Part shown: positions 1 through 64,000 of the stretch, in pieces
Position numbering within the stretch: position 1 is the stretch's first letter
Layout: every line of letters starts with the position of its first letter
NCBI GenBank assembly: GCA_938030705.1
Contig: CALHIR010000002.1
Location: 2,515-66,514, forward strand
DNA length: 64,000 bases
From: Candidatus Poseidoniaceae archaeon
Lineage (GTDB): Archaea; Thermoplasmatota; Poseidoniia; Poseidoniales; Poseidoniaceae
Reading direction: 5' to 3'
Made by a program: the position numbers and the translations under genes
Notes under the pieces: generated by a model
Told to the model about the DNA's origin: nothing
Databases searched by the model: none
What the model saw: only the letters and a program-made list of their open reading frames with translations

Positions 1-2
1 AC

Positions 3-3000
3 GTCGCCACCTCTTCGAGCTCGAGCACCGGAAGCGGGATGACCCTGGATATCACCACTTCAGCCGGCGTGGTCACCAGCGTAAGCATCAACAAAGCAGG
101 TTCGGGATACGCTAACGGCGATGTCCTTACCATCACGGGCGGTGCATCCGATGCGGAAGTCTCCGTTTCAGGAATCTCCAGCGTGAACTTTGAAGTCCCC
201 GGAGCAGACGGCGACCTTGACGGGTCGATCGATTGTGAAATCGACTATGATTACGACCTCGATGACGACCTTCGCCGACCGTTTGACCAGAATTACAACG
301 GCATCTACGACTGGCTTGATACCGATATGGGTGGAACGACATCGCCTGACAATCTCGGAAACTTCGCTGTTGGCGGTGCTGACCTCCCCTATGACTTGGA
401 CAACGATAATATCGAGAACGAGAACGACTCCTTCCCGCTCGACACCGCTGCTGATGTGTCTGCTTGGAACTGTCCCACGCAAGCCAATCCAAACCCCACC
501 AGCCCCGACCCTCGCTGTCAAACACGCCGCGCCTCCTTCTCTCAATTCAATGACTGGGACGGCGACGGTATCAGCAACTGGGATGACGTTGACGATGATA
601 ACGACGGCATCATCGACGTACTGGACATTGACTGGGACTGCGACCTCGACAATGACAACGATCTCCACCAGATTAACGGTGGCCTGTACCGAGACGACGG
701 GCCAAACGACGTCGATTCCGATGTCGATGGTGACGGGCTCGAGAACAGCATTGACTGGGACGACGATAACGACGGTATTTCCGACCTTTACGACCCCGAT
801 GACGGAAACTGCGGTATTGTGGATTACGATGCAACCGATGACTTTGCTACACCTTACTACCCCGTGAACGACGGTGGGGCCCTTGACGGGTCGGGAGACA
901 GCCAACTCTACGGCACCAACGCCACCGACCACTGGAGCATGGTGTTCCAACACTACCCGTTCGCTGACGTGGTCCTCAACTACAACGGCTACGATGCTAC
1001 CACCAACCCGGTCACGCCCGGCGTTGTCCCAGAATTCTATTGGTTCCTCTTCGCCCGTTGGTCACCGTATAACGGCGGCAACGATTGGGATATTGATTCG
1101 GACGGTGACTCGCTCATCAACGGCTTGGACGTTGACCAAGACGCCGACGGCATGCCCGATTGGTGGGACCAGGACGAGGGTAACGACGGTATTCTCGATG
1201 TTCACGACATCAAGATGGGCGGGACTTACAACCTCTCTGTTTGCGGATGGACTGCTGGAAATCTCGGGCAAGGCTTTGTTTGTGGCTACTCGTACGCACT
1301 TGCCTACAAGATGCCACTCAACGGTGTGAACGCCCAGTTCGGCGCCCCTTACTCGACCCGACCCGACGCTGCCTTTGACCAAGGCGCAACCGCCGGCGGC
1401 CCATCGGGGAACTGGAGTTGTACGCCCGTTGAAGGCATTGGGTGCTGGCACTACGACTTCGGTGGCGACGGCACCATCGATTCAGCTGTAACTTACAATC
1501 AGATGACCGACAACCGAGACGCTTACATCACGTGGGTTGGTTTGGCAACAGGTATCTGGCAGTGGAACAGCGATAACGGTCCGGAAGCCGATTTCCCCGA
1601 TGAATTGGGGGCTGACCTTCTCAAGAACGACGTTGACGGCGATATTGACGGCGATTTCACCAACTCAACCATCGATTTGGACGACGACTACGATTCCATC
1701 TTTGATTGGTTTGACGTGGATGACGATAACGACGGCGTCTGGGACTTCTTTGAAGTGGACAGTAACTTCGATCTTGACGACGATACCGGTCAGAACAACG
1801 GGAATTTCTTCACTGGAAACAACTGCGATGATAACGACGACGACGGAAACGACGCCGACGCCGACGATGACGGCTTTTACCAGGCTGTTTGGGACCGCGG
1901 CATCATGTCGCAAGGTCTCCGCCAACCAACGCTGTACGACGTTGACAACGATAACGACGCCATCCCCGATGGTGAAGACCCCGATGACGACAACGACGGC
2001 CGCTTGGACGTTGACCAAGAACAACTGCCCGGTTGTTTCTGGGGCGAAGAACAGTCCACGTGGGATTACGACAACGACGGCATTGTAAACTGGGCTGACG
2101 ATGACTGGGACGGCGATGGTTTGACCAACGCCGTTGAACTCCTCGAGAGCATCACCGCAGCGTTTGACCACGATAACGACGGCGTTCGAGACGACCTGGA
2201 CGAGGATGACGATGAAGACGGCATGCACGATGAAGACGAAGTCTTGCTCTGGCCGACTCGCTTTGACCGAAATTCCACCAACCCATGGGACCACGATGAC
2301 TTCGGAGACGGCGAAGGACTTGCCAACCCGCTTGATACATCGACAGGACCGGACGCGATTGACAACGACGACGATAACGACACCCGCAACGATCTGGACT
2401 TTGACCACACCGAAGACGCTGAATTGACTTCGGATTGGGACCATGACAACGACGGTATTTTGGATGCAGACGACAAGGCGCCGACCTACATTACGCTGAA
2501 TCTACCTGACAATCTTTGGCTTGACGCACAAACGCCAGCCATTTTCTCCGGCCATGTGGATTGGTTGAATCCCATCACCGGCGTGGTTGAATCTGCTCCA
2601 CAACTCCCTGTGCAAGTGCACATCGAATGGACCGCCAACAACACCACGGCCATCGAAACCATCGACGTGCTGACCACTGCTGGCGGAAACTTCAGCGTGG
2701 GTCAATTCCTCTTCCCCGAAGATTTGACCGTGGGTGATAACACAACCTACCGTGTGTATGCAGAAGTGACGGAGATGTTCCTGTTCAACGGTAATCAATC
2801 ACAGTCGTACTATGTGGGCGCTGAAGCGAACATGACCGTTGATTATTCGGCTTGGACCTACTTCCGCAGCGATGAACAACCGTTCTGGCTTGACTTCAAG
2901 GCCCACTATGAGGCTGATTGGGACCGAGGGCTATTCGATAATCGAATCAGGAATTCGCCGATCACCTTCTCCATCTTCGGTGGCTTGTTTGGAAACCTAA

Positions 3001-6000
3001 CCGCCCCCACCAATTTCACCGGGTTGGGCAACAACGGTTACCGAACCGACGCTTCCGGATGGGCCTCTCTGACCTTTGTCCAGGACTTGGGTATTGCAGG
3101 TACGTGGAAGCAAGTTCAGTGGAATTCGACCGCCGATAACGGCGTCGGCCAAATCCCCGGCGGATACGAAGAAATCGCTTGGAACGACTTGACCAAGCAA
3201 CACGACGTGGTGCTCGACACCAACGGCGACCCGTTGCGGTACAACTACACCAACACAAGCCTCCCCGCAGGGGATATCGAAATCATCGCCCGCGTCTCAC
3301 CAGAACTGGCCTCCGAGTGGCCGTTCCCCTACCTGCATGGCGATGAGGCAGAACCTTTCTCTGTCCGCATCATGCACCGAATGAACATTGAGGGAACGCT
3401 GATTCTTGATGGCCTGAGTCCGATTTACTACTACGACTCCACCGTGAACAACGGCGACGGTACCTTTGGAGATTGGTCGACACTGTTCCACCAGCCTGCT
3501 TTGACCAACGCCGGCGTTAACTACAACGACGTGTCAGCTTTCAAACCGTATCCAAAGTCTTGGGACGGTACGCCCGAAGGCTTGACCGGTCAAGCCGCAG
3601 CCCTCCGGCCGTTCCTTTCCGGAAACGGCACCCACTGGTTCATCGATTTGGTGAACGGCGGTGATAGCAACTTGCCGCCTTGTGGGCCGGTCGACCGAAC
3701 GGATCCGAACAGCCCCGTTCGCTGTGAGATTGTTCCAGAGATGAATACGGGTGAATCTCTTCAGGTCATTGGAAAGGTCACCAACCGTACCGACGACCCG
3801 TGGGACCAAGATCCGATTGCGCTCCAGGTCGACGTCGATAAGAACGGTCAGTTCCTCGGCGCTGGTGAAACGGCTTACACACAACGCCCCATCATGAAGG
3901 ACGGCGATGCAACCTACGATTATAACTGGTCTTGGTTCAGCCAATACAGCGCTGGAACCTACGGTCTCCGTGTTGATTTCACCAACTCCGCCTACTACTT
4001 CACCGGAAACACGTCAACCTTGGCTCCAACAGGCGCATACATCAACGTCACCGTGGTCGGTACCACCGACTTCCAGACGACCTCGTTGCCCCGCCTTTAT
4101 CGGAACACCAACACCACCATTCAGGCCAAGTTGGTGGACAACTCGCTCCAACCGGTTCGAAACGCTCCAGTCAACTACACCTGGTCCTTCGATGGCCGCA
4201 CCGGCGTGAACTTCACGGACAACAACGGCTTCTTCGAAATACCGTTCAACGTCTCTGCTAGCGATGCTCTCGGCAACTTCACGTTGCAGTTTGAGTACTC
4301 CGGAACGTCCTTGCTCAAAGGGACAACCAAGTCTCAATCGGTTTGGGTCGTGTCTCGAACTTACATGCAGGTGATCTCGACCGAAGACAACCTGCGGCGT
4401 TCTGGCGATAAATGGGATTTCACAGCTCAAGTGGCCGACGATAACAAGACGAGCATTCGAGATTCGGGTGGAACCGCCCTTTCAGGAGCCGAAACGCCGT
4501 ACGGCGGACTGGTTGACGTGATTTTCGAAGGTTCTGACTTCCAAGGCACACTCCACCGCCAAGTCGTCGCCACGTTGGCGCCGAACGCTGGTGTGATCTC
4601 CTTACCCGAAGTTGAGCCGGACGGTTCTCACCTCTGTTTCTATGACGGGAACGGCGACAACATCCCCGACCGCGACCTCGACGGCGATGGTTTGGAAGTG
4701 GAAGAGACGATTGGCTGTTTGAAGTCCAACATCTCTCCACTTAATCCGGGCTTGTTGCGAGCAGACCCCGAGTCGTTCTTGCCCGATGGCTTTGGCCCTG
4801 TGAACGTGATTTTGCGCTTCCAGGAGACGCTGCCAAACGAAGGCTGTCAGCCGCTTGACGTCAGCTACCTTGGCATTCAGGGCGCATGGGACCCGTGCAC
4901 CCAAGTGCCGGGTAACGACCACTTCCGACTGACGATGACGAACAACGCCAACGGCTTCAACCTCATTGGACGAACCGTGATGACGGTCGACGACCAAATC
5001 GTCTACACCAGTGAAATCGACCCGCTTACGGGTGAAGTGGTGCCCAAGCCGATGATCGTAACCGGCCAACTCAGCGATGAACTGGGTGTGAACCTGACCG
5101 ACCGAAACATCCGTGTCAACTACGAGATGGTGAACGGTCAAACCGGTCCTGTTGCTTGTCAGTCCGGCACCACCAACGCTGACGGTTTCTTTTCCATCAC
5201 CTGTCCACTTTCGGACGTTATGGCCGGTAAGGCCAAGGTGACGGTTTCGTACTCGGCCTACGACAACAACGACGCTTACCGATACGAGAACAAAACGGTT
5301 CAAACCGAGTTTGACGTCTTCTCCAACTCGACGTTGCAGATTACCGAAGTGGGGCCGTTTAAGTCCAGCGTTGACCAGTGGGTTGCTCCAAACGGTTCCC
5401 GCTACCCCGTGTTGTACCTGAAGGAATCATTCCACATCGACGCCTTCCTTGCACAATCCAACGGTCAAGCCGTCGGTGGAAAGTGTCTCAACCTCTACCT
5501 TGACCCCGACGAGAACGTTCGTCCTCTCGCCACGGTTCGCACCAGCGATATCGACGGAAGCGTGGAGTGGTTCAGCGGCGACCCGTTGCAAAATCCAACC
5601 CTGCGAGGCGTGGAAACCACCGGTGGAAAACTGGAAGGTTTCCGCACCCTCCGCGTGGCGTTCGAACCTGACCGAAACATCCCAGGTGGGTGTGACAAGG
5701 ACAGCAGCAATGCCCTGAACGGGTCCGCCATGGACATCGAAGTGCTCGTTCGTTCCCGCGTCGACCTTCAGGTCAAGCAAACGTGGAGTAACTCCGGCGC
5801 AAACGGCGCACACGAGGGGAAAATCATCACGGGACAAATCGCTCTCTTGCGAGATCGTCTTGACCTCGCTGTTGAGAACGAAGAAGTCATCTTCTCCTAC
5901 GAGTTCTTTGATGACGAGACCGGCGAATGGGTTGTCTCAGACCTGAACAACAAGACCAAAACCAACGAGCAAGGTATTGCGTCCTTTGAGTGGAAATTCG

Positions 6001-6713
6001 TTGGACAAAATTGCGACGGTAATCCGTGTTCGGGTCTCTGGCGCATCACGGCCTTCTATCCCGGCTCGACGTACTTCGCACCTTCACAGGACAATATTTC
6101 GCACGAAATCTCGTACAAGAAAGCCGAAGCCTTGGGCGATGCCGGTGGCTTGTTCAGCCCGAGCAACCTCATTGGATTCGCTGTTGTATTGATGGCTCTG
6201 CTCATTGCAGGGGCGATTTACTACCAGCGTGTTCAGCAGCAACGGCAGGTCCAAGCGCTCCGTGGTATCCTGACCGACGCCATGATGCAACTCGAAGCCA
6301 GCAACGAATACATCGCTGCTATCTTCGACTGCTACAAGAGTCTCGTGAAGCACTTCAAGAAATACGGCTTCATGAAGAAGGTCTACGAAACGGCACGTGA
6401 GTTTGAAGCGGCTGTTCGCTCGGCGTTCAACATGGTGCCTGCCGACCAACTGGATGACTTCCTGTCCATCTTTGAAGAAGCCCGCTATTCCGAGCACACC
6501 ATCGATGCAACCCATCGAGACCGTGCTCTGCAAACGCTTGGAGCCATCACCAATTCGTTGACGATGGCCCTTGGCGAGGAGTCCGTGGTGAAGCGCGTGG
6601 ACGTTGACAGCATCTACGACAACCTGACCAAGGCCGGAGAATTCGTCGCCGCAGACGGAACCGTCCGCCAGGCCGGTATCGTTGAAGGCGAGAGCACGGA
6701 CTTCAAGATTTGA
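3..6713 (+). CDS. Giant cell-surface protein with thrombospondin type-3-like Ca-binding Asp repeats; 5'-partial (reading frame open to the window edge); single C-terminal TM helix plus ~170-aa cytoplasmic tail
   Basis: 2224-aa ORF from ATG 39 with no in-frame stop back to nt 3. Dozens of DxDxDGxxDxxD / DDDNDG motifs are repeated at the DNA level (gatgacgataacgacggc...). The TM segment LIGFAVVLMALLIAGAIYY lies near the C-terminus. Confidence 0.8.
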   Translation, partial: VATSSSSSTGSGMTLDITTSAGVVTSVSINKAGSGYANGDVLTITGGASDAEVSVSGISSVNFEVPGADGDLDGSIDCEIDYDYDLDDDLRRPFDQNYNGIYDWLDTDMGGTTSPDNLGNFAVGGADLPYDLDNDNIENENDSFPLDTAADVSAWNCPTQANPNPTSPDPRCQTRRASFSQFNDWDGDGISNWDDVDDDNDGIIDVLDIDWDCDLDNDNDLHQINGGLYRDDGPNDVDSDVDGDGLENSIDWDDDNDGISDLYDPDDGNCGIVDYDATDDFATPYYPVNDGGALDGSGDSQLYGTNATDHWSMVFQHYPFADVVLNYNGYDATTNPVTPGVVPEFYWFLFARWSPYNGGNDWDIDSDGDSLINGLDVDQDADGMPDWWDQDEGNDGILDVHDIKMGGTYNLSVCGWTAGNLGQGFVCGYSYALAYKMPLNGVNAQFGAPYSTRPDAAFDQGATAGGPSGNWSCTPVEGIGCWHYDFGGDGTIDSAVTYNQMTDNRDAYITWVGLATGIWQWNSDNGPEADFPDELGADLLKNDVDGDIDGDFTNSTIDLDDDYDSIFDWFDVDDDNDGVWDFFEVDSNFDLDDDTGQNNGNFFTGNNCDDNDDDGNDADADDDGFYQAVWDRGIMSQGLRQPTLYDVDNDNDAIPDGEDPDDDNDGRLDVDQEQLPGCFWGEEQSTWDYDNDGIVNWADDDWDGDGLTNAVELLESITAAFDHDNDGVRDDLDEDDDEDGMHDEDEVLLWPTRFDRNSTNPWDHDDFGDGEGLANPLDTSTGPDAIDNDDDNDTRNDLDFDHTEDAELTSDWDHDNDGILDADDKAPTYITLNLPDNLWLDAQTPAIFSGHVDWLNPITGVVESAPQLPVQVHIEWTANNTTAIETIDVLTTAGGNFSVGQFLFPEDLTVGDNTTYRVYAEVTEMFLFNGNQSQSYYVGAEANMTVDYSAWTYFRSDEQPFWLDFKAHYEADWDRGLFDNRIRNSPITFSIFGGLFGNLTAPTNFTGLGNNGYRTDASGWASLTFVQDLGIAGTWKQVQWNSTADNGVGQIPGGYEEIAWNDLTKQHDVVLDTNGDPLRYNYTNTSLPAGDIEIIARVSPELASEWPFPYLHGDEAEPFSVRIMHRMNIEGTLILDGLSPIYYYDSTVNNGDGTFGDWSTLFHQPALTNAGVNYNDVSAFKPYPKSWDGTPEGLTGQAAALRPFLSGNGTHWFIDLVNGGDSNLPPCGPVDRTDPNSPVRCEIVPEMNTGESLQVIGKVTNRTDDPWDQDPIALQVDVDKNGQFLGAGETAYTQRPIMKDGDATYDYNWSWFSQYSAGTYGLRVDFTNSAYYFTGNTSTLAPTGAYINVTVVGTTDFQTTSLPRLYRNTNTTIQAKLVDNSLQPVRNAPVNYTWSFDGRTGVNFTDNNGFFEIPFNVSASDALGNFTLQFEYSGTSLLKGTTKSQSVWVVSRTYMQVISTEDNLRRSGDKWDFTAQVADDNKTSIRDSGGTALSGAETPYGGLVDVIFEGSDFQGTLHRQVVATLAPNAGVISLPEVEPDGSHLCFYDGNGDNIPDRDLDGDGLEVEETIGCLKSNISPLNPGLLRADPESFLPDGFGPVNVILRFQETLPNEGCQPLDVSYLGIQGAWDPCTQVPGNDHFRLTMTNNANGFNLIGRTVMTVDDQIVYTSEIDPLTGEVVPKPMIVTGQLSDELGVNLTDRNIRVNYEMVNGQTGPVACQSGTTNADGFFSITCPLSDVMAGKAKVTVSYSAYDNNDAYRYENKTVQTEFDVFSNSTLQITEVGPFKSSVDQWVAPNGSRYPVLYLKESFHIDAFLAQSNGQAVGGKCLNLYLDPDENVRPLATVRTSDIDGSVEWFSGDPLQNPTLRGVETTGGKLEGFRTLRVAFEPDRNIPGGCDKDSSNALNGSAMDIEVLVRSRVDLQVKQTWSNSGANGAHEGKIITGQIALLRDRLDLAVENEEVIFSYEFFDDETGEWVVSDLNNKTKTNEQGIASFEWKFVGQNCDGNPCSGLWRITAFYPGSTYFAPSQDNISHEISYKKAEALGDAGGLFSPSNLIGFAVVLMALLIAGAIYYQRVQQQRQVQALRGILTDAMMQLEASNEYIAAIFDCYKSLVKHFKKYGFMKKVYETAREFEAAVRSAFNMVPADQLDDFLSIFEEARYSEHTIDATHRDRALQTLGAITNSLTMALGEESVVKRVDVDSIYDNLTKAGEFVAADGTVRQAGIVEGESTDFKI

Positions 6714-6727
6714 AGCTCCCCCGATGA

Positions 6728-7249
6728 ATGGCTGAGGTAATCCCAGCGAAAGCAAGACCCGCTGAGGCCTTAACCTTCAAAGGCTGGAGGCCTTTGTGTA
6801 GGTTCATGGACGACTGGAAGGCGCTCATTGACCAAGCCATGCAAATCGAAACGACCGACACCATCGGAGCCCACGGTATGTACGAACAGGCCGTTCGTGC
6901 CGCCCTTGCTCAATCCCAGATGCTGCTGGGCGATTTGGAAGCAGCCCAAATCATCGAGTCCATTTACGGTGCTCTGGTGGCCTATTCCCAAACCGTCATG
7001 CTCCGTATGAAGGCAGAAGACCCCGAAGTTGGAAGCGCCGATCATGCGTTCCGTGCAGGCCAAGCCTACGGTGTGAGTTGTATCCTAAACCACCTTATCG
7101 ACCGTTTGACGGACGTCGCGGGCATCACCGCTTTGGGAGCCCTTGACGACTTTTCCGATACCCTTCACGACGAGATCATCGTCCAAGCCCGAGCGGCCGG
7201 CTTGGTGGTCGAACTGCTTGACGCCAAGGGCGAAATCCTTCTCGATTGA
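6728..7249 (+). CDS. Hypothetical protein (173 aa) immediately upstream of rpl18e
   Basis: Clean ORF, co-directional and tightly spaced with the r-protein genes. No recognisable motif. Occupies the slot where rpoD normally sits in the archaeal operon. Confidence 0.45.
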   Translation: MAEVIPAKARPAEALTFKGWRPLCRFMDDWKALIDQAMQIETTDTIGAHGMYEQAVRAALAQSQMLLGDLEAAQIIESIYGALVAYSQTVMLRMKAEDPEVGSADHAFRAGQAYGVSCILNHLIDRLTDVAGITALGALDDFSDTLHDEIIVQARAAGLVVELLDAKGEILLD

Positions 7250-7366
7250 GTTGAGAAGAGCACGGGAAACCGTGGCGCTCCGGCGCGATGAAGGTCTCAC
7301 TCGCGTCGGTGCCTTCATAACGGGATGGACGGTCGGCAGGTTGCTTCATAGCATCGAGGGAGTCAA

Positions 7367-7732
7367 ATGAGCAACCCAGAACGTAAGACAAACGCCCAGT
7401 TGGTTGATACCATCAACCAACTGAAAGCCCAGTCTCGCGACACCGGAGCTGCAGTTTGGCGAGATGTGGCTTTGCGCCTCTCCAAGAGTCGCAAAAATTG
7501 GGCCCAACCCAACCTGAGCCGTGTGAGCCGCTACGCCCCCGAGGGTGCCACCATCCTCGTTCCAGGCAAGCTGCTCGGCTCTGGTGAGTTGACCAACGGT
7601 CACACCATCGCCGCCTACAGCGTCAGCAACGGTGCCCGTGAGAAGATAGAAGCCGCTGGAGGTCGAATCATGACCTACGGCGAGCTGATGAACGAAAACC
7701 CAAACGGAAAGGGGGTTGTTATCCTTGGCTGA
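7367..7732 (+). CDS. rpl18e: 50S ribosomal protein L18e
   Basis: 121 aa with the VPGKLLGSGEL...IAAYSVSNGAREKIEAAGG pattern typical of L18e. Confidence 0.85.
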   Translation: MSNPERKTNAQLVDTINQLKAQSRDTGAAVWRDVALRLSKSRKNWAQPNLSRVSRYAPEGATILVPGKLLGSGELTNGHTIAAYSVSNGAREKIEAAGGRIMTYGELMNENPNGKGVVILG

Positions 7733-8213
7733 TACAACCACCTACGTGTTTGACGCCGATGGCCTGATATTGGGCCGTCTCGCTTCTGCATCAGCCGACA
7801 TTCTGCTGAAGGCAGCGAGGGACGACCGCGATGACAAGGTCATCATCATCAACGCAGAGAAAGCCATCATTTCCGGTCGCCCACGAGCCGTTCTCGACAA
7901 CTATCACAAGAAGTACGAGTTGAACCACGCCCGCAAGGGACCGTTCTTCCCACGTATGCCCGACATGATCCTCAAGCGAGCCGTTCGTGGCATGCTGCCC
8001 TACCAAAAGAAGAGCAGTGGCCGACGAGCCCTCCGAAACCTTCGTGTTGAAATCGGTTGCCCAAGCCATCTTTCAGGTGATCTGCCTGAAGGCCATGAGC
8101 GAGGCGACGACAGCAAATTCCGCCGAGACTTGCCTGACCGCTACATCCGTTTGGGTGATGTCAGCGCAGACTTGGGAGCGCCTGCTCACCGATGGACGGG
8201 AGGTGACCAGTGA
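7716..8213 (+). CDS. rpl13: 50S ribosomal protein L13
   Basis: DADGLILGRLASASA...IINAEKAIISG...RAVRGMLP matches L13 conserved blocks. Overlaps the rpl18e end by 17 nt. Confidence 0.85.
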   Translation: MLSLADTTTYVFDADGLILGRLASASADILLKAARDDRDDKVIIINAEKAIISGRPRAVLDNYHKKYELNHARKGPFFPRMPDMILKRAVRGMLPYQKKSSGRRALRNLRVEIGCPSHLSGDLPEGHERGDDSKFRRDLPDRYIRLGDVSADLGAPAHRWTGGDQ

Positions 8214-8644
8214 TGGCACGCAAGAAGAAATCAGTTGAATCCTCTGGAAAGCGAAAGACCGCCGTTGCCCGTGCAAGCGTAAAAGCTGGCAAGGGGCGCG
8301 TTCGTGTTAACTCCGAGCCCATTGAAATCATGCAGCCCTCTCTGGCCCGCCGAAAGTCAATGGAACCCTTGGTCATCGCCGACGCCATGAACCGATTGGC
8401 CAAAGTTGACATCTCCATCACCACCACCGGTGGCGGCATCATGGGTCAAACTGATGCCATTCGAACCGCTATTGCGCGTGGACTTGTTCACTACAACGGC
8501 GGCGCAGAAGGCGTTGACGAAGAACTCCGAGACGAATTCCTGCGCTTTGACCGCAGCCTTCTGGTCAACGACCCGCGCCGAAAAGAGCCAAAGCATCAAC
8601 TTGGTCGCGGTGCTCGCCGAAAGAAGCAGAAGTCCTATCGATGA
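8210..8644 (+). CDS. rps9: 30S ribosomal protein S9
   Basis: Ends in GARRKKQKSYR with internal GGGIMGQTDAIRTAIARGL, typical of S9. Coupled to rpl13 through an ATGA overlap. Confidence 0.85.
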   Translation: MMARKKKSVESSGKRKTAVARASVKAGKGRVRVNSEPIEIMQPSLARRKSMEPLVIADAMNRLAKVDISITTTGGGIMGQTDAIRTAIARGLVHYNGGAEGVDEELRDEFLRFDRSLLVNDPRRKEPKHQLGRGARRKKQKSYR

Positions 8645-8650
8645 GGTGAG

Positions 8651-8857
8651 ATGATGATTATTCCAGTACGATGTTTCAGTTGTGGCGGTGTTGTCGCCCA
8701 CAAGTGGGAAGAATTCAAGCAATTGCTGGCGGACGGTAAAACCGATGCTGAAGCCCTCAATGAAGTGGGCCTGAAGCGTTATTGTTGCCGACGTATGTAT
8801 GTTGGACACCTCGATCTCATTGAAGAGGTCGCACCGTTCAGCGCTGCACGCAACTGA
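8651..8857 (+). CDS. rpoN: DNA-directed RNA polymerase subunit N (Rpb10 homologue)
   Basis: 68 aa; [12 protein letters not shown]...YCCRRM is the RpoN zinc-binding signature. Confidence 0.85.
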
Positions 8858-8867
8858 GGATTTCCTC

Positions 8868-8945
8868 GGGCCCGTGGGTTAGCTTGGCCTATACTTGGCG
8901 GCTGGGGGCCGTCAGACCCCGGTTCAAATCCGGGCGGGCCCACCA
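8868..8945 (+). tRNA. tRNA-Pro (anticodon GGG), CCA encoded
   Basis: Acceptor stem GGGCCCG/CGGGCCC. T-arm CCCGG-TTCAAAT-CCGGG. Anticodon stem GGCGG/CCGUC with loop CU-GGG-GG. Genomically encoded ACCA 3' end. Confidence 0.8.
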
Positions 8946-8996
8946 CTTTACCTGCGTTGAGTGAATACTTTGAAGACGCGTAGCCTTGGGATTGAT

Positions 8997-11900
8997 ATGG
9001 CGCCACTTCAACGCCAGTCCATGCGACAAGGGCGTGCAGTGAGCATGGTGGGGCTTCTTCTGACCGTTCTCCTTCTTCCGATGGTGAGTGGAGCAGACAG
9101 CACCGTAACGACCAACACCACGTGGTCTGGAAACGTGGTGCTTTCAGGGAACGTGACCGTAGCGAGCGGCGCAACCTTGACCGTTTCACCCGGCACCACC
9201 GTCGATGCCAGAGATTACGCCATCATCGTAGAAGGAACCTTGGTGGCCAACCAAGCCATGTTCTCTTCCTCCATCGTACCTGAAACGCAAGGGTCCCACG
9301 GCCAGGGATTGTGGCCGGGTCTTGTCGTCGAGGTCGGAGGTCAAGCCAACCTGACCGAAGTTTCCGTATCGAACGCTTCAGCCGGGGTTTTGGTGCGAGG
9401 CGACTTCAACGGCACCGACGTGGTGTTCAACGACGCCTACCGAGGCGTCTCCGTGATGGGTGGGGAAGCCATCATTACGGGATTTGAGGCCAACCGAATG
9501 GATTACGAAGCATTGTATGTTGAGAGCGGGCTCCTCACGTTTACCAACGGCACGGCCACTGAAGTGGCGGTCGGCCTCGCCAATCACGCTACAGCCAACG
9601 TGGCTGAATTCACCGTCATCGAGGCGGGCGTGGGCGTCCAGTCTTACGGTGGCACGCTCGATATCTCTGATCTTGACGTTAACAACGCAAGCGTTGGTTT
9701 CGCCACCGCTTCGGGCGCTTCATCGTTCGTGCGAACATTTTGGGGCACAGGTCTTGCATTGGCCATCGATGCAGGAGATGCTGATGACGTTGAATTTCAT
9801 GTTGCTCGCCTCCATGGTGAACGATTGGTGGTGGGCCGTGGCGTTTCCTCGATACTCTTGAACGACGTGGGCTTCACTTCAACATCATCAACGGAGATGA
9901 GACCAGCCGCCGACATCCGTTGCGATGGCCTTTGCAAAATGGAGAACAGCATCATCGAAGGCGGACCCAAGCTGGGTATCGCATGGTCGGGGACTGGGAC
10001 ATCGCAGATGACCAACGTCTCCGTTTTCGCAGACGAACAGGCCGTTGAAGCCACGGGCAGTGGTCATGCAACTTGGGCCAACCTCACCGTCAACGCCTCA
10101 CAAACAGGCGCCTCGGTTCAAACGCCTACCAGTTCCCTGTCAAACGTTGAGGTTGAACTGACGTCAAACGAAGGCGTAGGCCTTGATGTTCTCGGAGGCG
10201 TCCATGATTGGACCAACATCACCGTCGAGAAACCCTTTGTGTCTACCGACCAATCTTCAATTGGGTTGAACGCATGGTATAGCGACCTTTCCATCAATCG
10301 TTTCACTTCACGAAACCTTTCTACCGGCATGATGTTGGAGGACACCTCGGTGGTCGTGCAGACGGCCGAGGCCAACATCGGAAGCCTCGCTGGGCTCCAT
10401 CTCATTGACTCAACATACCGCGGTTCGGACCTGACGACCATCGCACAGGACGAGGGCGTGCTGATGGAAGGCGACACGACCTTGCATCTTTCCTCTTGGA
10501 CGGCACAATTGCACGATACCCCCCTCATGATGTCCACCGACAGCACCGCCACCGTACGAAGTTTCACGCCCTTGAATACTGCGCCATCTTCCGCCGATGC
10601 GCTTGGTGACGGGACGCTTTACTACGGCTCAAGTTCCAACCCCACCATCAGCACCTCTGCTTCGTACCGCTTGATTGAGACCGCCGTCACCTTTACCGAT
10701 TTGGCAGGTCAACCCGTAGAGGCCCATGTTTCGGTTCACGGTTTTGCGTTCATGAGCGATAGCAACGGTGCCCTCACCCTTCCACTGGTCGGCAGCGGTT
10801 CGGTGGTTGACGTGACGCTTGACGGCGCTGGGGCCCGAGTTATGCTCTATGGGGGCCAAGGCGGTCAGTCGGTTCAGGTCCCTGTTATTCCTCAGGGCGA
10901 CTGGACCATCTCAGCAGGGCAAGACGTAGTGCTCGGGCCTCGTCCGGACGGCCAACCACACCAACTTCCTGGTGATTTGACGGTCGCAAATAACGGCGCT
11001 TTGACGTTGATCTCGACGAATGTTGTTCTTGCTCCCGGCCATACGATCTCGGTGGAAGGCACGGGGCAATTCATCGGCCAAAACGCCACCATCACGGCCG
11101 ATTCGCTCCAAGCCAGCGGCCAAAGCGTCTTGTCCGGGACCGATACTGATTCACTGACCCTTGACACGAACGTTCAGTGGGGCTGTTTGAACCCGGTTGA
11201 GGTGCAGCACCTCAACATCCTCGGTTCGCTGACCGTTCAACCCGGATGCGAGATTGACGTTATGGGCGGCACCGTTGAAGGAAGCATCACCGCCATGACG
11301 GGCGCGGTGTTCACCAGTTCCTCGACCCTCGACCTCGTGGTGCTGGACAAAGGCGAACCGGTTGAAGGTGCGCTGATCTCCATTGAAGGGTCCGTGGCGA
11401 TGACCGACATCAACGGCGAATTGTCAACCGAAACTGTTGCTCGGCGGGTCACCGATACCGGGCAAGTATGGGAGGGCATCAAAACCGTCACCCTCCAACG
11501 TAGCAACTTCTCTGATTTCGTCACATGGGACACCAACCGGTCGTTGACGCACACGTTCATGGCCTCCACCGTGCCAAGCGGGGACGTCTCTGGTTGGCTC
11601 GTTCTCGAACGTCAGTGGAGCCCTTACACCCTTGACCATTCACTGATGTTGCAAAGCGCCTCAACGATGTCGGTGCAAGACGGCGTTTCGCTCCGAATCT
11701 CGGAAGGCGCCACCATCACGGTCAACGGGGTCCTCGATGTTGGGGAAGCGACCCTCTCATCTACCGGCTTTGGGGCGCGCTGGGGCGGACTGGCGCTCGG
11801 GACGTCCACGGCCGCTGTGATTGAACTCTCAGGCACGCAACTCATTGAATCCGCCCCCGCCATGACGGTTTCTGGTTTGGGTTCCATTCATGCTGATGGC

Positions 11901-13688
11901 GTGTTCATGGCCCGTTCTGCAAGCGACCCGTTGGTCGTGGTTGAGTCTGGAAACCAAGCTTCGTTGGTCATTCGAAACAGCCACATGCAAAACGGAAGCG
12001 GCTGTGCTCAACTCTATCCTTCCACAGCCCTCATCACCTTCAGTAACGTCAGTTTTGCCGACTGCGAGGAACAAGCAATTTGGGCGCAACAGGCGCCCTT
12101 ACACTTCTCAGATTTGGTGATTGGAGAGGGAACGGATTGGGGGATGGAATTGACCGGTGTTTCAGGGTCCATCAACGGCGTAAACGCCACCCGGTTCCAA
12201 GGCACGGGGGCCATTCTTTCCCTCAACAGCATCACGTCGACCTTCTCCTTAACCGATGTCTCTGGGACGGTGTCGGGTCAAGCAGGCATCGTCGGGGAAA
12301 ACAACGAGGGCATCACGCTTGCGCGAGTTCATTTGACGGGAGCGCCCGCCATTGATGTCGACCGCACTTCCGGGCATTTCTCAGACATCAGCCTTGAAGG
12401 GGAAGGCAGCGGCACCGCGTTTATCTCCCATCACGGACGTTCATCGGATTCCTTGGTGGTTGAGAACCTCAACATCACGGGGTACAACGTCGGTGTTTCG
12501 CTTCATTCCGACCCTGGTGAAATCAGTGCGCCATTGGTGTTGCGCGAGGCACATATCGTGGTTTCAAGTGCGTTGGCAACGGAGGAATACCCCGTCCGCT
12601 TGGAAGCTTGTTCCCTCATAGGTAGCGTCGATGTCGCCCATGCCGATGTGGTCTCGGTCGACGGCCAAGTTGGAACGGTTTCCGTGGGCGAGGAAGGCAC
12701 GTTTTCGGCCTATCGAACGATGGCCCTTGATGCACAACGGGCCGGCGTTCCGGTCGCTGCATTGTTTTCGGTCAGTTATGGCAATGAACTGCTCGAACCG
12801 TTTAGCGTACAAGGCACCACCGTGGACGTTGAACTTCTTTTGCGCACCATTTCCGCCGCTCAAGAAGCCGTCGCTTCCCAATGGGTGGTGCAGGCCGACG
12901 TGGTGGGCTCACCCCTCGCTGAATTGACGGTGGACTCACCAGCCACTGCGCCATCGGTGTTGGTGATCAACGTCCTTGTCAATCAACCCCCGGCCATTGA
13001 ACTGCTTGAGCCGTATGCCGGTCAACGCGTGATGGAGGGCGATTTCATTCGTGCCTCCGCCACGGTGAGCGACGATATGGACGATGTAACCGGCCTGGTT
13101 TTGTCGTGGCGCGTGTATGACATGGCAGGCAACACCGTCCTACAAGGCGGTGATGAGCCGGTGTTCAACATCACGGATTTGACAGCAGGATTCTATATCG
13201 TTGAAGCGACGGTGGTTGACACCTACGGTGAGCAAGCCACCGCTTCCATGGACTTTGAGTACACCTTGCTGGACACCGATAACGACTGGTCGGCTTCCTG
13301 TTCTTCTGACACGTGGTTTGACCCCAACACAGGAAAGTCATGTGGCCCAAACATCTACGACCAGGACGACGATAACGATGGTTTCAGCGACAGCAAAGAC
13401 GCCTTCCCCCTCGACGCTTGTGCCCAAATTGACACCGACGGGGATACTCAACCCGATGTGCTGAACTGCCCCGAGGGCTTCACGAGTTGGTTGACCGAGG
13501 ACATGGACGATGACGGCGATGGAACGCCGGACGTGTTGGAAGGTGCCGATACTGGGGAAGCTGATGTGAACGTGAACGCCTTGATGGTGGTCATTGCGCT
13601 CTTCGTGGTGGTCGCCCTGCTCTTCTTCGCTCGTTTGCGCCGTGGTGGCCCGGGCGACTTGACATCACTTGACCAACAACATCTTTGA
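8997..13688 (+). CDS. Large secreted right-handed beta-helix (PbH1-like) surface protein with C-terminal TSP3-like Asp repeats and TM anchor
   Basis: ORF track starts at GTG 8961; the first ATG is at 8997. Signal-like MVGLLLTVLLLPMVSGADS. Long runs of short Gly/Asn/Thr/Val-rich beta-solenoid repeats. DQDDDNDGFSD motifs and the hydrophobic VVIALFVVVALLFF segment lie near the C-terminus. Confidence 0.75.
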   Translation: MAPLQRQSMRQGRAVSMVGLLLTVLLLPMVSGADSTVTTNTTWSGNVVLSGNVTVASGATLTVSPGTTVDARDYAIIVEGTLVANQAMFSSSIVPETQGSHGQGLWPGLVVEVGGQANLTEVSVSNASAGVLVRGDFNGTDVVFNDAYRGVSVMGGEAIITGFEANRMDYEALYVESGLLTFTNGTATEVAVGLANHATANVAEFTVIEAGVGVQSYGGTLDISDLDVNNASVGFATASGASSFVRTFWGTGLALAIDAGDADDVEFHVARLHGERLVVGRGVSSILLNDVGFTSTSSTEMRPAADIRCDGLCKMENSIIEGGPKLGIAWSGTGTSQMTNVSVFADEQAVEATGSGHATWANLTVNASQTGASVQTPTSSLSNVEVELTSNEGVGLDVLGGVHDWTNITVEKPFVSTDQSSIGLNAWYSDLSINRFTSRNLSTGMMLEDTSVVVQTAEANIGSLAGLHLIDSTYRGSDLTTIAQDEGVLMEGDTTLHLSSWTAQLHDTPLMMSTDSTATVRSFTPLNTAPSSADALGDGTLYYGSSSNPTISTSASYRLIETAVTFTDLAGQPVEAHVSVHGFAFMSDSNGALTLPLVGSGSVVDVTLDGAGARVMLYGGQGGQSVQVPVIPQGDWTISAGQDVVLGPRPDGQPHQLPGDLTVANNGALTLISTNVVLAPGHTISVEGTGQFIGQNATITADSLQASGQSVLSGTDTDSLTLDTNVQWGCLNPVEVQHLNILGSLTVQPGCEIDVMGGTVEGSITAMTGAVFTSSSTLDLVVLDKGEPVEGALISIEGSVAMTDINGELSTETVARRVTDTGQVWEGIKTVTLQRSNFSDFVTWDTNRSLTHTFMASTVPSGDVSGWLVLERQWSPYTLDHSLMLQSASTMSVQDGVSLRISEGATITVNGVLDVGEATLSSTGFGARWGGLALGTSTAAVIELSGTQLIESAPAMTVSGLGSIHADGVFMARSASDPLVVVESGNQASLVIRNSHMQNGSGCAQLYPSTALITFSNVSFADCEEQAIWAQQAPLHFSDLVIGEGTDWGMELTGVSGSINGVNATRFQGTGAILSLNSITSTFSLTDVSGTVSGQAGIVGENNEGITLARVHLTGAPAIDVDRTSGHFSDISLEGEGSGTAFISHHGRSSDSLVVENLNITGYNVGVSLHSDPGEISAPLVLREAHIVVSSALATEEYPVRLEACSLIGSVDVAHADVVSVDGQVGTVSVGEEGTFSAYRTMALDAQRAGVPVAALFSVSYGNELLEPFSVQGTTVDVELLLRTISAAQEAVASQWVVQADVVGSPLAELTVDSPATAPSVLVINVLVNQPPAIELLEPYAGQRVMEGDFIRASATVSDDMDDVTGLVLSWRVYDMAGNTVLQGGDEPVFNITDLTAGFYIVEATVVDTYGEQATASMDFEYTLLDTDNDWSASCSSDTWFDPNTGKSCGPNIYDQDDDNDGFSDSKDAFPLDACAQIDTDGDTQPDVLNCPEGFTSWLTEDMDDDGDGTPDVLEGADTGEADVNVNALMVVIALFVVVALLFFARLRRGGPGDLTSLDQQHL

Positions 13689-13697
13689 GGTAGCGGC

Positions 13698-14249
13698 ATG
13701 GTTGACCTCCCGGCTGCAGAAAACGTGGCGATGACCGCTGTCGCCGTCCTTGCCGCTATCGTGGCCTGGGACGCCTATTGGCTCACCAAACAACGACGAG
13801 ACGTCCCAGAACTGGGTTCTCTTGCAGGAGGCGGGTTTGCCTGGGCCAGCGAAGGCGTTCACGAAATGGTTCGACAGTGGGGTAACCTCGGTTCCATGGC
13901 CGCCATGATGGTGCTGCCTTGGGCGTTGCTGGAAGCGAGCAACACCCCGATCATTTACGCCATCCTTTGGGATGTGTTCCTGGCCCTTCACCTCATTTCG
14001 TTGCTGATTCCAAAACGCTACGCTATCACTTCCACCCACTTGTTCGCCGACGGCCAACGCTACCCGTGGGACCGTCTTCGCATGGCCAAGCGTCAACCAA
14101 AACGACGCATCATGCTCTTGCGCAACGGATGGGGCCCTTTCGGGCCGCTTCCGCTCGGTGGCGATCCTCAGTCGCTCGGTAAGGCCCGTGAATACATCAA
14201 GGCCATGGAGCAGGCCCGCCGAGGCGAGGCCTTCGCTGAGCAAGAGTGA
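13698..14249 (+). CDS. Hypothetical membrane protein
   Basis: 183 aa with 3-4 hydrophobic helices; co-directional 10 nt after the beta-helix protein. Confidence 0.5.
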   Translation: MVDLPAAENVAMTAVAVLAAIVAWDAYWLTKQRRDVPELGSLAGGGFAWASEGVHEMVRQWGNLGSMAAMMVLPWALLEASNTPIIYAILWDVFLALHLISLLIPKRYAITSTHLFADGQRYPWDRLRMAKRQPKRRIMLLRNGWGPFGPLPLGGDPQSLGKAREYIKAMEQARRGEAFAEQE

Positions 14250-14286
14250 ACGGCAGCCTCTTGACCTGCCGACATGACCCCGCCCT

Positions 14287-14715
14287 ATGGAGTGGACAAG
14301 AAGCAACGACGATCTCTTCGTGCGTCTGGACCCGGGCGAAGAAATTCATGCGACCTTGCAGGCCTTGGCCGACGAGGTGGGGTTTGATGCTGCCGCCATC
14401 ACCAGCGGCATCGGGCGAACAAGGGACAGCACGTACGGCTACATGGACGACGATCACGTCTATCACCGGGTGACCCTAGATGGCGGTACTGAATTGGTGA
14501 CGCTGCAAGGCAACCTTGCTCGACGGGAAAGCGGTGAGGCGTTCACCCATCTTCATGCGACCTTTTCCGACGACGACCTGAAGCCTCACGCAGGCCACAT
14601 GTTCTCGGCCACCGTTCATGTGGTTGCCGAAATTCATCTCCGTATCTTGAGCCAAGCCGTGATGACGCGGTGCCCGCTTGAGAACAGTGAATTCGTGGCC
14701 CTCAAGTTCAATTGA
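14287..14715 (+). CDS. PPC/DUF296-like domain protein (predicted DNA-binding, PD1-like)
   Basis: 142 aa. The pattern FVRLDPGEEIHATLQALADEVGFDAAAITSGIG...LQGNLA resembles the plants-and-prokaryotes-conserved (PPC) domain. Confidence 0.5.
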   Translation: MEWTRSNDDLFVRLDPGEEIHATLQALADEVGFDAAAITSGIGRTRDSTYGYMDDDHVYHRVTLDGGTELVTLQGNLARRESGEAFTHLHATFSDDDLKPHAGHMFSATVHVVAEIHLRILSQAVMTRCPLENSEFVALKFN

Positions 14716-16965
<2,250 letters not shown>

Positions 16966-17769
16966 TCAGCCGTAGAGCATGGCGTTGGATGACGGACTGC
17001 CCTTTTCAGAACCGGCTGCCGATTCCATCAGCGCAGAAATTTGCGCTTCGAGCATTTCCGCCTCAGCCAGCAAGGGCTCTTGCGGGAGGTTGATCGATGG
17101 CAGCAACGTGTTCAGCCGTTCAATCAACGCCGCTGCGGCTCGGGCGTCAGGCCAGCGAGGGTCGGCTTCCACCATGATGGACATTGTACCGAGGCCGCGA
17201 CGGGAGGCTTCACTGAGGATGCCGGCGTTCATGCCACGAATCACACCGGTCTCCAACAGGGGGATGTCCATGTCCTTGAGCATCTTACGCACGGTCTCGT
17301 TGCAGCCGATGCCGACGACGTCGATTTCCTCAGTGTCTTCGTATTCCACAACCGGGTCCACGCCGTCCATGCCGCTCTTCATGCCGGCTTTCGCAAAGGC
17401 GTCCACGACAACACCTGCAAGCACTTTGTGTTCCTTGGACCACTCAAAGAGCGCCCAGACAATCTTGTGGACGAGGGATTCAGGAACCACCATCTCACTC
17501 ATGAGCAAGATGACTTGGTCGCACCCTTCGATGGTGCACTGCGGCTTGCCGGCGTAGGCTCGAATGGGCGGCAGCGGTACGCCTTGGTTGATCATAGCAA
17601 GGGCGGGGAGACGTTCGTCAACGAGCCCGCCAACGAATTCAAGGTCGAGATGGTCGATGAGGTAGTGAGCCACGATGCTGGAGACCATACCGACGCTTGG
17701 GAAACAGGCAATGACCATGGCATTCTCGTTCTCAATGGAGGCGTTGATGCGTAGACTTGGGGTATCCAT
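16966..17769 (-). CDS. PAC2-family proteasome assembly chaperone-like protein
   Basis: 267 aa; CFPSVGMVSSIVAHYLIDHLDLEFVGGL...LPPIRAY matches archaeal PAC2 (COG1938). Confidence 0.7.
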   Translation of the reverse strand: MDTPSLRINASIENENAMVIACFPSVGMVSSIVAHYLIDHLDLEFVGGLVDERLPALAMINQGVPLPPIRAYAGKPQCTIEGCDQVILLMSEMVVPESLVHKIVWALFEWSKEHKVLAGVVVDAFAKAGMKSGMDGVDPVVEYEDTEEIDVVGIGCNETVRKMLKDMDIPLLETGVIRGMNAGILSEASRRGLGTMSIMVEADPRWPDARAAAALIERLNTLLPSINLPQEPLLAEAEMLEAQISALMESAAGSEKGSPSSNAMLYG

Positions 17770-17853
17770 GGTGCAGGGTGCGGCCCGATGCCCTTCAACA
17801 CTTTCCCCGTTTGGTCACAAAACCTTCATCATCAACGATACGGCCCTCAGGGC

Positions 17854-19038
17854 ATGGATGAGAGTGCACCTGAGAGGCCACGAGCGCATCAACTCTCTCC
17901 CTCGGCTTGGAACCGATACGAAACCTGTCCCCGGATGTATTGGTTGAGTCGCCAACGGCTGCCGCGCAAAGCGGGCATGGCTGCTTCTTTGGGCACAGCC
18001 GTTCACGCTTCGATAGAAGATTTGCTCAACATGGACTTGGCCGGTAAAGACGATGCGGAAACTGGCTGGCTTCCCCTTCAAGCAGAACGATTTCTGAAGG
18101 CCCGTTGGGACGAGGAGAAAACCGTCTTCATGGCGACCCCCAGGAGGCCCGATTGGAAAGATGCCAAATGGAGCGAAGCCAAGAAGCAACAACGAGGCGG
18201 CATCGTCCTGCTCCTGGACCACATCGGCGCCAAACACCTCAATCACGAACAGGTAACCGTCGCCCTTTGGCGGCACCTTCAATCGTTGACCATCGCCGTT
18301 GAGGGTGAACTCAGAACCAGCGACGGCCGCTTGATGGGGCGGCTTGACCTCCTCTTTGCCGATGTCGACGATGCGGGGGAAATGCAAGGTTGGTTGGTCG
18401 CCGATTTGAAGACCGGCAACGCCCCGACCAAGGAACTCAAGCCCGAGGTGAACCGGCAACTTCGGATGTACAGGGACATTTTGCTGGCCAACAACCCTTC
18501 GGCCCCGCCAGTCCGCACGGAGGGATGGTACACCAAAACGGCGTCCAAATGGGCGGCTGAGGGCGAAAGTGTCCTCGAACAAGCCTATGCGGCTTGGGAA
18601 GCCACGCAACCGACCACCATGCCCATGTCACCAACGCCTGGACCGGACAGTTGTGGAGGGTTTTGCGATTGGAAAGCTTGGTGCCCGCACTGGTGGACAT
18701 GGCGCCAGGAATCCGGCACATTACACCAGGGCGATTTTTGCGATGCCGTGGTGCTTCTTCATCGGTACGAGGCATCGTCGGGCGCAGCGGTTTTGGAACT
18801 CTGTGAGCCGCTGGACGAGACCGGCCGTGCGATTCCGACGGGTCACCAAATCTCCGCAAAGTTCGACGGTCGCGGCAAAGAGGTGCTGGAAGACCTCCAG
18901 TCCACGGGCCATCAAGGCGCTTTGTTCCTCGGGTCGGTCATGACGGGTCGGGGAACGTGGCGGATTGGACCTTGGTGCGATGTACTCCCATGGTCGCCGA
19001 TGCCCGATGATGTGCCCTACGAGCGGAGTTCTTCATGA
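17854..19038 (+). CDS. Stand-alone Cas4-like PD-(D/E)xK nuclease with 4-Cys Fe-S cluster signature
   Basis: N-terminal Cys (YETCPRMYW). Nuclease motifs GRLDLLFADVDD...VADLKTG and QLRMY (QxxxY). C-terminal CGGFCDWKAWC. The track ORF starts at 17788, only 18 nt from the divergent PAC2 start; the internal ATG at 17854 is the more plausible start. Confidence 0.65.
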   Translation: MDESAPERPRAHQLSPSAWNRYETCPRMYWLSRQRLPRKAGMAASLGTAVHASIEDLLNMDLAGKDDAETGWLPLQAERFLKARWDEEKTVFMATPRRPDWKDAKWSEAKKQQRGGIVLLLDHIGAKHLNHEQVTVALWRHLQSLTIAVEGELRTSDGRLMGRLDLLFADVDDAGEMQGWLVADLKTGNAPTKELKPEVNRQLRMYRDILLANNPSAPPVRTEGWYTKTASKWAAEGESVLEQAYAAWEATQPTTMPMSPTPGPDSCGGFCDWKAWCPHWWTWRQESGTLHQGDFCDAVVLLHRYEASSGAAVLELCEPLDETGRAIPTGHQISAKFDGRGKEVLEDLQSTGHQGALFLGSVMTGRGTWRIGPWCDVLPWSPMPDDVPYERSSS

Positions 19039-19851
19039 ACGAAGATGTTCTTTGATGCGCTGCTTGGTCGCATCGCATTCCAATCCGTTGGAGGACAGGA
19101 GCCATCCGATGTAGGACGGGTCATTGGTTTGAACTTCTGACAAATAGCGGCCCCGATGCCGTCCAAAGGCCAGAACGAGTTCGCCGCCGTCTTCCCTGAC
19201 TTTCCCCATGGCGTCCACCGGCACCAGATCGTCGAGGCCGCGCCCCAACGCCGAGGCGTCTTTGGGTCGGTCACCGTGGGCAATCCAACGTTCCAGTTCG
19301 GGAAGCGAACGGCGAAAGACGGCAGCATGTTCAACGGAGAGGCGCCAAAACAACAGCATGGTCGCCGCTGCATCGGCTGCCGCCGTGTGAGCCGCTTCTA
19401 GTCGTATGCCGTGGCGCCGACACAAAGCGCCGAGGTTGTGTGGCCGAGGCAGACGAAGTCGGCGAACCAACTCCAGGGTGTCCATGATCGCCTTCGGTTG
19501 TGGGGCGAGACGACCCATGCGTAGGAATTCAGTTTTCAGCATGGCGTAGTCAAAACTTCGGACGTTATGACCCACGAGGATGGCGCCTTCAATCAACTCA
19601 GCCAACTCGTCAGCAACCTCGGAAAGTGGGGGTTTGTCCCGCACATCTTCGTTGAAGATGCCGTGAATCTGACTGGCGTCGTAGGGAATACGAATCCCCG
19701 GCTTCACGACCTGTTCTCGGTTGACCGGCGTACCGTCTTCGAGTGTTCCGATGAGGGCAAATTGAACGATACGGTCGTTGTTGGTTGAAACGCCTGTGGT
19801 CTCCAAATCGAAAGCCAAGACTTTCTCACCTACGAAAAGGTCCTGTGCCAT
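19033..19851 (-). CDS. DEDDh 3'-5' exonuclease (DnaQ/epsilon-like) with C-terminal extension
   Basis: VLAFDLETTG (Exo I), VGHNVRSFDYAML (Exo II) and HTAAADA (Exo III) motifs. Convergent with the Cas4-like gene, overlapping by 6 nt. Confidence 0.8.
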   Translation of the reverse strand: MAQDLFVGEKVLAFDLETTGVSTNNDRIVQFALIGTLEDGTPVNREQVVKPGIRIPYDASQIHGIFNEDVRDKPPLSEVADELAELIEGAILVGHNVRSFDYAMLKTEFLRMGRLAPQPKAIMDTLELVRRLRLPRPHNLGALCRRHGIRLEAAHTAAADAAATMLLFWRLSVEHAAVFRRSLPELERWIAHGDRPKDASALGRGLDDLVPVDAMGKVREDGGELVLAFGRHRGRYLSEVQTNDPSYIGWLLSSNGLECDATKQRIKEHLRS

Positions 19852-19918
19852 GAGCGATTACCTGTGGGCGCCCCCTTTGAACATCACTCTCAAACACGAT
19901 GACCCCCTCAGCATCGCC

Positions 19919-20299
19919 ATGGGCTTGAGAGATTGGTTCAAATCCGACTCATCGAACAAGAAAACTCGCCCTGTCGAGGCACCATTGGTGGACGAAGATA
20001 TACCTCAGGAAGAAGCCTTTGCGGAACTTCAAGAAGCCAAAACAAACGAAGCCCTGTCGTTGTTTGACGAAGAGGAACCACCTGCGGTGGTGGAGGCGCT
20101 GGTGGCGGCACCCTACGACGCCGGGGAAGCTTCCTTTGACGATTTAATGGCCGAAGAAGACGAGAGTTTCACCCACGTGGATGAGGTGGATATCGTCGAT
20201 GTCGCATCGCTTGACGACCCCTACCTGCAGGCCACTGTCGAGGGCGATGTACCCGAAGCGGTGGTCTTTGACGAGGACGAAAACTCTACTTCTGTTTAA
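19919..20299 (+). CDS. Hypothetical highly acidic protein
   Basis: The ORF could begin at 19778/19850, but its ATG 19850-52 overlaps the exonuclease start (CATG) on the other strand; the internal ATG 19919 is more plausible. Glu/Asp-rich and low-complexity, so it may not be real. Confidence 0.3.
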   Translation: MGLRDWFKSDSSNKKTRPVEAPLVDEDIPQEEAFAELQEAKTNEALSLFDEEEPPAVVEALVAAPYDAGEASFDDLMAEEDESFTHVDEVDIVDVASLDDPYLQATVEGDVPEAVVFDEDENSTSV

Positions 20300-20344
20300 T
20301 CTGGACTCCCGAACCATTAGAAAGGGTAAGGTCGGCCTTGTTTC

Positions 20345-21532
20345 ATGGTGCGCAGACGAGCAGAGCGGATTTTCGCTTTGGTCGTGGTTCAAACCCTGCT
20401 GTTGAGTTTCATGGCGGGATGCACAGGGGCGCTTGATACCACCGTGGACCCACGGGCCACCCTCGAAGCTTACCCCGCTCTCATCCAAGAAGGCGAGATG
20501 GTCACGCTTGACGCCAGGGCCTCCTCTCCGGTTGAAGGCCTCATCACCAATTATGCTTGGGATTTTGGTGATGGAACCACGGCTGAAACAATCGTTGGCT
20601 TCACGTCCCACACCTACCTTTCTTTCGGACAGTACACCGTCCGCCTTACCGTTACCAACGACCAAGGCGGTATGGATGACGCCATCGCTACCATTGTCGT
20701 CAACGGGGCTCCAAGCATCGACATCACCATGCCCGATGCCGTTCGTGCCGGTGATGCAGCGCTGCTGGATGCGAGCGCTTCTTTTGATCCCGAGGGCGAT
20801 GATCTGACGTTTAGTTGGGACTTGAACACGGCCGAAGACAGCGACGGCGATGGCGATGCTCGCAACGACGCCGACGCAACAACGCCAACAGTCTTGCTCG
20901 ATACGTCCGCTTCGGGCATCATCAACGGTGTTTTGCGCGTTGATGACGCTGCAGGCGCCTATGCTTTGGAACCGTTTGTGGTGAACGTGACCACCCGTAC
21001 GTTCCAAGTGACGTGGATCACCGAAACGTACGAAATGGCGTGGGACGAGTACCTCGACCAAGGAGAGACCTGGTCCGGAAACATGACGCCCGGTGAAATT
21101 GGGCGGGTGTTGTCGTTCAACGCCATGTTGGAGTTGGACCAAGACGTCGCCCCGCCGCACGATAATTTCACCTTGGCTCTTCACATCGTTGAAGACAATT
21201 ACAAGCGAACCGTGGCCACCGAGCCGGGCAATTATTCCACCAATGAACCCGCACGAGCAGAGATGGCTGATGATGGCATGAACGCCCCTGGTGAAGACGG
21301 GATGTACACCTCCGATTCGGCTGAAATCTTGCTTCAAATGCTGCTCCGTTCGAAAGACAGCGGGCAAGGTCAAGGCCCATGGGTTTGGTCGGTGGTGGCA
21401 CAGCAATCCGACCCCGATGCCTTCATTGGAGAGATTGACCCCGACCCTGGGAACGATTGGACCTTGACGGTGGAAGTTATTGTCATGCGCCCCTCATTGA
21501 CCGAGGTCGCCGTCGGTGCTACGAGCGAGTGA
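20345..21532 (+). CDS. PKD-domain surface lipoprotein
   Basis: Signal sequence plus lipobox-like LSFMAGCTG. Canonical PKD motif ITNYAWDFGDGTT...YTVRLTVTNDQGG. A second degenerate PKD-like repeat (FSWDLN). Confidence 0.8.
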   Translation: MVRRRAERIFALVVVQTLLLSFMAGCTGALDTTVDPRATLEAYPALIQEGEMVTLDARASSPVEGLITNYAWDFGDGTTAETIVGFTSHTYLSFGQYTVRLTVTNDQGGMDDAIATIVVNGAPSIDITMPDAVRAGDAALLDASASFDPEGDDLTFSWDLNTAEDSDGDGDARNDADATTPTVLLDTSASGIINGVLRVDDAAGAYALEPFVVNVTTRTFQVTWITETYEMAWDEYLDQGETWSGNMTPGEIGRVLSFNAMLELDQDVAPPHDNFTLALHIVEDNYKRTVATEPGNYSTNEPARAEMADDGMNAPGEDGMYTSDSAEILLQMLLRSKDSGQGQGPWVWSVVAQQSDPDAFIGEIDPDPGNDWTLTVEVIVMRPSLTEVAVGATSE

Positions 21533-21570
21533 AAGCGAAAGGGGTATGAAGCGGGGCCGTTTGGCAGGGA

Positions 21571-21933
21571 TTGGTTACGATGGTGGACTCGGTAGAAATC
21601 GGACGCGTTACCCTTCGAGACACGGTGTCAGTGGACCTTTCCGTCTGGATGCACCACCCCGATGATTGGGACTTCCGCCCGACCCTGAGCTATGCGGGCA
21701 ACACCCTCACCATCACCTGCGCGAACGAGGGCACGACCCTCGCTACCGTTGACCTTGATGACGAGCAGGACGAAGCTCTTCAGCGAGACCGAATGGCCGA
21801 ATTACGGGTCAAATTCCAAGTGCACGGCATGCACGGTCGCCTGAACGACATTCACCCCATCATCGCTGATGGGAAAGCCAAGAAGTTGGCAACGGCAAAC
21901 TGGAAGACGACGCAACCGGTCGAATTCAAGTGA
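21571..21933 (+). CDS. Hypothetical protein (120 aa)
   Basis: Co-directional ORF with no recognisable motif. Confidence 0.4.
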   Translation: MVTMVDSVEIGRVTLRDTVSVDLSVWMHHPDDWDFRPTLSYAGNTLTITCANEGTTLATVDLDDEQDEALQRDRMAELRVKFQVHGMHGRLNDIHPIIADGKAKKLATANWKTTQPVEFK

Positions 21934-21979
21934 AGTCCCAGCGAATCTTTGATAATGGTTCAATCCGTTTTCTTGGTTC

Positions 21980-22249
21980 ATGCCTCATCGGACAGGAAAA
22001 GGGAGCCAAAAACGAGCACGATTTGAACGACTTGCTGAAGAGGTTCGTCGTTTTGTATTCGCCAATCCGGGTTGTTCAGCACAAGCCATCGTCGCGAACC
22101 TCAACCACGATAAAAAAATGCGAAATCACGGCCTTACACCCCGCAAAGTCGGGTTCTTCATCACCCGCCACCTCTGCCATTCTTTGACGTGGTGGCAAGA
22201 CCACCGTGCTGGTCGACGCGTCTACGGCCCTTCGGGCGACGAGTCCTGA
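21980..22249 (+). CDS. Small basic protein with winged-helix-like segment (possible transcriptional regulator)
   Basis: 89 aa; FVFANPGCSAQAIVANL...GLTPRKVGFFITRHL resembles an HTH/wing. Fills an otherwise unassigned 379-nt gap. Confidence 0.35.
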   Translation: MPHRTGKGSQKRARFERLAEEVRRFVFANPGCSAQAIVANLNHDKKMRNHGLTPRKVGFFITRHLCHSLTWWQDHRAGRRVYGPSGDES

Positions 22250-22312
22250 AATCACTCCCCCAGCCTCGTCGTAGGCGGTTCGCTCATGTAGGGTCGGCAA
22301 CCTCGCCGACGC

Positions 22313-22978
22313 ATGGGGCACGAGGTTGCAGCGTATTTCGACCTCGACGGAACGCTTCTCAACGCGTCGAGCGAGAAAACCCTGACCGCCTACCTCGCTC
22401 GCCGCCGACCCTGGCGCATCCCATGGGGGACCATCGCGTGGACCACCGGCTTCATCACCAACATGGTTCGGGGCCGAGCCGTCTACGATGCAGCACGAAA
22501 CAGAGGGCACCTCTCGCTCGCCTCATGGCAGGTGCTCGAGCGGTATTCTCGCCACCTTGCACGTGAGAAACTGGAGGCTTTTATCCCTCCACAAGCGTGG
22601 GAAAAATTGGCTTGGCACCGTGAACAAGGCCATCGTTTGGTGCTGGTGACAGCGACGGTAGCGCCCATGGCCGAAGCGATGGCCGAGGTGCTCGGCATGG
22701 ACGCCGTATACGGCTGTGGCCCAGCGGTTCGTGAAGGTATTCTTTCAGGATCTGAACGGGGTTGGAGCGTGCCTCGACGCAAAGGCAAGGTCCCCGTCGT
22801 GAAGCAGGATGCCGAACAAAACGGCCACGACTTAGCAACATGCTACGGCTACGGCAACACGCTTGCAGATTCTTGGTTCATGGCCTTATGCGGCCATTCC
22901 ATCGCCGTCAGTCCCGAAGGGCCACTTCGTCGCCATGCTGAAGCCAATGGCTGGCAAATCGTTGACTGGACTTCATGA
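22313..22978 (+). CDS. HAD-superfamily hydrolase (subfamily IB, phosphoserine-phosphatase-like)
   Basis: Motif I YFDLDGTLL. Motif IV GYGNTLADSW. 221 aa. Confidence 0.7.
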   Translation: MGHEVAAYFDLDGTLLNASSEKTLTAYLARRRPWRIPWGTIAWTTGFITNMVRGRAVYDAARNRGHLSLASWQVLERYSRHLAREKLEAFIPPQAWEKLAWHREQGHRLVLVTATVAPMAEAMAEVLGMDAVYGCGPAVREGILSGSERGWSVPRRKGKVPVVKQDAEQNGHDLATCYGYGNTLADSWFMALCGHSIAVSPEGPLRRHAEANGWQIVDWTS

Positions 22979-23008
22979 GTTCATATACACTCATCCGTCA
23001 AGGCTAGC

Positions 23009-24007
23009 ATGAGCGAAGTGTTTGACGGGTTAGCAGCATTGTTTGGAGATAATTTTCGAGAAGAGACCGTGCAGGAACGCCGTCGCGATGACATGCTGGA
23101 TTCCATGTTGAACATCGCCAACGCTGCCAAGGTCGCCGCCAACCTGGTCAATGATATCGTCGAAGAACACGAAGACAGGATGCAAATTGACGATGAAGAC
23201 CACCTCATCATCGTTGGTCGGCTGGCCATCTATCGGGTCGACGTGAAATCCTTCATGGGGAAATTTGTGAATCCGTTCAGCTACAATTCCTTTGACGTGG
23301 TGGAGGTACATCCTAAATCAGGCTTGGTCAAGGAGCCAAAGACCGCTTGCGTTCAAGTTCTCCACCAAGAGAACATGCCAGCCTACGACCTGTTTGCTGG
23401 GTATCTCCTCGGCTTGCTTAACGACGAAGTCTCCTGGCTCCATGAGAGTTTAAGCCCACTTCGTCGCACCCTGTTTCACATCTATGGGCTTGCTCGCTCT
23501 CCTCTCTCTCCCAGCATGGAGCAACACTTTGCCAACACCGTGGGCGGTGGGTTTGATTTCACCAACGACACCTTCACCTTTGAAGGAACCAACGGATGGT
23601 CTTGGCGAATTCACTACGGCTTACCTCTGAACAAGGGGTACCGCATTGAATACCAAAAGCCACGACAAACTTGGTGGAACCTTCTGTTTGATGACCATGA
23701 TAAAGAAACCACAGGCCATTACGTGATGTGTGGCTTTTTCGAAATCGTTGAGCACCTCAACGAAGCTCCCGGTGGCCTGAAGGGCGCCAACGACTGGCAA
23801 ACCGACCCCATCCTTCTGCGAAAGATTGCTGCCGATTACCCCCCTCTTGCCAAATCTTTGGTGGATAAAATCACCAGCCCAGATTACGATGCTGAAGAAA
23901 TTTACACCGACTTCGAGGAACCCATTGAAGGCGAGAAGGCTGACATCATCAAGTCCCTCGACCTTCAAGTGCTTGAGACAGCAGGCATAGCCCTCGCTCA
24001 CGCTTGA
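23009..24007 (+). CDS. Hypothetical protein (332 aa)
   Basis: Long clean ORF ending 10 nt before the tRNA-Arg 3' end; no motif recognised. Confidence 0.5.
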   Translation: MSEVFDGLAALFGDNFREETVQERRRDDMLDSMLNIANAAKVAANLVNDIVEEHEDRMQIDDEDHLIIVGRLAIYRVDVKSFMGKFVNPFSYNSFDVVEVHPKSGLVKEPKTACVQVLHQENMPAYDLFAGYLLGLLNDEVSWLHESLSPLRRTLFHIYGLARSPLSPSMEQHFANTVGGGFDFTNDTFTFEGTNGWSWRIHYGLPLNKGYRIEYQKPRQTWWNLLFDDHDKETTGHYVMCGFFEIVEHLNEAPGGLKGANDWQTDPILLRKIAADYPPLAKSLVDKITSPDYDAEEIYTDFEEPIEGEKADIIKSLDLQVLETAGIALAHA

Positions 24008-24017
24008 GTGATTCAAC

Positions 24018-24094
24018 TGGCGGCCCCACCGCGATTCGAACACGGGTTCGAGGCTCCGCAAGCCTCTGTGATATCCAAGCTACACTATAGGGCC
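24018..24094 (-). tRNA. tRNA-Arg (anticodon GCG), CCA encoded
   Basis: Reverse complement: GGCCCTA-TA-GTGT...-GAGGC-TTGCGGA-GCCTC-GAAC-CCGTG-TTCGAAT-CGCGG-TGGGGCC-G-CCA. 7-bp acceptor stem with one G-U. 5-bp anticodon stem, U33, anticodon GCG. T-arm GTTCGAATC. Confidence 0.8.
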
Positions 24095-24187
24095 ATTTCG
24101 CCCGAATGGCCGCCCCCATTTAAGCGCGAGGGTGGGTCCTTTGGCCCCGAGGCAAGGGTTCATTGGCGACGCCTCAGTCCTTCCTCC

Positions 24188-24601
24188 ATGGCGGTTGAAA
24201 TTCAACGAGCGGTTGAGTTCTCGATGATCGACATGGCCAATGTGGCCTACTACCCCCGAATCTTCGATCTCGCTCACAAGGTGTTTGAGGAAGCATGGCT
24301 TCCGATGTGTGGCGTTTCATACCCCACGCTGATCAACGAACGAAGGGTTGGCTTTCCAGTGGTTTCCTTGACCTCAACGTTTCATGCCCCCCTTCGGTAC
24401 GGGGACACCATCACGGCATCCGTGGGCATCACCTCGATTGGCACCACATCATTGGGGTGGAAGTACGAGTTTCGAAACCCATCAGGCGAGACCCTGTGGG
24501 TCTCGGAGCAAGCAACGGTTTGTGTGAACATGGATACGATGGAAAAGCAACCCATCCCTGACGATTTACGGACTGGCTTAACGCAGCATTTGGAGGATTG
24601 A
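24188..24601 (+). CDS. Hotdog-fold acyl-CoA thioesterase (YbgC/4HBT-like)
   Basis: MAVEIQRAVEFSMIDMANVAYYPRIFDLAHKVFEEAW matches the 4HBT family. The track ORF start at 24008 runs across the minus-strand tRNA, so the internal ATG at 24188 (137 aa) is preferred. Confidence 0.7.
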   Translation: MAVEIQRAVEFSMIDMANVAYYPRIFDLAHKVFEEAWLPMCGVSYPTLINERRVGFPVVSLTSTFHAPLRYGDTITASVGITSIGTTSLGWKYEFRNPSGETLWVSEQATVCVNMDTMEKQPIPDDLRTGLTQHLED

Positions 24602-24605
24602 ACCC

Positions 24606-25184
24606 ATGGCAAACAACTCCTTGAACGATGTCAAACCCGACCGTACAGGCCCGAAAAACCTCGCCATCCTTCTCTTTCTCGGGTCCCTCCTCGTTTTGGT
24701 CTACGGTTATGCAGACCTCCAAGCTCACCGGTTTGGACTGAACGAAGCTCAAGTGGATACGTTGTTGGCGACGCCCAATGCACAGGGCGGCGAACCCACG
24801 ACGGTTGAGGACTACCGCGCGTTTGAGGAAGAAGCTCGGTCAAACCATGCTTTCCTTATCAGAGCCGTTTCCTTGTTGGTTTCCGGTGGGCTGTTACTCG
24901 TCGGGGCCGTTCTGCTTCATCGCTTGCGTCGGTTGGGAGCCTACCTCTGTACGGGCGGGGCGCTCATCGGATTGTTTGGAGGCGTTGGTGCCAGTTTCAT
25001 GGTTCGCTCCTCAGCACGAACCCATCTGCAAGATGCAGTGGTGACCACCTACGAGGCTTGGGTCTACATCTGCGGTGCCATGATGGGACTCTGCTTGGCT
25101 GTGGCGGCCTTGCCGTTGCTCAATCTTCGCGCCAGCATGGCCCTTCAACCCGTTCGCATGGTTGTGAACGATGAGTCAGAGTGA
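24606..25184 (+). CDS. Hypothetical membrane protein
   Basis: 192 aa with 4 predicted TM helices. Confidence 0.5.
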   Translation: MANNSLNDVKPDRTGPKNLAILLFLGSLLVLVYGYADLQAHRFGLNEAQVDTLLATPNAQGGEPTTVEDYRAFEEEARSNHAFLIRAVSLLVSGGLLLVGAVLLHRLRRLGAYLCTGGALIGLFGGVGASFMVRSSARTHLQDAVVTTYEAWVYICGAMMGLCLAVAALPLLNLRASMALQPVRMVVNDESE

Positions 25185-25631
25185 TCATTCAGATGGGCGT
25201 GGCCACTTTTTGGCAAGAGCCTTTCTCAAGTCCTCATCCATGATGGCGTTCCACCAATCGCTGCCCTGCCAAATGGCGTACTTGCCGCGAATACCCCGGA
25301 GGTCTGCCCCTTCAAATTGACAGTTTTTGAAATTAGAGAGGTTGAGCCGGGCTTTGCGAAGGTCGGCCCCCCGAAAGTCCGAGTGGTCAAAAGCAGATTT
25401 CATCAAATCCGCTTCCACCATGGAGGCACGCCGAAAATCACACGACGTGAAATCTCCCTCGGTAAGGTCCGCCCGGTCAAAGATGGTCCGTCGAAAATTC
25501 GAGCCGCTGTGCCGGCCTTTTCGAAGAATGGATTCGGTGTGATTCTGAAATGAATAGTCCACAATCACGGCCTCTTCCGCCGTGGTTTCGTCGTCTCGAG
25601 GGTCGCCTTGTCCACCGCCCGACATCACCAT
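25185..25631 (-). CDS. Pentapeptide-repeat protein
   Basis: Tandem A(D/N)LxxA(D/N)F-type repeats (DLTEGDFTSCDFRRASMVEADLMKSAFDHSDFRGADLRKARLNLSNFKNCQFEGADLRG). Confidence 0.7.
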   Translation of the reverse strand: MVMSGGGQGDPRDDETTAEEAVIVDYSFQNHTESILRKGRHSGSNFRRTIFDRADLTEGDFTSCDFRRASMVEADLMKSAFDHSDFRGADLRKARLNLSNFKNCQFEGADLRGIRGKYAIWQGSDWWNAIMDEDLRKALAKKWPRPSE

Positions 25632-25640
25632 GCGTTCACC

Positions 25641-26144
25641 TCAAGCGTTGGAGCGCTTGTCGAGGTGTGCTTGGCCTTCGGGTGTAAGGATTGCGAATCG
25701 GTTTTTATCGTCCTTTCCAGAGGGTACCATGAGGAAATTCCGTTCCTTCAACCGGTTGAGGTACAACGAAAGGTTTCCCGGCGGGTCAATGCCAGCATCA
25801 GTGAACAACTCGTTCACGATGCGAGGGGGGCTGTCTTCAACCCCTTCGACGTTGCGCAAGTAGTGAATAGCGCCGAGGACTTGGTCGGGTTTTCTCGTGA
25901 GCGCACAATTTTCGAGCAAGGCACGGAAGGCTGAACCGCGTTCAGGAAGGCCAGCGTTACGGGCAGCGACGACGGCCGCTTCAAGGGCGTACTCCCGGGC
26001 TTCACGAATGCGCTCGAGCAAGACCGTCCACGTGTGTTCGGCTTTGACATGCGTCAACTGCTCGTCAATTTGTATCGCTGCGCCTTCCAGGTCAATTTCT
26101 ACATCGCCTGCTTGAATGGTGAGTCTCAATATCCACGCCCTCAA
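25641..26144 (-). CDS. Hypothetical protein with C-terminal winged-helix-like region
   Basis: 167 aa; co-directional and tightly spaced with the pentapeptide protein. Confidence 0.4.
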   Translation of the reverse strand: MRAWILRLTIQAGDVEIDLEGAAIQIDEQLTHVKAEHTWTVLLERIREAREYALEAAVVAARNAGLPERGSAFRALLENCALTRKPDQVLGAIHYLRNVEGVEDSPPRIVNELFTDAGIDPPGNLSLYLNRLKERNFLMVPSGKDDKNRFAILTPEGQAHLDKRSNA

Positions 26145-26273
26145 AATTTACTCAACTCTATTCATTCATAACATTATGTTGGAAAAAAAAATACATTTTT
26201 ACACGAATTTAGGGGTTCACAAAGGCGAAACCGCCTTAATAGTGTGGGGAGCACCTCAACATGAGGCCTCTCG
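26145..26273. promoter_or_regulatory. AT-rich divergent intergenic/promoter region upstream of the FG-GAP giant gene
   Basis: About 130 nt at ~35% GC, against ~59% flanks. A9 tract and TATA-like atacatttttaca lie ~70 nt upstream of ATG 26274. Confidence 0.4.
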
Positions 26274-29200
26274 ATGATACGTCGCCATTTCCTTGGTTTG
26301 CTCTTTGTTTTCCTCTTCCTCGCTCCAGCATGGTCGGTCATGTTTGCTCAAGCCGGTGGAGGAAACATCACCACGTTTTCAACAGGAAATGCCGAGGAAA
26401 CCGTGGTTATCACCTCCGGACAGCATGCCACCATCGGCTTTACCGTCAACCGAAACACGACGATCACCTCATCCCTTTTCACAATCAAACCGACCACCGG
26501 GTCGTCTCCAGGGGCCGTGGATATTGACGCCAATGCCGACGGTGTCCCCGAATGGTCGTTCAACAGCACCGGCTACGGAGGTTTTGGTCATCAGACGGTG
26601 TTTACAACGGATAACACCTCAACATCGATTTCAATCAACCCCAACCAAGGCGCCGTGACGAACCCCGATTCGCCTCCGTTCTACCTGCCTTCTGGGGCCA
26701 CCGTTTCCAGTTCAACCCTCGAGATAGGCTTCTCTCCATCCCTCATTGGAGGGTTCTATTCAACGGGCTACATTCATGCTGTTGACAAGGGTGACTTTGA
26801 CAACGACAGCAAGGTCGATTTCGCTTTGCTGTCGAGAACCGCCAACGTCTCATCAAACGCCACCACCCCGCAAGGTACGGTTGCCGCGTTTCGCATTGCG
26901 TCCCACGACAACGCTACCGGGGTTACGCTGTCGTCATGGGTGCCAACCTGCACCAACGCCACGCGCATCATCGCCGCTGACGTCAACGGCGATTATTTCG
27001 ACGATGTGGTGGGCTACGCTCCGGCAGACGACCAACTTTGTATTCATTTCACCAACACCACCAGCGGCGGTTTTGAGCCACAGGTGAACGTGACACACGC
27101 CTCGTCAATCATCGACTTGGCGTTCGGTGACTTCACGGGGAACGGTTTGGATGAAATGATTTCCATTCAATCCAACGGCAAGGTCTCCATTGACGAGTTC
27201 AGCAACCGCTCAAACACCTTTTCCAACCGCGATGACACTACGGTCTACAACTCGGGCTCGACAAGCCCGGCGACCTTAACCCACATGTTGTTCGCCCATT
27301 TTGACGGCCCCCAGAACCTTCCCGCGCTGATCGCCTGCCAAGCCAATGGCGACGCAACCATCATGTTGTGGGCCACCAACACCAACACCATCGCTTCAGG
27401 AAACACCCTCTCCGGCGTCTCTTCGGACGCCGTGGTCGGCGACTTTGACGGCGATCAAGATTTGGACATCGTGGCCTCCACGGCCAACGGTCATCGTTCA
27501 TTTGAGAACAATGGCGCCACAGGGTGGAGCGCCGATAGCCACACCCGCCTCCTCACACTGACCAACGCCACCATCCTCGACTATGACTTGGACATTGCTG
27601 CGCACTTGTTGGTCCCGAATGTTGGTACCAACGACGGCAACCCCGCCACTTTCACCGGCAACATCTCGGCCTACGGTTTCCAAAACGGGAACAACTACGA
27701 TAACCGAGTTCGCGGCCAGACCAGTGAAGTCTTGGTGCCATGGACGTCGCCTCGTGCCATTCACTTTGGCGACATGGACGGCGATGGCTCCATCGAACAA
27801 CTCATTCTTGCAGGCGAAGGCAGTCAACACGGCGTCTTCATCTCAGCCTACCATCGCGTGGGCTACGACATGGACAAGGACGGCTCGGTTGATATTGAAG
27901 CCGGAGGTTATGCCGGTAACGGCACCAATGGACTGCCACCGCTTCTGCTCCAGGACACCACGGGGAACTTCACCACCACGCTGAACCTCCTCTCCCAGGG
28001 TCTGCCTTCCACTCCAGATGGATATGGTATCAACATGGTCTCGGTGAACCTCTCGATGTTTTCCATCACACAAGGGACCTTCACCTACGACAACTTGGAT
28101 GTCCGTTATGTCGCAGATTTTGAGGTAAAAGTCAATCCTTCGGTTTCCGGAAACTTGAGCAACGTCATCAACCAGCAGATGACGGCCGGTTCAGGCACGC
28201 TTCACATTCCACTGCATTTCAACACGACCACAGACGGCAGCGTGGTGGTGTCCAGCCCCGAATTGGCCTACGTCGACGGCGCTCCAAACATTGCCTTGCC
28301 CCCCACACCCGTGCTCTCTATCGTCGATTTGCAGCCCGACCGCGTCCTCATAGAGTGGCAACCCATCACCGAGTTCGGTGATGATTTACTCGACTTTGCA
28401 GTCTACCGTTCGGTCAAAGGCCAAGCATTGGACCTGCAAAATGCTCATGCCAACACCATTTCCAACAGCATCATTGATGTCGCTGTTCAACCCGGTCAGT
28501 CGTGGACCTATTGGGTGCAGAGCGTCCATAGTTTCGGCGTAACCAGTAACATTTCCTCACCCTTGAGCATCACCGTGCCGTATCCTACGCCGGAATCCTT
28601 CCTTCCCAACCTCACGGCAGTGGACGTACCCGATGACGAGGGAGGCGCCATGAACATCTCTTGGAGCCCGGGGAATGAATCCATTGTTGAACACCATGTG
28701 TTTGTTTTCTCATCGGATTTCAACGACGTGAGCGGTCGAACCACGGCCATCACCGCAGGGGCCAATGCCACCTCCGTTGAGATCACGAGTGACAGCTCGG
28801 GGACACAACTTGTTGACGGTTCGCCGTACTACGTCGCCGCCATCGGCGTGGACATGTACGGCAACGCCTCAACCAACGTCACGGCCATTGGACCCATTTA
28901 CACCCGCAACGATACGGGCTTGCCCACGACCTTGGACGTAACCTACACCGACTTCACGGAGAACGAACTGGCCGAAACCGTCCTTCTTGCCAGAACACGA
29001 GGACTTGCGATTGAGGCGCACCTCCACCAAGCAGGCGAGGCCATTGCCAACGCAACACTGACCCTCACCATCACCGACGATGATGATGCCTTAACGCTGA
29101 ACATGACCACCGACGAGCGAGGGGAAGCATCCCTCACCATCGATGCACTGTCGAGCCTTGGGCCAATTGAAGCCGTAGGGGCGATGTCCCTTGTCGTGAA

Positions 29201-30590
29201 TTATGCCGGTAGCGAGGGGGATGAACAAAACCAACCCTTGCTGGGTAGCCAAGACAGCCAAGATGCCTACGGGACAGTGATGATCACCATCACGCCCGAT
29301 GAACCTCTCCCGTTGCAATCTGACGAACGATTTGAGACCCTGTTGATGGTGGACGCCGATGATGCGACGCAAAACGCTTACCTCGCCAACTTAGCGGTCT
29401 CTTGGAGCGCCGCCGATGCAGGAGGGAACCAAACCAGCAACGGAACGGCTGAGGCCCGAGGGAATGAACTCTCAGTCGTTGGTTTGGGGGCGTACGACGG
29501 GCGTTTGACCGTCCGATTGAACACCGACCCCCCGGTCTTTTACATTCCAGGCATGACGGCTTCGTACGCTTTCGAATCATCTCCTGAACCCAGCGAAAAC
29601 GAAACCAACACCAACAACGAGACCAACCAGACCACCGGTCCGACCTTCCCCGATGTTACCCTGAAAGCCACCGTGGATTGCGGAACAGCCACGTACGAAT
29701 GGGACAGCAACGCTACGGATGTTCTCATCACCTGCACCGTCACCAACCCAAACCCCTTCGACGTGATGGTTGGGTTCGCATGGAAGGTCGTCCCGGGCAC
29801 GCCACCCGCTATTGAACTGGTGCACAACGAAGCAGATGGCGATACACCATCCCTCACGGCAGAGGCCAACGGTACGGTTGACCTTACGTTCTCATTGGTT
29901 CGAAACGGCCCAACAGAAGGCATGTTCCCAGGCCTGCAGGGTGAAGGCTACATTGTCTCCCTCACCTGTCTTGACGTCGGCGACAACGCCTGTGATACCA
30001 TGACAGAGCCGACGGCATCTACTGAGGGAGAACTCCAGTGGACGCTTGGTGAGATGCCCGTCCAAATCGTGGATAACAATCCGGTTGAAGACGGAGCCGA
30101 GGGGGCCATGACGCCCGTTCTCGTGGGCATTGGTATCGTCATTGCGCTCATTGCCGGCGTGGTTGGCGTACTCTTCATGCGAAACAACATGGACGACGAT
30201 TTCTTTGACGACGACGATGAAGAAGACTACTACGAGGAAGCCATCAACGCTCCAGCATCGGTGCCGGGGTCGAAGTCCGTTGACTTGGGTACTTCCAAAT
30301 CGCTTGATGAGTTGAAGAGTTCAGGAAAAGCCCTCCACACCGCTGCTCCCGAAGGCCTTGCCAACTCGCCAACTCTCGGCAGCAGCGCCGACGCCTTTGA
30401 GTTCGGAGCCACCGCCGAGGACGCCATCCAAGAAGTGGAAGAGAGCGAGGAAGAATGGGCTGAGGAAGAAGCATCGGCCGAAGACGGCATCACCATCGAT
30501 GAAGAAGGCACCGAGTGGTGGGAAGACGAAGAAGGCGTCTGGTGGTACCGCGAAGAGGGCTGGGACGACTGGGCCGTTTGGGAAGAATGA
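26274..30590 (+). CDS. Giant surface protein with FG-GAP/VCBS-like and FN3-like repeats, C-terminal TM anchor and Trp/acidic cytoplasmic tail
   Basis: Signal peptide MIRRHFLGLLFVFLFLAPAWS. FG-GAP-like DVNGDYFDDVVG / GDFDGDQDLDIV / GDMDGDGSIEQL. TM VLVGIGIVIALIAGVVGVLF. Tail DDDFFDDDDEEDYYEE...WWEDEEGVWWYREEGWDDWAVWEE. Confidence 0.8.
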   Translation: MIRRHFLGLLFVFLFLAPAWSVMFAQAGGGNITTFSTGNAEETVVITSGQHATIGFTVNRNTTITSSLFTIKPTTGSSPGAVDIDANADGVPEWSFNSTGYGGFGHQTVFTTDNTSTSISINPNQGAVTNPDSPPFYLPSGATVSSSTLEIGFSPSLIGGFYSTGYIHAVDKGDFDNDSKVDFALLSRTANVSSNATTPQGTVAAFRIASHDNATGVTLSSWVPTCTNATRIIAADVNGDYFDDVVGYAPADDQLCIHFTNTTSGGFEPQVNVTHASSIIDLAFGDFTGNGLDEMISIQSNGKVSIDEFSNRSNTFSNRDDTTVYNSGSTSPATLTHMLFAHFDGPQNLPALIACQANGDATIMLWATNTNTIASGNTLSGVSSDAVVGDFDGDQDLDIVASTANGHRSFENNGATGWSADSHTRLLTLTNATILDYDLDIAAHLLVPNVGTNDGNPATFTGNISAYGFQNGNNYDNRVRGQTSEVLVPWTSPRAIHFGDMDGDGSIEQLILAGEGSQHGVFISAYHRVGYDMDKDGSVDIEAGGYAGNGTNGLPPLLLQDTTGNFTTTLNLLSQGLPSTPDGYGINMVSVNLSMFSITQGTFTYDNLDVRYVADFEVKVNPSVSGNLSNVINQQMTAGSGTLHIPLHFNTTTDGSVVVSSPELAYVDGAPNIALPPTPVLSIVDLQPDRVLIEWQPITEFGDDLLDFAVYRSVKGQALDLQNAHANTISNSIIDVAVQPGQSWTYWVQSVHSFGVTSNISSPLSITVPYPTPESFLPNLTAVDVPDDEGGAMNISWSPGNESIVEHHVFVFSSDFNDVSGRTTAITAGANATSVEITSDSSGTQLVDGSPYYVAAIGVDMYGNASTNVTAIGPIYTRNDTGLPTTLDVTYTDFTENELAETVLLARTRGLAIEAHLHQAGEAIANATLTLTITDDDDALTLNMTTDERGEASLTIDALSSLGPIEAVGAMSLVVNYAGSEGDEQNQPLLGSQDSQDAYGTVMITITPDEPLPLQSDERFETLLMVDADDATQNAYLANLAVSWSAADAGGNQTSNGTAEARGNELSVVGLGAYDGRLTVRLNTDPPVFYIPGMTASYAFESSPEPSENETNTNNETNQTTGPTFPDVTLKATVDCGTATYEWDSNATDVLITCTVTNPNPFDVMVGFAWKVVPGTPPAIELVHNEADGDTPSLTAEANGTVDLTFSLVRNGPTEGMFPGLQGEGYIVSLTCLDVGDNACDTMTEPTASTEGELQWTLGEMPVQIVDNNPVEDGAEGAMTPVLVGIGIVIALIAGVVGVLFMRNNMDDDFFDDDDEEDYYEEAINAPASVPGSKSVDLGTSKSLDELKSSGKALHTAAPEGLANSPTLGSSADAFEFGATAEDAIQEVEESEEEWAEEEASAEDGITIDEEGTEWWEDEEGVWWYREEGWDDWAVWEE

Positions 30591-30617
30591 TATTTCCGTG
30601 AGCCTTTTGATTGGGCC

Positions 30618-31403
30618 TTGACTGGGAGAGACGGAGGGACGAAAATGGATGCGAATTTGCAGACTTACTCGCTTGTTCTCCACCAAGGCGCTGACCCCCG
30701 GACTGGCGGCGTTGCCGTTTGTGGCTTCACGACGGCGGGCATGGTCGGCGTCATTTCCACCTCGCACATCATCAAAACACTCGGCCTCAAGCAGCTTGGA
30801 ACGGTCATGCACAAGGATTTCCCCGCGGTAGCCCTCATCCATGATGAGGTGCCAAAGCACCCCGTTCGGGTTTACCAAGGTGAGAACATTGGGGTGTTCA
30901 CCTCGGAAATCCAATTTGGTACCGAGACCGACATCATGTTTGCTTCAACCGTGTTGGAATGGTTCACAAAAGGTGGCTTTGACCGACTGATCATCATCGA
31001 TGGCATCACCCGACCTGAAAAAGAATTGAGCACCGGCGAATTGTTCGGTGTCGGTTCCATTCCAGCCGCTCGAGCCCGCCTCAAGAAACTCGACATTGAA
31101 CCCATTCAACAGGGCATCGTTTCCGGTATAACCGGCTTTTTGCTGGGCGAAGGTGACCGACTTGGCATTGACATCACGGCGCTTCTTTCCGAGGCCAGTC
31201 CGATGTACCCCGACGCCCGAGCAGCGGCTCTTGCGGTTGAGGCTGTGGGGGATTTGACCGGTTTTGAGATTCCACTGACCGAACTGCTCGAAAACGCTCG
31301 TTCCATCGAGGACAGTGTGCGGGACATCATCGAAAACGCATCACAGATGTTGCCAGCACCCGATGAGGCCGACATCACGGACATTGACCCGTCCTTTGGG
31401 TGA
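30618..31403 (+). CDS. PAC2-family proteasome assembly chaperone-like protein (second paralog)
   Basis: GFTTAGMVGVISTSHIIKTLGLKQLG...HPVRVYQG matches the PAC2/COG1938 pattern. Confidence 0.7.
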   Translation: MTGRDGGTKMDANLQTYSLVLHQGADPRTGGVAVCGFTTAGMVGVISTSHIIKTLGLKQLGTVMHKDFPAVALIHDEVPKHPVRVYQGENIGVFTSEIQFGTETDIMFASTVLEWFTKGGFDRLIIIDGITRPEKELSTGELFGVGSIPAARARLKKLDIEPIQQGIVSGITGFLLGEGDRLGIDITALLSEASPMYPDARAAALAVEAVGDLTGFEIPLTELLENARSIEDSVRDIIENASQMLPAPDEADITDIDPSFG

Positions 31404-31404
31404 T

Positions 31405-32760
31405 TCAATCTCCTGACGAACCGACCAGTGCCCGGGTCGTCGCCATGACGTCGGCAAACGAAGCGTCCGTGACGAAAAACGGGTCAATATCGGGAACCCT
31501 CGCCGCCGAGAAGCCCGCCTCATCCAACGCCGTAAACAACACTTCCATTTTCGGGGCTTGGCCGGTACCGGCCATGTTGGGCAGGTCGTCCATGTGGTAC
31601 AATGTGTGCTCCTTACTCATCAAATCGGCCGCTTCAGCGATGTACCGGACGCTACGCCGTAACTCTCGCTGAGCGTATTCTTGGTCCGCTTCGCTCCACA
31701 CCAGCCCCGCCTCCCGAAGAGTGAGAAGTTCGCTTTCGGAAGGCGAACACATCGCGACGGCTCGCTCTTGTGTCATGCGCCCGGCGATGTCTCGATTCCA
31801 AAGGGGGCCAATCCACAGAGGACCACTCGCTCGTTCCACTTCATCGGGTGACGGGTGGTGAACAAATTCGTAGGTGCCGTTGGCTGCTCGCACCCGCCAA
31901 CCCATGGAATCCAGCACATGGGAGGCGCCGTCTCGGCTCCGTCGAACCTTCACGCTGACACGGACATGGTGACCATCGAACAAGGCGAGGACCGGCTCGA
32001 TGCATCGGTCATGGCGAGCGGCTGTGGTGGCGATGAGGCCAAGAAGAACCCGAACGGCATCGTCGTGAGCATAACTGTCGACGATGCCTTTTGCCCCATA
32101 GCGCCGGTGTTGAGAAGAAGCGCTTGAGCCGGTGAGCGCTGCGGTATCGGTTGCGGTGACCTCCAGGAAAGCCGTGCGAGACAAGCCTTGAATGGCGGCG
32201 TCAAGAAAGTTCACGGGCGAGCCAAACGGGTCAAGGTCAACCCACTGATAAGCGGCTTCCATCAGGGCGATCCTCGCATCGTTTTGCATGATGAACAGTC
32301 CGTTGTGCATCCCGCCCTGGGGCGTTCGGTTGTAGCGGTCATCTTCGACGGCGTGACCGACGGAAATCAACGGGGGGTAGCGTTCGTGAGCGTGTTTCAG
32401 CTGTTCGAGGGCGACGTTGTCCAAGTCGTTGGCCGTGATACGGAGGCGCTCTTGATGTTCTGCTGGGATTTCGTTCCGCCAACGACGAACGCGAACACCG
32501 GTTGCACACAACGCATCCATCGCTCGCAAATCATGGTCTTCCTTGACCAGCCAGTGATGTTCCAGGGCATCGGCCAAGAGGAGAACCGAACGGGTTCGAG
32601 CGGGTGCCATGGCGGGATTGAGAAACCCAGGGCCCGTCCGTTTCGCTGGACCTCGAGGCATGTGCGTCGGGCGCTCTTGGTCGGCTCGCAGCTCGACCAG
32701 CGTCTTGCCTTCCATCCATAGATGCCCCGTCCCGTCGACTTCCGAACGGTCCTCGGCCAT
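31405..32760 (-). CDS. trm1: tRNA (guanine26-N2)-dimethyltransferase
   Basis: FLNPAMAPARTRSV, LDALCATGVRVRRW, VDLDPFGSP, LEVTATDTAALTG and GPLWIGPLWN match Trm1 blocks. The track ORF extends to 33162 across purM in another frame; the ATG at 32760 (MAEDRS...MEGKTLVEL) is the likely start. Confidence 0.8.
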   Translation of the reverse strand: MAEDRSEVDGTGHLWMEGKTLVELRADQERPTHMPRGPAKRTGPGFLNPAMAPARTRSVLLLADALEHHWLVKEDHDLRAMDALCATGVRVRRWRNEIPAEHQERLRITANDLDNVALEQLKHAHERYPPLISVGHAVEDDRYNRTPQGGMHNGLFIMQNDARIALMEAAYQWVDLDPFGSPVNFLDAAIQGLSRTAFLEVTATDTAALTGSSASSQHRRYGAKGIVDSYAHDDAVRVLLGLIATTAARHDRCIEPVLALFDGHHVRVSVKVRRSRDGASHVLDSMGWRVRAANGTYEFVHHPSPDEVERASGPLWIGPLWNRDIAGRMTQERAVAMCSPSESELLTLREAGLVWSEADQEYAQRELRRSVRYIAEAADLMSKEHTLYHMDDLPNMAGTGQAPKMEVLFTALDEAGFSAARVPDIDPFFVTDASFADVMATTRALVGSSGD

Positions 32761-32809
32761 GCACCTGCGAACACTCGCTCCCTCATGACCGCACCGCTGG
32801 GGCGCGGCC

Positions 32810-33970
32810 TTAGTAATGTGAAAATTCCACGCCCTCAATGGCGTGATTGACGCAGTGACCTTGGTTGTGCACATGGCCGACGATGGCCACACCTCCCATG
32901 CGTTCTTGGAGCCATGAGAGCACGGCATCGGCGCGTTCTGCCTCGACGGCGACGACCATGCCCATACCCATGTTGAACGTCCTGTACATTTCGCGCGTTT
33001 CAACCCCGCCAGCCGCTTGCAGCCACTCAAATTCAGGGAGCACGGGCAAAGGAGAGTGAATCTCCCATCCCAACGTGGGGTGAAGGCGAAGCAGGTTTGA
33101 CAGCCCACCGCCCGTGATGTGGCAGATGCCGTGAAGGTCGTTGATGGAAAACGCCCCGTCACCTCGGGCAGCGTTGAGAAGGTCGACCACCGGGTCGCAA
33201 TAAATGCGGGTTGGATTGAGCAAGATTTCGCCCAGCGTCGGCGCTCCCTCAGTCCATCGCATCAGCGTTCGAGCAGGGTGCTCAGCCTCAAAGGGCGCCG
33301 TGTCTGTGTAGGAGAGGCCTGCGTGTTCGATGATTTTGCGAACCAGTGAGTATCCGTTGGAGTGAATGCCCGAAGCCGGTAATCCGATGAGCGCATCGCC
33401 TTCCTTCAGGTGTTCCCCCGTAATGGCCTGTCCTTTGGGCAGCCACCCAAGGGCCGTCCCCGACAGGTCAAGTTCGGTCACGATGCCCGGCAAGGAGGCC
33501 GTTTCACCGCCCGCCAGGGTGACTCGGGCGAGGCGGCACGCTTCGGCCAACGAGGCACCGAGCGCAGCATGGATGGCCGGGTCAGGTTTTGGCACGGCGA
33601 CATAGTCGACAAAGGCGATGGGTTCGGCTCCAACACACAACAGGTCGTTGACGTTCATGGCCATGCAATCAATACCAACGCCGCCCCATTGTTGCAAGGC
33701 CGTGGCGATCTGAAGTTTGCTCCCTACTCCGTCGGTGGCGAGGGCGAGCAGGTTGTCGCCGAATTCAATCAATCCACCAAATCCGCCGGGGAGGTCCACC
33801 GGTGCTCCCGGGGTTCCGGGTTTGCGGACGCTCTTGGAAAGTGCACCGATAAGCGAAGCGACGGCCGAACCCTCGAGGTCGATGTCGACCCCTGCGCTGG
33901 CGTAGTCCATGGGTTCACTCATGATGCTTCCAACGGTCGGCGTTTCATGAAGGAATCGCTTCGGTCTCAA
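32810..33970 (-). CDS. purM: Phosphoribosylformylglycinamidine cyclo-ligase (AIR synthetase)
   Basis: AGVDIDLEGSAV...TDGVGSKL...NVNDLLCVGAEP...GGETASLPG...SGIHSNGYSLVRKI are all PurM hallmarks. Confidence 0.85.
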   Translation of the reverse strand: MRPKRFLHETPTVGSIMSEPMDYASAGVDIDLEGSAVASLIGALSKSVRKPGTPGAPVDLPGGFGGLIEFGDNLLALATDGVGSKLQIATALQQWGGVGIDCMAMNVNDLLCVGAEPIAFVDYVAVPKPDPAIHAALGASLAEACRLARVTLAGGETASLPGIVTELDLSGTALGWLPKGQAITGEHLKEGDALIGLPASGIHSNGYSLVRKIIEHAGLSYTDTAPFEAEHPARTLMRWTEGAPTLGEILLNPTRIYCDPVVDLLNAARGDGAFSINDLHGICHITGGGLSNLLRLHPTLGWEIHSPLPVLPEFEWLQAAGGVETREMYRTFNMGMGMVVAVEAERADAVLSWLQERMGGVAIVGHVHNQGHCVNHAIEGVEFSHY

Positions 33971-34575
33971 GCATCCATCACGAGGCGAGCCAAGGGCACC
34001 AAAGCCTCCAGACTCTGGTGAAGACGATGGCCGTCATCCACCACCTGAAGGGTGACGTGGTCAAGCCCCGTCGCCGCCTTTTCGCTGTTTGAAAGCGGCA
34101 CGACGTCGTCCAGTGAGCCGTGAAGAATGGCGGTCGGGTGCGGCAATTTTGGCCAAGCCAAATCCTGAACCGCTTCCATGAACGACCATTCCAAAACGAC
34201 GGGATCTTCCCATCCCGGCGGGTGAAACGCATGGCGACCCGTTTGCTGCCATGCCGCCATGGCGTCGTCACCCAGCGTTTTTGTGACCAATGCAGGGTAG
34301 CCAAAAGCGGGCGCGAGTAAGAGCAATCTCAGATTCAGGCCGGGACGCTGAGCTGCGGCGTTGGCCGTGGCCAGGCCTCCAAAGGACGAACCGATGAGGA
34401 CGTCAAATGGGCCTTCTTCGTCAATGACGTCCAACACCGCTTGCGTTTGGCTGGCTTGGTCCCACCCGTATTTTCGCATGTCAACGGTGACGACCTCCCA
34501 ACCCTGGGCGCGCATCCATGCTGCTTTGCTGCTGTCCGTGCTCGACCACAGGCCGTGGGCAAAGGTCACTCTCAT
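33967..34575 (-). CDS. Alpha/beta-hydrolase esterase (YqiA/UPF0227-like)
   Basis: 202 aa; nucleophile elbow GSSFGG; overall YqiA-like layout. Confidence 0.6.
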   Translation of the reverse strand: MRVTFAHGLWSSTDSSKAAWMRAQGWEVVTVDMRKYGWDQASQTQAVLDVIDEEGPFDVLIGSSFGGLATANAAAQRPGLNLRLLLLAPAFGYPALVTKTLGDDAMAAWQQTGRHAFHPPGWEDPVVLEWSFMEAVQDLAWPKLPHPTAILHGSLDDVVPLSNSEKAATGLDHVTLQVVDDGHRLHQSLEALVPLARLVMDA

Positions 34576-34764
34576 GGAGGAAACTTGAGGCCTACGCTAC
34601 AAGGATTCTTCGCCCTTCGGTGTTTTCCACATGATGCTACCTCAACAGCAAACCATGCGTCTGCACGACCGCCTTCTTCCAGTGGAAACCAAGGGGTGCT
34701 CTCTTTCGCGAAGAATCATTATATTGCTTCGCCAATGTTGTTCCGTGTCCCGGCGGTGAACATC

Positions 34765-36894
34765 ATGTCTGCGATTCAAGAATTTGACCTCCCCGCCCGC
34801 TGGACCTCCCTGCTTCAGGACAAGTACTCCGAGGCCATCCACAACCTCGCCAAAATGTGGCCGGACGAAGGCTCTTTGGAAGTCTCTTACCGAGAAGTCG
34901 AGGGCTATGACCACGAATTCGCTCAAGACATTCTGGCCAACCCCGACCATCACTTCCGGGCTGCCAATCAAGCCCTCCGTCAATTTCTCCTCGACGCAGG
35001 AGAAGGGAACTTGATGCCCTTTGTTCGCGTCATCCACCTTCCGAGCGATCAAGTACGCACCGTCTCCCAACTCAGGGCCGATGACATTGGCCGACTGATT
35101 GCCATCGATGCGGTGACGACGAAAATCACCGGGGTTCGCCCTCGTCTGTATACGGCGGTGTTCAAGTGCGCTGCTTGCGACCACGAGATGGACATCAACC
35201 AGCCCAACGAACAAGAACTCATCGAACCGATTGAATGTTCACAAATCGATGGTGGATGCGGCCGGCCTAAACGGCAAACTCGCTTCTTCCTTATGCAGCA
35301 AGAATCCCATCTCATCAACTCCCAATTCATTGAACTGCAAGAACTTCCTGAACAAATGAAAGGTGGCATCCAGCCTGAACGCATCTTGTGCATCGGTGAG
35401 CAGGACCTTGCTGGGCGCCTCAACCCCGGCGATCGTGTCAAAGCAAACGGTGTGTTGTTCATTCGCTCGCAACGAAAAGGGGGCAAGGATACGCCGGTGT
35501 TTGACATCTTTCTCCGCATTCACTCGCTCGAGCGTCAGAACATTCCGCTGGAAGAAATCGTCATCTCCGAGGAAGAGGAGAACGAAATCAAGGAAATTGC
35601 TCGCTCGGAAGACGTTTACGACCTGCTCACGCGCAGCATTGCCCCCTCCATCTTCGGAATGGAGCGCATCAAGGAATCGCTCATGCTCCAGCTCTTTGGT
35701 GGCGAGGCTCAAGTCAACGAGGACGGAACGCGCAATCGAGGCGACATTCATATTTTGTTGATGGGCGACCCCGGTGTGGCGAAATCCCAACTCCTCCATT
35801 ACATGTCAACCATTTCACCCCGAGGCCGGTTTGCTTCAGGGCAATCCGCCTCGGCAGCCGGTTTGACGGCGGCCGCGGTGCAGGATGCTGCAGCGGATGG
35901 CCGATGGACGCTGGAGGCTGGGGCGCTGGTCTTGGCCGATTTGGGGCTTGCCGCCATTGACGAATTCGACAAAATGAACACGGCTGACCGCTCCAGCATG
36001 CACGAAGCCATGGAGCAGCAGAGCATTTCCATTTCCAAGGCCGGCATCAACGCCAGTCTCCGCACTCGGTGTGCTGTTCTCGCGGCTGCCAACCCAACCA
36101 GCGGTCGATTTCAACCGGTCAGCGACGTTCCGTTCACGTCCCAAATCAATCTGGCGCCTCCGTTGATTTCTCGGTTCGACATCATCTGGTTGTTGACCGA
36201 CGCGGCCGACGAGTCACGAGATGAAAAAATCGCTTCGCACATCATTGAAAACCGACTCAAAGGCAGCAGCGAACTGCTCGTCAAGGAGGGCACGATCCCC
36301 GATCCTGCTAAATCGTCATCTACGCGAAAGGAAGCGAAGAAGGTCGACGGGAAATACACCATTCTACCTCGAGAGATCTTGCGCAAATACGTTGCCTATT
36401 CCAAGCGCACCTTCCATCCGAAACTGGACAAAGAGGCCAAAGAGAAAATCGTGGCCTACTACGTCCAAACTCGAAAGCAAGGCGGAGAATCCGAAGACAG
36501 CGTAGCCATCACGGCTCGGTCCTTGGAAGCGCTGTCCCGTTTGGCTGAAGCGAGCGCCCGTATTCGCTTGCAAGAAATCGCCACGGCCGAGGACGCCGAC
36601 CGAGCCATCCGCTTGACCAAAACGTGGCGGCACGAACTCATGGGCGAGAACTTTGACATCACGACCATCGAATCCGGCAAGAAGGGCAAGGTTCGAAATC
36701 AGGAGAAAATCATCATCGATATCGTCTCAGTGCTGCAAAACGATTCGGGTACATCGGCAAATTTGCTCGATGTCTTGACCGAAGCCGAACGGCGTGATAT
36801 TCCGCGAAGCAAGGCCGAGGACATCATCGACAAGTTGTGTCGGGACGGTCGCATGATGCGACCGTCGGGCTACGATACCCTACAGGTTGTTTGA
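34765..36894 (+). CDS. mcm: Minichromosome maintenance replicative helicase, no intein
   Basis: Zn-finger CAACDHEM...C...CGRP. Walker A GDPGVAKSQLL. Walker B IDEFDKM. Arg-finger SRFD. The track ORF starts at 34441 and overlaps the minus-strand esterase; ATG 34765 (MSAIQEF...) gives a canonical ~709 aa. Confidence 0.85.
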   Translation: MSAIQEFDLPARWTSLLQDKYSEAIHNLAKMWPDEGSLEVSYREVEGYDHEFAQDILANPDHHFRAANQALRQFLLDAGEGNLMPFVRVIHLPSDQVRTVSQLRADDIGRLIAIDAVTTKITGVRPRLYTAVFKCAACDHEMDINQPNEQELIEPIECSQIDGGCGRPKRQTRFFLMQQESHLINSQFIELQELPEQMKGGIQPERILCIGEQDLAGRLNPGDRVKANGVLFIRSQRKGGKDTPVFDIFLRIHSLERQNIPLEEIVISEEEENEIKEIARSEDVYDLLTRSIAPSIFGMERIKESLMLQLFGGEAQVNEDGTRNRGDIHILLMGDPGVAKSQLLHYMSTISPRGRFASGQSASAAGLTAAAVQDAAADGRWTLEAGALVLADLGLAAIDEFDKMNTADRSSMHEAMEQQSISISKAGINASLRTRCAVLAAANPTSGRFQPVSDVPFTSQINLAPPLISRFDIIWLLTDAADESRDEKIASHIIENRLKGSSELLVKEGTIPDPAKSSSTRKEAKKVDGKYTILPREILRKYVAYSKRTFHPKLDKEAKEKIVAYYVQTRKQGGESEDSVAITARSLEALSRLAEASARIRLQEIATAEDADRAIRLTKTWRHELMGENFDITTIESGKKGKVRNQEKIIIDIVSVLQNDSGTSANLLDVLTEAERRDIPRSKAEDIIDKLCRDGRMMRPSGYDTLQVV

Positions 36895-36936
36895 GTTTCA
36901 ATCAAGGGTCGTGCTCATGAAGGGTGAGCGCCTCGG

Positions 36937-38961
36937 ATGACCATGGCCGATGAACCGCAAGGCGACGTCCATCGTTCCTCGGGTTTGGACCCGGAACAAT
37001 TGGGCTTCATGTGCGGTATTGAGGTGCACCAGCAATTGGCGACTGGCAAACTTCATTCGAGGCAAAGCGGCGAACTTTACGACATCACCGTTGACACCCT
37101 CCCCGAAGATTGGCCACGTTTTGAGCGCCGGCTGCGTGCCAGCCGTGGCGAAGGCGGTGCTGTGGACGTTGCAGCACGTTTTGAGTCCAAGCGAAACCGG
37201 ACCTTTGTCTATGCTCAATCGCCCAATGCCGGGCTGATTGAATTGGATGAACAACCCCCGCTGGCTCTGGACGAAAACGCCCTTGACATCACCCTAACCG
37301 TCGCCGCCCTCCTCAAATCCAAACCGGTTTCGCTGATTCAAACGATGCGAAAAACCGTCGTGGACGGTTCGAACACGAGTGGGTTCCAGCGCACCTCCCT
37401 CATCGCGACCGACGGGGTGTTGGAGACCGAAGAAGGGACGGTGGGTGTTGACGTCGTTTGCCTGGAAGAGGACAGCGCTCGTAAACTCGATACCGTCGCC
37501 ACCAGTCACGGTCAACAAGTTTTGTACAACCTCGACCGATTGGGCTTGCCGTTGATCGAAATTGCGACTTCGCCCGACGTGGTCTCGCCCGACCATGCCA
37601 AAATCACCGCGATGGCGCTTGGGCGTGTCCTTCGTCAAACACGACGCGTTCGCCGCGGTCTCGGCAGCATTCGTCAGGACCTCAACGTCTCCATCGGTGC
37701 AGGTGATCGTGTGGAAATCAAGGGCTGCCAAGACCTCAATTGGATTCCTCAAATCATTCGCCTTGAGATGGCGCGCCAGCTCCATTTCTATCGGCTGGCT
37801 AACGAACTCAGGACGGAATTGGGACTCCCTCCTCTCCCCCCACATCGAGACCTCGATGACTCGGGCGTTGAAACGAAGGTAGCGCAAGCCGTCCATGACC
37901 ATCTGCCTCTGGCGTTGCACGATGTCACCTCGGTGTTTGCTGGTACTTCGTCGGGGATGATCGTTGACGGGTTGGCCTCCGGGTCGGTGATGATGGCCCT
38001 CTCGCTCAAGGGTTTGCTCGGGAAGTTGGGAACGAAAAGACTCGATGAGGACGGCGCCCAACTCCCCCGACTCGGTCGAGAACTGGCTGGGGCAGCAAAA
38101 CTTGCGGGCGTCAAAGGCATCTTCCACGCCGATGAACTGCCGGCTTACGGTATCACGGCCGATGAAGTTGACGGAGTACGCTCTGAACTGCGTCTTGATG
38201 AAGGCGACGCCTTTGTCCTGTGTTGCGCTCCCGATTGGCAAGCCACCTTGGCTCTTGAAGCCGTGCTCGGGCGCGCTCGAATGGCCTGGCACCGAATCCC
38301 CCAGGAAGTTCGAAACGTGGTGGTCAAGAAAGGCGCCCCTGAAGACGGCACCACCGCCCCCATGCGGCCGTTGCCGGGCCGTTCTCGGATGTACCCCGAA
38401 ACGGATGTCCCTCCCCAACCGCTGGCCGCCGAGGCATGGCAAACTGTACTCGAAACGCTGCCCATGTCGGACAGCGCCCGAACGGAACGACTGGTTTCTT
38501 ACGATGTTTCAACCGATCAATCTGACCAGTTGTTGGCCCGAGAACTCGACGACATTTTCTGTGAACACGCCGAAGGTTTGCCCGCCAAAGCCTGGGCTGC
38601 TCTGCTGTTGAATCACGATGAGGAACACCCAGAGACGCTTGCTGGAATTTTGGCGCTGCGTGAAGCAGGCCACCTCTCACGGGACCACATGGAACGAATC
38701 ATCGCCGCCCACCAAGGGCGTCGCGTTTCTATGGAGGATCTCAAAGCCTTCTGCGAGGAGCACGATCTCGCACCGGCCGATATCGGTGGCTTGGAAGAGG
38801 TCATCAACGGTATCATCGCCGAGCGTTTGGACTTTGTCAAGGAGCGCGGCATGGGCGCCATGGGCCCGTTGATGGGCGTGGTGATGCAGGCGGCAGGTGG
38901 AGCTGACGGAAAGGAAGTCAGTGCCTTGCTTCGGGCTGCCATTCAAGCCGTGTTGGAGTGA
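36937..38961 (+). CDS. gatE: Glutamyl-tRNA(Gln) amidotransferase subunit E
   Basis: GIEVHQQLATGKL, RQDLNVSIGAGDRVEIKGCQDL and a C-terminal GatB/YqeY-like domain. 674 aa. Confidence 0.8.
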   Translation: MTMADEPQGDVHRSSGLDPEQLGFMCGIEVHQQLATGKLHSRQSGELYDITVDTLPEDWPRFERRLRASRGEGGAVDVAARFESKRNRTFVYAQSPNAGLIELDEQPPLALDENALDITLTVAALLKSKPVSLIQTMRKTVVDGSNTSGFQRTSLIATDGVLETEEGTVGVDVVCLEEDSARKLDTVATSHGQQVLYNLDRLGLPLIEIATSPDVVSPDHAKITAMALGRVLRQTRRVRRGLGSIRQDLNVSIGAGDRVEIKGCQDLNWIPQIIRLEMARQLHFYRLANELRTELGLPPLPPHRDLDDSGVETKVAQAVHDHLPLALHDVTSVFAGTSSGMIVDGLASGSVMMALSLKGLLGKLGTKRLDEDGAQLPRLGRELAGAAKLAGVKGIFHADELPAYGITADEVDGVRSELRLDEGDAFVLCCAPDWQATLALEAVLGRARMAWHRIPQEVRNVVVKKGAPEDGTTAPMRPLPGRSRMYPETDVPPQPLAAEAWQTVLETLPMSDSARTERLVSYDVSTDQSDQLLARELDDIFCEHAEGLPAKAWAALLLNHDEEHPETLAGILALREAGHLSRDHMERIIAAHQGRRVSMEDLKAFCEEHDLAPADIGGLEEVINGIIAERLDFVKERGMGAMGPLMGVVMQAAGGADGKEVSALLRAAIQAVLE

Positions 38962-38967
38962 GGTCAA

Positions 38968-40623
38968 ATGAGGCGTTTTGCGCTTCTGTGTTCGCTGCTG
39001 TTCGCAGCACTTCTTCTCCCCACAGGAACGGCCTCAGCGTCAATGAACTGGTCGGTTGATCTCGGGCCGGGGTACATCACGACCTCGCCGGTGGTTGACG
39101 AAAACCGTGTTTACGTTCGCACCTCCGGGTTCTGGACGGGAAGCGAGCGTCCCGAGGTCAAAGCCTTCTCCCATGACGGTTCCCTGGTGTGGACGTATCG
39201 AAGCGAAACCACGACCCAACACGACATGGCCCCTTTGCTGCTCAAGAGCGGTGGAACCGGTGCTTGCGGCTCATGGCCCGACCTCCTTCTCGTGGGCTGG
39301 GCCAACGGTGATTTTTTGGCTCTTCACCCTTCGAACGGTACGCAGGTCTGGAACCTCAGCACCCCCGTTGAGGGGTGGGGCATCACCGGTGCACCTTTGC
39401 TTGAGGATGACCACGTGGTGGTGCCCACCAGAAAGGGCATGATGCGCTTGTGTCTTGCCGACGGGGAGGTGGATTTCTCAGTGAACCTCAGCTTGGGTTG
39501 GCGGAATGGAATCACCTTCGCAGATGGCTCCTACTGGACGGGCAGTGAAACGGGCCATCTTTGGCAGGTGGACGCCGATGGCAACACCGTGAACAGTCAC
39601 AACCTTTCAGGAAAACTCCGCCACGCCCCGCTTCAACTCGGCCACCGACTGTTATTACACGTTCAACACACCACTTCAAGCACAATTCAGACGTACAACC
39701 TGACCTCGGGCGTGATTGACGACATCCACGCTTCCGGAGGTGCACCAGCCCTTCCCTTGCTGATGGGCGAGACGGTCGTATTCGGTGATAACGACGGCTT
39801 GACCACCGTGCGCTGCGATGCCGTCTGCTCGGTCATTGACCGGTTGGCAACCAAAGTGAACGGTGAGATGGCGAGCACGTCGCCGCTCGAATTCTACGCC
39901 CCGGTGAATGCACCCGATGAGGGGTGGATGGTTGTTCAACTCAATGCCACGGGATGGATGGTTCAGGCGGGAACCTACTCAACACCGCACGACGGCTACG
40001 GAACTTCTTCTCCGGCGATGGTTGATGGATGGTTGTTCCTTGGAAACGACGCCGGCGTCCTCATGGCCTACGCTTCCCTTTCGCCGCCGGTTGAATCCAC
40101 GCCGACCAACCAACAGAACGGATGGTCCCTTCTGGGCATGATGGGCCTTGCGTTGGCTCTGGGAGGTTCTTCTCGGTTGGCTCGAGGAGGGCAATTCTCC
40201 GCTGCTTGGCGCCTGTTCTCGTTAACGGTGTTGGCGGTCGCCTTGCTGATGCTCCCGGAGGTTGCTCAGACGTGGAGTGCTACCTTGGCCGAAGACACTG
40301 CACCCGTTTCAACGGAATGGAATGAATCATGGCCAGCGGCATGGCAGGGCACACAAATCGTGGTGTTTGAACTCCCTGAAGGAACACTTGCCGTTGGCGG
40401 CTTGGTCGGTCACGCCAACGTTTGGACATTAACTCAAGAGGCCGCGCAGAAGCATAACCTTCCGCTCGCTACGGAAGAAACCGGTCTTGGCCTCTATCTG
40501 CTTTCCATCAACGAAACAGAAGGTTCTGGGTGGGAGTATTTCCTCAACGGGGAACGAGGGGCGTTGGCTGTGGACGATGCCTCCATTGATTCAACCGTTG
40601 TTGTACGGTGGAGCCTTGCCTGA
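38968..40623 (+). CDS. PQQ-like beta-propeller repeat protein, secreted, with C-terminal TM helices
   Basis: Signal peptide, then repeated ...G.L.A....G..VW... PQQ/BamB-like blades. Two hydrophobic helices near the C-terminus. Confidence 0.65.
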   Translation: MRRFALLCSLLFAALLLPTGTASASMNWSVDLGPGYITTSPVVDENRVYVRTSGFWTGSERPEVKAFSHDGSLVWTYRSETTTQHDMAPLLLKSGGTGACGSWPDLLLVGWANGDFLALHPSNGTQVWNLSTPVEGWGITGAPLLEDDHVVVPTRKGMMRLCLADGEVDFSVNLSLGWRNGITFADGSYWTGSETGHLWQVDADGNTVNSHNLSGKLRHAPLQLGHRLLLHVQHTTSSTIQTYNLTSGVIDDIHASGGAPALPLLMGETVVFGDNDGLTTVRCDAVCSVIDRLATKVNGEMASTSPLEFYAPVNAPDEGWMVVQLNATGWMVQAGTYSTPHDGYGTSSPAMVDGWLFLGNDAGVLMAYASLSPPVESTPTNQQNGWSLLGMMGLALALGGSSRLARGGQFSAAWRLFSLTVLAVALLMLPEVAQTWSATLAEDTAPVSTEWNESWPAAWQGTQIVVFELPEGTLAVGGLVGHANVWTLTQEAAQKHNLPLATEETGLGLYLLSINETEGSGWEYFLNGERGALAVDDASIDSTVVVRWSLA

Positions 40624-40664
40624 TGGTGGGAATGCTCAAGGCGGTCACCCTTCTCGGATAGGAC

Positions 40665-41324
40665 ATGTTCCAAGCCCTCGGTGTCCACGGTCCCGTGCTG
40701 ACGCCTCTCGCAAGTGCATTGGTGGACATCACGCTGGTTAGCGTCGCGTTTGCCTTCTTCCTCAGTGGCTCCCGCACCAACCGCATGACGATGGGGATGT
40801 TGGCCACCATGGTCGTTGGTATGGCGGCGTTGCGGGTGTTCATGCAACCGCTTCCCAACGTGCAACCGCTCACGGTGGCGGCCCTTCTGGTCGGCGCCCA
40901 CCTCGGAATTCGACGGGGCGTGGCGTTTGCAATTCTCGCCACGCTGCTGTCCAACCTGCTCATCAGCCACGGCTGGTGGACGCTCTTCCAAGCCGCAGGT
41001 TGGTCGCTCATCGCCTTCATCGGCGCCCGAGCAAACATCGTTCATAACGGGGAACTCAAACTCCAGCGACTGGCACTCGTCTCCGTTTTCTCCGCCATGG
41101 TGTTTGGTCTTGTATCCACGCTCTCGCTTGTGACCTTGTCGATGACGCCTTCTGCCTTCATGCTCTTGATCGCTCAAGGTTTACCCTTCGACGTCGTCCA
41201 CGCTCTTGGAAACCTCGCCTTCGTGGTTTGGATGGCCCCCTCCCTTCACCAGTTCCTCAGCGGATTAGCGGTATCGGAGAACGAATCGCTTGCGGTTGGT
41301 GAGGTCCATGGCATCGATGCATGA
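40665..41324 (+). CDS. Polytopic membrane protein (ECF-transporter S-component-like)
   Basis: 219 aa with 5-6 TM helices and no soluble domain. Confidence 0.45.
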   Translation: MFQALGVHGPVLTPLASALVDITLVSVAFAFFLSGSRTNRMTMGMLATMVVGMAALRVFMQPLPNVQPLTVAALLVGAHLGIRRGVAFAILATLLSNLLISHGWWTLFQAAGWSLIAFIGARANIVHNGELKLQRLALVSVFSAMVFGLVSTLSLVTLSMTPSAFMLLIAQGLPFDVVHALGNLAFVVWMAPSLHQFLSGLAVSENESLAVGEVHGIDA

Positions 41325-41334
41325 CGCGCCGACC

Positions 41335-41664
41335 ATGGCCCTCATCGTCCGACAAGATCTGGCGCTGAGCACGGGTAAAATCGCAGCCCAATGCGCCCAT
41401 GCGGCCGTAGAAGTCGTCCGTGCAGCACGCCGAACCCGCCTCCTGGAACGCTGGCGCGCTGGAGGTTCGCGGAAGATTGTCCTCGCAGCCGAAGACCTCG
41501 ATGCGCTACGCGAACTCCACGCCTCCATCCCCTCGGCCTGCCACGCCCATCTTGTGACGGATGCTGGCCGCACCGAAATCCCAGCTGGGACGGTGACCGT
41601 GCTCGGCCTTCTCGGCCCACGACGCACCATGGACACCTTGGTTCGTCATTTGAAAACACTTTGA
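41335..41664 (+). CDS. pth2: Peptidyl-tRNA hydrolase, PTH2 family (paralog 1)
   Basis: MALIVRQDLALSTGKIAAQCAHAAV matches the PTH2 N-terminal signature. ~110 aa. Confidence 0.8.
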   Translation: MALIVRQDLALSTGKIAAQCAHAAVEVVRAARRTRLLERWRAGGSRKIVLAAEDLDALRELHASIPSACHAHLVTDAGRTEIPAGTVTVLGLLGPRRTMDTLVRHLKTL

Positions 41665-41676
41665 GGAGATGGTTAG

Positions 41677-42093
41677 GTGGGTTTGCGTTCCTTTCTCCAT
41701 CGCTTGACCGCACCAAAACCCATCCACCGCTCCAGCGATGCTCCTGTCAAGCTCGTGTGTGTTGTCAACCAATCCCTCAAAATGGGCAAGGGGAAGATTG
41801 CAGCTCAAGTGGGTCATGCCTCGGTTCAAGCCTTCCTCAACGCCGGAGTATCGCATCCAGCCGAGACCGAGGCGTGGTTGTCCTCGGGCCAGAAAAAAAT
41901 CTGCTTGAAAACTCCAGAAGCGAAGGATTTCGATGCGCTTCGTAAGGACGCCCGTCGCCTCAACATCCCTTCGCACCTTGTCCATGATGCAGGCCATACG
42001 CAAATTCCCGCCGGCTCCCAAACGGTTCTGGCACTCGGGCCGTATGATGAAACGGTGCTCGACGAGTTGACCGGCCATCTCAAATTGTTGTGA
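41677..42093 (+). CDS. pth2: Peptidyl-tRNA hydrolase, PTH2 family (paralog 2, N-terminal extension)
   Basis: KLVCVVNQSLKMGKGKIAAQVGHASV. GTG start preceded by GAGGAG at -8. ~20-aa extension relative to paralog 1. Confidence 0.75.
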   Translation: MGLRSFLHRLTAPKPIHRSSDAPVKLVCVVNQSLKMGKGKIAAQVGHASVQAFLNAGVSHPAETEAWLSSGQKKICLKTPEAKDFDALRKDARRLNIPSHLVHDAGHTQIPAGSQTVLALGPYDETVLDELTGHLKLL

Positions 42094-42130
42094 ACACCGC
42101 ATTCATGAAGGAGAGCGTTGAGGCGTTTTC

Positions 42131-43177
42131 ATGCGCGAACATCCATCATCGAGAATCGATTTCCGTTCCGATACGGTAACGCAACCAACGCAGGCCATGC
42201 GGGATGCGATGTTCAAGGCGGCAGTGGGCGACGATGTGTTGGGCGATGACCCGACCGTCATCGAACTCCAAGATCGCGTGGCGAAGATGTTCGGCAAAGA
42301 GGCGGGCTTGTTCGTCGCCTCCGGCACCATGGCCAACGCCATTGCCTTGCGGACACACACGGTCCCGGGCGATGAAATCGTCTGCGATAAAACGGCCCAT
42401 ATCTATCGCTACGAAGGCGGCGGTTATGCTGCGCTTTGCGGGGCCTCCATCGCCCTGGTGGATGGCGTTGGGGGGCTGATGTCACCCGAACAGGTGCGTC
42501 AAGCCGTTCGTAAAGCCGAAGGCTCGGGCAGCCACTACCCAAACGGGTCGCTGGTTTGTGTTGAAAACACCTCCAACCTCGGTGGAGGCGCGTGTTATAG
42601 TCAAGAAACGTTGGATGAGATTGCCAAGGTGGCCAAGTCATTGGATTGCAAAACGCATGTCGACGGTGCGCGCATTTTCAACGCCTCACTGGCCACGGGC
42701 GTGGATGTTGCCCGCATGTGTGAGCACTACGACTCCGTCTCCATTTGTTTCTCCAAAGGGCTCGGCGCACCGGTGGGTTCGGTCCTCGTCGGTTCGTCGG
42801 AATTCATTGCTCGGGCTCATCGCTGGCGGAAGTTGTTCGGAGGGGGCTGGCGACAAGCAGGCCTGCTCGCTGCTGGGTGTCTGTACGCCCTTGACCACCA
42901 TGTTGAACGAATGGAACACGACCACCGTCGGGCCCTTGTTGTAGCCAACATGCTCAATCGCCTTCCGATGTTTTCGGTGGATATCTCGTCGGTTCAATCC
43001 AACATGGTTTATGCCGAGACCACCGAATCAGCGGCGGAGGTTGTCGCTAAATTTGCTGAACACGGCATTGACATGTTTGACCTCTCTGAAAACCGAATTC
43101 GAATCGTGATTCATTTGCACATCACCGATGAAGACATTGAACAATTCCAAGCCGTCTTGGACCGCCATTGGGCTTGA
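42131..43177 (+). CDS. ltaE: Low-specificity L-threonine aldolase (PLP-dependent)
   Basis: DFRSDTVTQPT..AM..A......GDD..GDDPTV..L....A..FGKEA.LFV.SGTMAN is the threonine aldolase N-terminal signature; 348 aa. Confidence 0.8.
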   Translation: MREHPSSRIDFRSDTVTQPTQAMRDAMFKAAVGDDVLGDDPTVIELQDRVAKMFGKEAGLFVASGTMANAIALRTHTVPGDEIVCDKTAHIYRYEGGGYAALCGASIALVDGVGGLMSPEQVRQAVRKAEGSGSHYPNGSLVCVENTSNLGGGACYSQETLDEIAKVAKSLDCKTHVDGARIFNASLATGVDVARMCEHYDSVSICFSKGLGAPVGSVLVGSSEFIARAHRWRKLFGGGWRQAGLLAAGCLYALDHHVERMEHDHRRALVVANMLNRLPMFSVDISSVQSNMVYAETTESAAEVVAKFAEHGIDMFDLSENRIRIVIHLHITDEDIEQFQAVLDRHWA

Positions 43178-43201
43178 GAACTTCATATACGCTCGGCGAA
43201 T

Positions 43202-45568
43202 TTGTTTGATATGAGGAGCGTACGCGAGATTGACTGCGAGCACAATCCCGAATCAAAACAAAAGGGCACTGTCTGTTCGCTTTGCCAATCGATCATCGAT
43301 TACCAACCTCGAAGCGGCTTCCAACCCTACCTTCGGGTCGAGGAGCACGAACGGGCCATGGTGTTGTTCGGGGGGCCCGGTGGGACCTCAAAGCGTCGCT
43401 GGGGCACGCTTTCCGCCAACGTGGAGCACATGGAACATGTCCAATGGGCCCGACTGGAAACCAACGACGATCCAATCATCGCCTTTCCTTCGTCTCTCTA
43501 TGAGTTTGATGCTCTGGCCGAGGCCATTGAACGGGGCGATAACCTCTCGCCTGCAGAAGAGAGCATGTTGCGGGAAGGCATTGAGTTCTTTGATGGCTCC
43601 ATGCTCCGGTTCATGGGTTCGACGTGGAATTTGAACGGTGTGCCCCTCCACGGCCTGAGCCTTTCGATTGTTTTTTCCTTGATGGGGCGACGGGAGGTGC
43701 GAAAAGGTTGGAACATTCCCGCCCTTCTGCTCGGGATTTCATCAGTGAATCCCAACTTGGGTGACCATCATCCGCTGATGCAACGATACCATCACGGCCG
43801 CCGAGAGATGCGTTCGCCGTACCGACCGCTGGCCAGCATGCTGGCATGGCTTTCGAACCGATTGAGGGTTGACCGTACGCTTTCGATGGATTCCAATGAA
43901 TGCGTACCGATGATGGCGTGGTCCCATGACATTCAAACCCGCATGTTCGAACAACAACCTGCTAACCTCGAAGGGATGTTTCAAAATGCACTTTCCAACC
44001 ACCCCCCGGGCCTGTTCCAAGCCTACGACACGCCTTGGATGCGAGCATGGCGGGCCCTTGAAGGCGCAGTGCAACGAGCTGAAACGCAAAAGTGGGCCAT
44101 GGACATCAATCGGAAGAACGTCCGAATCCGGGTGCGCACAGCCTCAGGAAAACTTCGGTTGATTCAGGTACCTACAGACCCGGTACTCTGGGCCTTTTTG
44201 ATTTCCATTACCCTCTCGCCCTTGAACAGCGAGGCCGGGCGTCTCTTGCTGGGCCTGCAGCACAATTGGTCTGTCCCTTATGTCGAACCGAACCAACCCA
44301 CGGGGCCCCTGGTCAAGTCGTTGGAATTTTATCACCAAATCATGAACGGGCTCGACACCAGAATCTTCGTTCAACACGCCAAAGCCTTGGTCATCGGCCG
44401 TCTTGGCCACCTTTACGAAATCGCCGTTGAACCCGGCCAACACGGGGCTCCATACTCCATTCAACATCTTGTTGATGTGGAGCCGAACGTCAAATTTCCC
44501 ATTTGTATCCACAGCGGGCGTATCGCGGAGACGGTGCCGCTGGGCGACACCATCGGGGGTGTTCTTCTCTCGATGGTGAACGACCTTGAGGCATCTCAAG
44601 ACATTGGGAGTTTGCAAGAACTTCTTCAAATCCATGCCCCCTTTGGTTTTCCAATAGAGGGCGTCCCCCGCGACTGGTTGAATGCGCTCAACATCGAGAA
44701 CATGGGGCTCCACTATCGCCACATCGTTCGGAATCTTGGCTGGTACCGGGAACGACGTGAGGTTGAACATGAGCGTCGACCGAACCAGGGGCTGCATGAA
44801 TTGCTCATCCGAAATCGCCATCATCGCCGGCGTCGTTCCCGCTCCTCTCAACGATGGAATTCACGCTATCACGCAAGGTTTGACCGGGACGGGACCTTCC
44901 CTCTCGATGAAGTCGTTGCGGCCTGGCGAAACACGGTCCATCCTTACGTGCCTGGCAGTTCCGAGGCTCACGTACACGGGGATTTCTTCGGCGGCCTTCA
45001 TGAAGGGTATTTTCGTCGTCGGTACCACCACCTGATGCCTCATCGACGATTTGACGATGTTCACGAAGAAGGCGACGTCCGAGATGGGGAACGTCGCTGG
45101 TGCGAAGTGTTCGCCAGGGCTTGGGAGGTGCTTGTCCTCCAACCGTTGGGTTCCAACGTTCGCATCCCCAATGAGGATGGCTTGCCACTCAGTTTTGAGC
45201 ACGCAGCCCTGCAACTGACGGTCCGCTCACAACTTGAACGCAATTTCTTACGCCGAATCGCTCAAAATCTCGGGTATGTTTTGGAAGTTGAGAACGGCCA
45301 TGATACCCTCTTCGTTCGTCGAGATCACCCGCGTCCAAACTCCCGCCTTCGATTGACCGACCTTCTTCGAGACGCCCAAGAACGACAGCGTGTGCGGGGA
45401 GCTCCACCGCGTTGGTGGAACTATGTGGATGTCGTTGAACCTCCCCGAGATGTCCCTCACTTCCGCTGGCAACTCCAAATTGATTACACCGATGACCGGC
45501 GTCCAATAAGAGACGACATGGATCGGCTCAATCGCGAGGAAGGCGATTTAGGCCCCCTCTTCGGCTGA
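43202..45568 (+). CDS. Large hypothetical protein (788 aa) with N-terminal Cys4 cluster and internal Arg/His-rich segment
   Basis: CEHNPESKQKGTVCSLCQ at the N-terminus. RNRHHRRRRSRSSQRWNSRYHARF low-complexity stretch. No enzymatic motif recognised. Confidence 0.5.
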   Translation: MFDMRSVREIDCEHNPESKQKGTVCSLCQSIIDYQPRSGFQPYLRVEEHERAMVLFGGPGGTSKRRWGTLSANVEHMEHVQWARLETNDDPIIAFPSSLYEFDALAEAIERGDNLSPAEESMLREGIEFFDGSMLRFMGSTWNLNGVPLHGLSLSIVFSLMGRREVRKGWNIPALLLGISSVNPNLGDHHPLMQRYHHGRREMRSPYRPLASMLAWLSNRLRVDRTLSMDSNECVPMMAWSHDIQTRMFEQQPANLEGMFQNALSNHPPGLFQAYDTPWMRAWRALEGAVQRAETQKWAMDINRKNVRIRVRTASGKLRLIQVPTDPVLWAFLISITLSPLNSEAGRLLLGLQHNWSVPYVEPNQPTGPLVKSLEFYHQIMNGLDTRIFVQHAKALVIGRLGHLYEIAVEPGQHGAPYSIQHLVDVEPNVKFPICIHSGRIAETVPLGDTIGGVLLSMVNDLEASQDIGSLQELLQIHAPFGFPIEGVPRDWLNALNIENMGLHYRHIVRNLGWYRERREVEHERRPNQGLHELLIRNRHHRRRRSRSSQRWNSRYHARFDRDGTFPLDEVVAAWRNTVHPYVPGSSEAHVHGDFFGGLHEGYFRRRYHHLMPHRRFDDVHEEGDVRDGERRWCEVFARAWEVLVLQPLGSNVRIPNEDGLPLSFEHAALQLTVRSQLERNFLRRIAQNLGYVLEVENGHDTLFVRRDHPRPNSRLRLTDLLRDAQERQRVRGAPPRWWNYVDVVEPPRDVPHFRWQLQIDYTDDRRPIRDDMDRLNREEGDLGPLFG

Positions 45569-46442
45569 ACGCAACGGCCAAGCAAACCATGAGGGCGGTT
45601 GAGAACGTCGAAAGAGCAGGAGTGTCCTCACTCTCTTCTTCTGCTTCATCGGGCTGGATTGGTTCCTCGATCACGACCGGCATGATTTCGTAGATGAGGT
45701 GAATTTCCAAATCGTTGCCATCAAAGGGCGTCGGCAAGTTGACCATCGCCGTGCCCTGTGATGAATTTCCAACCCCAAGCATGCTGTGAACAATATGAGG
45801 GTAGGTGCCCAAACCGTTGGTGCCTTCATCAAAGTCGGCGGCGGTCTCAACAATCCAAACAGAAACGTTCAGGGTTGCGTTCTCAAGAAATTGTTCGTCG
45901 AGGTCCAAGGCCCACCCTACGGTGCCTGATGTGTTGCTCAAAGGCGTCCATGAAAAGGCGGTGCTGCCGCTACCAAGAGCCAAATCACGTTGAGCCAGGT
46001 TGGTGAATTCGTTGACCAACGTCCCGTCATCCGCAACGCTTCCGATCTTCTTCATCGTCCCGTTGAAAACGACTGCAGGCGGTGCGTTGAGTCCGTACTT
46101 GTCTCGCCACCGCTGGTCAATTTCTTCGCTTCCAAAGGGGTCTTGGGTCTCGCCGATGGACCGATGAATATGGTACTGTTGGAGATGACCAGCGAGCTGC
46201 ACGTCTTCGAGGGCGTGCTCCACGTCAACACAGTTCTCGCACCAGGTGGCCGTATACACCTCAACAACAGCGGTCAGATCACTCAAGTTGGTCGTGGTGG
46301 AAGCCGTGGTGTTCGCAGGTGTCCACTGGCCGCCGAAGACCATGCCGTTCTCAAGGTCTGTAGCGGGCAGCGCCATGGTTGAAGGGGTCGTCGAAGCAAG
46401 AAGCAAAATGGCAAGCAAGGTTGCAGTCCCGGTCAATCGCAT
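45528..46442 (-). CDS. Secreted thioredoxin-fold protein (WCxxC) with C-terminal membrane anchor
   Basis: Signal peptide MRLTGTATLLAILLLA. Redox motif YTATWCENCVD. C-terminal hydrophobic anchor. The track ORF start at 46616 would overlap tfb; ATG 46442 is preferred. Confidence 0.6.
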   Translation of the reverse strand: MRLTGTATLLAILLLASTTPSTMALPATDLENGMVFGGQWTPANTTASTTTNLSDLTAVVEVYTATWCENCVDVEHALEDVQLAGHLQQYHIHRSIGETQDPFGSEEIDQRWRDKYGLNAPPAVVFNGTMKKIGSVADDGTLVNEFTNLAQRDLALGSGSTAFSWTPLSNTSGTVGWALDLDEQFLENATLNVSVWIVETAADFDEGTNGLGTYPHIVHSMLGVGNSSQGTAMVNLPTPFDGNDLEIHLIYEIMPVVIEEPIQPDEAEEESEDTPALSTFSTALMVCLAVAFSRRGGLNRLPRD

Positions 46443-46488
46443 GGACCCTCCGAGGCCCACCGAGGATATCAAACCGTCTTTGTTTGGC

Positions 46489-47649
46489 TCATTCCTCGGA
46501 TTCTTCTCCGACGTCCTCTTTGCTTGAAGGCTTCTTGGCCTCGTCCACAGGTTCTTCGAACAGAGATTCAGCTTCAGGGAATCGCCCCTCTTCGTACTGT
46601 TGTCGGAGAATGGCAAGACGACTCTTCAGTCCAGCACCGGTGCAACCAACGGCCTCAGCGATACCGTTGAGTTTCCCTTGGGCCAACTCCATTCGCTGAA
46701 GTACCTTGTACATGATACAGGCGGCGACCATGGGAACGGGCACGTTGGCCGTGGTTGCATCGACACTCGGTTCCCCGATGTCACTCATGGCCTTGAAGAA
46801 AGCGTCCATGACGGTGCCCAAGTCTTCGGCCTTCAAACGAGCAGCGAGCGCATCTTCGAGGTTGTGAACAGCCTTGTCCATGTCGTCTTCCCGGGCAGCG
46901 GCAAGGTGCAGCTGGTTGGGTCGGGGGGCCCATCCCATTCGGATACGAGCCAGGTAGTGCTGACGAATGATTTTCTTGGCGTTGATGAACTGCTTTTGAG
47001 TGATACCGTAGGTCTCCATCAACACTTTCTCGTTGATGCTGATGGTTCGGAACATCTTGGAAGCAAGGGAAGCGATGGCCAAGGCCATGATTTGCAAGTT
47101 GTCTTGTTCGGTGGCTCCTCGCAATTCAGGGTGCTCCTTTCCACCGGCTCGGCAAATGGCTGTCTTTGGGCACTTGAGCATACGCTTCTCGTTCGAACCC
47201 AATGTTCGTCGTCGTGCTTCCTGCCAAGGCTTCAGTTTACGTGCGGTTGTGCGCGCCAACAGTTCAACGGCCCGGGCCATGTCCGGCCCGAACATTTCTT
47301 GGATGGTGGCCATCAAGGAGGCGTACATGGGGTCAGTATCTCGCTGAGATGCAAGGTCCTTTCGAGCAAGGTCACGATACTTGCGGACGGTAGCTTTGTC
47401 CAATCGGTTACCATGGGCATCGAATTGATCGCCCCAGGGGTTCATTTTTGCCCCGTGCTTTGCTCCTGCAGTTGCAGCCCCTCGATTCACGGCCTCGTTG
47501 TGTCGGTTTTCTCCAAGTGAGCTACCGCTGTTGGTGTCTGCATCGTTCAGCATGTTTTCGTAGACCACGCCACAATTCATGCAGGACGCTTCTGCACGAG
47601 CATCATCAATTTCCAATTTTCCGCCACAATCTTCACACTTCTCTTTCAT
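46489..47649 (-). CDS. tfb: Transcription initiation factor IIB
   Basis: N-terminal Zn-ribbon CEDCGG...CMNCG; B-reader/linker and two cyclin-like repeats. TATA TTTAAATA about 35 nt upstream of ATG, plus GGAGG at -12. Confidence 0.8.
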   Translation of the reverse strand: MKEKCEDCGGKLEIDDARAEASCMNCGVVYENMLNDADTNSGSSLGENRHNEAVNRGAATAGAKHGAKMNPWGDQFDAHGNRLDKATVRKYRDLARKDLASQRDTDPMYASLMATIQEMFGPDMARAVELLARTTARKLKPWQEARRRTLGSNEKRMLKCPKTAICRAGGKEHPELRGATEQDNLQIMALAIASLASKMFRTISINEKVLMETYGITQKQFINAKKIIRQHYLARIRMGWAPRPNQLHLAAAREDDMDKAVHNLEDALAARLKAEDLGTVMDAFFKAMSDIGEPSVDATTANVPVPMVAACIMYKVLQRMELAQGKLNGIAEAVGCTGAGLKSRLAILRQQYEEGRFPEAESLFEEPVDEAKKPSSKEDVGEESEE

Positions 47650-48005
47650 TTTTCTTCCTCCTATGTATCATGGGCTCCACCCTATTTAAACATCATGTCG
47701 CATAATATCTCCTGCAATCTTCTTGTCTCGTTCAAAAAAACAGAATCTGGACATCACGTTTCTCATCAGGCCCCCATGACCATTTCATATTTATCAAAAC
47801 TAGTTTATATACTTTGCCCTAAAAACCCCATGCTGGATTGGAGAAAACCTCTCAGCCAAGGACAACGCATCTGCATTGAGAAGAGAATCAAAACACTGGC
47901 GCTTCCCTATTTGAACCTCGCGACGCTCCGTCAAGCCGGAACCAAAATCCGGCCCCCTCATCTTGAAATAGGCTCGTGTGCGTTCTCTTAGACAGGCTGG
48001 TTTTC
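47650..48005. promoter_or_regulatory. 356-bp AT-rich divergent control region between tfb (-) and the addB-like/addA-like operon (+)
   Basis: GC ~40% versus ~59% flanks. tfb TATA at 47683-47690 (minus strand). TATA-like tttatata at 47804-47811. Hairpin ccggaaccaaaatccgg at 47935-47955. ttgaaatagg about 40 nt upstream of ATG 48006. Confidence 0.5.
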
Positions 48006-51000
48006 ATGGTTTCATCAATCGCAATAACCTCGGAATATGTTCCTGCGGGGGAAGGCCTTCCTCCGTGGCTGTTCCAGGCGTTGTGTGAACCGTCCCACCA
48101 GGCACCGATGATGGTGCTTCATCCGACCGAGTTGCACCGTCAGCGCACCCTTGAACGCCTTCACCTCCAGGGTGTATCGGTTTCGCCCCAGTACCACCTG
48201 ACGCTCAACAGTCTCATTCGCCTCCTTCACGTCGATCTTCGCTTGCCCGTTCTCCTCGACGAGGAGGCCAGCACCTTCATGGCACTACACGGGAAGTGCG
48301 TGGAAGCAGCTGAAGCAACGGCCCTGCCCTTCCTTTACACGCCGGGCGTGGGGGCGTGGACCTTGAACAAAACTCGCCGCCTTCAGCGGCTCCACGGTGA
48401 ACTCATGCAGTTGCGGCACCCGTTCAAATGGGAAGGAGATCCCGGGGCGGCGGTGTTCCATGAACTGTGTTTGGAGGTTGAGGCTGCGGCCGGTGGCACC
48501 CTTCCAGCCCTCATCGCCGTCCATGTCCTCGAAGCCTTGAATGAAGCGAGTGAACCTCCGTTCCACCTTCGTGATATCGCCGGTATGGTGGTCCTGGACA
48601 CAGCGCCTGACTTCACCGAGGTCGAACAGGATTTGCTGCTCTCTATCGCCTCGTTTTGTCCCGTCCACCAATTGTTGAACCCCGGCTCGTTCCGACTGGG
48701 GTTTCACGGTGCTTACCTCGTGGATGAACCTCCGTGCACGTCCGAAACATTGCCCACCTGGCTCCCTTCCCATGAACCATGGGCGCCTGACGGAGAGGCT
48801 TGGCGAACGGAGGTAGGCCTGCGAAACCAGACTGAAATCACCCGTTTAACACTCGATGAGCGTTCTCAGGCCATGGACGCTGCCTTGGCGTTGATTCAAG
48901 CCTACAAAGCAGAACACGACGGCGAAGTCTTGGTGGTTGATGCTGCAGCCAGTGACCGGGCACTCGAATGGTCGGCGGCACTTTCCACCATCGGCCTTAC
49001 TTGGCATTCAGGTTCTTCAGCCATGAATCAACAACCCCTCCATCACGCCGTCGTGCGTGCTGCATCGCTGGCCCAGGGCATGAGTTCTTGGGCACTTGCT
49101 TCGCTACGCAGCGTCTTCTTCTCTGCGACGATACCGCTGCTCGAAGACGCGTTTCCCCATCTCAACCATCCGACAGAGGGTACATGGCGTCCTCGCCCTG
49201 ATGCTCTTGTTCTTGAGGAGATTGCAAGGAACTTCCACGTTCTCGGGGGCCCGGGGGCCATCGCACGCTGGCTTGGGGTGCTTTCATCGGCAGCCCCGTC
49301 CTTCGCTGAACGAAAGCCCGAAGAGAAAGCTCGTGCGCTTGAGGAAACGCAGTGGTGGCTTGGGTGCTTATTGCATACGTGGGCCCCGCTGCTCTCCCCC
49401 GAAGACCGCCACCTGCTCAAGCACGCCGTCGTGGGTTGCACTTCGGGTGTGGCGCTCCCGCTCCCTCAATCCCTTTCTTCGGGCATGGGGTGGCTTTCGT
49501 GGTTTGTCTCGGTCGTCGACGTCCATGCTCTGGCCAACCGGCGTGCACCGTTTGATGTCGGCGTTGGCGCGCTTCAAGGTTTAATCGAGGCCATGAACGG
49601 CATCAAACATCAACTTCAATCCATGGACTTACCTTTTGATGACGGAGGCTCAGTTTTCGTTGACCTTCTCGAACACGTTGGAGCTACGGCCAAGATCACC
49701 CATCAATCCTCTCGCACCAATCGTCTTCACGTCGTTTCGCCGGAGGATGCTCTCGGGTGCAATGCGGACTTGATTTTGCTGGTGGGCATGGACGTTGATG
49801 CTTGGTCAATGAAATCTCCCACCGTTCCGTGGCTGGATGCGCCTTCCAGGCTGGAACTCGGTTTGTTTCAAAACGACCGTTCCGTACGGAGGGGCCGACA
49901 TCATCTTCGTCATTTGCTGAACGCCGGTCGTCACCTTGTCGTGTTCGATTCTTCGCCAGAAGAAGGCGGTGGTCCCAGCGCGCCGCTTGCTGAATGGTTG
50001 AATGACCAGCAACGAAGCAAGGCTTGGGACGCCATGCGAGCACCTCCGAGTTTCCTTCCCCCGTCCATGTACGAGGGAGACGAAGGCCCGAGGGCCTTCT
50101 CTTGGGTGCCGAGGGAAGAAGGTCATGGAAGTTGGCTCACCCCCGTTGTTTATGCGTCCGTTCAAACGGAGCACGGCCTCCATGAGGTACGTCAAGGCTT
50201 CAGCGGACGCAATCGCCGCCAACAACTCGGTTTGGACCTTCAGGCAGGGCTTCAGGGCCTTGAACAACTCAACCATCCAACGGCCGTGCTCGATGCCTAC
50301 GAGGGTGCAGTTCAGGCTGACCGGCGCCGACGGCAACCGTTGGCTAAACGCATTGAACCCGGTGAGACGTTCGCTTGGGAAAGGCGAGAGGATTTGCTCA
50401 GTGTGGATGCCGTCACCCTCCGACCAACGTCAGCCTCCCTCAAGGTAGAAAGTGTGGCGGCGGGTGTTTTCCCCCATCTTGGGTACCGTGGCGAGAAATC
50501 CGTTTCTTTGAGTGTAGATCCTCGCCCTCTTCCCGTCTATTCAGCCACCAACACCGGCTTAGACCACCGTTTTGGTCAACTTGAATCAGCCGTGGAACGG
50601 GAAGTTTGGTCGCCCAGTCGTCTTGAAGGATGGCTCAAATGCCCTCGTCAAGCGTGGTTGAAGCAAGCCCTCGGGGCGGACGACGATGAAGGCGGCGTGG
50701 CCGAGGACATTGACGTGAGGGTGCGGGGACAAATCGTCCACGAAACCGAAGCTGCGCTCTTGCAAGGCCACGGTGTACCGCTTGGTGCAGAAGTATCGAA
50801 CGAACCGGTGCCGTTGCACGCCGGCCCTATGGGCACGGGCAGGGCGGGATGGGACACCATCCTCGCTTTCCTTGAAGAGAAGGTGCACTGGCTTGGACGG
50901 CAGAACGCCGTCTCCGTTCATCGAACCAAGGACCTCATCGACGCAACAGCAGAGGAGTGGCAGGCCCACAAAGAAGGCGAGTTTGAACTGCCTCAAGAAG

Positions 51001-51743
51001 GGCGACTTGCTCGACTTTTAGAGGCTGACCTTTCCCTTAGACACGCTGCACCGGTGGCGGTGGAATGGTCGCCCACAACCGAAACGGAACGGTCGGTCTT
51101 GCTCGACCAAGACCCCGTTGACGCAACATCGGGTTTCCGTCTCTTCGGTTATGCAGACCGAGTTGATGTGTTGGTTTTGCCGAAGGCCATTCACGAGGCC
51201 TTGGTTGACGACGGTGTCCTTTCGGAAGCGGCTCATGAAACGCCGTTCCCCCTCCATTCCCAACCGCGTTCTGCTCAACGCTTGGTCGTCATCCGCGACC
51301 TCAAAACAGTCTCAGGCCCGAAGCCGGAAAACGTTGGAATGCGCCACACACGATGCTTGTTTGAAGACCTTCAACTTGCGTTGTATGCTCGGGCTTGGGA
51401 ATTGCTCCACCCCAACGACCGTGTCGTCGGTGTAGGTGCCAGCGAAGTGGGTGAATTTACCAAGCATCACGTGGAACTTGATGCCGACCTGCTCCCGTAC
51501 GCTGAGCATTTGGAACTTGGCGACATTACCGGGGTGTTCGCCAATCACTTCCCTCCCGAAACCCGCACCGGTGAACCAACCACGCCTTTCCGACGATGGC
51601 TGGCCGAGCGTTTGGCCGTTGCACAGCGTGCTGTTGACACCGCCGCACAAGGCCGAGTGAACCCGACACCGGGCGGTCACTGCCGGTACTGTTCCATCGC
51701 CCACTCCTGTGCGGTATCCGATTATTCAGGAGGTGATTTTTGA
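48006..51743 (+). CDS. AddB-like subunit: inactivated helicase-like N-region plus C-terminal RecB-family nuclease with AddB/Cas4-type Fe-S cluster Cys arrangement
   Basis: No Walker A. Nuclease motifs DRVDVLVL...VVIRDLKTVSG. One Cys upstream of the nuclease (GWLKCPRQAW) and three downstream (GGHCRYCSIAHSC), the AddB pattern. The track shows GTG 47976; ATG 48006 is preferred. Confidence 0.7.
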   Translation: MVSSIAITSEYVPAGEGLPPWLFQALCEPSHQAPMMVLHPTELHRQRTLERLHLQGVSVSPQYHLTLNSLIRLLHVDLRLPVLLDEEASTFMALHGKCVEAAEATALPFLYTPGVGAWTLNKTRRLQRLHGELMQLRHPFKWEGDPGAAVFHELCLEVEAAAGGTLPALIAVHVLEALNEASEPPFHLRDIAGMVVLDTAPDFTEVEQDLLLSIASFCPVHQLLNPGSFRLGFHGAYLVDEPPCTSETLPTWLPSHEPWAPDGEAWRTEVGLRNQTEITRLTLDERSQAMDAALALIQAYKAEHDGEVLVVDAAASDRALEWSAALSTIGLTWHSGSSAMNQQPLHHAVVRAASLAQGMSSWALASLRSVFFSATIPLLEDAFPHLNHPTEGTWRPRPDALVLEEIARNFHVLGGPGAIARWLGVLSSAAPSFAERKPEEKARALEETQWWLGCLLHTWAPLLSPEDRHLLKHAVVGCTSGVALPLPQSLSSGMGWLSWFVSVVDVHALANRRAPFDVGVGALQGLIEAMNGIKHQLQSMDLPFDDGGSVFVDLLEHVGATAKITHQSSRTNRLHVVSPEDALGCNADLILLVGMDVDAWSMKSPTVPWLDAPSRLELGLFQNDRSVRRGRHHLRHLLNAGRHLVVFDSSPEEGGGPSAPLAEWLNDQQRSKAWDAMRAPPSFLPPSMYEGDEGPRAFSWVPREEGHGSWLTPVVYASVQTEHGLHEVRQGFSGRNRRQQLGLDLQAGLQGLEQLNHPTAVLDAYEGAVQADRRRRQPLAKRIEPGETFAWERREDLLSVDAVTLRPTSASLKVESVAAGVFPHLGYRGEKSVSLSVDPRPLPVYSATNTGLDHRFGQLESAVEREVWSPSRLEGWLKCPRQAWLKQALGADDDEGGVAEDIDVRVRGQIVHETEAALLQGHGVPLGAEVSNEPVPLHAGPMGTGRAGWDTILAFLEEKVHWLGRQNAVSVHRTKDLIDATAEEWQAHKEGEFELPQEGRLARLLEADLSLRHAAPVAVEWSPTTETERSVLLDQDPVDATSGFRLFGYADRVDVLVLPKAIHEALVDDGVLSEAAHETPFPLHSQPRSAQRLVVIRDLKTVSGPKPENVGMRHTRCLFEDLQLALYARAWELLHPNDRVVGVGASEVGEFTKHHVELDADLLPYAEHLELGDITGVFANHFPPETRTGEPTTPFRRWLAERLAVAQRAVDTAAQGRVNPTPGGHCRYCSIAHSCAVSDYSGGDF

Positions 51744-54700
51744 TGATTGAATTCAACAACAGTCAACGATTGGGCTTGGACCTCGATCGTCACATTGCGT
51801 TGGATGCCGGAGCAGGTACGGGGAAAACCACGGTGATGGCGGAACGCTACGTTCAGCACCTCATCGCTTCCGAACAACGCGCCACCCACGTGACCCCTTG
51901 TGGCCCACGCACCCCGCTTACCGGCCACGGTTCACTTCGCGCACCAAAACGAGAGCGAACCTCGGTGGAGGCCTGGCCGGGGCTGCTTCCTTCAGAAACC
52001 GTCGCCATTACCTTCACGAGAAAATCGGCGGCTGAACTCAAAGCTCGCATTCGCCACCGCCTCGCCTTGACCCGGGCCCTTCCACCCGACGAAGACGATG
52101 TGGACGGGGTGTTCGACCCTCGGCTTCGAAACGAAGGCGATGTTGAGATGTTGCTATCGGGGCTTGACGAGGCGCCCATTTCCACCATCGACGCCTTTCT
52201 TAGTCAACTGGTTCAACCCTACATCGATCTCGTCGCACTCTACCCCTCCAATCAACAAGTTTCCGAAGAACGAAAGCCGCTGATGGTGCAGGATACACTG
52301 CACGCCGTTTGGCGGATTCGCTCGGTAGAAGACGCTCGAGAAGCTGGCGTCCTGAATCACCACCAAGCCTTCCTCGAGGCTCGAAATCGGCTGGTGGGCC
52401 GGCTGGGCGGACAAGACCAAGCCGAGGTCGTGTTGGGCGGTCTTCTTGACCGTTCGTTATTCGTGGAACAGTCGCATCGTTCCATGATTCAACGGGCGGA
52501 GGCCATGGGCTTGGGATGGAACGGCCGAGGCCCGGCACCGGTGGATGTGTTGCTCAACACCATCGCTGAACCGGTTGAGCCCGTGTTGGGCGACTTCCTC
52601 GTTGAGTTCCATCAACATCTGAACGCTTGGGTGCAACATTTCCTGATGTATCGGGCTCAATGTGTTGAGCCTGCGGAGGCGGATACACACCTCACTCGTT
52701 TCAACCACCTTACCCGTCTTGCCACCGGTGCACTCCCCACTCAACCGGGTGAACAACTGGCTTGGTTTTGGAAGGCCTTACTCGGCATCGCTACCGCCAA
52801 AAATTTGCTCAAACCGGGTTGCACGTTCTTTCCAAGAGATCTCCTTCCCAGCGGCGATGGCTGGCCCTCTGGCCTGCTTTCCAAATCAAAGGCCAAGGGC
52901 ATCGGTAAGGACGAGAAAGCCGCCCTTTACGACGGGGCCCTCGTCCACCTCTCCAACTTGAGGCGACAGTTGAATTCGGCCGACGGGACCTTGATTCGTT
53001 TATTGGCGCGTTCAGCCTTCTTGCTCAACCCCGGGGACGGCTTCGATGGGATGCCGCTGGAAAGTGCGCTCCGGTTGGATCCACTGGAAGACCCGTTGCC
53101 CGCGGAGCCGAGCGAACGAGGCATGTACGTCTCCGCCACGCTCCAAAGTCAGGTGTTGAGCGATCTGCTGGTGCTTCACACCGCTTGCAATCAAATCCTC
53201 GCCCGTCGGAAATCGCTTGACAACATGCATGACTTTGACGATATGCAACGCTTTGCAGCCGACCTTTTGCTGGCTCGCTGCCCGGATATCTGCCGTCATC
53301 GGTACCCCCCAGAGGTCATCGATGCACTGGATGGTTTGGGCCATGAGCCATGGAGTGATGCACACATTTCGCGAGCGTTGACCCTGCTGAACGACCGCCC
53401 AACCTTGCAAGAAGACCTCCACCGACGCTTTTCCATCCTGGGCGAACTTCGACGCCAGTATCGCGCCTTCATCATCGATGAGTATCAAGATACGAACCCT
53501 TCACATTATCGCCTTCTGGCTCGCCTTTGGGGGCGTCGCCGCCACCATCCCGATGACCCATCACGGCCCCTTGGTGCGTGGGACCCAACGGTATGCATTG
53601 TGGGCGACATGAAACAGAGCATCTACCGATTCCGTCAGGCGGAAGTCTCCGTCATGCGCCGGGCGGTTGAGGCCATCCGCCAATTCAACATCGATGAAGA
53701 CGCTGAACCCCGACTCCAACATCTTCGGGAGCATGGATGCGGACGCGACCCACGCCCGGTCGGCGGAGGTGGTGAAACGGGTTCGTTTTCCAACGAGCAC
53801 ACGGGCGAGGTTTCAGCGCCCCACACCTTTGTTCGTTTTGCAGATGAAGACCGAGACGGGCAGCCTGATATCACCGGCCAGCGTTTACTCCGGCGTAGCG
53901 AAGGGCACGTTGACCTGACCTCAAATCACCGAACTCGACACGATTTGATGGAGACCATGAACGATGTATTCGATGAGGTGTTTGACCCGAGGTACCACGA
54001 CCTGCCGGGCGACTGGCACGCTGAGGCTCAGCGTCTTCTCCCCGCAAGGAACACCAGCGCCAGCGGAGGGTTGGAGTGGTTGCTTCCTATTCCGGGGTCC
54101 ATCGGCGAGGTACCACGAGACCTCGACGTGGCGGTGAACACGTTTGAGGACCCGTCGGCTTCCGTTGTTCATTTGGAACACGAACTCCTCGCCGACCGCC
54201 TCCATGCCCTTTTGCATCAAACGCCAACGAGGGTGTGGAACAGCCAAACTTCCCAGTGGGTTGAGGTAGTGGAAGCCGAAGAACCCCCGGTCCGCCCTCA
54301 AGACATCATGATCCTCATCAACTCACGAAAGCACCTCCCCGACCTCGTTGAGCGTTTGCGTGCCCGAAACATTCCGGTCATGGCCGACCGCCAAGGGCTT
54401 CTCTTGATGCAGCCCGTTGTACAACCCCTCATGGCGGTCCTGGCGCTCATGGCGCAGCCTGCCTTGCGGAGGGCGGCTGTTGAACTTGCTCGCTCTCCCG
54501 TTGTCGGCATGTCGGAACAGCAGGTGCACGAGGTGCTGATGTCCTTGGAGGTGGGCGGCGATGTGTTGACGCATTTGGTTGAACACGCGCCCACCGAACG
54601 CGTCGGGGCCCTCTTGTTCCGCCTTCGCCAACTCATTCGGTGGGGGGCCGTGTACGATGCCTTCGATCTGATCCTCGACGAATCGGACCTTCTCGTCGCT

Positions 54701-56683
54701 TACCCCGACGATGCTCAACGGCAATTTGCTGAGGCATGGTTGACCATCGTGCACTCGATTGGGAAGGATTCCGGCCACGACGTAGCGGCCATGTACCGAC
54801 GCCTGATGGCGGTTCGGGATTTGGGGAGTCAAGGGCCACAGGCGATCACGCACCCAACCGCTTCCGCCGTGCAAATCATGACCATCCACGGATCAAAAGG
54901 TCTCCAAGCTCCGGTCGTCGTGGTCACGGGTTTATTCTCCGCTGGCAAAGCCGATGCGAGCATGTCTGTTCAAGACAATATTTTGGTCACTCCTCAAGTC
55001 CTTGCAGGACGGATTCAACCGTGGCGAGCAAAGGACCGGCCTCATGATGGATTGTGGGCCTTCACGGCCGAGATGAACAAGGCACAGGATAAAGCCGAAT
55101 TGCGAAGGAAATTTTACGTCGCGCTGACCCGGGTGAAGGACCGTCTCATCGTAACAGGTTCTCCGGGCAATGCATCGACGTTTGACGAAACTTCAGGTGA
55201 ACTCTCGGTCCGATTTTCTCCCGACCCTCGGACGATGGGACGCATGTTGGTGGAGGGACTTCGGCGGGCGACATGGCGAACGGAAACGGCAGCTCCGTGG
55301 CTTTCTCAAGACGAGGTTGACCAGGCGACATTGCCGCTTTTCACCCCCCTCAAGACCGAGACACCCCTCAACCCAGCCGAGTTGTTAGCGACCATGCCAC
55401 TGGGTGAAAACGGCCTTCAAGGCCTCCGTTTGTACCACCACCCCGATTGTTTTGTGACCACCACGACCCGCTCAGCCCAAACTCGAGCCAAGGACATGGC
55501 GCTCCATTTGGGGAACCTTACGCCACCGGCGACTTCACCCGCCTCTCCCCTGTTGCTTGAAGAGAACATCAAAGGGGCCGCTCACCACCTTGATGCGACC
55601 TTTTCCTGTGCGCGGAAGTACTGGCTTGAGCACGTTAAAGGATGGCCCACTGAACCCTTCCGATTGCCCAACACCGCTACTGAACCCTCCACGCCGAGTG
55701 CATGGCCGGAGCCCACCACCTTCGGTTTGATGATGCACCGCGTGCTCGAAATCGGACTGCGAAACCCCTGTCATTTTGGCGATGCAACCCCTGCGCTTGA
55801 TTCGTCCTGGCAACACAAGAGCGATGCCGACCTTGCTTCCATTGAGACCATCGGGCGCGTGATGAACGAGTTTGGTTTCGGCCTTGAACAAGAATCCGAC
55901 ACGCGAGAGGCTGCGTGGCGCGATCGTTTGCTCTTGTTGGGTTCACTGGTGGATCAGGGATTGCTCGGCCGTTGGGTCCAAGGGGAGGTCTTGAACGGTT
56001 GGAAGGTTGAAGCCGTCCGTACTGAACTGCCTTTTTATCACCGAGAGGTGCTGACCAAGGGCGAAGGTGGCGATGGCGTGGAAGGGCCATATGCACAGTA
56101 CAACGGTGCTTCGGTGCAAAAAGTGAACATGGATTTCAACGGCCGGGCCGACCTGGTTTTGGCGTTGATGGATGAGCAAGGGCAAGGGGCGCTTCAGGTG
56201 GTTGACCTGAAAACTCGGGGCTGTCTGGGCGCCTTCAATCCAGACGAACCGGCCAAAGGCCATCCGCTTCAGGCGGTGCCACCAAGCGAAATCGATCCAG
56301 TTCCTCAGAGCGATGAAGAGGCTCACATCCTTTACGAACATCGCTTGCAATTGGCCTTGTATTCGATGGCGCTTGAATCCATTGAAGCCAAGAAGCCGGC
56401 ATCTGAGCAGCGACGCATTCTGCCGCCAGCGCTTCTGCTTGGGGCAAACGGGCGCATGGTTGAATTGTCTCAAGGGGCGTTTGAGCAGGCGAAAAAAGAC
56501 CTCAGGGCGCACTTGAACTGGCGGGCTTCGGTTCACCTCGATCAAAACATGGAGGAACCGTCTCGCCTTCCAAGCGGTTCAGCGACGTGCCGTCAATGCC
56601 CGTTTTACCGTGGAGATCTGCGCCGTTGTGGCCCGGAGGGTGAACCGTTGGGCTTCATTCATCAGATGGACGTTGAGCCGTGA
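51743..56683 (+). CDS. AddA-like subunit: UvrD/PcrA-family SF1A helicase fused to C-terminal RecB-family PD-(D/E)xK nuclease, enlarged to 1647 aa
   Basis: Helicase motifs: I LDAGAGTGKTT; Ia VAITFTRKSAAEL; II FIIDEYQDTNPSHYRLL; III GDMKQSIYRFRQAEV; V/VI TIHGSKGLQAPVVVV and YVALTRVKDRLIV. Nuclease motifs ADLVLAL...LQVVDLKTRG plus QLALY. GGAGGTGA RBS, and ATG overlapping the addB-like stop (TGATG). Confidence 0.8.
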   Translation: MIEFNNSQRLGLDLDRHIALDAGAGTGKTTVMAERYVQHLIASEQRATHVTPCGPRTPLTGHGSLRAPKRERTSVEAWPGLLPSETVAITFTRKSAAELKARIRHRLALTRALPPDEDDVDGVFDPRLRNEGDVEMLLSGLDEAPISTIDAFLSQLVQPYIDLVALYPSNQQVSEERKPLMVQDTLHAVWRIRSVEDAREAGVLNHHQAFLEARNRLVGRLGGQDQAEVVLGGLLDRSLFVEQSHRSMIQRAEAMGLGWNGRGPAPVDVLLNTIAEPVEPVLGDFLVEFHQHLNAWVQHFLMYRAQCVEPAEADTHLTRFNHLTRLATGALPTQPGEQLAWFWKALLGIATAKNLLKPGCTFFPRDLLPSGDGWPSGLLSKSKAKGIGKDEKAALYDGALVHLSNLRRQLNSADGTLIRLLARSAFLLNPGDGFDGMPLESALRLDPLEDPLPAEPSERGMYVSATLQSQVLSDLLVLHTACNQILARRKSLDNMHDFDDMQRFAADLLLARCPDICRHRYPPEVIDALDGLGHEPWSDAHISRALTLLNDRPTLQEDLHRRFSILGELRRQYRAFIIDEYQDTNPSHYRLLARLWGRRRHHPDDPSRPLGAWDPTVCIVGDMKQSIYRFRQAEVSVMRRAVEAIRQFNIDEDAEPRLQHLREHGCGRDPRPVGGGGETGSFSNEHTGEVSAPHTFVRFADEDRDGQPDITGQRLLRRSEGHVDLTSNHRTRHDLMETMNDVFDEVFDPRYHDLPGDWHAEAQRLLPARNTSASGGLEWLLPIPGSIGEVPRDLDVAVNTFEDPSASVVHLEHELLADRLHALLHQTPTRVWNSQTSQWVEVVEAEEPPVRPQDIMILINSRKHLPDLVERLRARNIPVMADRQGLLLMQPVVQPLMAVLALMAQPALRRAAVELARSPVVGMSEQQVHEVLMSLEVGGDVLTHLVEHAPTERVGALLFRLRQLIRWGAVYDAFDLILDESDLLVAYPDDAQRQFAEAWLTIVHSIGKDSGHDVAAMYRRLMAVRDLGSQGPQAITHPTASAVQIMTIHGSKGLQAPVVVVTGLFSAGKADASMSVQDNILVTPQVLAGRIQPWRAKDRPHDGLWAFTAEMNKAQDKAELRRKFYVALTRVKDRLIVTGSPGNASTFDETSGELSVRFSPDPRTMGRMLVEGLRRATWRTETAAPWLSQDEVDQATLPLFTPLKTETPLNPAELLATMPLGENGLQGLRLYHHPDCFVTTTTRSAQTRAKDMALHLGNLTPPATSPASPLLLEENIKGAAHHLDATFSCARKYWLEHVKGWPTEPFRLPNTATEPSTPSAWPEPTTFGLMMHRVLEIGLRNPCHFGDATPALDSSWQHKSDADLASIETIGRVMNEFGFGLEQESDTREAAWRDRLLLLGSLVDQGLLGRWVQGEVLNGWKVEAVRTELPFYHREVLTKGEGGDGVEGPYAQYNGASVQKVNMDFNGRADLVLALMDEQGQGALQVVDLKTRGCLGAFNPDEPAKGHPLQAVPPSEIDPVPQSDEEAHILYEHRLQLALYSMALESIEAKKPASEQRRILPPALLLGANGRMVELSQGAFEQAKKDLRAHLNWRASVHLDQNMEEPSRLPSGSATCRQCPFYRGDLRRCGPEGEPLGFIHQMDVEP

Positions 56684-57338
56684 GGATCAGCGTCCCACTC
56701 CAGCCCTCCTTGGCCCCAACTTGTATTGCTTCCACCTCGACGAACCCTGCCTGCTGCAACCCTTCCGTCCATTGTTCGATGGACAGCAGCGCCATGTGGA
56801 CGTTCAACGAAGGGCCCCAGTCGTGGCTTGCGGGGTTTTCCGCGTAGTGGTCAACGCCGATGACGATTTTTCCACCGGGTTTCATCCACGTGTCGTGCAA
56901 GGTTCTCAGGAACACCAGCGGCTCGGCGAGATAGTAGAGGCATTCCATGGTGTGAATCAGGTCCACCGGTTCAGCCGGCGACCAATCCGGGAGCATGGCT
57001 TCGACGTATTCGCCGTGGGGGTCAAGTTCCTTGGCCTTGGCGATCATCGATGGTGCACCGTCAACACCCGCTGCGTGGTCACACAGCGGATGGTCGTTCA
57101 ATCGACGGACAACCCATCCGTTTCCACAGCCGATATCGAGGGCCGTAAACGAAGTCTCTCGGTCTTCAAGAAGCCGATCGAGCATGATGTTCACGCTGGC
57201 AGTGTGGCCTTTTTCCATGCCCTCGTCGCGTCCATTGTCCGCCCATTCGCTGAACAGGTCGGTTGCTTTACGGAGTCCCATGGTCGCTGTGGCCTCACGG
57301 CGTTCAATGAAGATGTTCATGGCGAAAGGAACATGCAC
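56655..57338 (-). CDS. Class I SAM-dependent methyltransferase
   Basis: Motif I ALDIGCGNGW. Post-I acidic residue. GGKIVIGVDHY. Its 3' end overlaps the addA-like 3' end by 29 nt (convergent). Confidence 0.7.
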   Translation of the reverse strand: MHVPFAMNIFIERREATATMGLRKATDLFSEWADNGRDEGMEKGHTASVNIMLDRLLEDRETSFTALDIGCGNGWVVRRLNDHPLCDHAAGVDGAPSMIAKAKELDPHGEYVEAMLPDWSPAEPVDLIHTMECLYYLAEPLVFLRTLHDTWMKPGGKIVIGVDHYAENPASHDWGPSLNVHMALLSIEQWTEGLQQAGFVEVEAIQVGAKEGWSGTLILTAQRPSDE

Positions 57339-57358
57339 ACGCTCGCCTTGGAAAGTCC

Positions 57359-58321
57359 ATGCTCGACACCACCACCACCTTGGCCGATGTCCTCTATCCC
57401 CCCATTGAACCTCATGCAGAGGGCATGCTGGAGGTATCCTCCCTCCACACCATCGCTTGGGAACAAAGCGGGAACCCCGACGGCCTTCCCGTGGTGGTGA
57501 TTCACGGCGGACCGGGCGGCGGCGGCCAACCTTCCTATCGGCAATACTTCGACCCGACGGCCTTCAACATCGTGCAGTTTGACCAGCGTGGATGCGGGAA
57601 GTCAACCCCCTATGCGGAATTGGAAGACAACAACACGCACGCTTCGGTTGCGGACATCGAGGCCTTACGTGAGCATCTTGGTATCGAAACTTGGCATGTT
57701 TTTGGTGGTTCGTGGGGCTCAACCCTCGCCTTGATTTATGCTCAACATCACCCCGGGCGGGTGCGAAGTCTCGTGCTTCGCGGCATCTTCATGTGCCGTA
57801 AATCCGAACTTCACTGGTTCTATCAAGACGGCGCAAGTCACATCTTCCCCGACGCCTTTGCCCCCTACCGAGATCACATTCCCGAGGCGGAACGTTCGGA
57901 TTTGATCCGGGCTTACTACGCTCGTCTGACCAGTGAGGATGTCGAGGTTCGGCGGGCTGCTGCAAAAGAATGGACGCGATGGGAGATGGCGACCAGCCGT
58001 TTATTCCCCGACCCTGAATACTTGGACAAGGCCGAAGACCTTGATTTCGCTGTGGCCTTTGCTCGCATTGAATGCCATTACTTCATCAACGCCATCTTTG
58101 TTGAAGAGGCGTATATCCTGAAGCACATCGACCTCATTCAACACCTGCCGACCGTGATTGTTCAAGGCCGATACGACGTGGTGTGTCCCCCTCGCAGCGC
58201 CTGGGAATTGCATCAAGCCATGCCCAGCAGTCGCTTGGTCATGGTGGCCGATGCGGGCCATTCGATGGGCGAGGTCAGCATTGCCCGAGAATTGGTAGCC
58301 GCCACGGACGCGCTTCGCTGA
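57359..58321 (+). CDS. pip: Proline iminopeptidase (prolyl aminopeptidase, alpha/beta hydrolase)
   Basis: LYPPIEP...GNPDGLPVVVIHGGPGGG...QFDQRGCGKSTP...GGSWGSTLAL are canonical Pip signatures. Confidence 0.8.
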   Translation: MLDTTTTLADVLYPPIEPHAEGMLEVSSLHTIAWEQSGNPDGLPVVVIHGGPGGGGQPSYRQYFDPTAFNIVQFDQRGCGKSTPYAELEDNNTHASVADIEALREHLGIETWHVFGGSWGSTLALIYAQHHPGRVRSLVLRGIFMCRKSELHWFYQDGASHIFPDAFAPYRDHIPEAERSDLIRAYYARLTSEDVEVRRAAAKEWTRWEMATSRLFPDPEYLDKAEDLDFAVAFARIECHYFINAIFVEEAYILKHIDLIQHLPTVIVQGRYDVVCPPRSAWELHQAMPSSRLVMVADAGHSMGEVSIARELVAATDALR

Positions 58322-58427
58322 AGGCAAAACTCGGTCAAGCCAAGCCCTTTGGGTGCGCTTTCAAGCGTCGGCTTGATAGGGAGGAATGGACTCGCCACGA
58401 ATGGAGGCTTGACCTCCGGGTGAAGAC

Positions 58428-59189
58428 ATGACGGAAGGAACCATCACGCCTGAGGTCCAAATCAAAGAGCTCCAAGAGGCGCTCGCCACCGAAACAGACC
58501 GCCTGCAAAAGTTGTTTGCTGCGTACGAAACTCAAGAGAAGGAACTTGTTGACGCCAAGGCGGAAATTGAGGTCCTCGAGAAGGAGATCATCGACCGAGA
58601 AATCGAAAAAGAATCGTTGGAATCCATCATCGCCGAAAAAGATGTTCGGGTTCGTGAACTGGAGATGAAAGCCACGAAGAACTCCAAGCGTGTTGAACAC
58701 CTTGAACCCGAATTGGATAAGATGGAAGAGAAGTACTCCCGTGAAAAGGACCGCCTCGGCAAGGTCTTCGGCATCGCAGAAGAGTTGGACAACGATTTGC
58801 GCTTGGCCGTCACGGAAATGAAGGCACGAGACGACTGGTATGTCGCCCACATGCAAATCTTCGAAGACCTGAACAAGGCCATCAAGGAACGCTACGAGAT
58901 GATCGAGCGAGCCGTTGAATCCGAACGAAAATCGCAACACATGTCCCGTGCGTTCACCGATCGCGTGGAAGAAATGGTCCAGGCTCGAAGCGAAGAGATG
59001 GCTGAAGAAGAGGCTGAAAGCGCACAGGCAGAAGAAGCGACAGCGGCCGTTGAGGTGGTCGAAGAAGCCGTTGCCGAAGAAGCACCGGCTGAAGCCGAAG
59101 CCGAGCAAGAGGCACCTTCTGAAGAGGCTTCAGAGGCGAACCCTGCCGCTGAGTGGGGCGATGCACAAGACCCCTGGGCTGCGGAGTAA
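58428..59189 (+). CDS. Coiled-coil acidic protein
   Basis: 253 aa; heptad-rich with E/K/L bias; Ala/Glu-rich C-terminus; no catalytic motif. Confidence 0.5.
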   Translation: MTEGTITPEVQIKELQEALATETDRLQKLFAAYETQEKELVDAKAEIEVLEKEIIDREIEKESLESIIAEKDVRVRELEMKATKNSKRVEHLEPELDKMEEKYSREKDRLGKVFGIAEELDNDLRLAVTEMKARDDWYVAHMQIFEDLNKAIKERYEMIERAVESERKSQHMSRAFTDRVEEMVQARSEEMAEEEAESAQAEEATAAVEVVEEAVAEEAPAEAEAEQEAPSEEASEANPAAEWGDAQDPWAAE

Positions 59190-59197
59190 GTGGTTGA

Positions 59198-60058
59198 ATG
59201 GCCGGATTGGCCCCTGGCGGCCACGGGCCCGTCCTGACGATGACCATGATGGGCGTCAGCGCCCTCATCATCGGCTCACTTATCGATCCACTGGCTGGTC
59301 TTGTGCCTCTTTTTGGCATGGGTTGCCTGATGACGGCCGTGTTCTTTGGCTATTTTTGGCGAGACCCCGACCGCCCGATTCCCCGAACCGATGGCGTCTT
59401 GGTTTCACCTGCCGACGGCCACGCAATGTTTCTGCGAAGAGAGCGGGCCACGGGCCGTCGCCCTTCGAAAGCCGACCTCTCGGAAGGGCGCGTGGAAACC
59501 GACCCTTTGACCGGTGATTGGTTTCCCGAACCGCTTGACAAACCGTTGAGCTTCAAAACCGAGCAGCGCTACGAAGCCGTCAACCAAGGGGAAGAACAAC
59601 CAAGCGATGTTTGGCGCTTGGCCATTTTCATGTCACCTCTCGACGTCCATGTGAACCGAGCCCCTGCTGCAGCCACCGTGGAGCGGATTGAACACCGAAC
59701 GGGGAAAGGGCGACGCCGAGGGCCGTTTCTTCCGGCTTACAAGAAAGAGAGCGAACACAACGAGCGCGTCCGCTCTGTGCATCTTCTTGAAACCGGGCAC
59801 CGCATTGAAATCACCCAAATTTCAGGGGCACTGGCCCGAACGGTTGTGCCCTATGCCTTTGACGGTGATGACGTACGACGAGGTCAGCGTATCGGCATGA
59901 TACGTTTGGGTTCAAGAGTGGACCTTCGCGTTCCTGCTGAGGCATACATTTCATCAATTATCACGGCGGAGCACCAAGAGAAGGACCATCCGAAGGGGAT
60001 GCATTTGATGGCAGGAACCAGCGTGGTCTTTGAGCCAATTTTGGGGGATGAAGAGTGA
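59198..60058 (+). CDS. psd: Archaetidylserine/phosphatidylserine decarboxylase proenzyme (archaeal short type)
   Basis: N-terminal TM. IFMSPLDVHVNRAP (Psd FxSPxDYHRxHxP-like). Self-cleavage site RLGSRVDL (GS). Confidence 0.7.
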   Translation: MAGLAPGGHGPVLTMTMMGVSALIIGSLIDPLAGLVPLFGMGCLMTAVFFGYFWRDPDRPIPRTDGVLVSPADGHAMFLRRERATGRRPSKADLSEGRVETDPLTGDWFPEPLDKPLSFKTEQRYEAVNQGEEQPSDVWRLAIFMSPLDVHVNRAPAAATVERIEHRTGKGRRRGPFLPAYKKESEHNERVRSVHLLETGHRIEITQISGALARTVVPYAFDGDDVRRGQRIGMIRLGSRVDLRVPAEAYISSIITAEHQEKDHPKGMHLMAGTSVVFEPILGDEE

Positions 60059-61128
60059 GTGGATGGCGACGAACCGTACCGGCGGTGTTGATTTTTCTGA
60101 TCGCGAGCATGCCTTTTGCCTACTTCCAAGTCGGCAACCTCGTTTACACACAAGCGGCCGCAAGCAGTCCGGATTGCTCTGGCCATTCGGCCCGTAATTC
60201 TCCTGACGGGTTCAGCGTTGAATTGTGGCACGAAGACGTGTCCACGGTCACTCATCAGAAGAACGAGACGCTGGCTTCAGACCTTGAATCGTTGTGGTTT
60301 GACGAGTGGGACAACGTCACCATCGATGTTCCTGATGAACCCATCACGCTGGCGGCATGGGTGATGGAACACGATGCGGAACAGCCTTGGGTCATCGTCG
60401 TGCACGGTATTCGGTCATGCAAAGCCAACCATGAGGTTCTCATTCCAGCGGCTTGGCTCCATCAAGCAGGGTTCAACGTCATGTTGTTTGATATGCGGGA
60501 CCATGGCGATAGCACGACTGAAGACGGTTTGGTCTCTGCAGGTCAGCGAGAATATCGCGACCTTCTCGCTGTCTGGCAGTGGATTCAGGACGAAAAGGGT
60601 ACATCGCCCGAGAACATCGGTGCGATTGGCATCTCGATGGGAGCTGGAGCCGTCACCATCGCGTTTGAGCAGGAGCCTGCCTTGCAATCAATTTTCCTTG
60701 AATCACCGTTTTCGTCCATGGGCACGATCATTCACGAAGAATTAGAGTTTGCAGGCTTCCCGCCCTTCCTCAAGAACGCAGCCATCTTTGCCGGTAAGGT
60801 CTCCTCTGGTGATGATTTGGTCAGGTATGAACCCATCAACGCCATGGCTGAGGTTGGCAACCGGTCGGTCTTCATTACCCAATCTTTGGAAGATGTTCGC
60901 ATCAACATTCATCACGGTGAGTCCATGTGCGAAGCCGCTCGAGAAGGCGTCAATGAGGATGGACAGGTTGAATGTTGGTTTGCATCGTCGGGGGTGGCTC
61001 ACAACGATGGCGACCGAGAAGGCATTCTGTCTCACATCACCCTGATGCTCACCCAACCCGACGAATACCGAAACCGACTGGTCAGTTTCTTCGAAGCAAG
61101 CATTGGCCAGCCCGATGCGGTGGTTTGA
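60055..61128 (+). CDS. Secreted alpha/beta hydrolase (dienelactone hydrolase/S9-like)
   Basis: Signal/TM segment, then nucleophile elbow GISMGAG. ATGA overlap with psd. Confidence 0.6.
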   Translation: MSGWRRTVPAVLIFLIASMPFAYFQVGNLVYTQAAASSPDCSGHSARNSPDGFSVELWHEDVSTVTHQKNETLASDLESLWFDEWDNVTIDVPDEPITLAAWVMEHDAEQPWVIVVHGIRSCKANHEVLIPAAWLHQAGFNVMLFDMRDHGDSTTEDGLVSAGQREYRDLLAVWQWIQDEKGTSPENIGAIGISMGAGAVTIAFEQEPALQSIFLESPFSSMGTIIHEELEFAGFPPFLKNAAIFAGKVSSGDDLVRYEPINAMAEVGNRSVFITQSLEDVRINIHHGESMCEAAREGVNEDGQVECWFASSGVAHNDGDREGILSHITLMLTQPDEYRNRLVSFFEASIGQPDAVV

Positions 61129-61155
61129 AACGAGGGATGCTGACGGCGGCCTACG

Positions 61156-62331
61156 GTGAAGCTCATGACCGACGTCAATCCACTTCCATTGCTCGGTCAA
61201 GGGAAGAAGGGCTTGCGAATCCACGACTTGGTCAAAGCCCCCGCCAACACCCCTTGGGCGAAAGCCAAGCAACAATCGTGGGATGCCAGCGAGCCAGCCA
61301 CCGTTTACACCACGCCAGAAGTGCTGGCAGACGGCACGCCCTGCAGTGCAGTCACCGTGATTTTACGCACCAAAGGATGTCACTGGTGGTGGTCGTCCGG
61401 TTGTACCTTCTGCGGCTACTTTAACGATACCCGAGACGATGTAACCAGCGATGACCTGCACGCTCAATGGGCTGCAGCCAAAGAAAAGTTTGACGATTTC
61501 AACGACCAAGCAATGGTCAAGGTCTACACCTCGGGCAGTCTGCTCGAGGACCGGGAAATACCGGTGGCCTTCCAGGAAACGGTGCTTCGGGATTGTGCTG
61601 AACTCGGCAAGGAACTGATCGTCGAGAGCCGTTGCGAGCAATTGACGGAGGAGAAACTTCGCTGGGCGACCTCGATTAACGACACCTTCACCGTCGCTAT
61701 CGGGCTTGAGGCCTACGATGATGAAGTGCTTCGCTTCCACGTCAACAAAGGTTTCAGCACGGCTTCTTGGGACCGCGCAGTGGCAAACCTCCAGAAGTTC
61801 AACCTCCGCATCAAGACCTACTTGATGTTCAAGCCGCCGTTCATGAATGAAGCCGATGCGTTGGACCACTGCGTCAAATGGATTGAAGCGGTGGCTGAAC
61901 AATCCGACGAAATTTCCGTGAACCCCATGAACATCCAACGTGGCACCGTCATTGACCGTCTTCATCGGCACAACGAATACAGGCCCCCTTGGCTTTGGTC
62001 ACTGGTCGACATGATTCGACGTGCTCACCCGCTGATTCATCCCAAGGGAGGCGTCAACGGTGATGAGGACCAAGTGTCTCGTCTCATTGTCCACCCGACG
62101 GCCGGAGGAAAGATTCGTGGATCGCACAATTGCGGAGCATGCGATGCTGAGGTCGTGGCCGCCATTGAGCGCTACGCTGTTTCAGGCAGCCTTCTCGAGT
62201 TTGACGGCTTGACGTGTGATTGTGAGGCAGTTTGGAAAAACGAGGTGAACCTTGAGCGCCAACTCCCCGTCCCACTCGGCCTTTCAAAACCACGCCGAGG
62301 TTCGGTCGTCGATCGACTTCGTTCGCCTTGA
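61156..62331 (+). CDS. Radical-SAM-like Fe-S protein with non-canonical Cx7CxxC spacing and a C-terminal Cys cluster
   Basis: GCHWWWSSGCTFCGY, then a TIM-barrel-like region. C-terminal NCGACD...CDCEAVW. Confidence 0.55.
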   Translation: MKLMTDVNPLPLLGQGKKGLRIHDLVKAPANTPWAKAKQQSWDASEPATVYTTPEVLADGTPCSAVTVILRTKGCHWWWSSGCTFCGYFNDTRDDVTSDDLHAQWAAAKEKFDDFNDQAMVKVYTSGSLLEDREIPVAFQETVLRDCAELGKELIVESRCEQLTEEKLRWATSINDTFTVAIGLEAYDDEVLRFHVNKGFSTASWDRAVANLQKFNLRIKTYLMFKPPFMNEADALDHCVKWIEAVAEQSDEISVNPMNIQRGTVIDRLHRHNEYRPPWLWSLVDMIRRAHPLIHPKGGVNGDEDQVSRLIVHPTAGGKIRGSHNCGACDAEVVAAIERYAVSGSLLEFDGLTCDCEAVWKNEVNLERQLPVPLGLSKPRRGSVVDRLRSP

Positions 62332-62345
62332 ATGCGGCTTTGCAG

Positions 62346-62420
62346 GCCGTGCTTTTTCGTTCAAAGAAGTGGTGAATGTTTATCACCGCCCATCAAGTCG
62401 CAGGCTTGACCCCTATGGGG
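62346..62420 (+). terminator. Putative terminator: T-tract plus perfect inverted repeat downstream of the radical-SAM-like gene
   Basis: ctttttcgttc directly after the stop codon. GACCCC-TAT-GGGGTC palindrome at ~62405-62419. Confidence 0.35.
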
Positions 62421-62430
62421 TCAGTTTGAG

Positions 62431-62712
62431 GTGAACTGCATGACAAACTCTCGAGCCCTTCCCGACACGACGGTCGGAACAGGTGAACCAGCCGCCAGCC
62501 GTATCGTCTTGACCCTGTTTTTTGTGGGCCTTTTGGGCTTGTATTCCCTGTTTTCAAACGTGTTCGGTTGGGACAACCTTCCGCTCCTCGGTGAATTGGT
62601 TCCACTGGTTCAGAACCTCGGTGGAAGCGGCATCTGGTACTACCTCATCGGTTTCCTTGTTGGCATCGGTGCGATTGTAGCGACCTTGGTGGGCGAGGTA
62701 CTCGCTGAATGA
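62431..62712 (+). CDS. Small membrane protein (93 aa, 2 TM)
   Basis: Two hydrophobic helices (LTLFFVGLLGLYSL; YYLIGFLVGIGAIVATLV). Confidence 0.4.
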   Translation: MNCMTNSRALPDTTVGTGEPAASRIVLTLFFVGLLGLYSLFSNVFGWDNLPLLGELVPLVQNLGGSGIWYYLIGFLVGIGAIVATLVGEVLAE

Positions 62713-62726
62713 TGGAGGTGTGATGC

Positions 62727-64000
62727 ATGGAAACCATTTTCATATCCGGCTCCTTTTTTGTGGCGCTTCTCTTCCTCCTTTCACAATCCCTTTCCAAGGG
62801 TGTAGGCTCCGTTGGCGGTGCCTTGAAACAAATCGGTTTGTTCATCCTGCAAAAGAACCCACCCGGCTTGGTTGACATCTTTGACGACCGAGACGGCAGC
62901 GGCTCCCGGACTTGGATGAACTTTGGTATGCTCTGGCTCGTGTTCGCTTCCCTGCTCGGCTTTTTGAGCGGCTGGCATAACTACGACCCCTCGGCCCTCG
63001 ATTCACTCGCCAGCGTGGGTTGGTCCTACGACGACGGCTCGGCTTTGACCGATGCTACCCTCAACTTCCTGACCATCGCTTTGCTTTACGGCATGATTGG
63101 AAGCGGTATGGTCGCCACCTCCCGAAACAGCAACGGTCGTTTGGCCAGCGAAGCCAACGCTTCCATGGTGGCCGTGTTGCTCTCTGCTGTTCTCGTGGCC
63201 AGCTATCTGCTTCCCTTCATCTTCGGTTTCCTCGACATCGATACCGAAACCGGTGGCGTTGCCACGATGCTCTACAGCCTCGAAACGCTGGCCATCGGCT
63301 TGCTTCTCGTTCCCGTGTTCATCAACGTCCTGATCACGGCCGCCAACCGAGGCGAACAAGAGCTTCAGACCAGCGTCTGGTTCCTCATCATGGGTCTGGC
63401 CGCTTACATCGTCTCGATGGTCTACATGTTCTTTGGCGAACTCGCCAACTCCACGCAAACGGTGTGGTTGGCTGAACGTGTCGCTCACGGGTGGGTTCCG
63501 CTCGCTCTCATGTTCTCGGTCGGCTATCACGTCATCCCCATGACGGCGAAGCAACCCATCTGGTCCGCCTCCATGCGAAGCGCCAGCATGCTGTTGCTGT
63601 TCATGACCATCCCACCTTTCTTCATGACCGACGCCTCGGCGAGCAATTTCGTCACCAACCTCGGTGCCATCTTGCTGACGCTTGGCGTGTTGCCCATCTT
63701 CGCCGCCTCCATCAACCTCCTGATGACGGCGAGTTCGGGTTTGAGCGCCATTGTCAAGCAGCCCGGCGCCATTGCTGCCACCATGGCTTTCCTCGCCCTC
63801 CCGTTCTTTGCAGTGGGTGGCTACTTCACCGCCATGGACACGTTCGTCGGCACCGGTGAACTCGGCTCTATGGGCGACATCGTGAACATGAGCATGTTGT
63901 TCACCGTTGGCGGTTTACTTGTTCTCGCTGGCGTGTTCACCAACTACCCCAACGCCATCGGCAAGCCCCTCGCCACGCCATCCACGGCGACCCTTGCTAC
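62727..64000 (+). CDS. Polytopic membrane protein, 3'-partial (runs off the window)
   Basis: ATG at 62727; the frame stays open to nt 64000 (about 424 aa with ~10 TM helices). It is absent from the ORF track only because it has no stop in the window. Minus-strand ORFs 63003-63554 and 63527-63784 are its shadows. Confidence 0.6.
   Translation, partial: METIFISGSFFVALLFLLSQSLSKGVGSVGGALKQIGLFILQKNPPGLVDIFDDRDGSGSRTWMNFGMLWLVFASLLGFLSGWHNYDPSALDSLASVGWSYDDGSALTDATLNFLTIALLYGMIGSGMVATSRNSNGRLASEANASMVAVLLSAVLVASYLLPFIFGFLDIDTETGGVATMLYSLETLAIGLLLVPVFINVLITAANRGEQELQTSVWFLIMGLAAYIVSMVYMFFGELANSTQTVWLAERVAHGWVPLALMFSVGYHVIPMTAKQPIWSASMRSASMLLLFMTIPPFFMTDASASNFVTNLGAILLTLGVLPIFAASINLLMTASSGLSAIVKQPGAIAATMAFLALPFFAVGGYFTAMDTFVGTGELGSMGDIVNMSMLFTVGGLLVLAGVFTNYPNAIGKPLATPSTATLA

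Follow-up and report, generated by a model that had tools for sequence, protein, structure and literature searches.

What a two-gene operon with features of the bacterial RecBCD and AddAB helicase-nucleases is doing in an archaeal chromosome is the question raised by this locus. The operon lies in a 64 kb stretch of DNA, referred to here as the window, from a Marine Group II archaeon (Poseidoniales). That the chromosome is archaeal, as the initial annotation of the sequence had it, is evident from the presence of MCM, TFB, PAC2 and Trm1 genes and from homologues that carry the name Poseidoniales. Reviews and a 2026 preprint treat RecBCD/AddAB-type nucleases as not present in archaea and know of no Chi sites in archaeal genomes, in agreement with the view of the initial annotation that an AddAB-like machine is atypical here. 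The gene pair is undescribed for MGII/Poseidoniales in the searchable literature, outside of which lie subscription-only papers such as the AddAB/RecBCD phylogeny of Cromie 2009. The following sections set out the evidence that the pair likely specifies both subunits of an AddAB-class helicase-nuclease for processing double-stranded DNA ends.

Organisation of the operon

The locus had been described as two translationally coupled ORFs of 1245 and 1647 aa that diverge from tfb across an AT-rich spacer, and this description holds (Table 1) apart from the length of the second protein, which is 1646 aa from its ATG; the 1647 aa version would start at TTG 51740. The start of gene 2 is placed at ATG 51743 because homologues begin with MI.FN, and ATG 48006 is preferred as the start of gene 1 over an upstream in-frame GTG at 47976 (1255 aa) because the family alignment begins there. 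The coupling consists of a TGATG stop/start overlap at 51741-51745 together with a Shine-Dalgarno sequence. Overlaps of 1 or 4 nt persist in 66 of 76 related loci, a GGAGG/GGGGG-type sequence is also kept in related loci, and gene 2 directly follows gene 1 in all 76 informative loci, that is, those extending far enough past gene 1 to show gene 2. On these three grounds the genes are adjacent and co-transcribed in the addB-addA manner. The length of both ORFs is far beyond chance given their many full-length homologues.

Table 1 Coordinates of the operon and its surroundings (positions in the window)
Feature	Position	Strand	Details
Divergent intergenic control region, tfb to gene 1	47650..48005	.	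356 bp; GC 44.7% vs 56.9% in the window
TATA/BRE-like block CATCTTGAAATAGGCTCG	47959..47976	+	about 37 nt 5' of the gene 1 ATG; columns A..TT.AA.A.G.TCG conserved in 14 sequences
Gene 1, likely AddB-class subunit	48006..51743	+	ATG 48006, TGA 51741-51743, 1245 aa
Gene 1 residues 1-865, predicted inactivated UvrD-like helicase scaffold	48006..50600	+	no Pfam/NCBIfam match; fold aligns to AddB, AdnA, RecC and UvrD cores
Gene 1 residues 866-1245, RecB-family PD-(D/E)xK nuclease with 1+3 cysteines	50601..51740	+	PDDEXK_1, E 2.2e-13
Shine-Dalgarno sequence GGAGGTGA of gene 2	51729..51736	+	within the last gene 1 codons (Gly-Gly-Asp), 6 nt 5' of the ATG
Gene 2, likely AddA-class subunit	51743..56683	+	stop 56681-56683, 1646 aa; predicted sole motor and second nuclease
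Gene 2 residues 1-1140, SF1A helicase core	51743..55162	+	all motifs; lineage-specific insertions at about 45-87, within 174-570 and at 636-722
Gene 2 residues 1141-1646, linker and RecB-family nuclease	55163..56680	+	AF2 model, pLDDT 84.2
Class I SAM methyltransferase, outside the system	56655..57338	-	convergent; its 3' end shares 29 nt with gene 2; Methyltransf_23, E 3.4e-16

The spacer separates gene 1 from a TFIIB-type gene on the minus strand (46489-47649) and, aligned with 13 related loci, contains three conserved blocks. One of these, CATCTTGAAATAGGCTCG, is by its sequence likely to be the gene 1 promoter, which would give a short leader. At its other end the operon is bounded by the convergent methyltransferase gene and therefore comprises two genes, ending at gene 2. 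A plus-strand ORF at 56610-57500 was considered as a third operon gene and rejected as an antisense shadow of the methyltransferase, with no Pfam match and a composition unlike that of a protein; in the synteny comparison this ORF stands for the convergent methyltransferase gene. The NAD-dependent LigA reported about 30 kb upstream is located at 14764-16965, 31-33 kb from the operon. Other DNA-metabolism genes in the window encode MCM, 11 kb upstream, a solo PDDEXK nuclease and an ExoX-like exonuclease.

Architecture of the two proteins

Gene 1 encodes a protein whose N-terminal scaffold is presumed to be a ssDNA-scanning domain and whose C-terminal nuclease carries the invariant residues H912, D1054, D1098-x-K1100 and Q1123...Y1127. 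The initial annotation had proposed a protein devoid of ATPase motifs with a RecB-family nuclease between 1+3 cysteines, and both features are confirmed in the sequence. The Walker A motif ([AG]xxxxGK[ST]) is absent from all 30 family members, in which the few GK[ST] tripeptides occupy non-conserved positions. The cysteines follow the pattern C879...C1226-x2-C1229-x5-C1235, with C879, C1226 and C1229 invariant and C1235 at least 90% conserved, and in three family members a cysteine ligand has moved in a compensatory manner. In many AddAB enzymes the 1+3 cysteines around the AddB nuclease bind a 4Fe-4S cluster, and by its sequence signature the gene 1 set is the AddB-type iron-staple arrangement.

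The assignment of gene 1 to AddB rests on its predicted fold because detection by sequence failed. No AddB family in NCBIfam matches gene 1 at E <= 0.1, and a profile of 30 gene 1 sequences compared with PDB sequences left the AddB, AdnA and RecC chains unmatched and retrieved only Cas4 (E 0.07). The confident predicted structure has AddB as its best or joint-best fold match, followed by AdnA and RecC, and displays the four-subdomain UvrD-like fold without helicase motifs, succeeded by a RecB-family nuclease, that is typical of AddB.

A dual-motor, dual-nuclease enzyme resembling mycobacterial AdnAB (6PPJ, 6PPR, 6PPU, 7SJR, 9NP6), in which ATP is hydrolysed by both subunits, is extremely improbable. 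AdnA still has both Walker motifs, A and B (PMC3321194), whereas no gene 1 member has a Walker A or a GK[ST] at a conserved position, nor recognisable helicase motifs, so that Walker A and B motor motifs do not occur in both subunits. Comparison of the gene 1 and gene 2 families with hhalign yielded a match of 31 columns, not significant, at the position of motif V and no significant helicase-motif similarity, and the motif test contradicts a dual motor. The same comparison of gene 1 with bacterial AddA-like proteins gave a match limited to the first nuclease motif.

Gene 2 encodes a protein with Pfam matches to UvrD-helicase, UvrD_C, AAA_19 and PDDEXK_1, and the features attributed to it in the initial annotation are all present. 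It contains the complete set of UvrD/PcrA SF1A motifs followed by a C-terminal PD-(D/E)xK nuclease, the strings found being GAGTGKT, DEYQD, VGDMKQSIYRFR, MTIHGSKGL, YVALTRVKDRL, VVDLKTRG and QLALY, with the last two belonging to the nuclease. Across 30 sequences motifs I, Ia, II, III, IV, V and VI show little or no variation, and the H, D, DxK and QxxxY elements of the nuclease (H1332, D1470, D1488-x-K1490 and Q1536...Y1540) are also conserved. The protein is about 400 aa longer than B. subtilis AddA, the excess comprising approximately 34 aa behind Walker A, 130 aa between residues 174 and 570, 67 aa between 636 and 722 and 157 aa in the C-terminal third. The terminal CxxC...C motif (C1616-x2-C1619-x9-C1629) forms together with C1289 a second 1+3 cysteine set, whose members are lost or relocated jointly in individual family members. 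The gene 2 nuclease probably has an Fe-S staple of its own, so that both nucleases would bear one.

Profile searches place gene 2 with AddA, and at a considerable distance. Its best NCBIfam match is addA_Gpos (TIGR02785), which it hits with 150.1 bits where the cutoff is 707.65, and its third-best is addA_alphas (TIGR02784) with 103.8 bits against 860.75, so neither curated AddA equivalog model is satisfied; by family the ranking is AddA, then RecB, then PcrA/UvrD. Among solved structures B. subtilis AddA (3u44_A) is the best profile match with E 7e-33, ahead of AdnB, UvrD1, PcrA and RecB. The 40 nearest relatives outside the clade, retrieved with residues 1-1200 as a single query, all have the addA models as their best match, and nine of the 40 end in a similar CxxC...C motif. 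The model of the nuclease domain has a different set of neighbours in Foldseek, with Dna2 (5ean_A) as the best match along with AddB (4cej_B), the Cas4-family protein ACE1 and AdnA, all of them above RecB, and no AddA chain at E 0.001.

The overall likeness is to B. subtilis AddAB (3U44, 3U4Q, 4CEH-4CEJ; TIGR02785), as the addB-like gene precedes the addA-like gene and is translationally coupled to it, gene 2 joins an SF1A motor to a C-terminal RecB nuclease as AddA does, and gene 1 joins a UvrD-like scaffold without helicase motifs to a RecB nuclease with 1+3 cysteines in the manner of AddB. The differences, besides the archaeal host, are that gene 2 scores far short of the curated thresholds and sequence searches miss gene 1, that gene 1 lacks the Walker A of AddB, which in B. 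subtilis forms a nucleotide site stabilising the Chi complex (PMC3321194), that the gene 2 nuclease has its own 1+3 cysteines and a Dna2/AddB/Cas4-like fold, and that gene 2 is longer through three core insertions and an extended C-terminal region while gene 1 is longer by about 80 aa. Of the AddAB-like machine put forward in the initial annotation the core identity thus stands, with an AddA-like profile for gene 2 and an AddB fold for gene 1, and the canonical form does not, given the failed curated models, the missing Walker A and an AddA-like nuclease with cysteines of its own.

E. coli RecBCD (1W36 and others) offers a second parallel, in that gene 1 resembles RecC as a helicase-like scanner without a nucleotide site and gene 2 resembles RecB as an SF1A motor with a nuclease. 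RecBCD, however, has three subunits including the SF1B motor RecD and a single nuclease, in RecB (Saikrishnan et al. 2012; PMC3321194), whereas the gene 1 nuclease looks active, RecB scores below AddA for gene 2 and a RecD-like second motor gene is lacking, the operon being flanked by the convergent methyltransferase downstream and the divergent tfb upstream.

Dna2 of eukaryotes and archaea is a single polypeptide in which the nuclease is N-terminal to an SF1B 5'->3' helicase. It shares with gene 2 an Fe-S-stapled type of RecB-family nuclease and is the closest structure to the gene 2 nuclease domain, which would suit a role at replication forks or in some other transaction on DNA (fork reversal, restart, Dna2-like flap or 5'-end processing, completion of replication) in place of the main resection of double-strand breaks. 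The MCM, LigA, solo PDDEXK nuclease and ExoX-like exonuclease genes of the window could be read in the same way, and bacterial RecBCD also works at reversed forks and termini (PMC7776575). This role is nevertheless decidedly unlikely, since the combination of a motor-nuclease with a dead-helicase-nuclease is known only from the end processors AddAB, AdnAB and RecBCD (PMC3321194), the domain order of gene 2 is the reverse of that in Dna2 with an SF1A and not an SF1B motor, and the operon has no linkage to replisome genes. The pair is most likely a DNA-end resection enzyme with one motor and two nucleases.

Distribution, descent and the defence question

Gene 1 is encoded by at least 206 species genomes and its homologues fall into 73 clusters. 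Gene 2 has 374 database matches and nearly all of the 120 listed are full length; conservation over the full length of both genes extends down to 32-45% identity. The surroundings are housekeeping genes (tfb, methyltransferase, hydrolases, psd, radical SAM), with which the pair maintains rigid synteny over 80 species-level loci, and the same order of gene 1 and gene 2 recurs on a 3.0-Mb contig of the remotest relative recovered. The divergence values of gene 1 and gene 2 correlate with one another (Spearman 0.97), and those of both genes correlate with the values of the flanking housekeeping genes (0.86-0.96). The pair is under purifying selection and descends vertically.

The possibility that genes 1 and 2 are two independent adjacent enzymes, one a solo nuclease and the other a UvrD-nuclease fusion, with no complex between them, draws on the nearest bacterial relatives of gene 2, which are encoded alone. 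It is very improbable in view of the strict adjacency and the stop/start overlap maintained throughout the clade, the tight correlation of divergence between the two genes, and the fold of gene 1, shared with AddB, AdnA and RecC, which are all obligate partner subunits.

The initial annotation had further suggested an imported bacterial repair or anti-phage capacity, perhaps in a variable island, and neither a recent import nor the anti-phage role finds support. A recent horizontal transfer or island was rejected on the basis of ordinary GC, rigid synteny and divergence correlated with that of the neighbours. Because of the invariable adjacency, the housekeeping synteny and the neighbour-tracking divergence, the pair is regarded as a core operon of Poseidoniales and close relatives that is ancient and passed on vertically; such a widespread inheritance across the order is the very situation in which the initial annotation saw its novelty removed. 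No bacterial donor lineage emerged from the nearest cysteine-bearing AddA-like outsiders, which in the three contexts inspected are all solo genes without an AddB-like neighbour.

Gene 2 also resembles the UvrD-Cas4-like fusions of pfam12705, which have been reported in both bacteria and mesophilic archaea, occur solo or in Type III restriction-modification/Dcm-Vsr defence loci and have monophyletic helicase domains (Hudaiberdiev et al. 2017; PMC5704561). It shares their domain composition, in which a single polypeptide joins a UvrD-like helicase to a Cas4-like nuclease bearing putative Fe-S cysteines, but is neither stand-alone nor in a defence context, its invariable companion being an AddB-fold subunit encoded with it among housekeeping genes; the comparison is one of composition and context. 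A primarily antiviral function, either by RecBCD-like destruction of linear viral DNA or as a relative of these fusions, with repair as a secondary activity, would accord with this defence-linked architecture and with a nuclease fold nearest to Dna2, AddB and Cas4-family proteins, as well as with the degradation of phage DNA by bacterial RecBCD and AddAB. Both genes evolve 2-3x faster than most flanking enzyme genes (median identity 50% and 64% vs 83-88%), which is consistent with an arms race, although tfb and orf788 diverge comparably. GajB-type UvrD matches were returned by PADLOC, but these are partial and confined to the generic helicase core, gene 1 is unmatched and GajA, the OLD-family nuclease beside which GajB is found in Gabija, is absent. 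An antiviral role is unlikely, as the locus is fixed among housekeeping genes in all species examined and has no defence gene beside it, whether restriction, methylase, toxin or of another kind, its distribution lacks the patchiness of defence islands, the viral contigs searched contained zero copies, and the solo bacterial relatives have no AddB-like partner.

Proposed mechanism and significance

For the favoured AddAB-class enzyme a mechanism may be drawn by analogy with B. subtilis AddAB, from which we infer that a complex forms, as well as its Fe-S content, its polarity and which strand each nuclease cuts. A heterodimer of the gene 1 and gene 2 proteins would bind a DNA end, whereupon the gene 2 motor would draw in the 3'-ended strand in the 3'->5' direction and unwind the duplex (Saikrishnan 2012; PMC3321194). 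As in the single-motor, dual-nuclease bacterial enzyme, the 3' strand would thread through the dead helicase domain of gene 1 and be cut by the gene 2 nuclease, and the 5' strand would be cut by the gene 1 nuclease (PMC3321194). The gene 1 scanner may read a Chi-like sequence, upon which the 3' strand would be spared and a tail left for the archaeal recombinase RadA. The destruction of unprotected linear foreign DNA could be a by-product of the same activity. To our knowledge the loading of RadA by a bacterial-type machine is without precedent.

The job presumed for the pair, end resection for RadA-dependent recombination, is in archaea that of Mre11-Rad50-HerA-NurA, a system unrelated to the gene pair in its sequences and its architecture, as HerA belongs to the hexameric FtsK-type ATPases and the nuclease fold of NurA is a different one. 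Thermophiles have HerA-NurA linked to rad50-mre11, whereas the mesophile H. volcanii lacks it. Literature searches yielded nothing on Mre11, Rad50, HerA or NurA in Poseidoniales. It is tentatively proposed, as a rather unlikely possibility, that Poseidoniales, perhaps all of the class Poseidoniia, anciently acquired an AddAB-type machine as their main end-resection enzyme, replacing HerA-NurA or working beside it, with a Chi-like signal read by a nucleotide-free AddB-like scanner and the 3' tail passed to RadA and not to RecA. If true, this would be the first Chi-type system in Archaea and a bacterial resection machine, with Fe-S staples on both nucleases, that feeds a eukaryote-like recombinase. 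An underpowered k-mer search of the 64 kb and the syntenic loci found none of the over-represented Chi-like oligomers envisaged in the initial annotation. The 5-mers have mild skews that follow coding-strand bias and are gone in distant species, and the 7-mer TAACGAC (14:0) was rejected as a dispersed signal because nine of its 14 copies lie within a single giant ORF (39-6713).

The pair is a very divergent version of AddAB that is core to an abundant marine archaeal group. That an AddAB-class operon belongs to the core genes of an archaeal group ranking among the most abundant in the surface ocean, a strongly UV-exposed habitat, qualifies the generalisation that archaea are without RecBCD/AddAB-type enzymes and supplies a concrete resection candidate for the uncultured Poseidoniales. 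It bears on the unsettled question of long-range end resection in mesophilic archaea that lack HerA-NurA and is a natural experiment in which a bacterial-type end processor meets RadA and possibly CRISPR adaptation or virus restriction. The range of the AddAB family is widened by an AddB-like subunit that is without a nucleotide site, as RecC is, by two probable Fe-S staples and by large insertions in the helicase core, features which bear on the evolution of such machines from duplicated SF1 helicase-nucleases. Since the AddB-like partner was found by fold comparison and not by sequence profiles, similar systems may have been overlooked elsewhere.

The coupled gene pair and its motor subunit

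Gene 1, the AddB-class subunit, and gene 2, the AddA-class subunit, are long plus-strand ORFs that overlap in the stop/start sequence TGATG. The initial annotation had placed both ORFs, the overlap and a ribosome-binding site correctly, and all motifs that it quoted are present in the two sequences. The 1647 aa it gave for gene 2 is the count from a TTG at 51740, whereas the ATG at 51743 yields 1646 aa. The Shine-Dalgarno sequence of gene 2, GGAGGTGA (51729-51736), is located 6 nt upstream of this ATG and is encoded by the final codons of gene 1 (Gly-Gly-Asp-Phe-stop; window 51729-51743). The Gly-Gly near the C terminus of gene 1 is kept across the family, with G1242 invariant, possibly because of its dual use as coding and Shine-Dalgarno sequence. 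A candidate third operon gene at 56610-57500 (plus strand, 296 aa) was rejected as an antisense shadow of the convergent methyltransferase gene, and the operon thus comprises two genes.

Features of the window
Feature	Position	Strand	Remarks
Gene 1	ATG 48006 to TGA 51741-51743	+	1245 aa
Gene 2	ATG 51743 to stop 56681-56683	+	1646 aa
SAM methyltransferase	56655-57338	-	Methyltransf_23, E 3.4e-16; convergent with gene 2, 3' overlap 29 nt
tfb (TFIIB-type)	46489-47649	-	divergent from gene 1
tfb-gene 1 spacer	47650-48005		356 bp; 44.7% GC vs 56.9% for the window
orf788	43202-45568		no Pfam match
orf362	45528-46616	-	no Pfam match
orf253	58428-59189		no Pfam match
NAD-dependent LigA	14764-16965	+	
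Stand-alone PD-(D/E)xK nuclease	17788-19038	+	416 aa; full-length PDDEXK_1, E 4e-20
RNase T/ExoX-like exonuclease	19033-19851	-	
Giant ORF	39-6713		2224 aa; DUF4129 at its end, otherwise no domain annotation
Giant ORF	8961-13688		1575 aa; no domain annotation
Giant ORF	26274-30590		1438 aa; one FG-GAP repeat
tRNA-Pro(GGG)	8868-8945		78 nt; ARAGORN call, not reported by Rfam at gathering threshold
tRNA-Arg	24021-24094		only Rfam match at gathering threshold

Gene 2 had been described as a UvrD/PcrA-type SF1A motor with a C-terminal PD-(D/E)xK nuclease, and this is confirmed by its Pfam domains (UvrD-helicase, AAA_19, UvrD_C and PDDEXK_1) and by the SF1A motifs GAGTGKT, TFTRKAAAEL, DEYQD, VGDMKQSIYRFR, NHRT, MTIHGSKGL and YVALTRVKDRL, which are kept family-wide together with the nuclease residues H1332, D1470, D1488-x-K1490 and Q1536...Y1540. 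Profile HMMs bear out the proposed AddAB assignment in part only: the top NCBIfam model of gene 2 is addA_Gpos (150 bits), followed by RecB (112), alphaproteobacterial AddA (104), PcrA (71) and UvrD (52), all of them far under the equivalog cutoffs, which run from about 700 to 1100 bits, and no NCBIfam AddB model matches gene 1. When a profile of the gene 2 family (30 sequences) was compared with solved structures, Bacillus subtilis AddA came first (3u44_A, E 7e-33), ahead of AdnB (6e-19) and then UvrD1, PcrA and RecB. Mapped onto AddA, the roughly 400 surplus residues of gene 2 lie partly behind Walker A, partly within the 1B region, partly between motifs III and IV, and partly in the C-terminal third. 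The family is isolated, with about 25 full-length representatives scoring at least 386 bits and the next matches at most 128 bits in an exhaustive search with residues 1-1200. AddA models are the best match for all 40 of its nearest relatives beyond its own clade.

The partner subunit and the cysteine sets

By sequence, gene 1 is recognisable only as a PD-(D/E)xK nuclease (residues 868-1054), and its family profile does not reach the AddB, AdnA or RecC chains among PDB sequences. The likeness to AddB that had been proposed is borne out by the predicted fold. A model of residues 46-1245 built from a 53-sequence alignment (pLDDT 82.7, pTM 0.59) retrieved AddB chains first in a Foldseek search of the PDB (4cei_B, E 5.8e-16, TM 0.51/0.52 over the full length), followed by AdnA (1.5e-14), RecC (3.5e-8) and then UvrD helicases. 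With TM scores that are moderate, these matches identify the modelled gene 1 product as the partner-subunit type of three bacterial end-processing machines. Its nuclease is intact, as H912, D1054, D1098-x-K1100 and QLALY are invariant. Walker A is absent from 30 of 30 gene 1 homologues, a feature shared with RecC and in contrast to AddB, which keeps a Walker A that stabilises the Chi complex (PMC3321194). An AdnAB-like enzyme with two motors is contradicted by this lack of Walker A and is the weaker reading, and the pair does not qualify as RecBCD, since it has no RecD and the gene 1 nuclease is intact.

The four cysteines of gene 1 are conserved in the family. In three homologues (P0174, P0178 and P0180) CxxCx5C has become CxxCxxC, the last cysteine being lost and another gained three residues upstream of CxxC, and this compensatory gain argues for a real metal site. 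Gene 2 contains a second set, C1289 and C1616-x2-C1619-x9-C1629, which is present in most family members. Of the gene 2 homologues P0053 and P0082, one lacks all four cysteines and the other lacks the first and carries CxxCxxCx6C; ligands shift or vanish in a correlated fashion in the two families. In a structure search with the model of gene 2 residues 1140-1646 (pLDDT 84.2), Dna2, AddB, the Cas4-family ACE1 and AdnA all match better than RecB, and no AddA chain is found at E 0.001. From this nuclease model and the second cysteine set it follows that both nucleases are probably iron-stapled, a difference from the B. subtilis enzyme. The second set is not unique, since similar CxxC...C ends occur in 9 of the 40 nearest AddA-like relatives outside the clade. 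Fusions of UvrD with Cas4 have been reported from bacteria and mesophilic archaea (Hudaiberdiev et al. 2017, PMC5704561). The three outside relatives of gene 2 whose contexts were inspected are solo genes with no AddB-like neighbour.

Distribution and inheritance

That the pair resides on an archaeal chromosome is upheld by the archaeal hallmark genes of the window (MCM, TFB, two PAC2 genes and Trm1) and by the source names of homologues of both proteins, which are Poseidoniales, Poseidoniaceae, Thermoplasmatota or 'Euryarchaeota' archaeon. Relatives of gene 1 occur in at least 206 species-representative genomes, counted by matches among MAGs that are incomplete. The best 80 of these are Poseidoniales MAGs and include the 2.06-Mb MG-II chromosome CM001443.1 and Ca. 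Poseidonia alphae. Taken together, these data assign the window to a Marine Group II archaeon. Gene order in the 80 species-level loci is essentially invariant, running from a beta-eliminating lyase through orf788, orf362(-) and tfb(-) to the pair, and on through a methyltransferase(-), an alpha/beta hydrolase, orf253, psd and (hydrolase) to radical SAM. orf253 is itself highly conserved (63-98% identity across species). Gene 2 directly follows gene 1 in 76/76 loci of sufficient extent, and 66 of these retain the stop/start overlap. Identity to the window ranges from 35 to 81% for gene 1 and from 46 to 87% for gene 2; these values are correlated with the identities of neighbouring genes (Spearman 0.86-0.96), and those of gene 1 and gene 2 with each other (0.97). 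In the most distant full-length relative found, on a 3.0-Mb contig, a 1164-aa PDDEXK_1 gene overlaps a 1558-aa helicase-nuclease gene by 4 nt, with an archaeal-type PTH2 upstream and psd and radical SAM downstream.

The pair is an old core operon that is inherited vertically. A variable island or a recent import was rejected, given the essentially invariant synteny, the ordinary GC content and a divergence that tracks the flanking genes. The nearest outside relatives inspected sit in bacterial-looking contexts, which makes a bacterial origin plausible; the transfer would in that case predate the radiation of the group. A primary role in defence, in line with the anti-phage capacity that the initial annotation had suggested, is a weaker reading: the housekeeping context is fixed, PADLOC gave no specific matches and no viral copies were found. 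Contig NZEQ01000040.1 ('Verrucomicrobiales bacterium isolate ARS100') encodes gene 1 at 86% identity and keeps all of the gene order found upstream in Poseidoniales (lyase 93%, tfb 79%). It almost certainly represents archaeal DNA assigned to the wrong bin.

Automated annotation names gene 2 'UvrD-helicase domain-containing protein' or 'exonuclease V beta subunit' and gene 1 'hypothetical' or 'PD-(D/E)XK nuclease family protein', and no description of the pair was found in the openly accessible literature searched. Some MGII genomics papers mention no helicases, nucleases or DNA repair save an exodeoxyribonuclease III tree in one figure legend. Repair genes of bacterial type, LigN and UvrD among them, are already well known from mesophilic archaea, and the mesophile H. 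volcanii lacks HerA and NurA (PMC7776575). The identity of the enzyme is not exotic. Unrecognised until now are an order-wide AddAB-class machine in archaea, its nucleotide-free AddB-like subunit and its two predicted cysteine-stapled nucleases.

Mechanism, control region and other features

With a single complete SF1A motor, two RecB-family nucleases that are both intact, a scaffold that resembles a dead helicase and has a predicted AddB fold, and obligate genetic coupling, a single-motor, dual-nuclease AddAB mechanism is most likely. By analogy, the two proteins would form a heterodimer in which the gene 2 motor alone drives an enzyme with both nucleases and the 3' strand threads past a scanner domain. 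Each nuclease, holding Fe-S, would be assigned to one strand, and Chi-like control, if any, and hand-off to RadA would follow the same model. A k-mer search of the 64-kb window and syntenic loci, of low power at this length, found no Chi-like oligomer. For B. fragilis AddAB, recovery of DNA-damage resistance in a mutant host has been tested by complementation (PMC2887965). The pair makes end resection and Chi in archaea directly testable questions.

The divergent tfb and the AT-rich spacer had been noted correctly. The spacer contains three conserved blocks. One is TATA-like and lies about 35 nt away from the start of tfb, and another, TTGAAATAGG, precedes the gene 1 ATG by about 37 nt and is likely the gene 1 promoter. 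The central block (47785-47830; CATGAC..TTCATATT..TATATA..CCC), which precedes gene 1 by about 195 nt, is strongly conserved and its TATA-like element is stronger; the stretch separating it from the gene 1-proximal element is unconserved and varies in length. Promoter-like and with no obvious gene, the central block could be a second promoter, the start of a small RNA or a regulator site.

Elsewhere in the window, the LigA gene, also named correctly in the initial annotation, opens a cluster of bacterial-type DNA-metabolism genes (14764-19851) that has an archaeal PAC2 gene among them. The tRNA-Pro(GGG) call may be spurious, or it may mark an archaeal tRNA that is atypical or contains an intron. 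TAACGAC occurs in 14 copies in the window, and the nine within the 2224-aa giant ORF, all on the plus strand, suggest internally repeated coding sequence.
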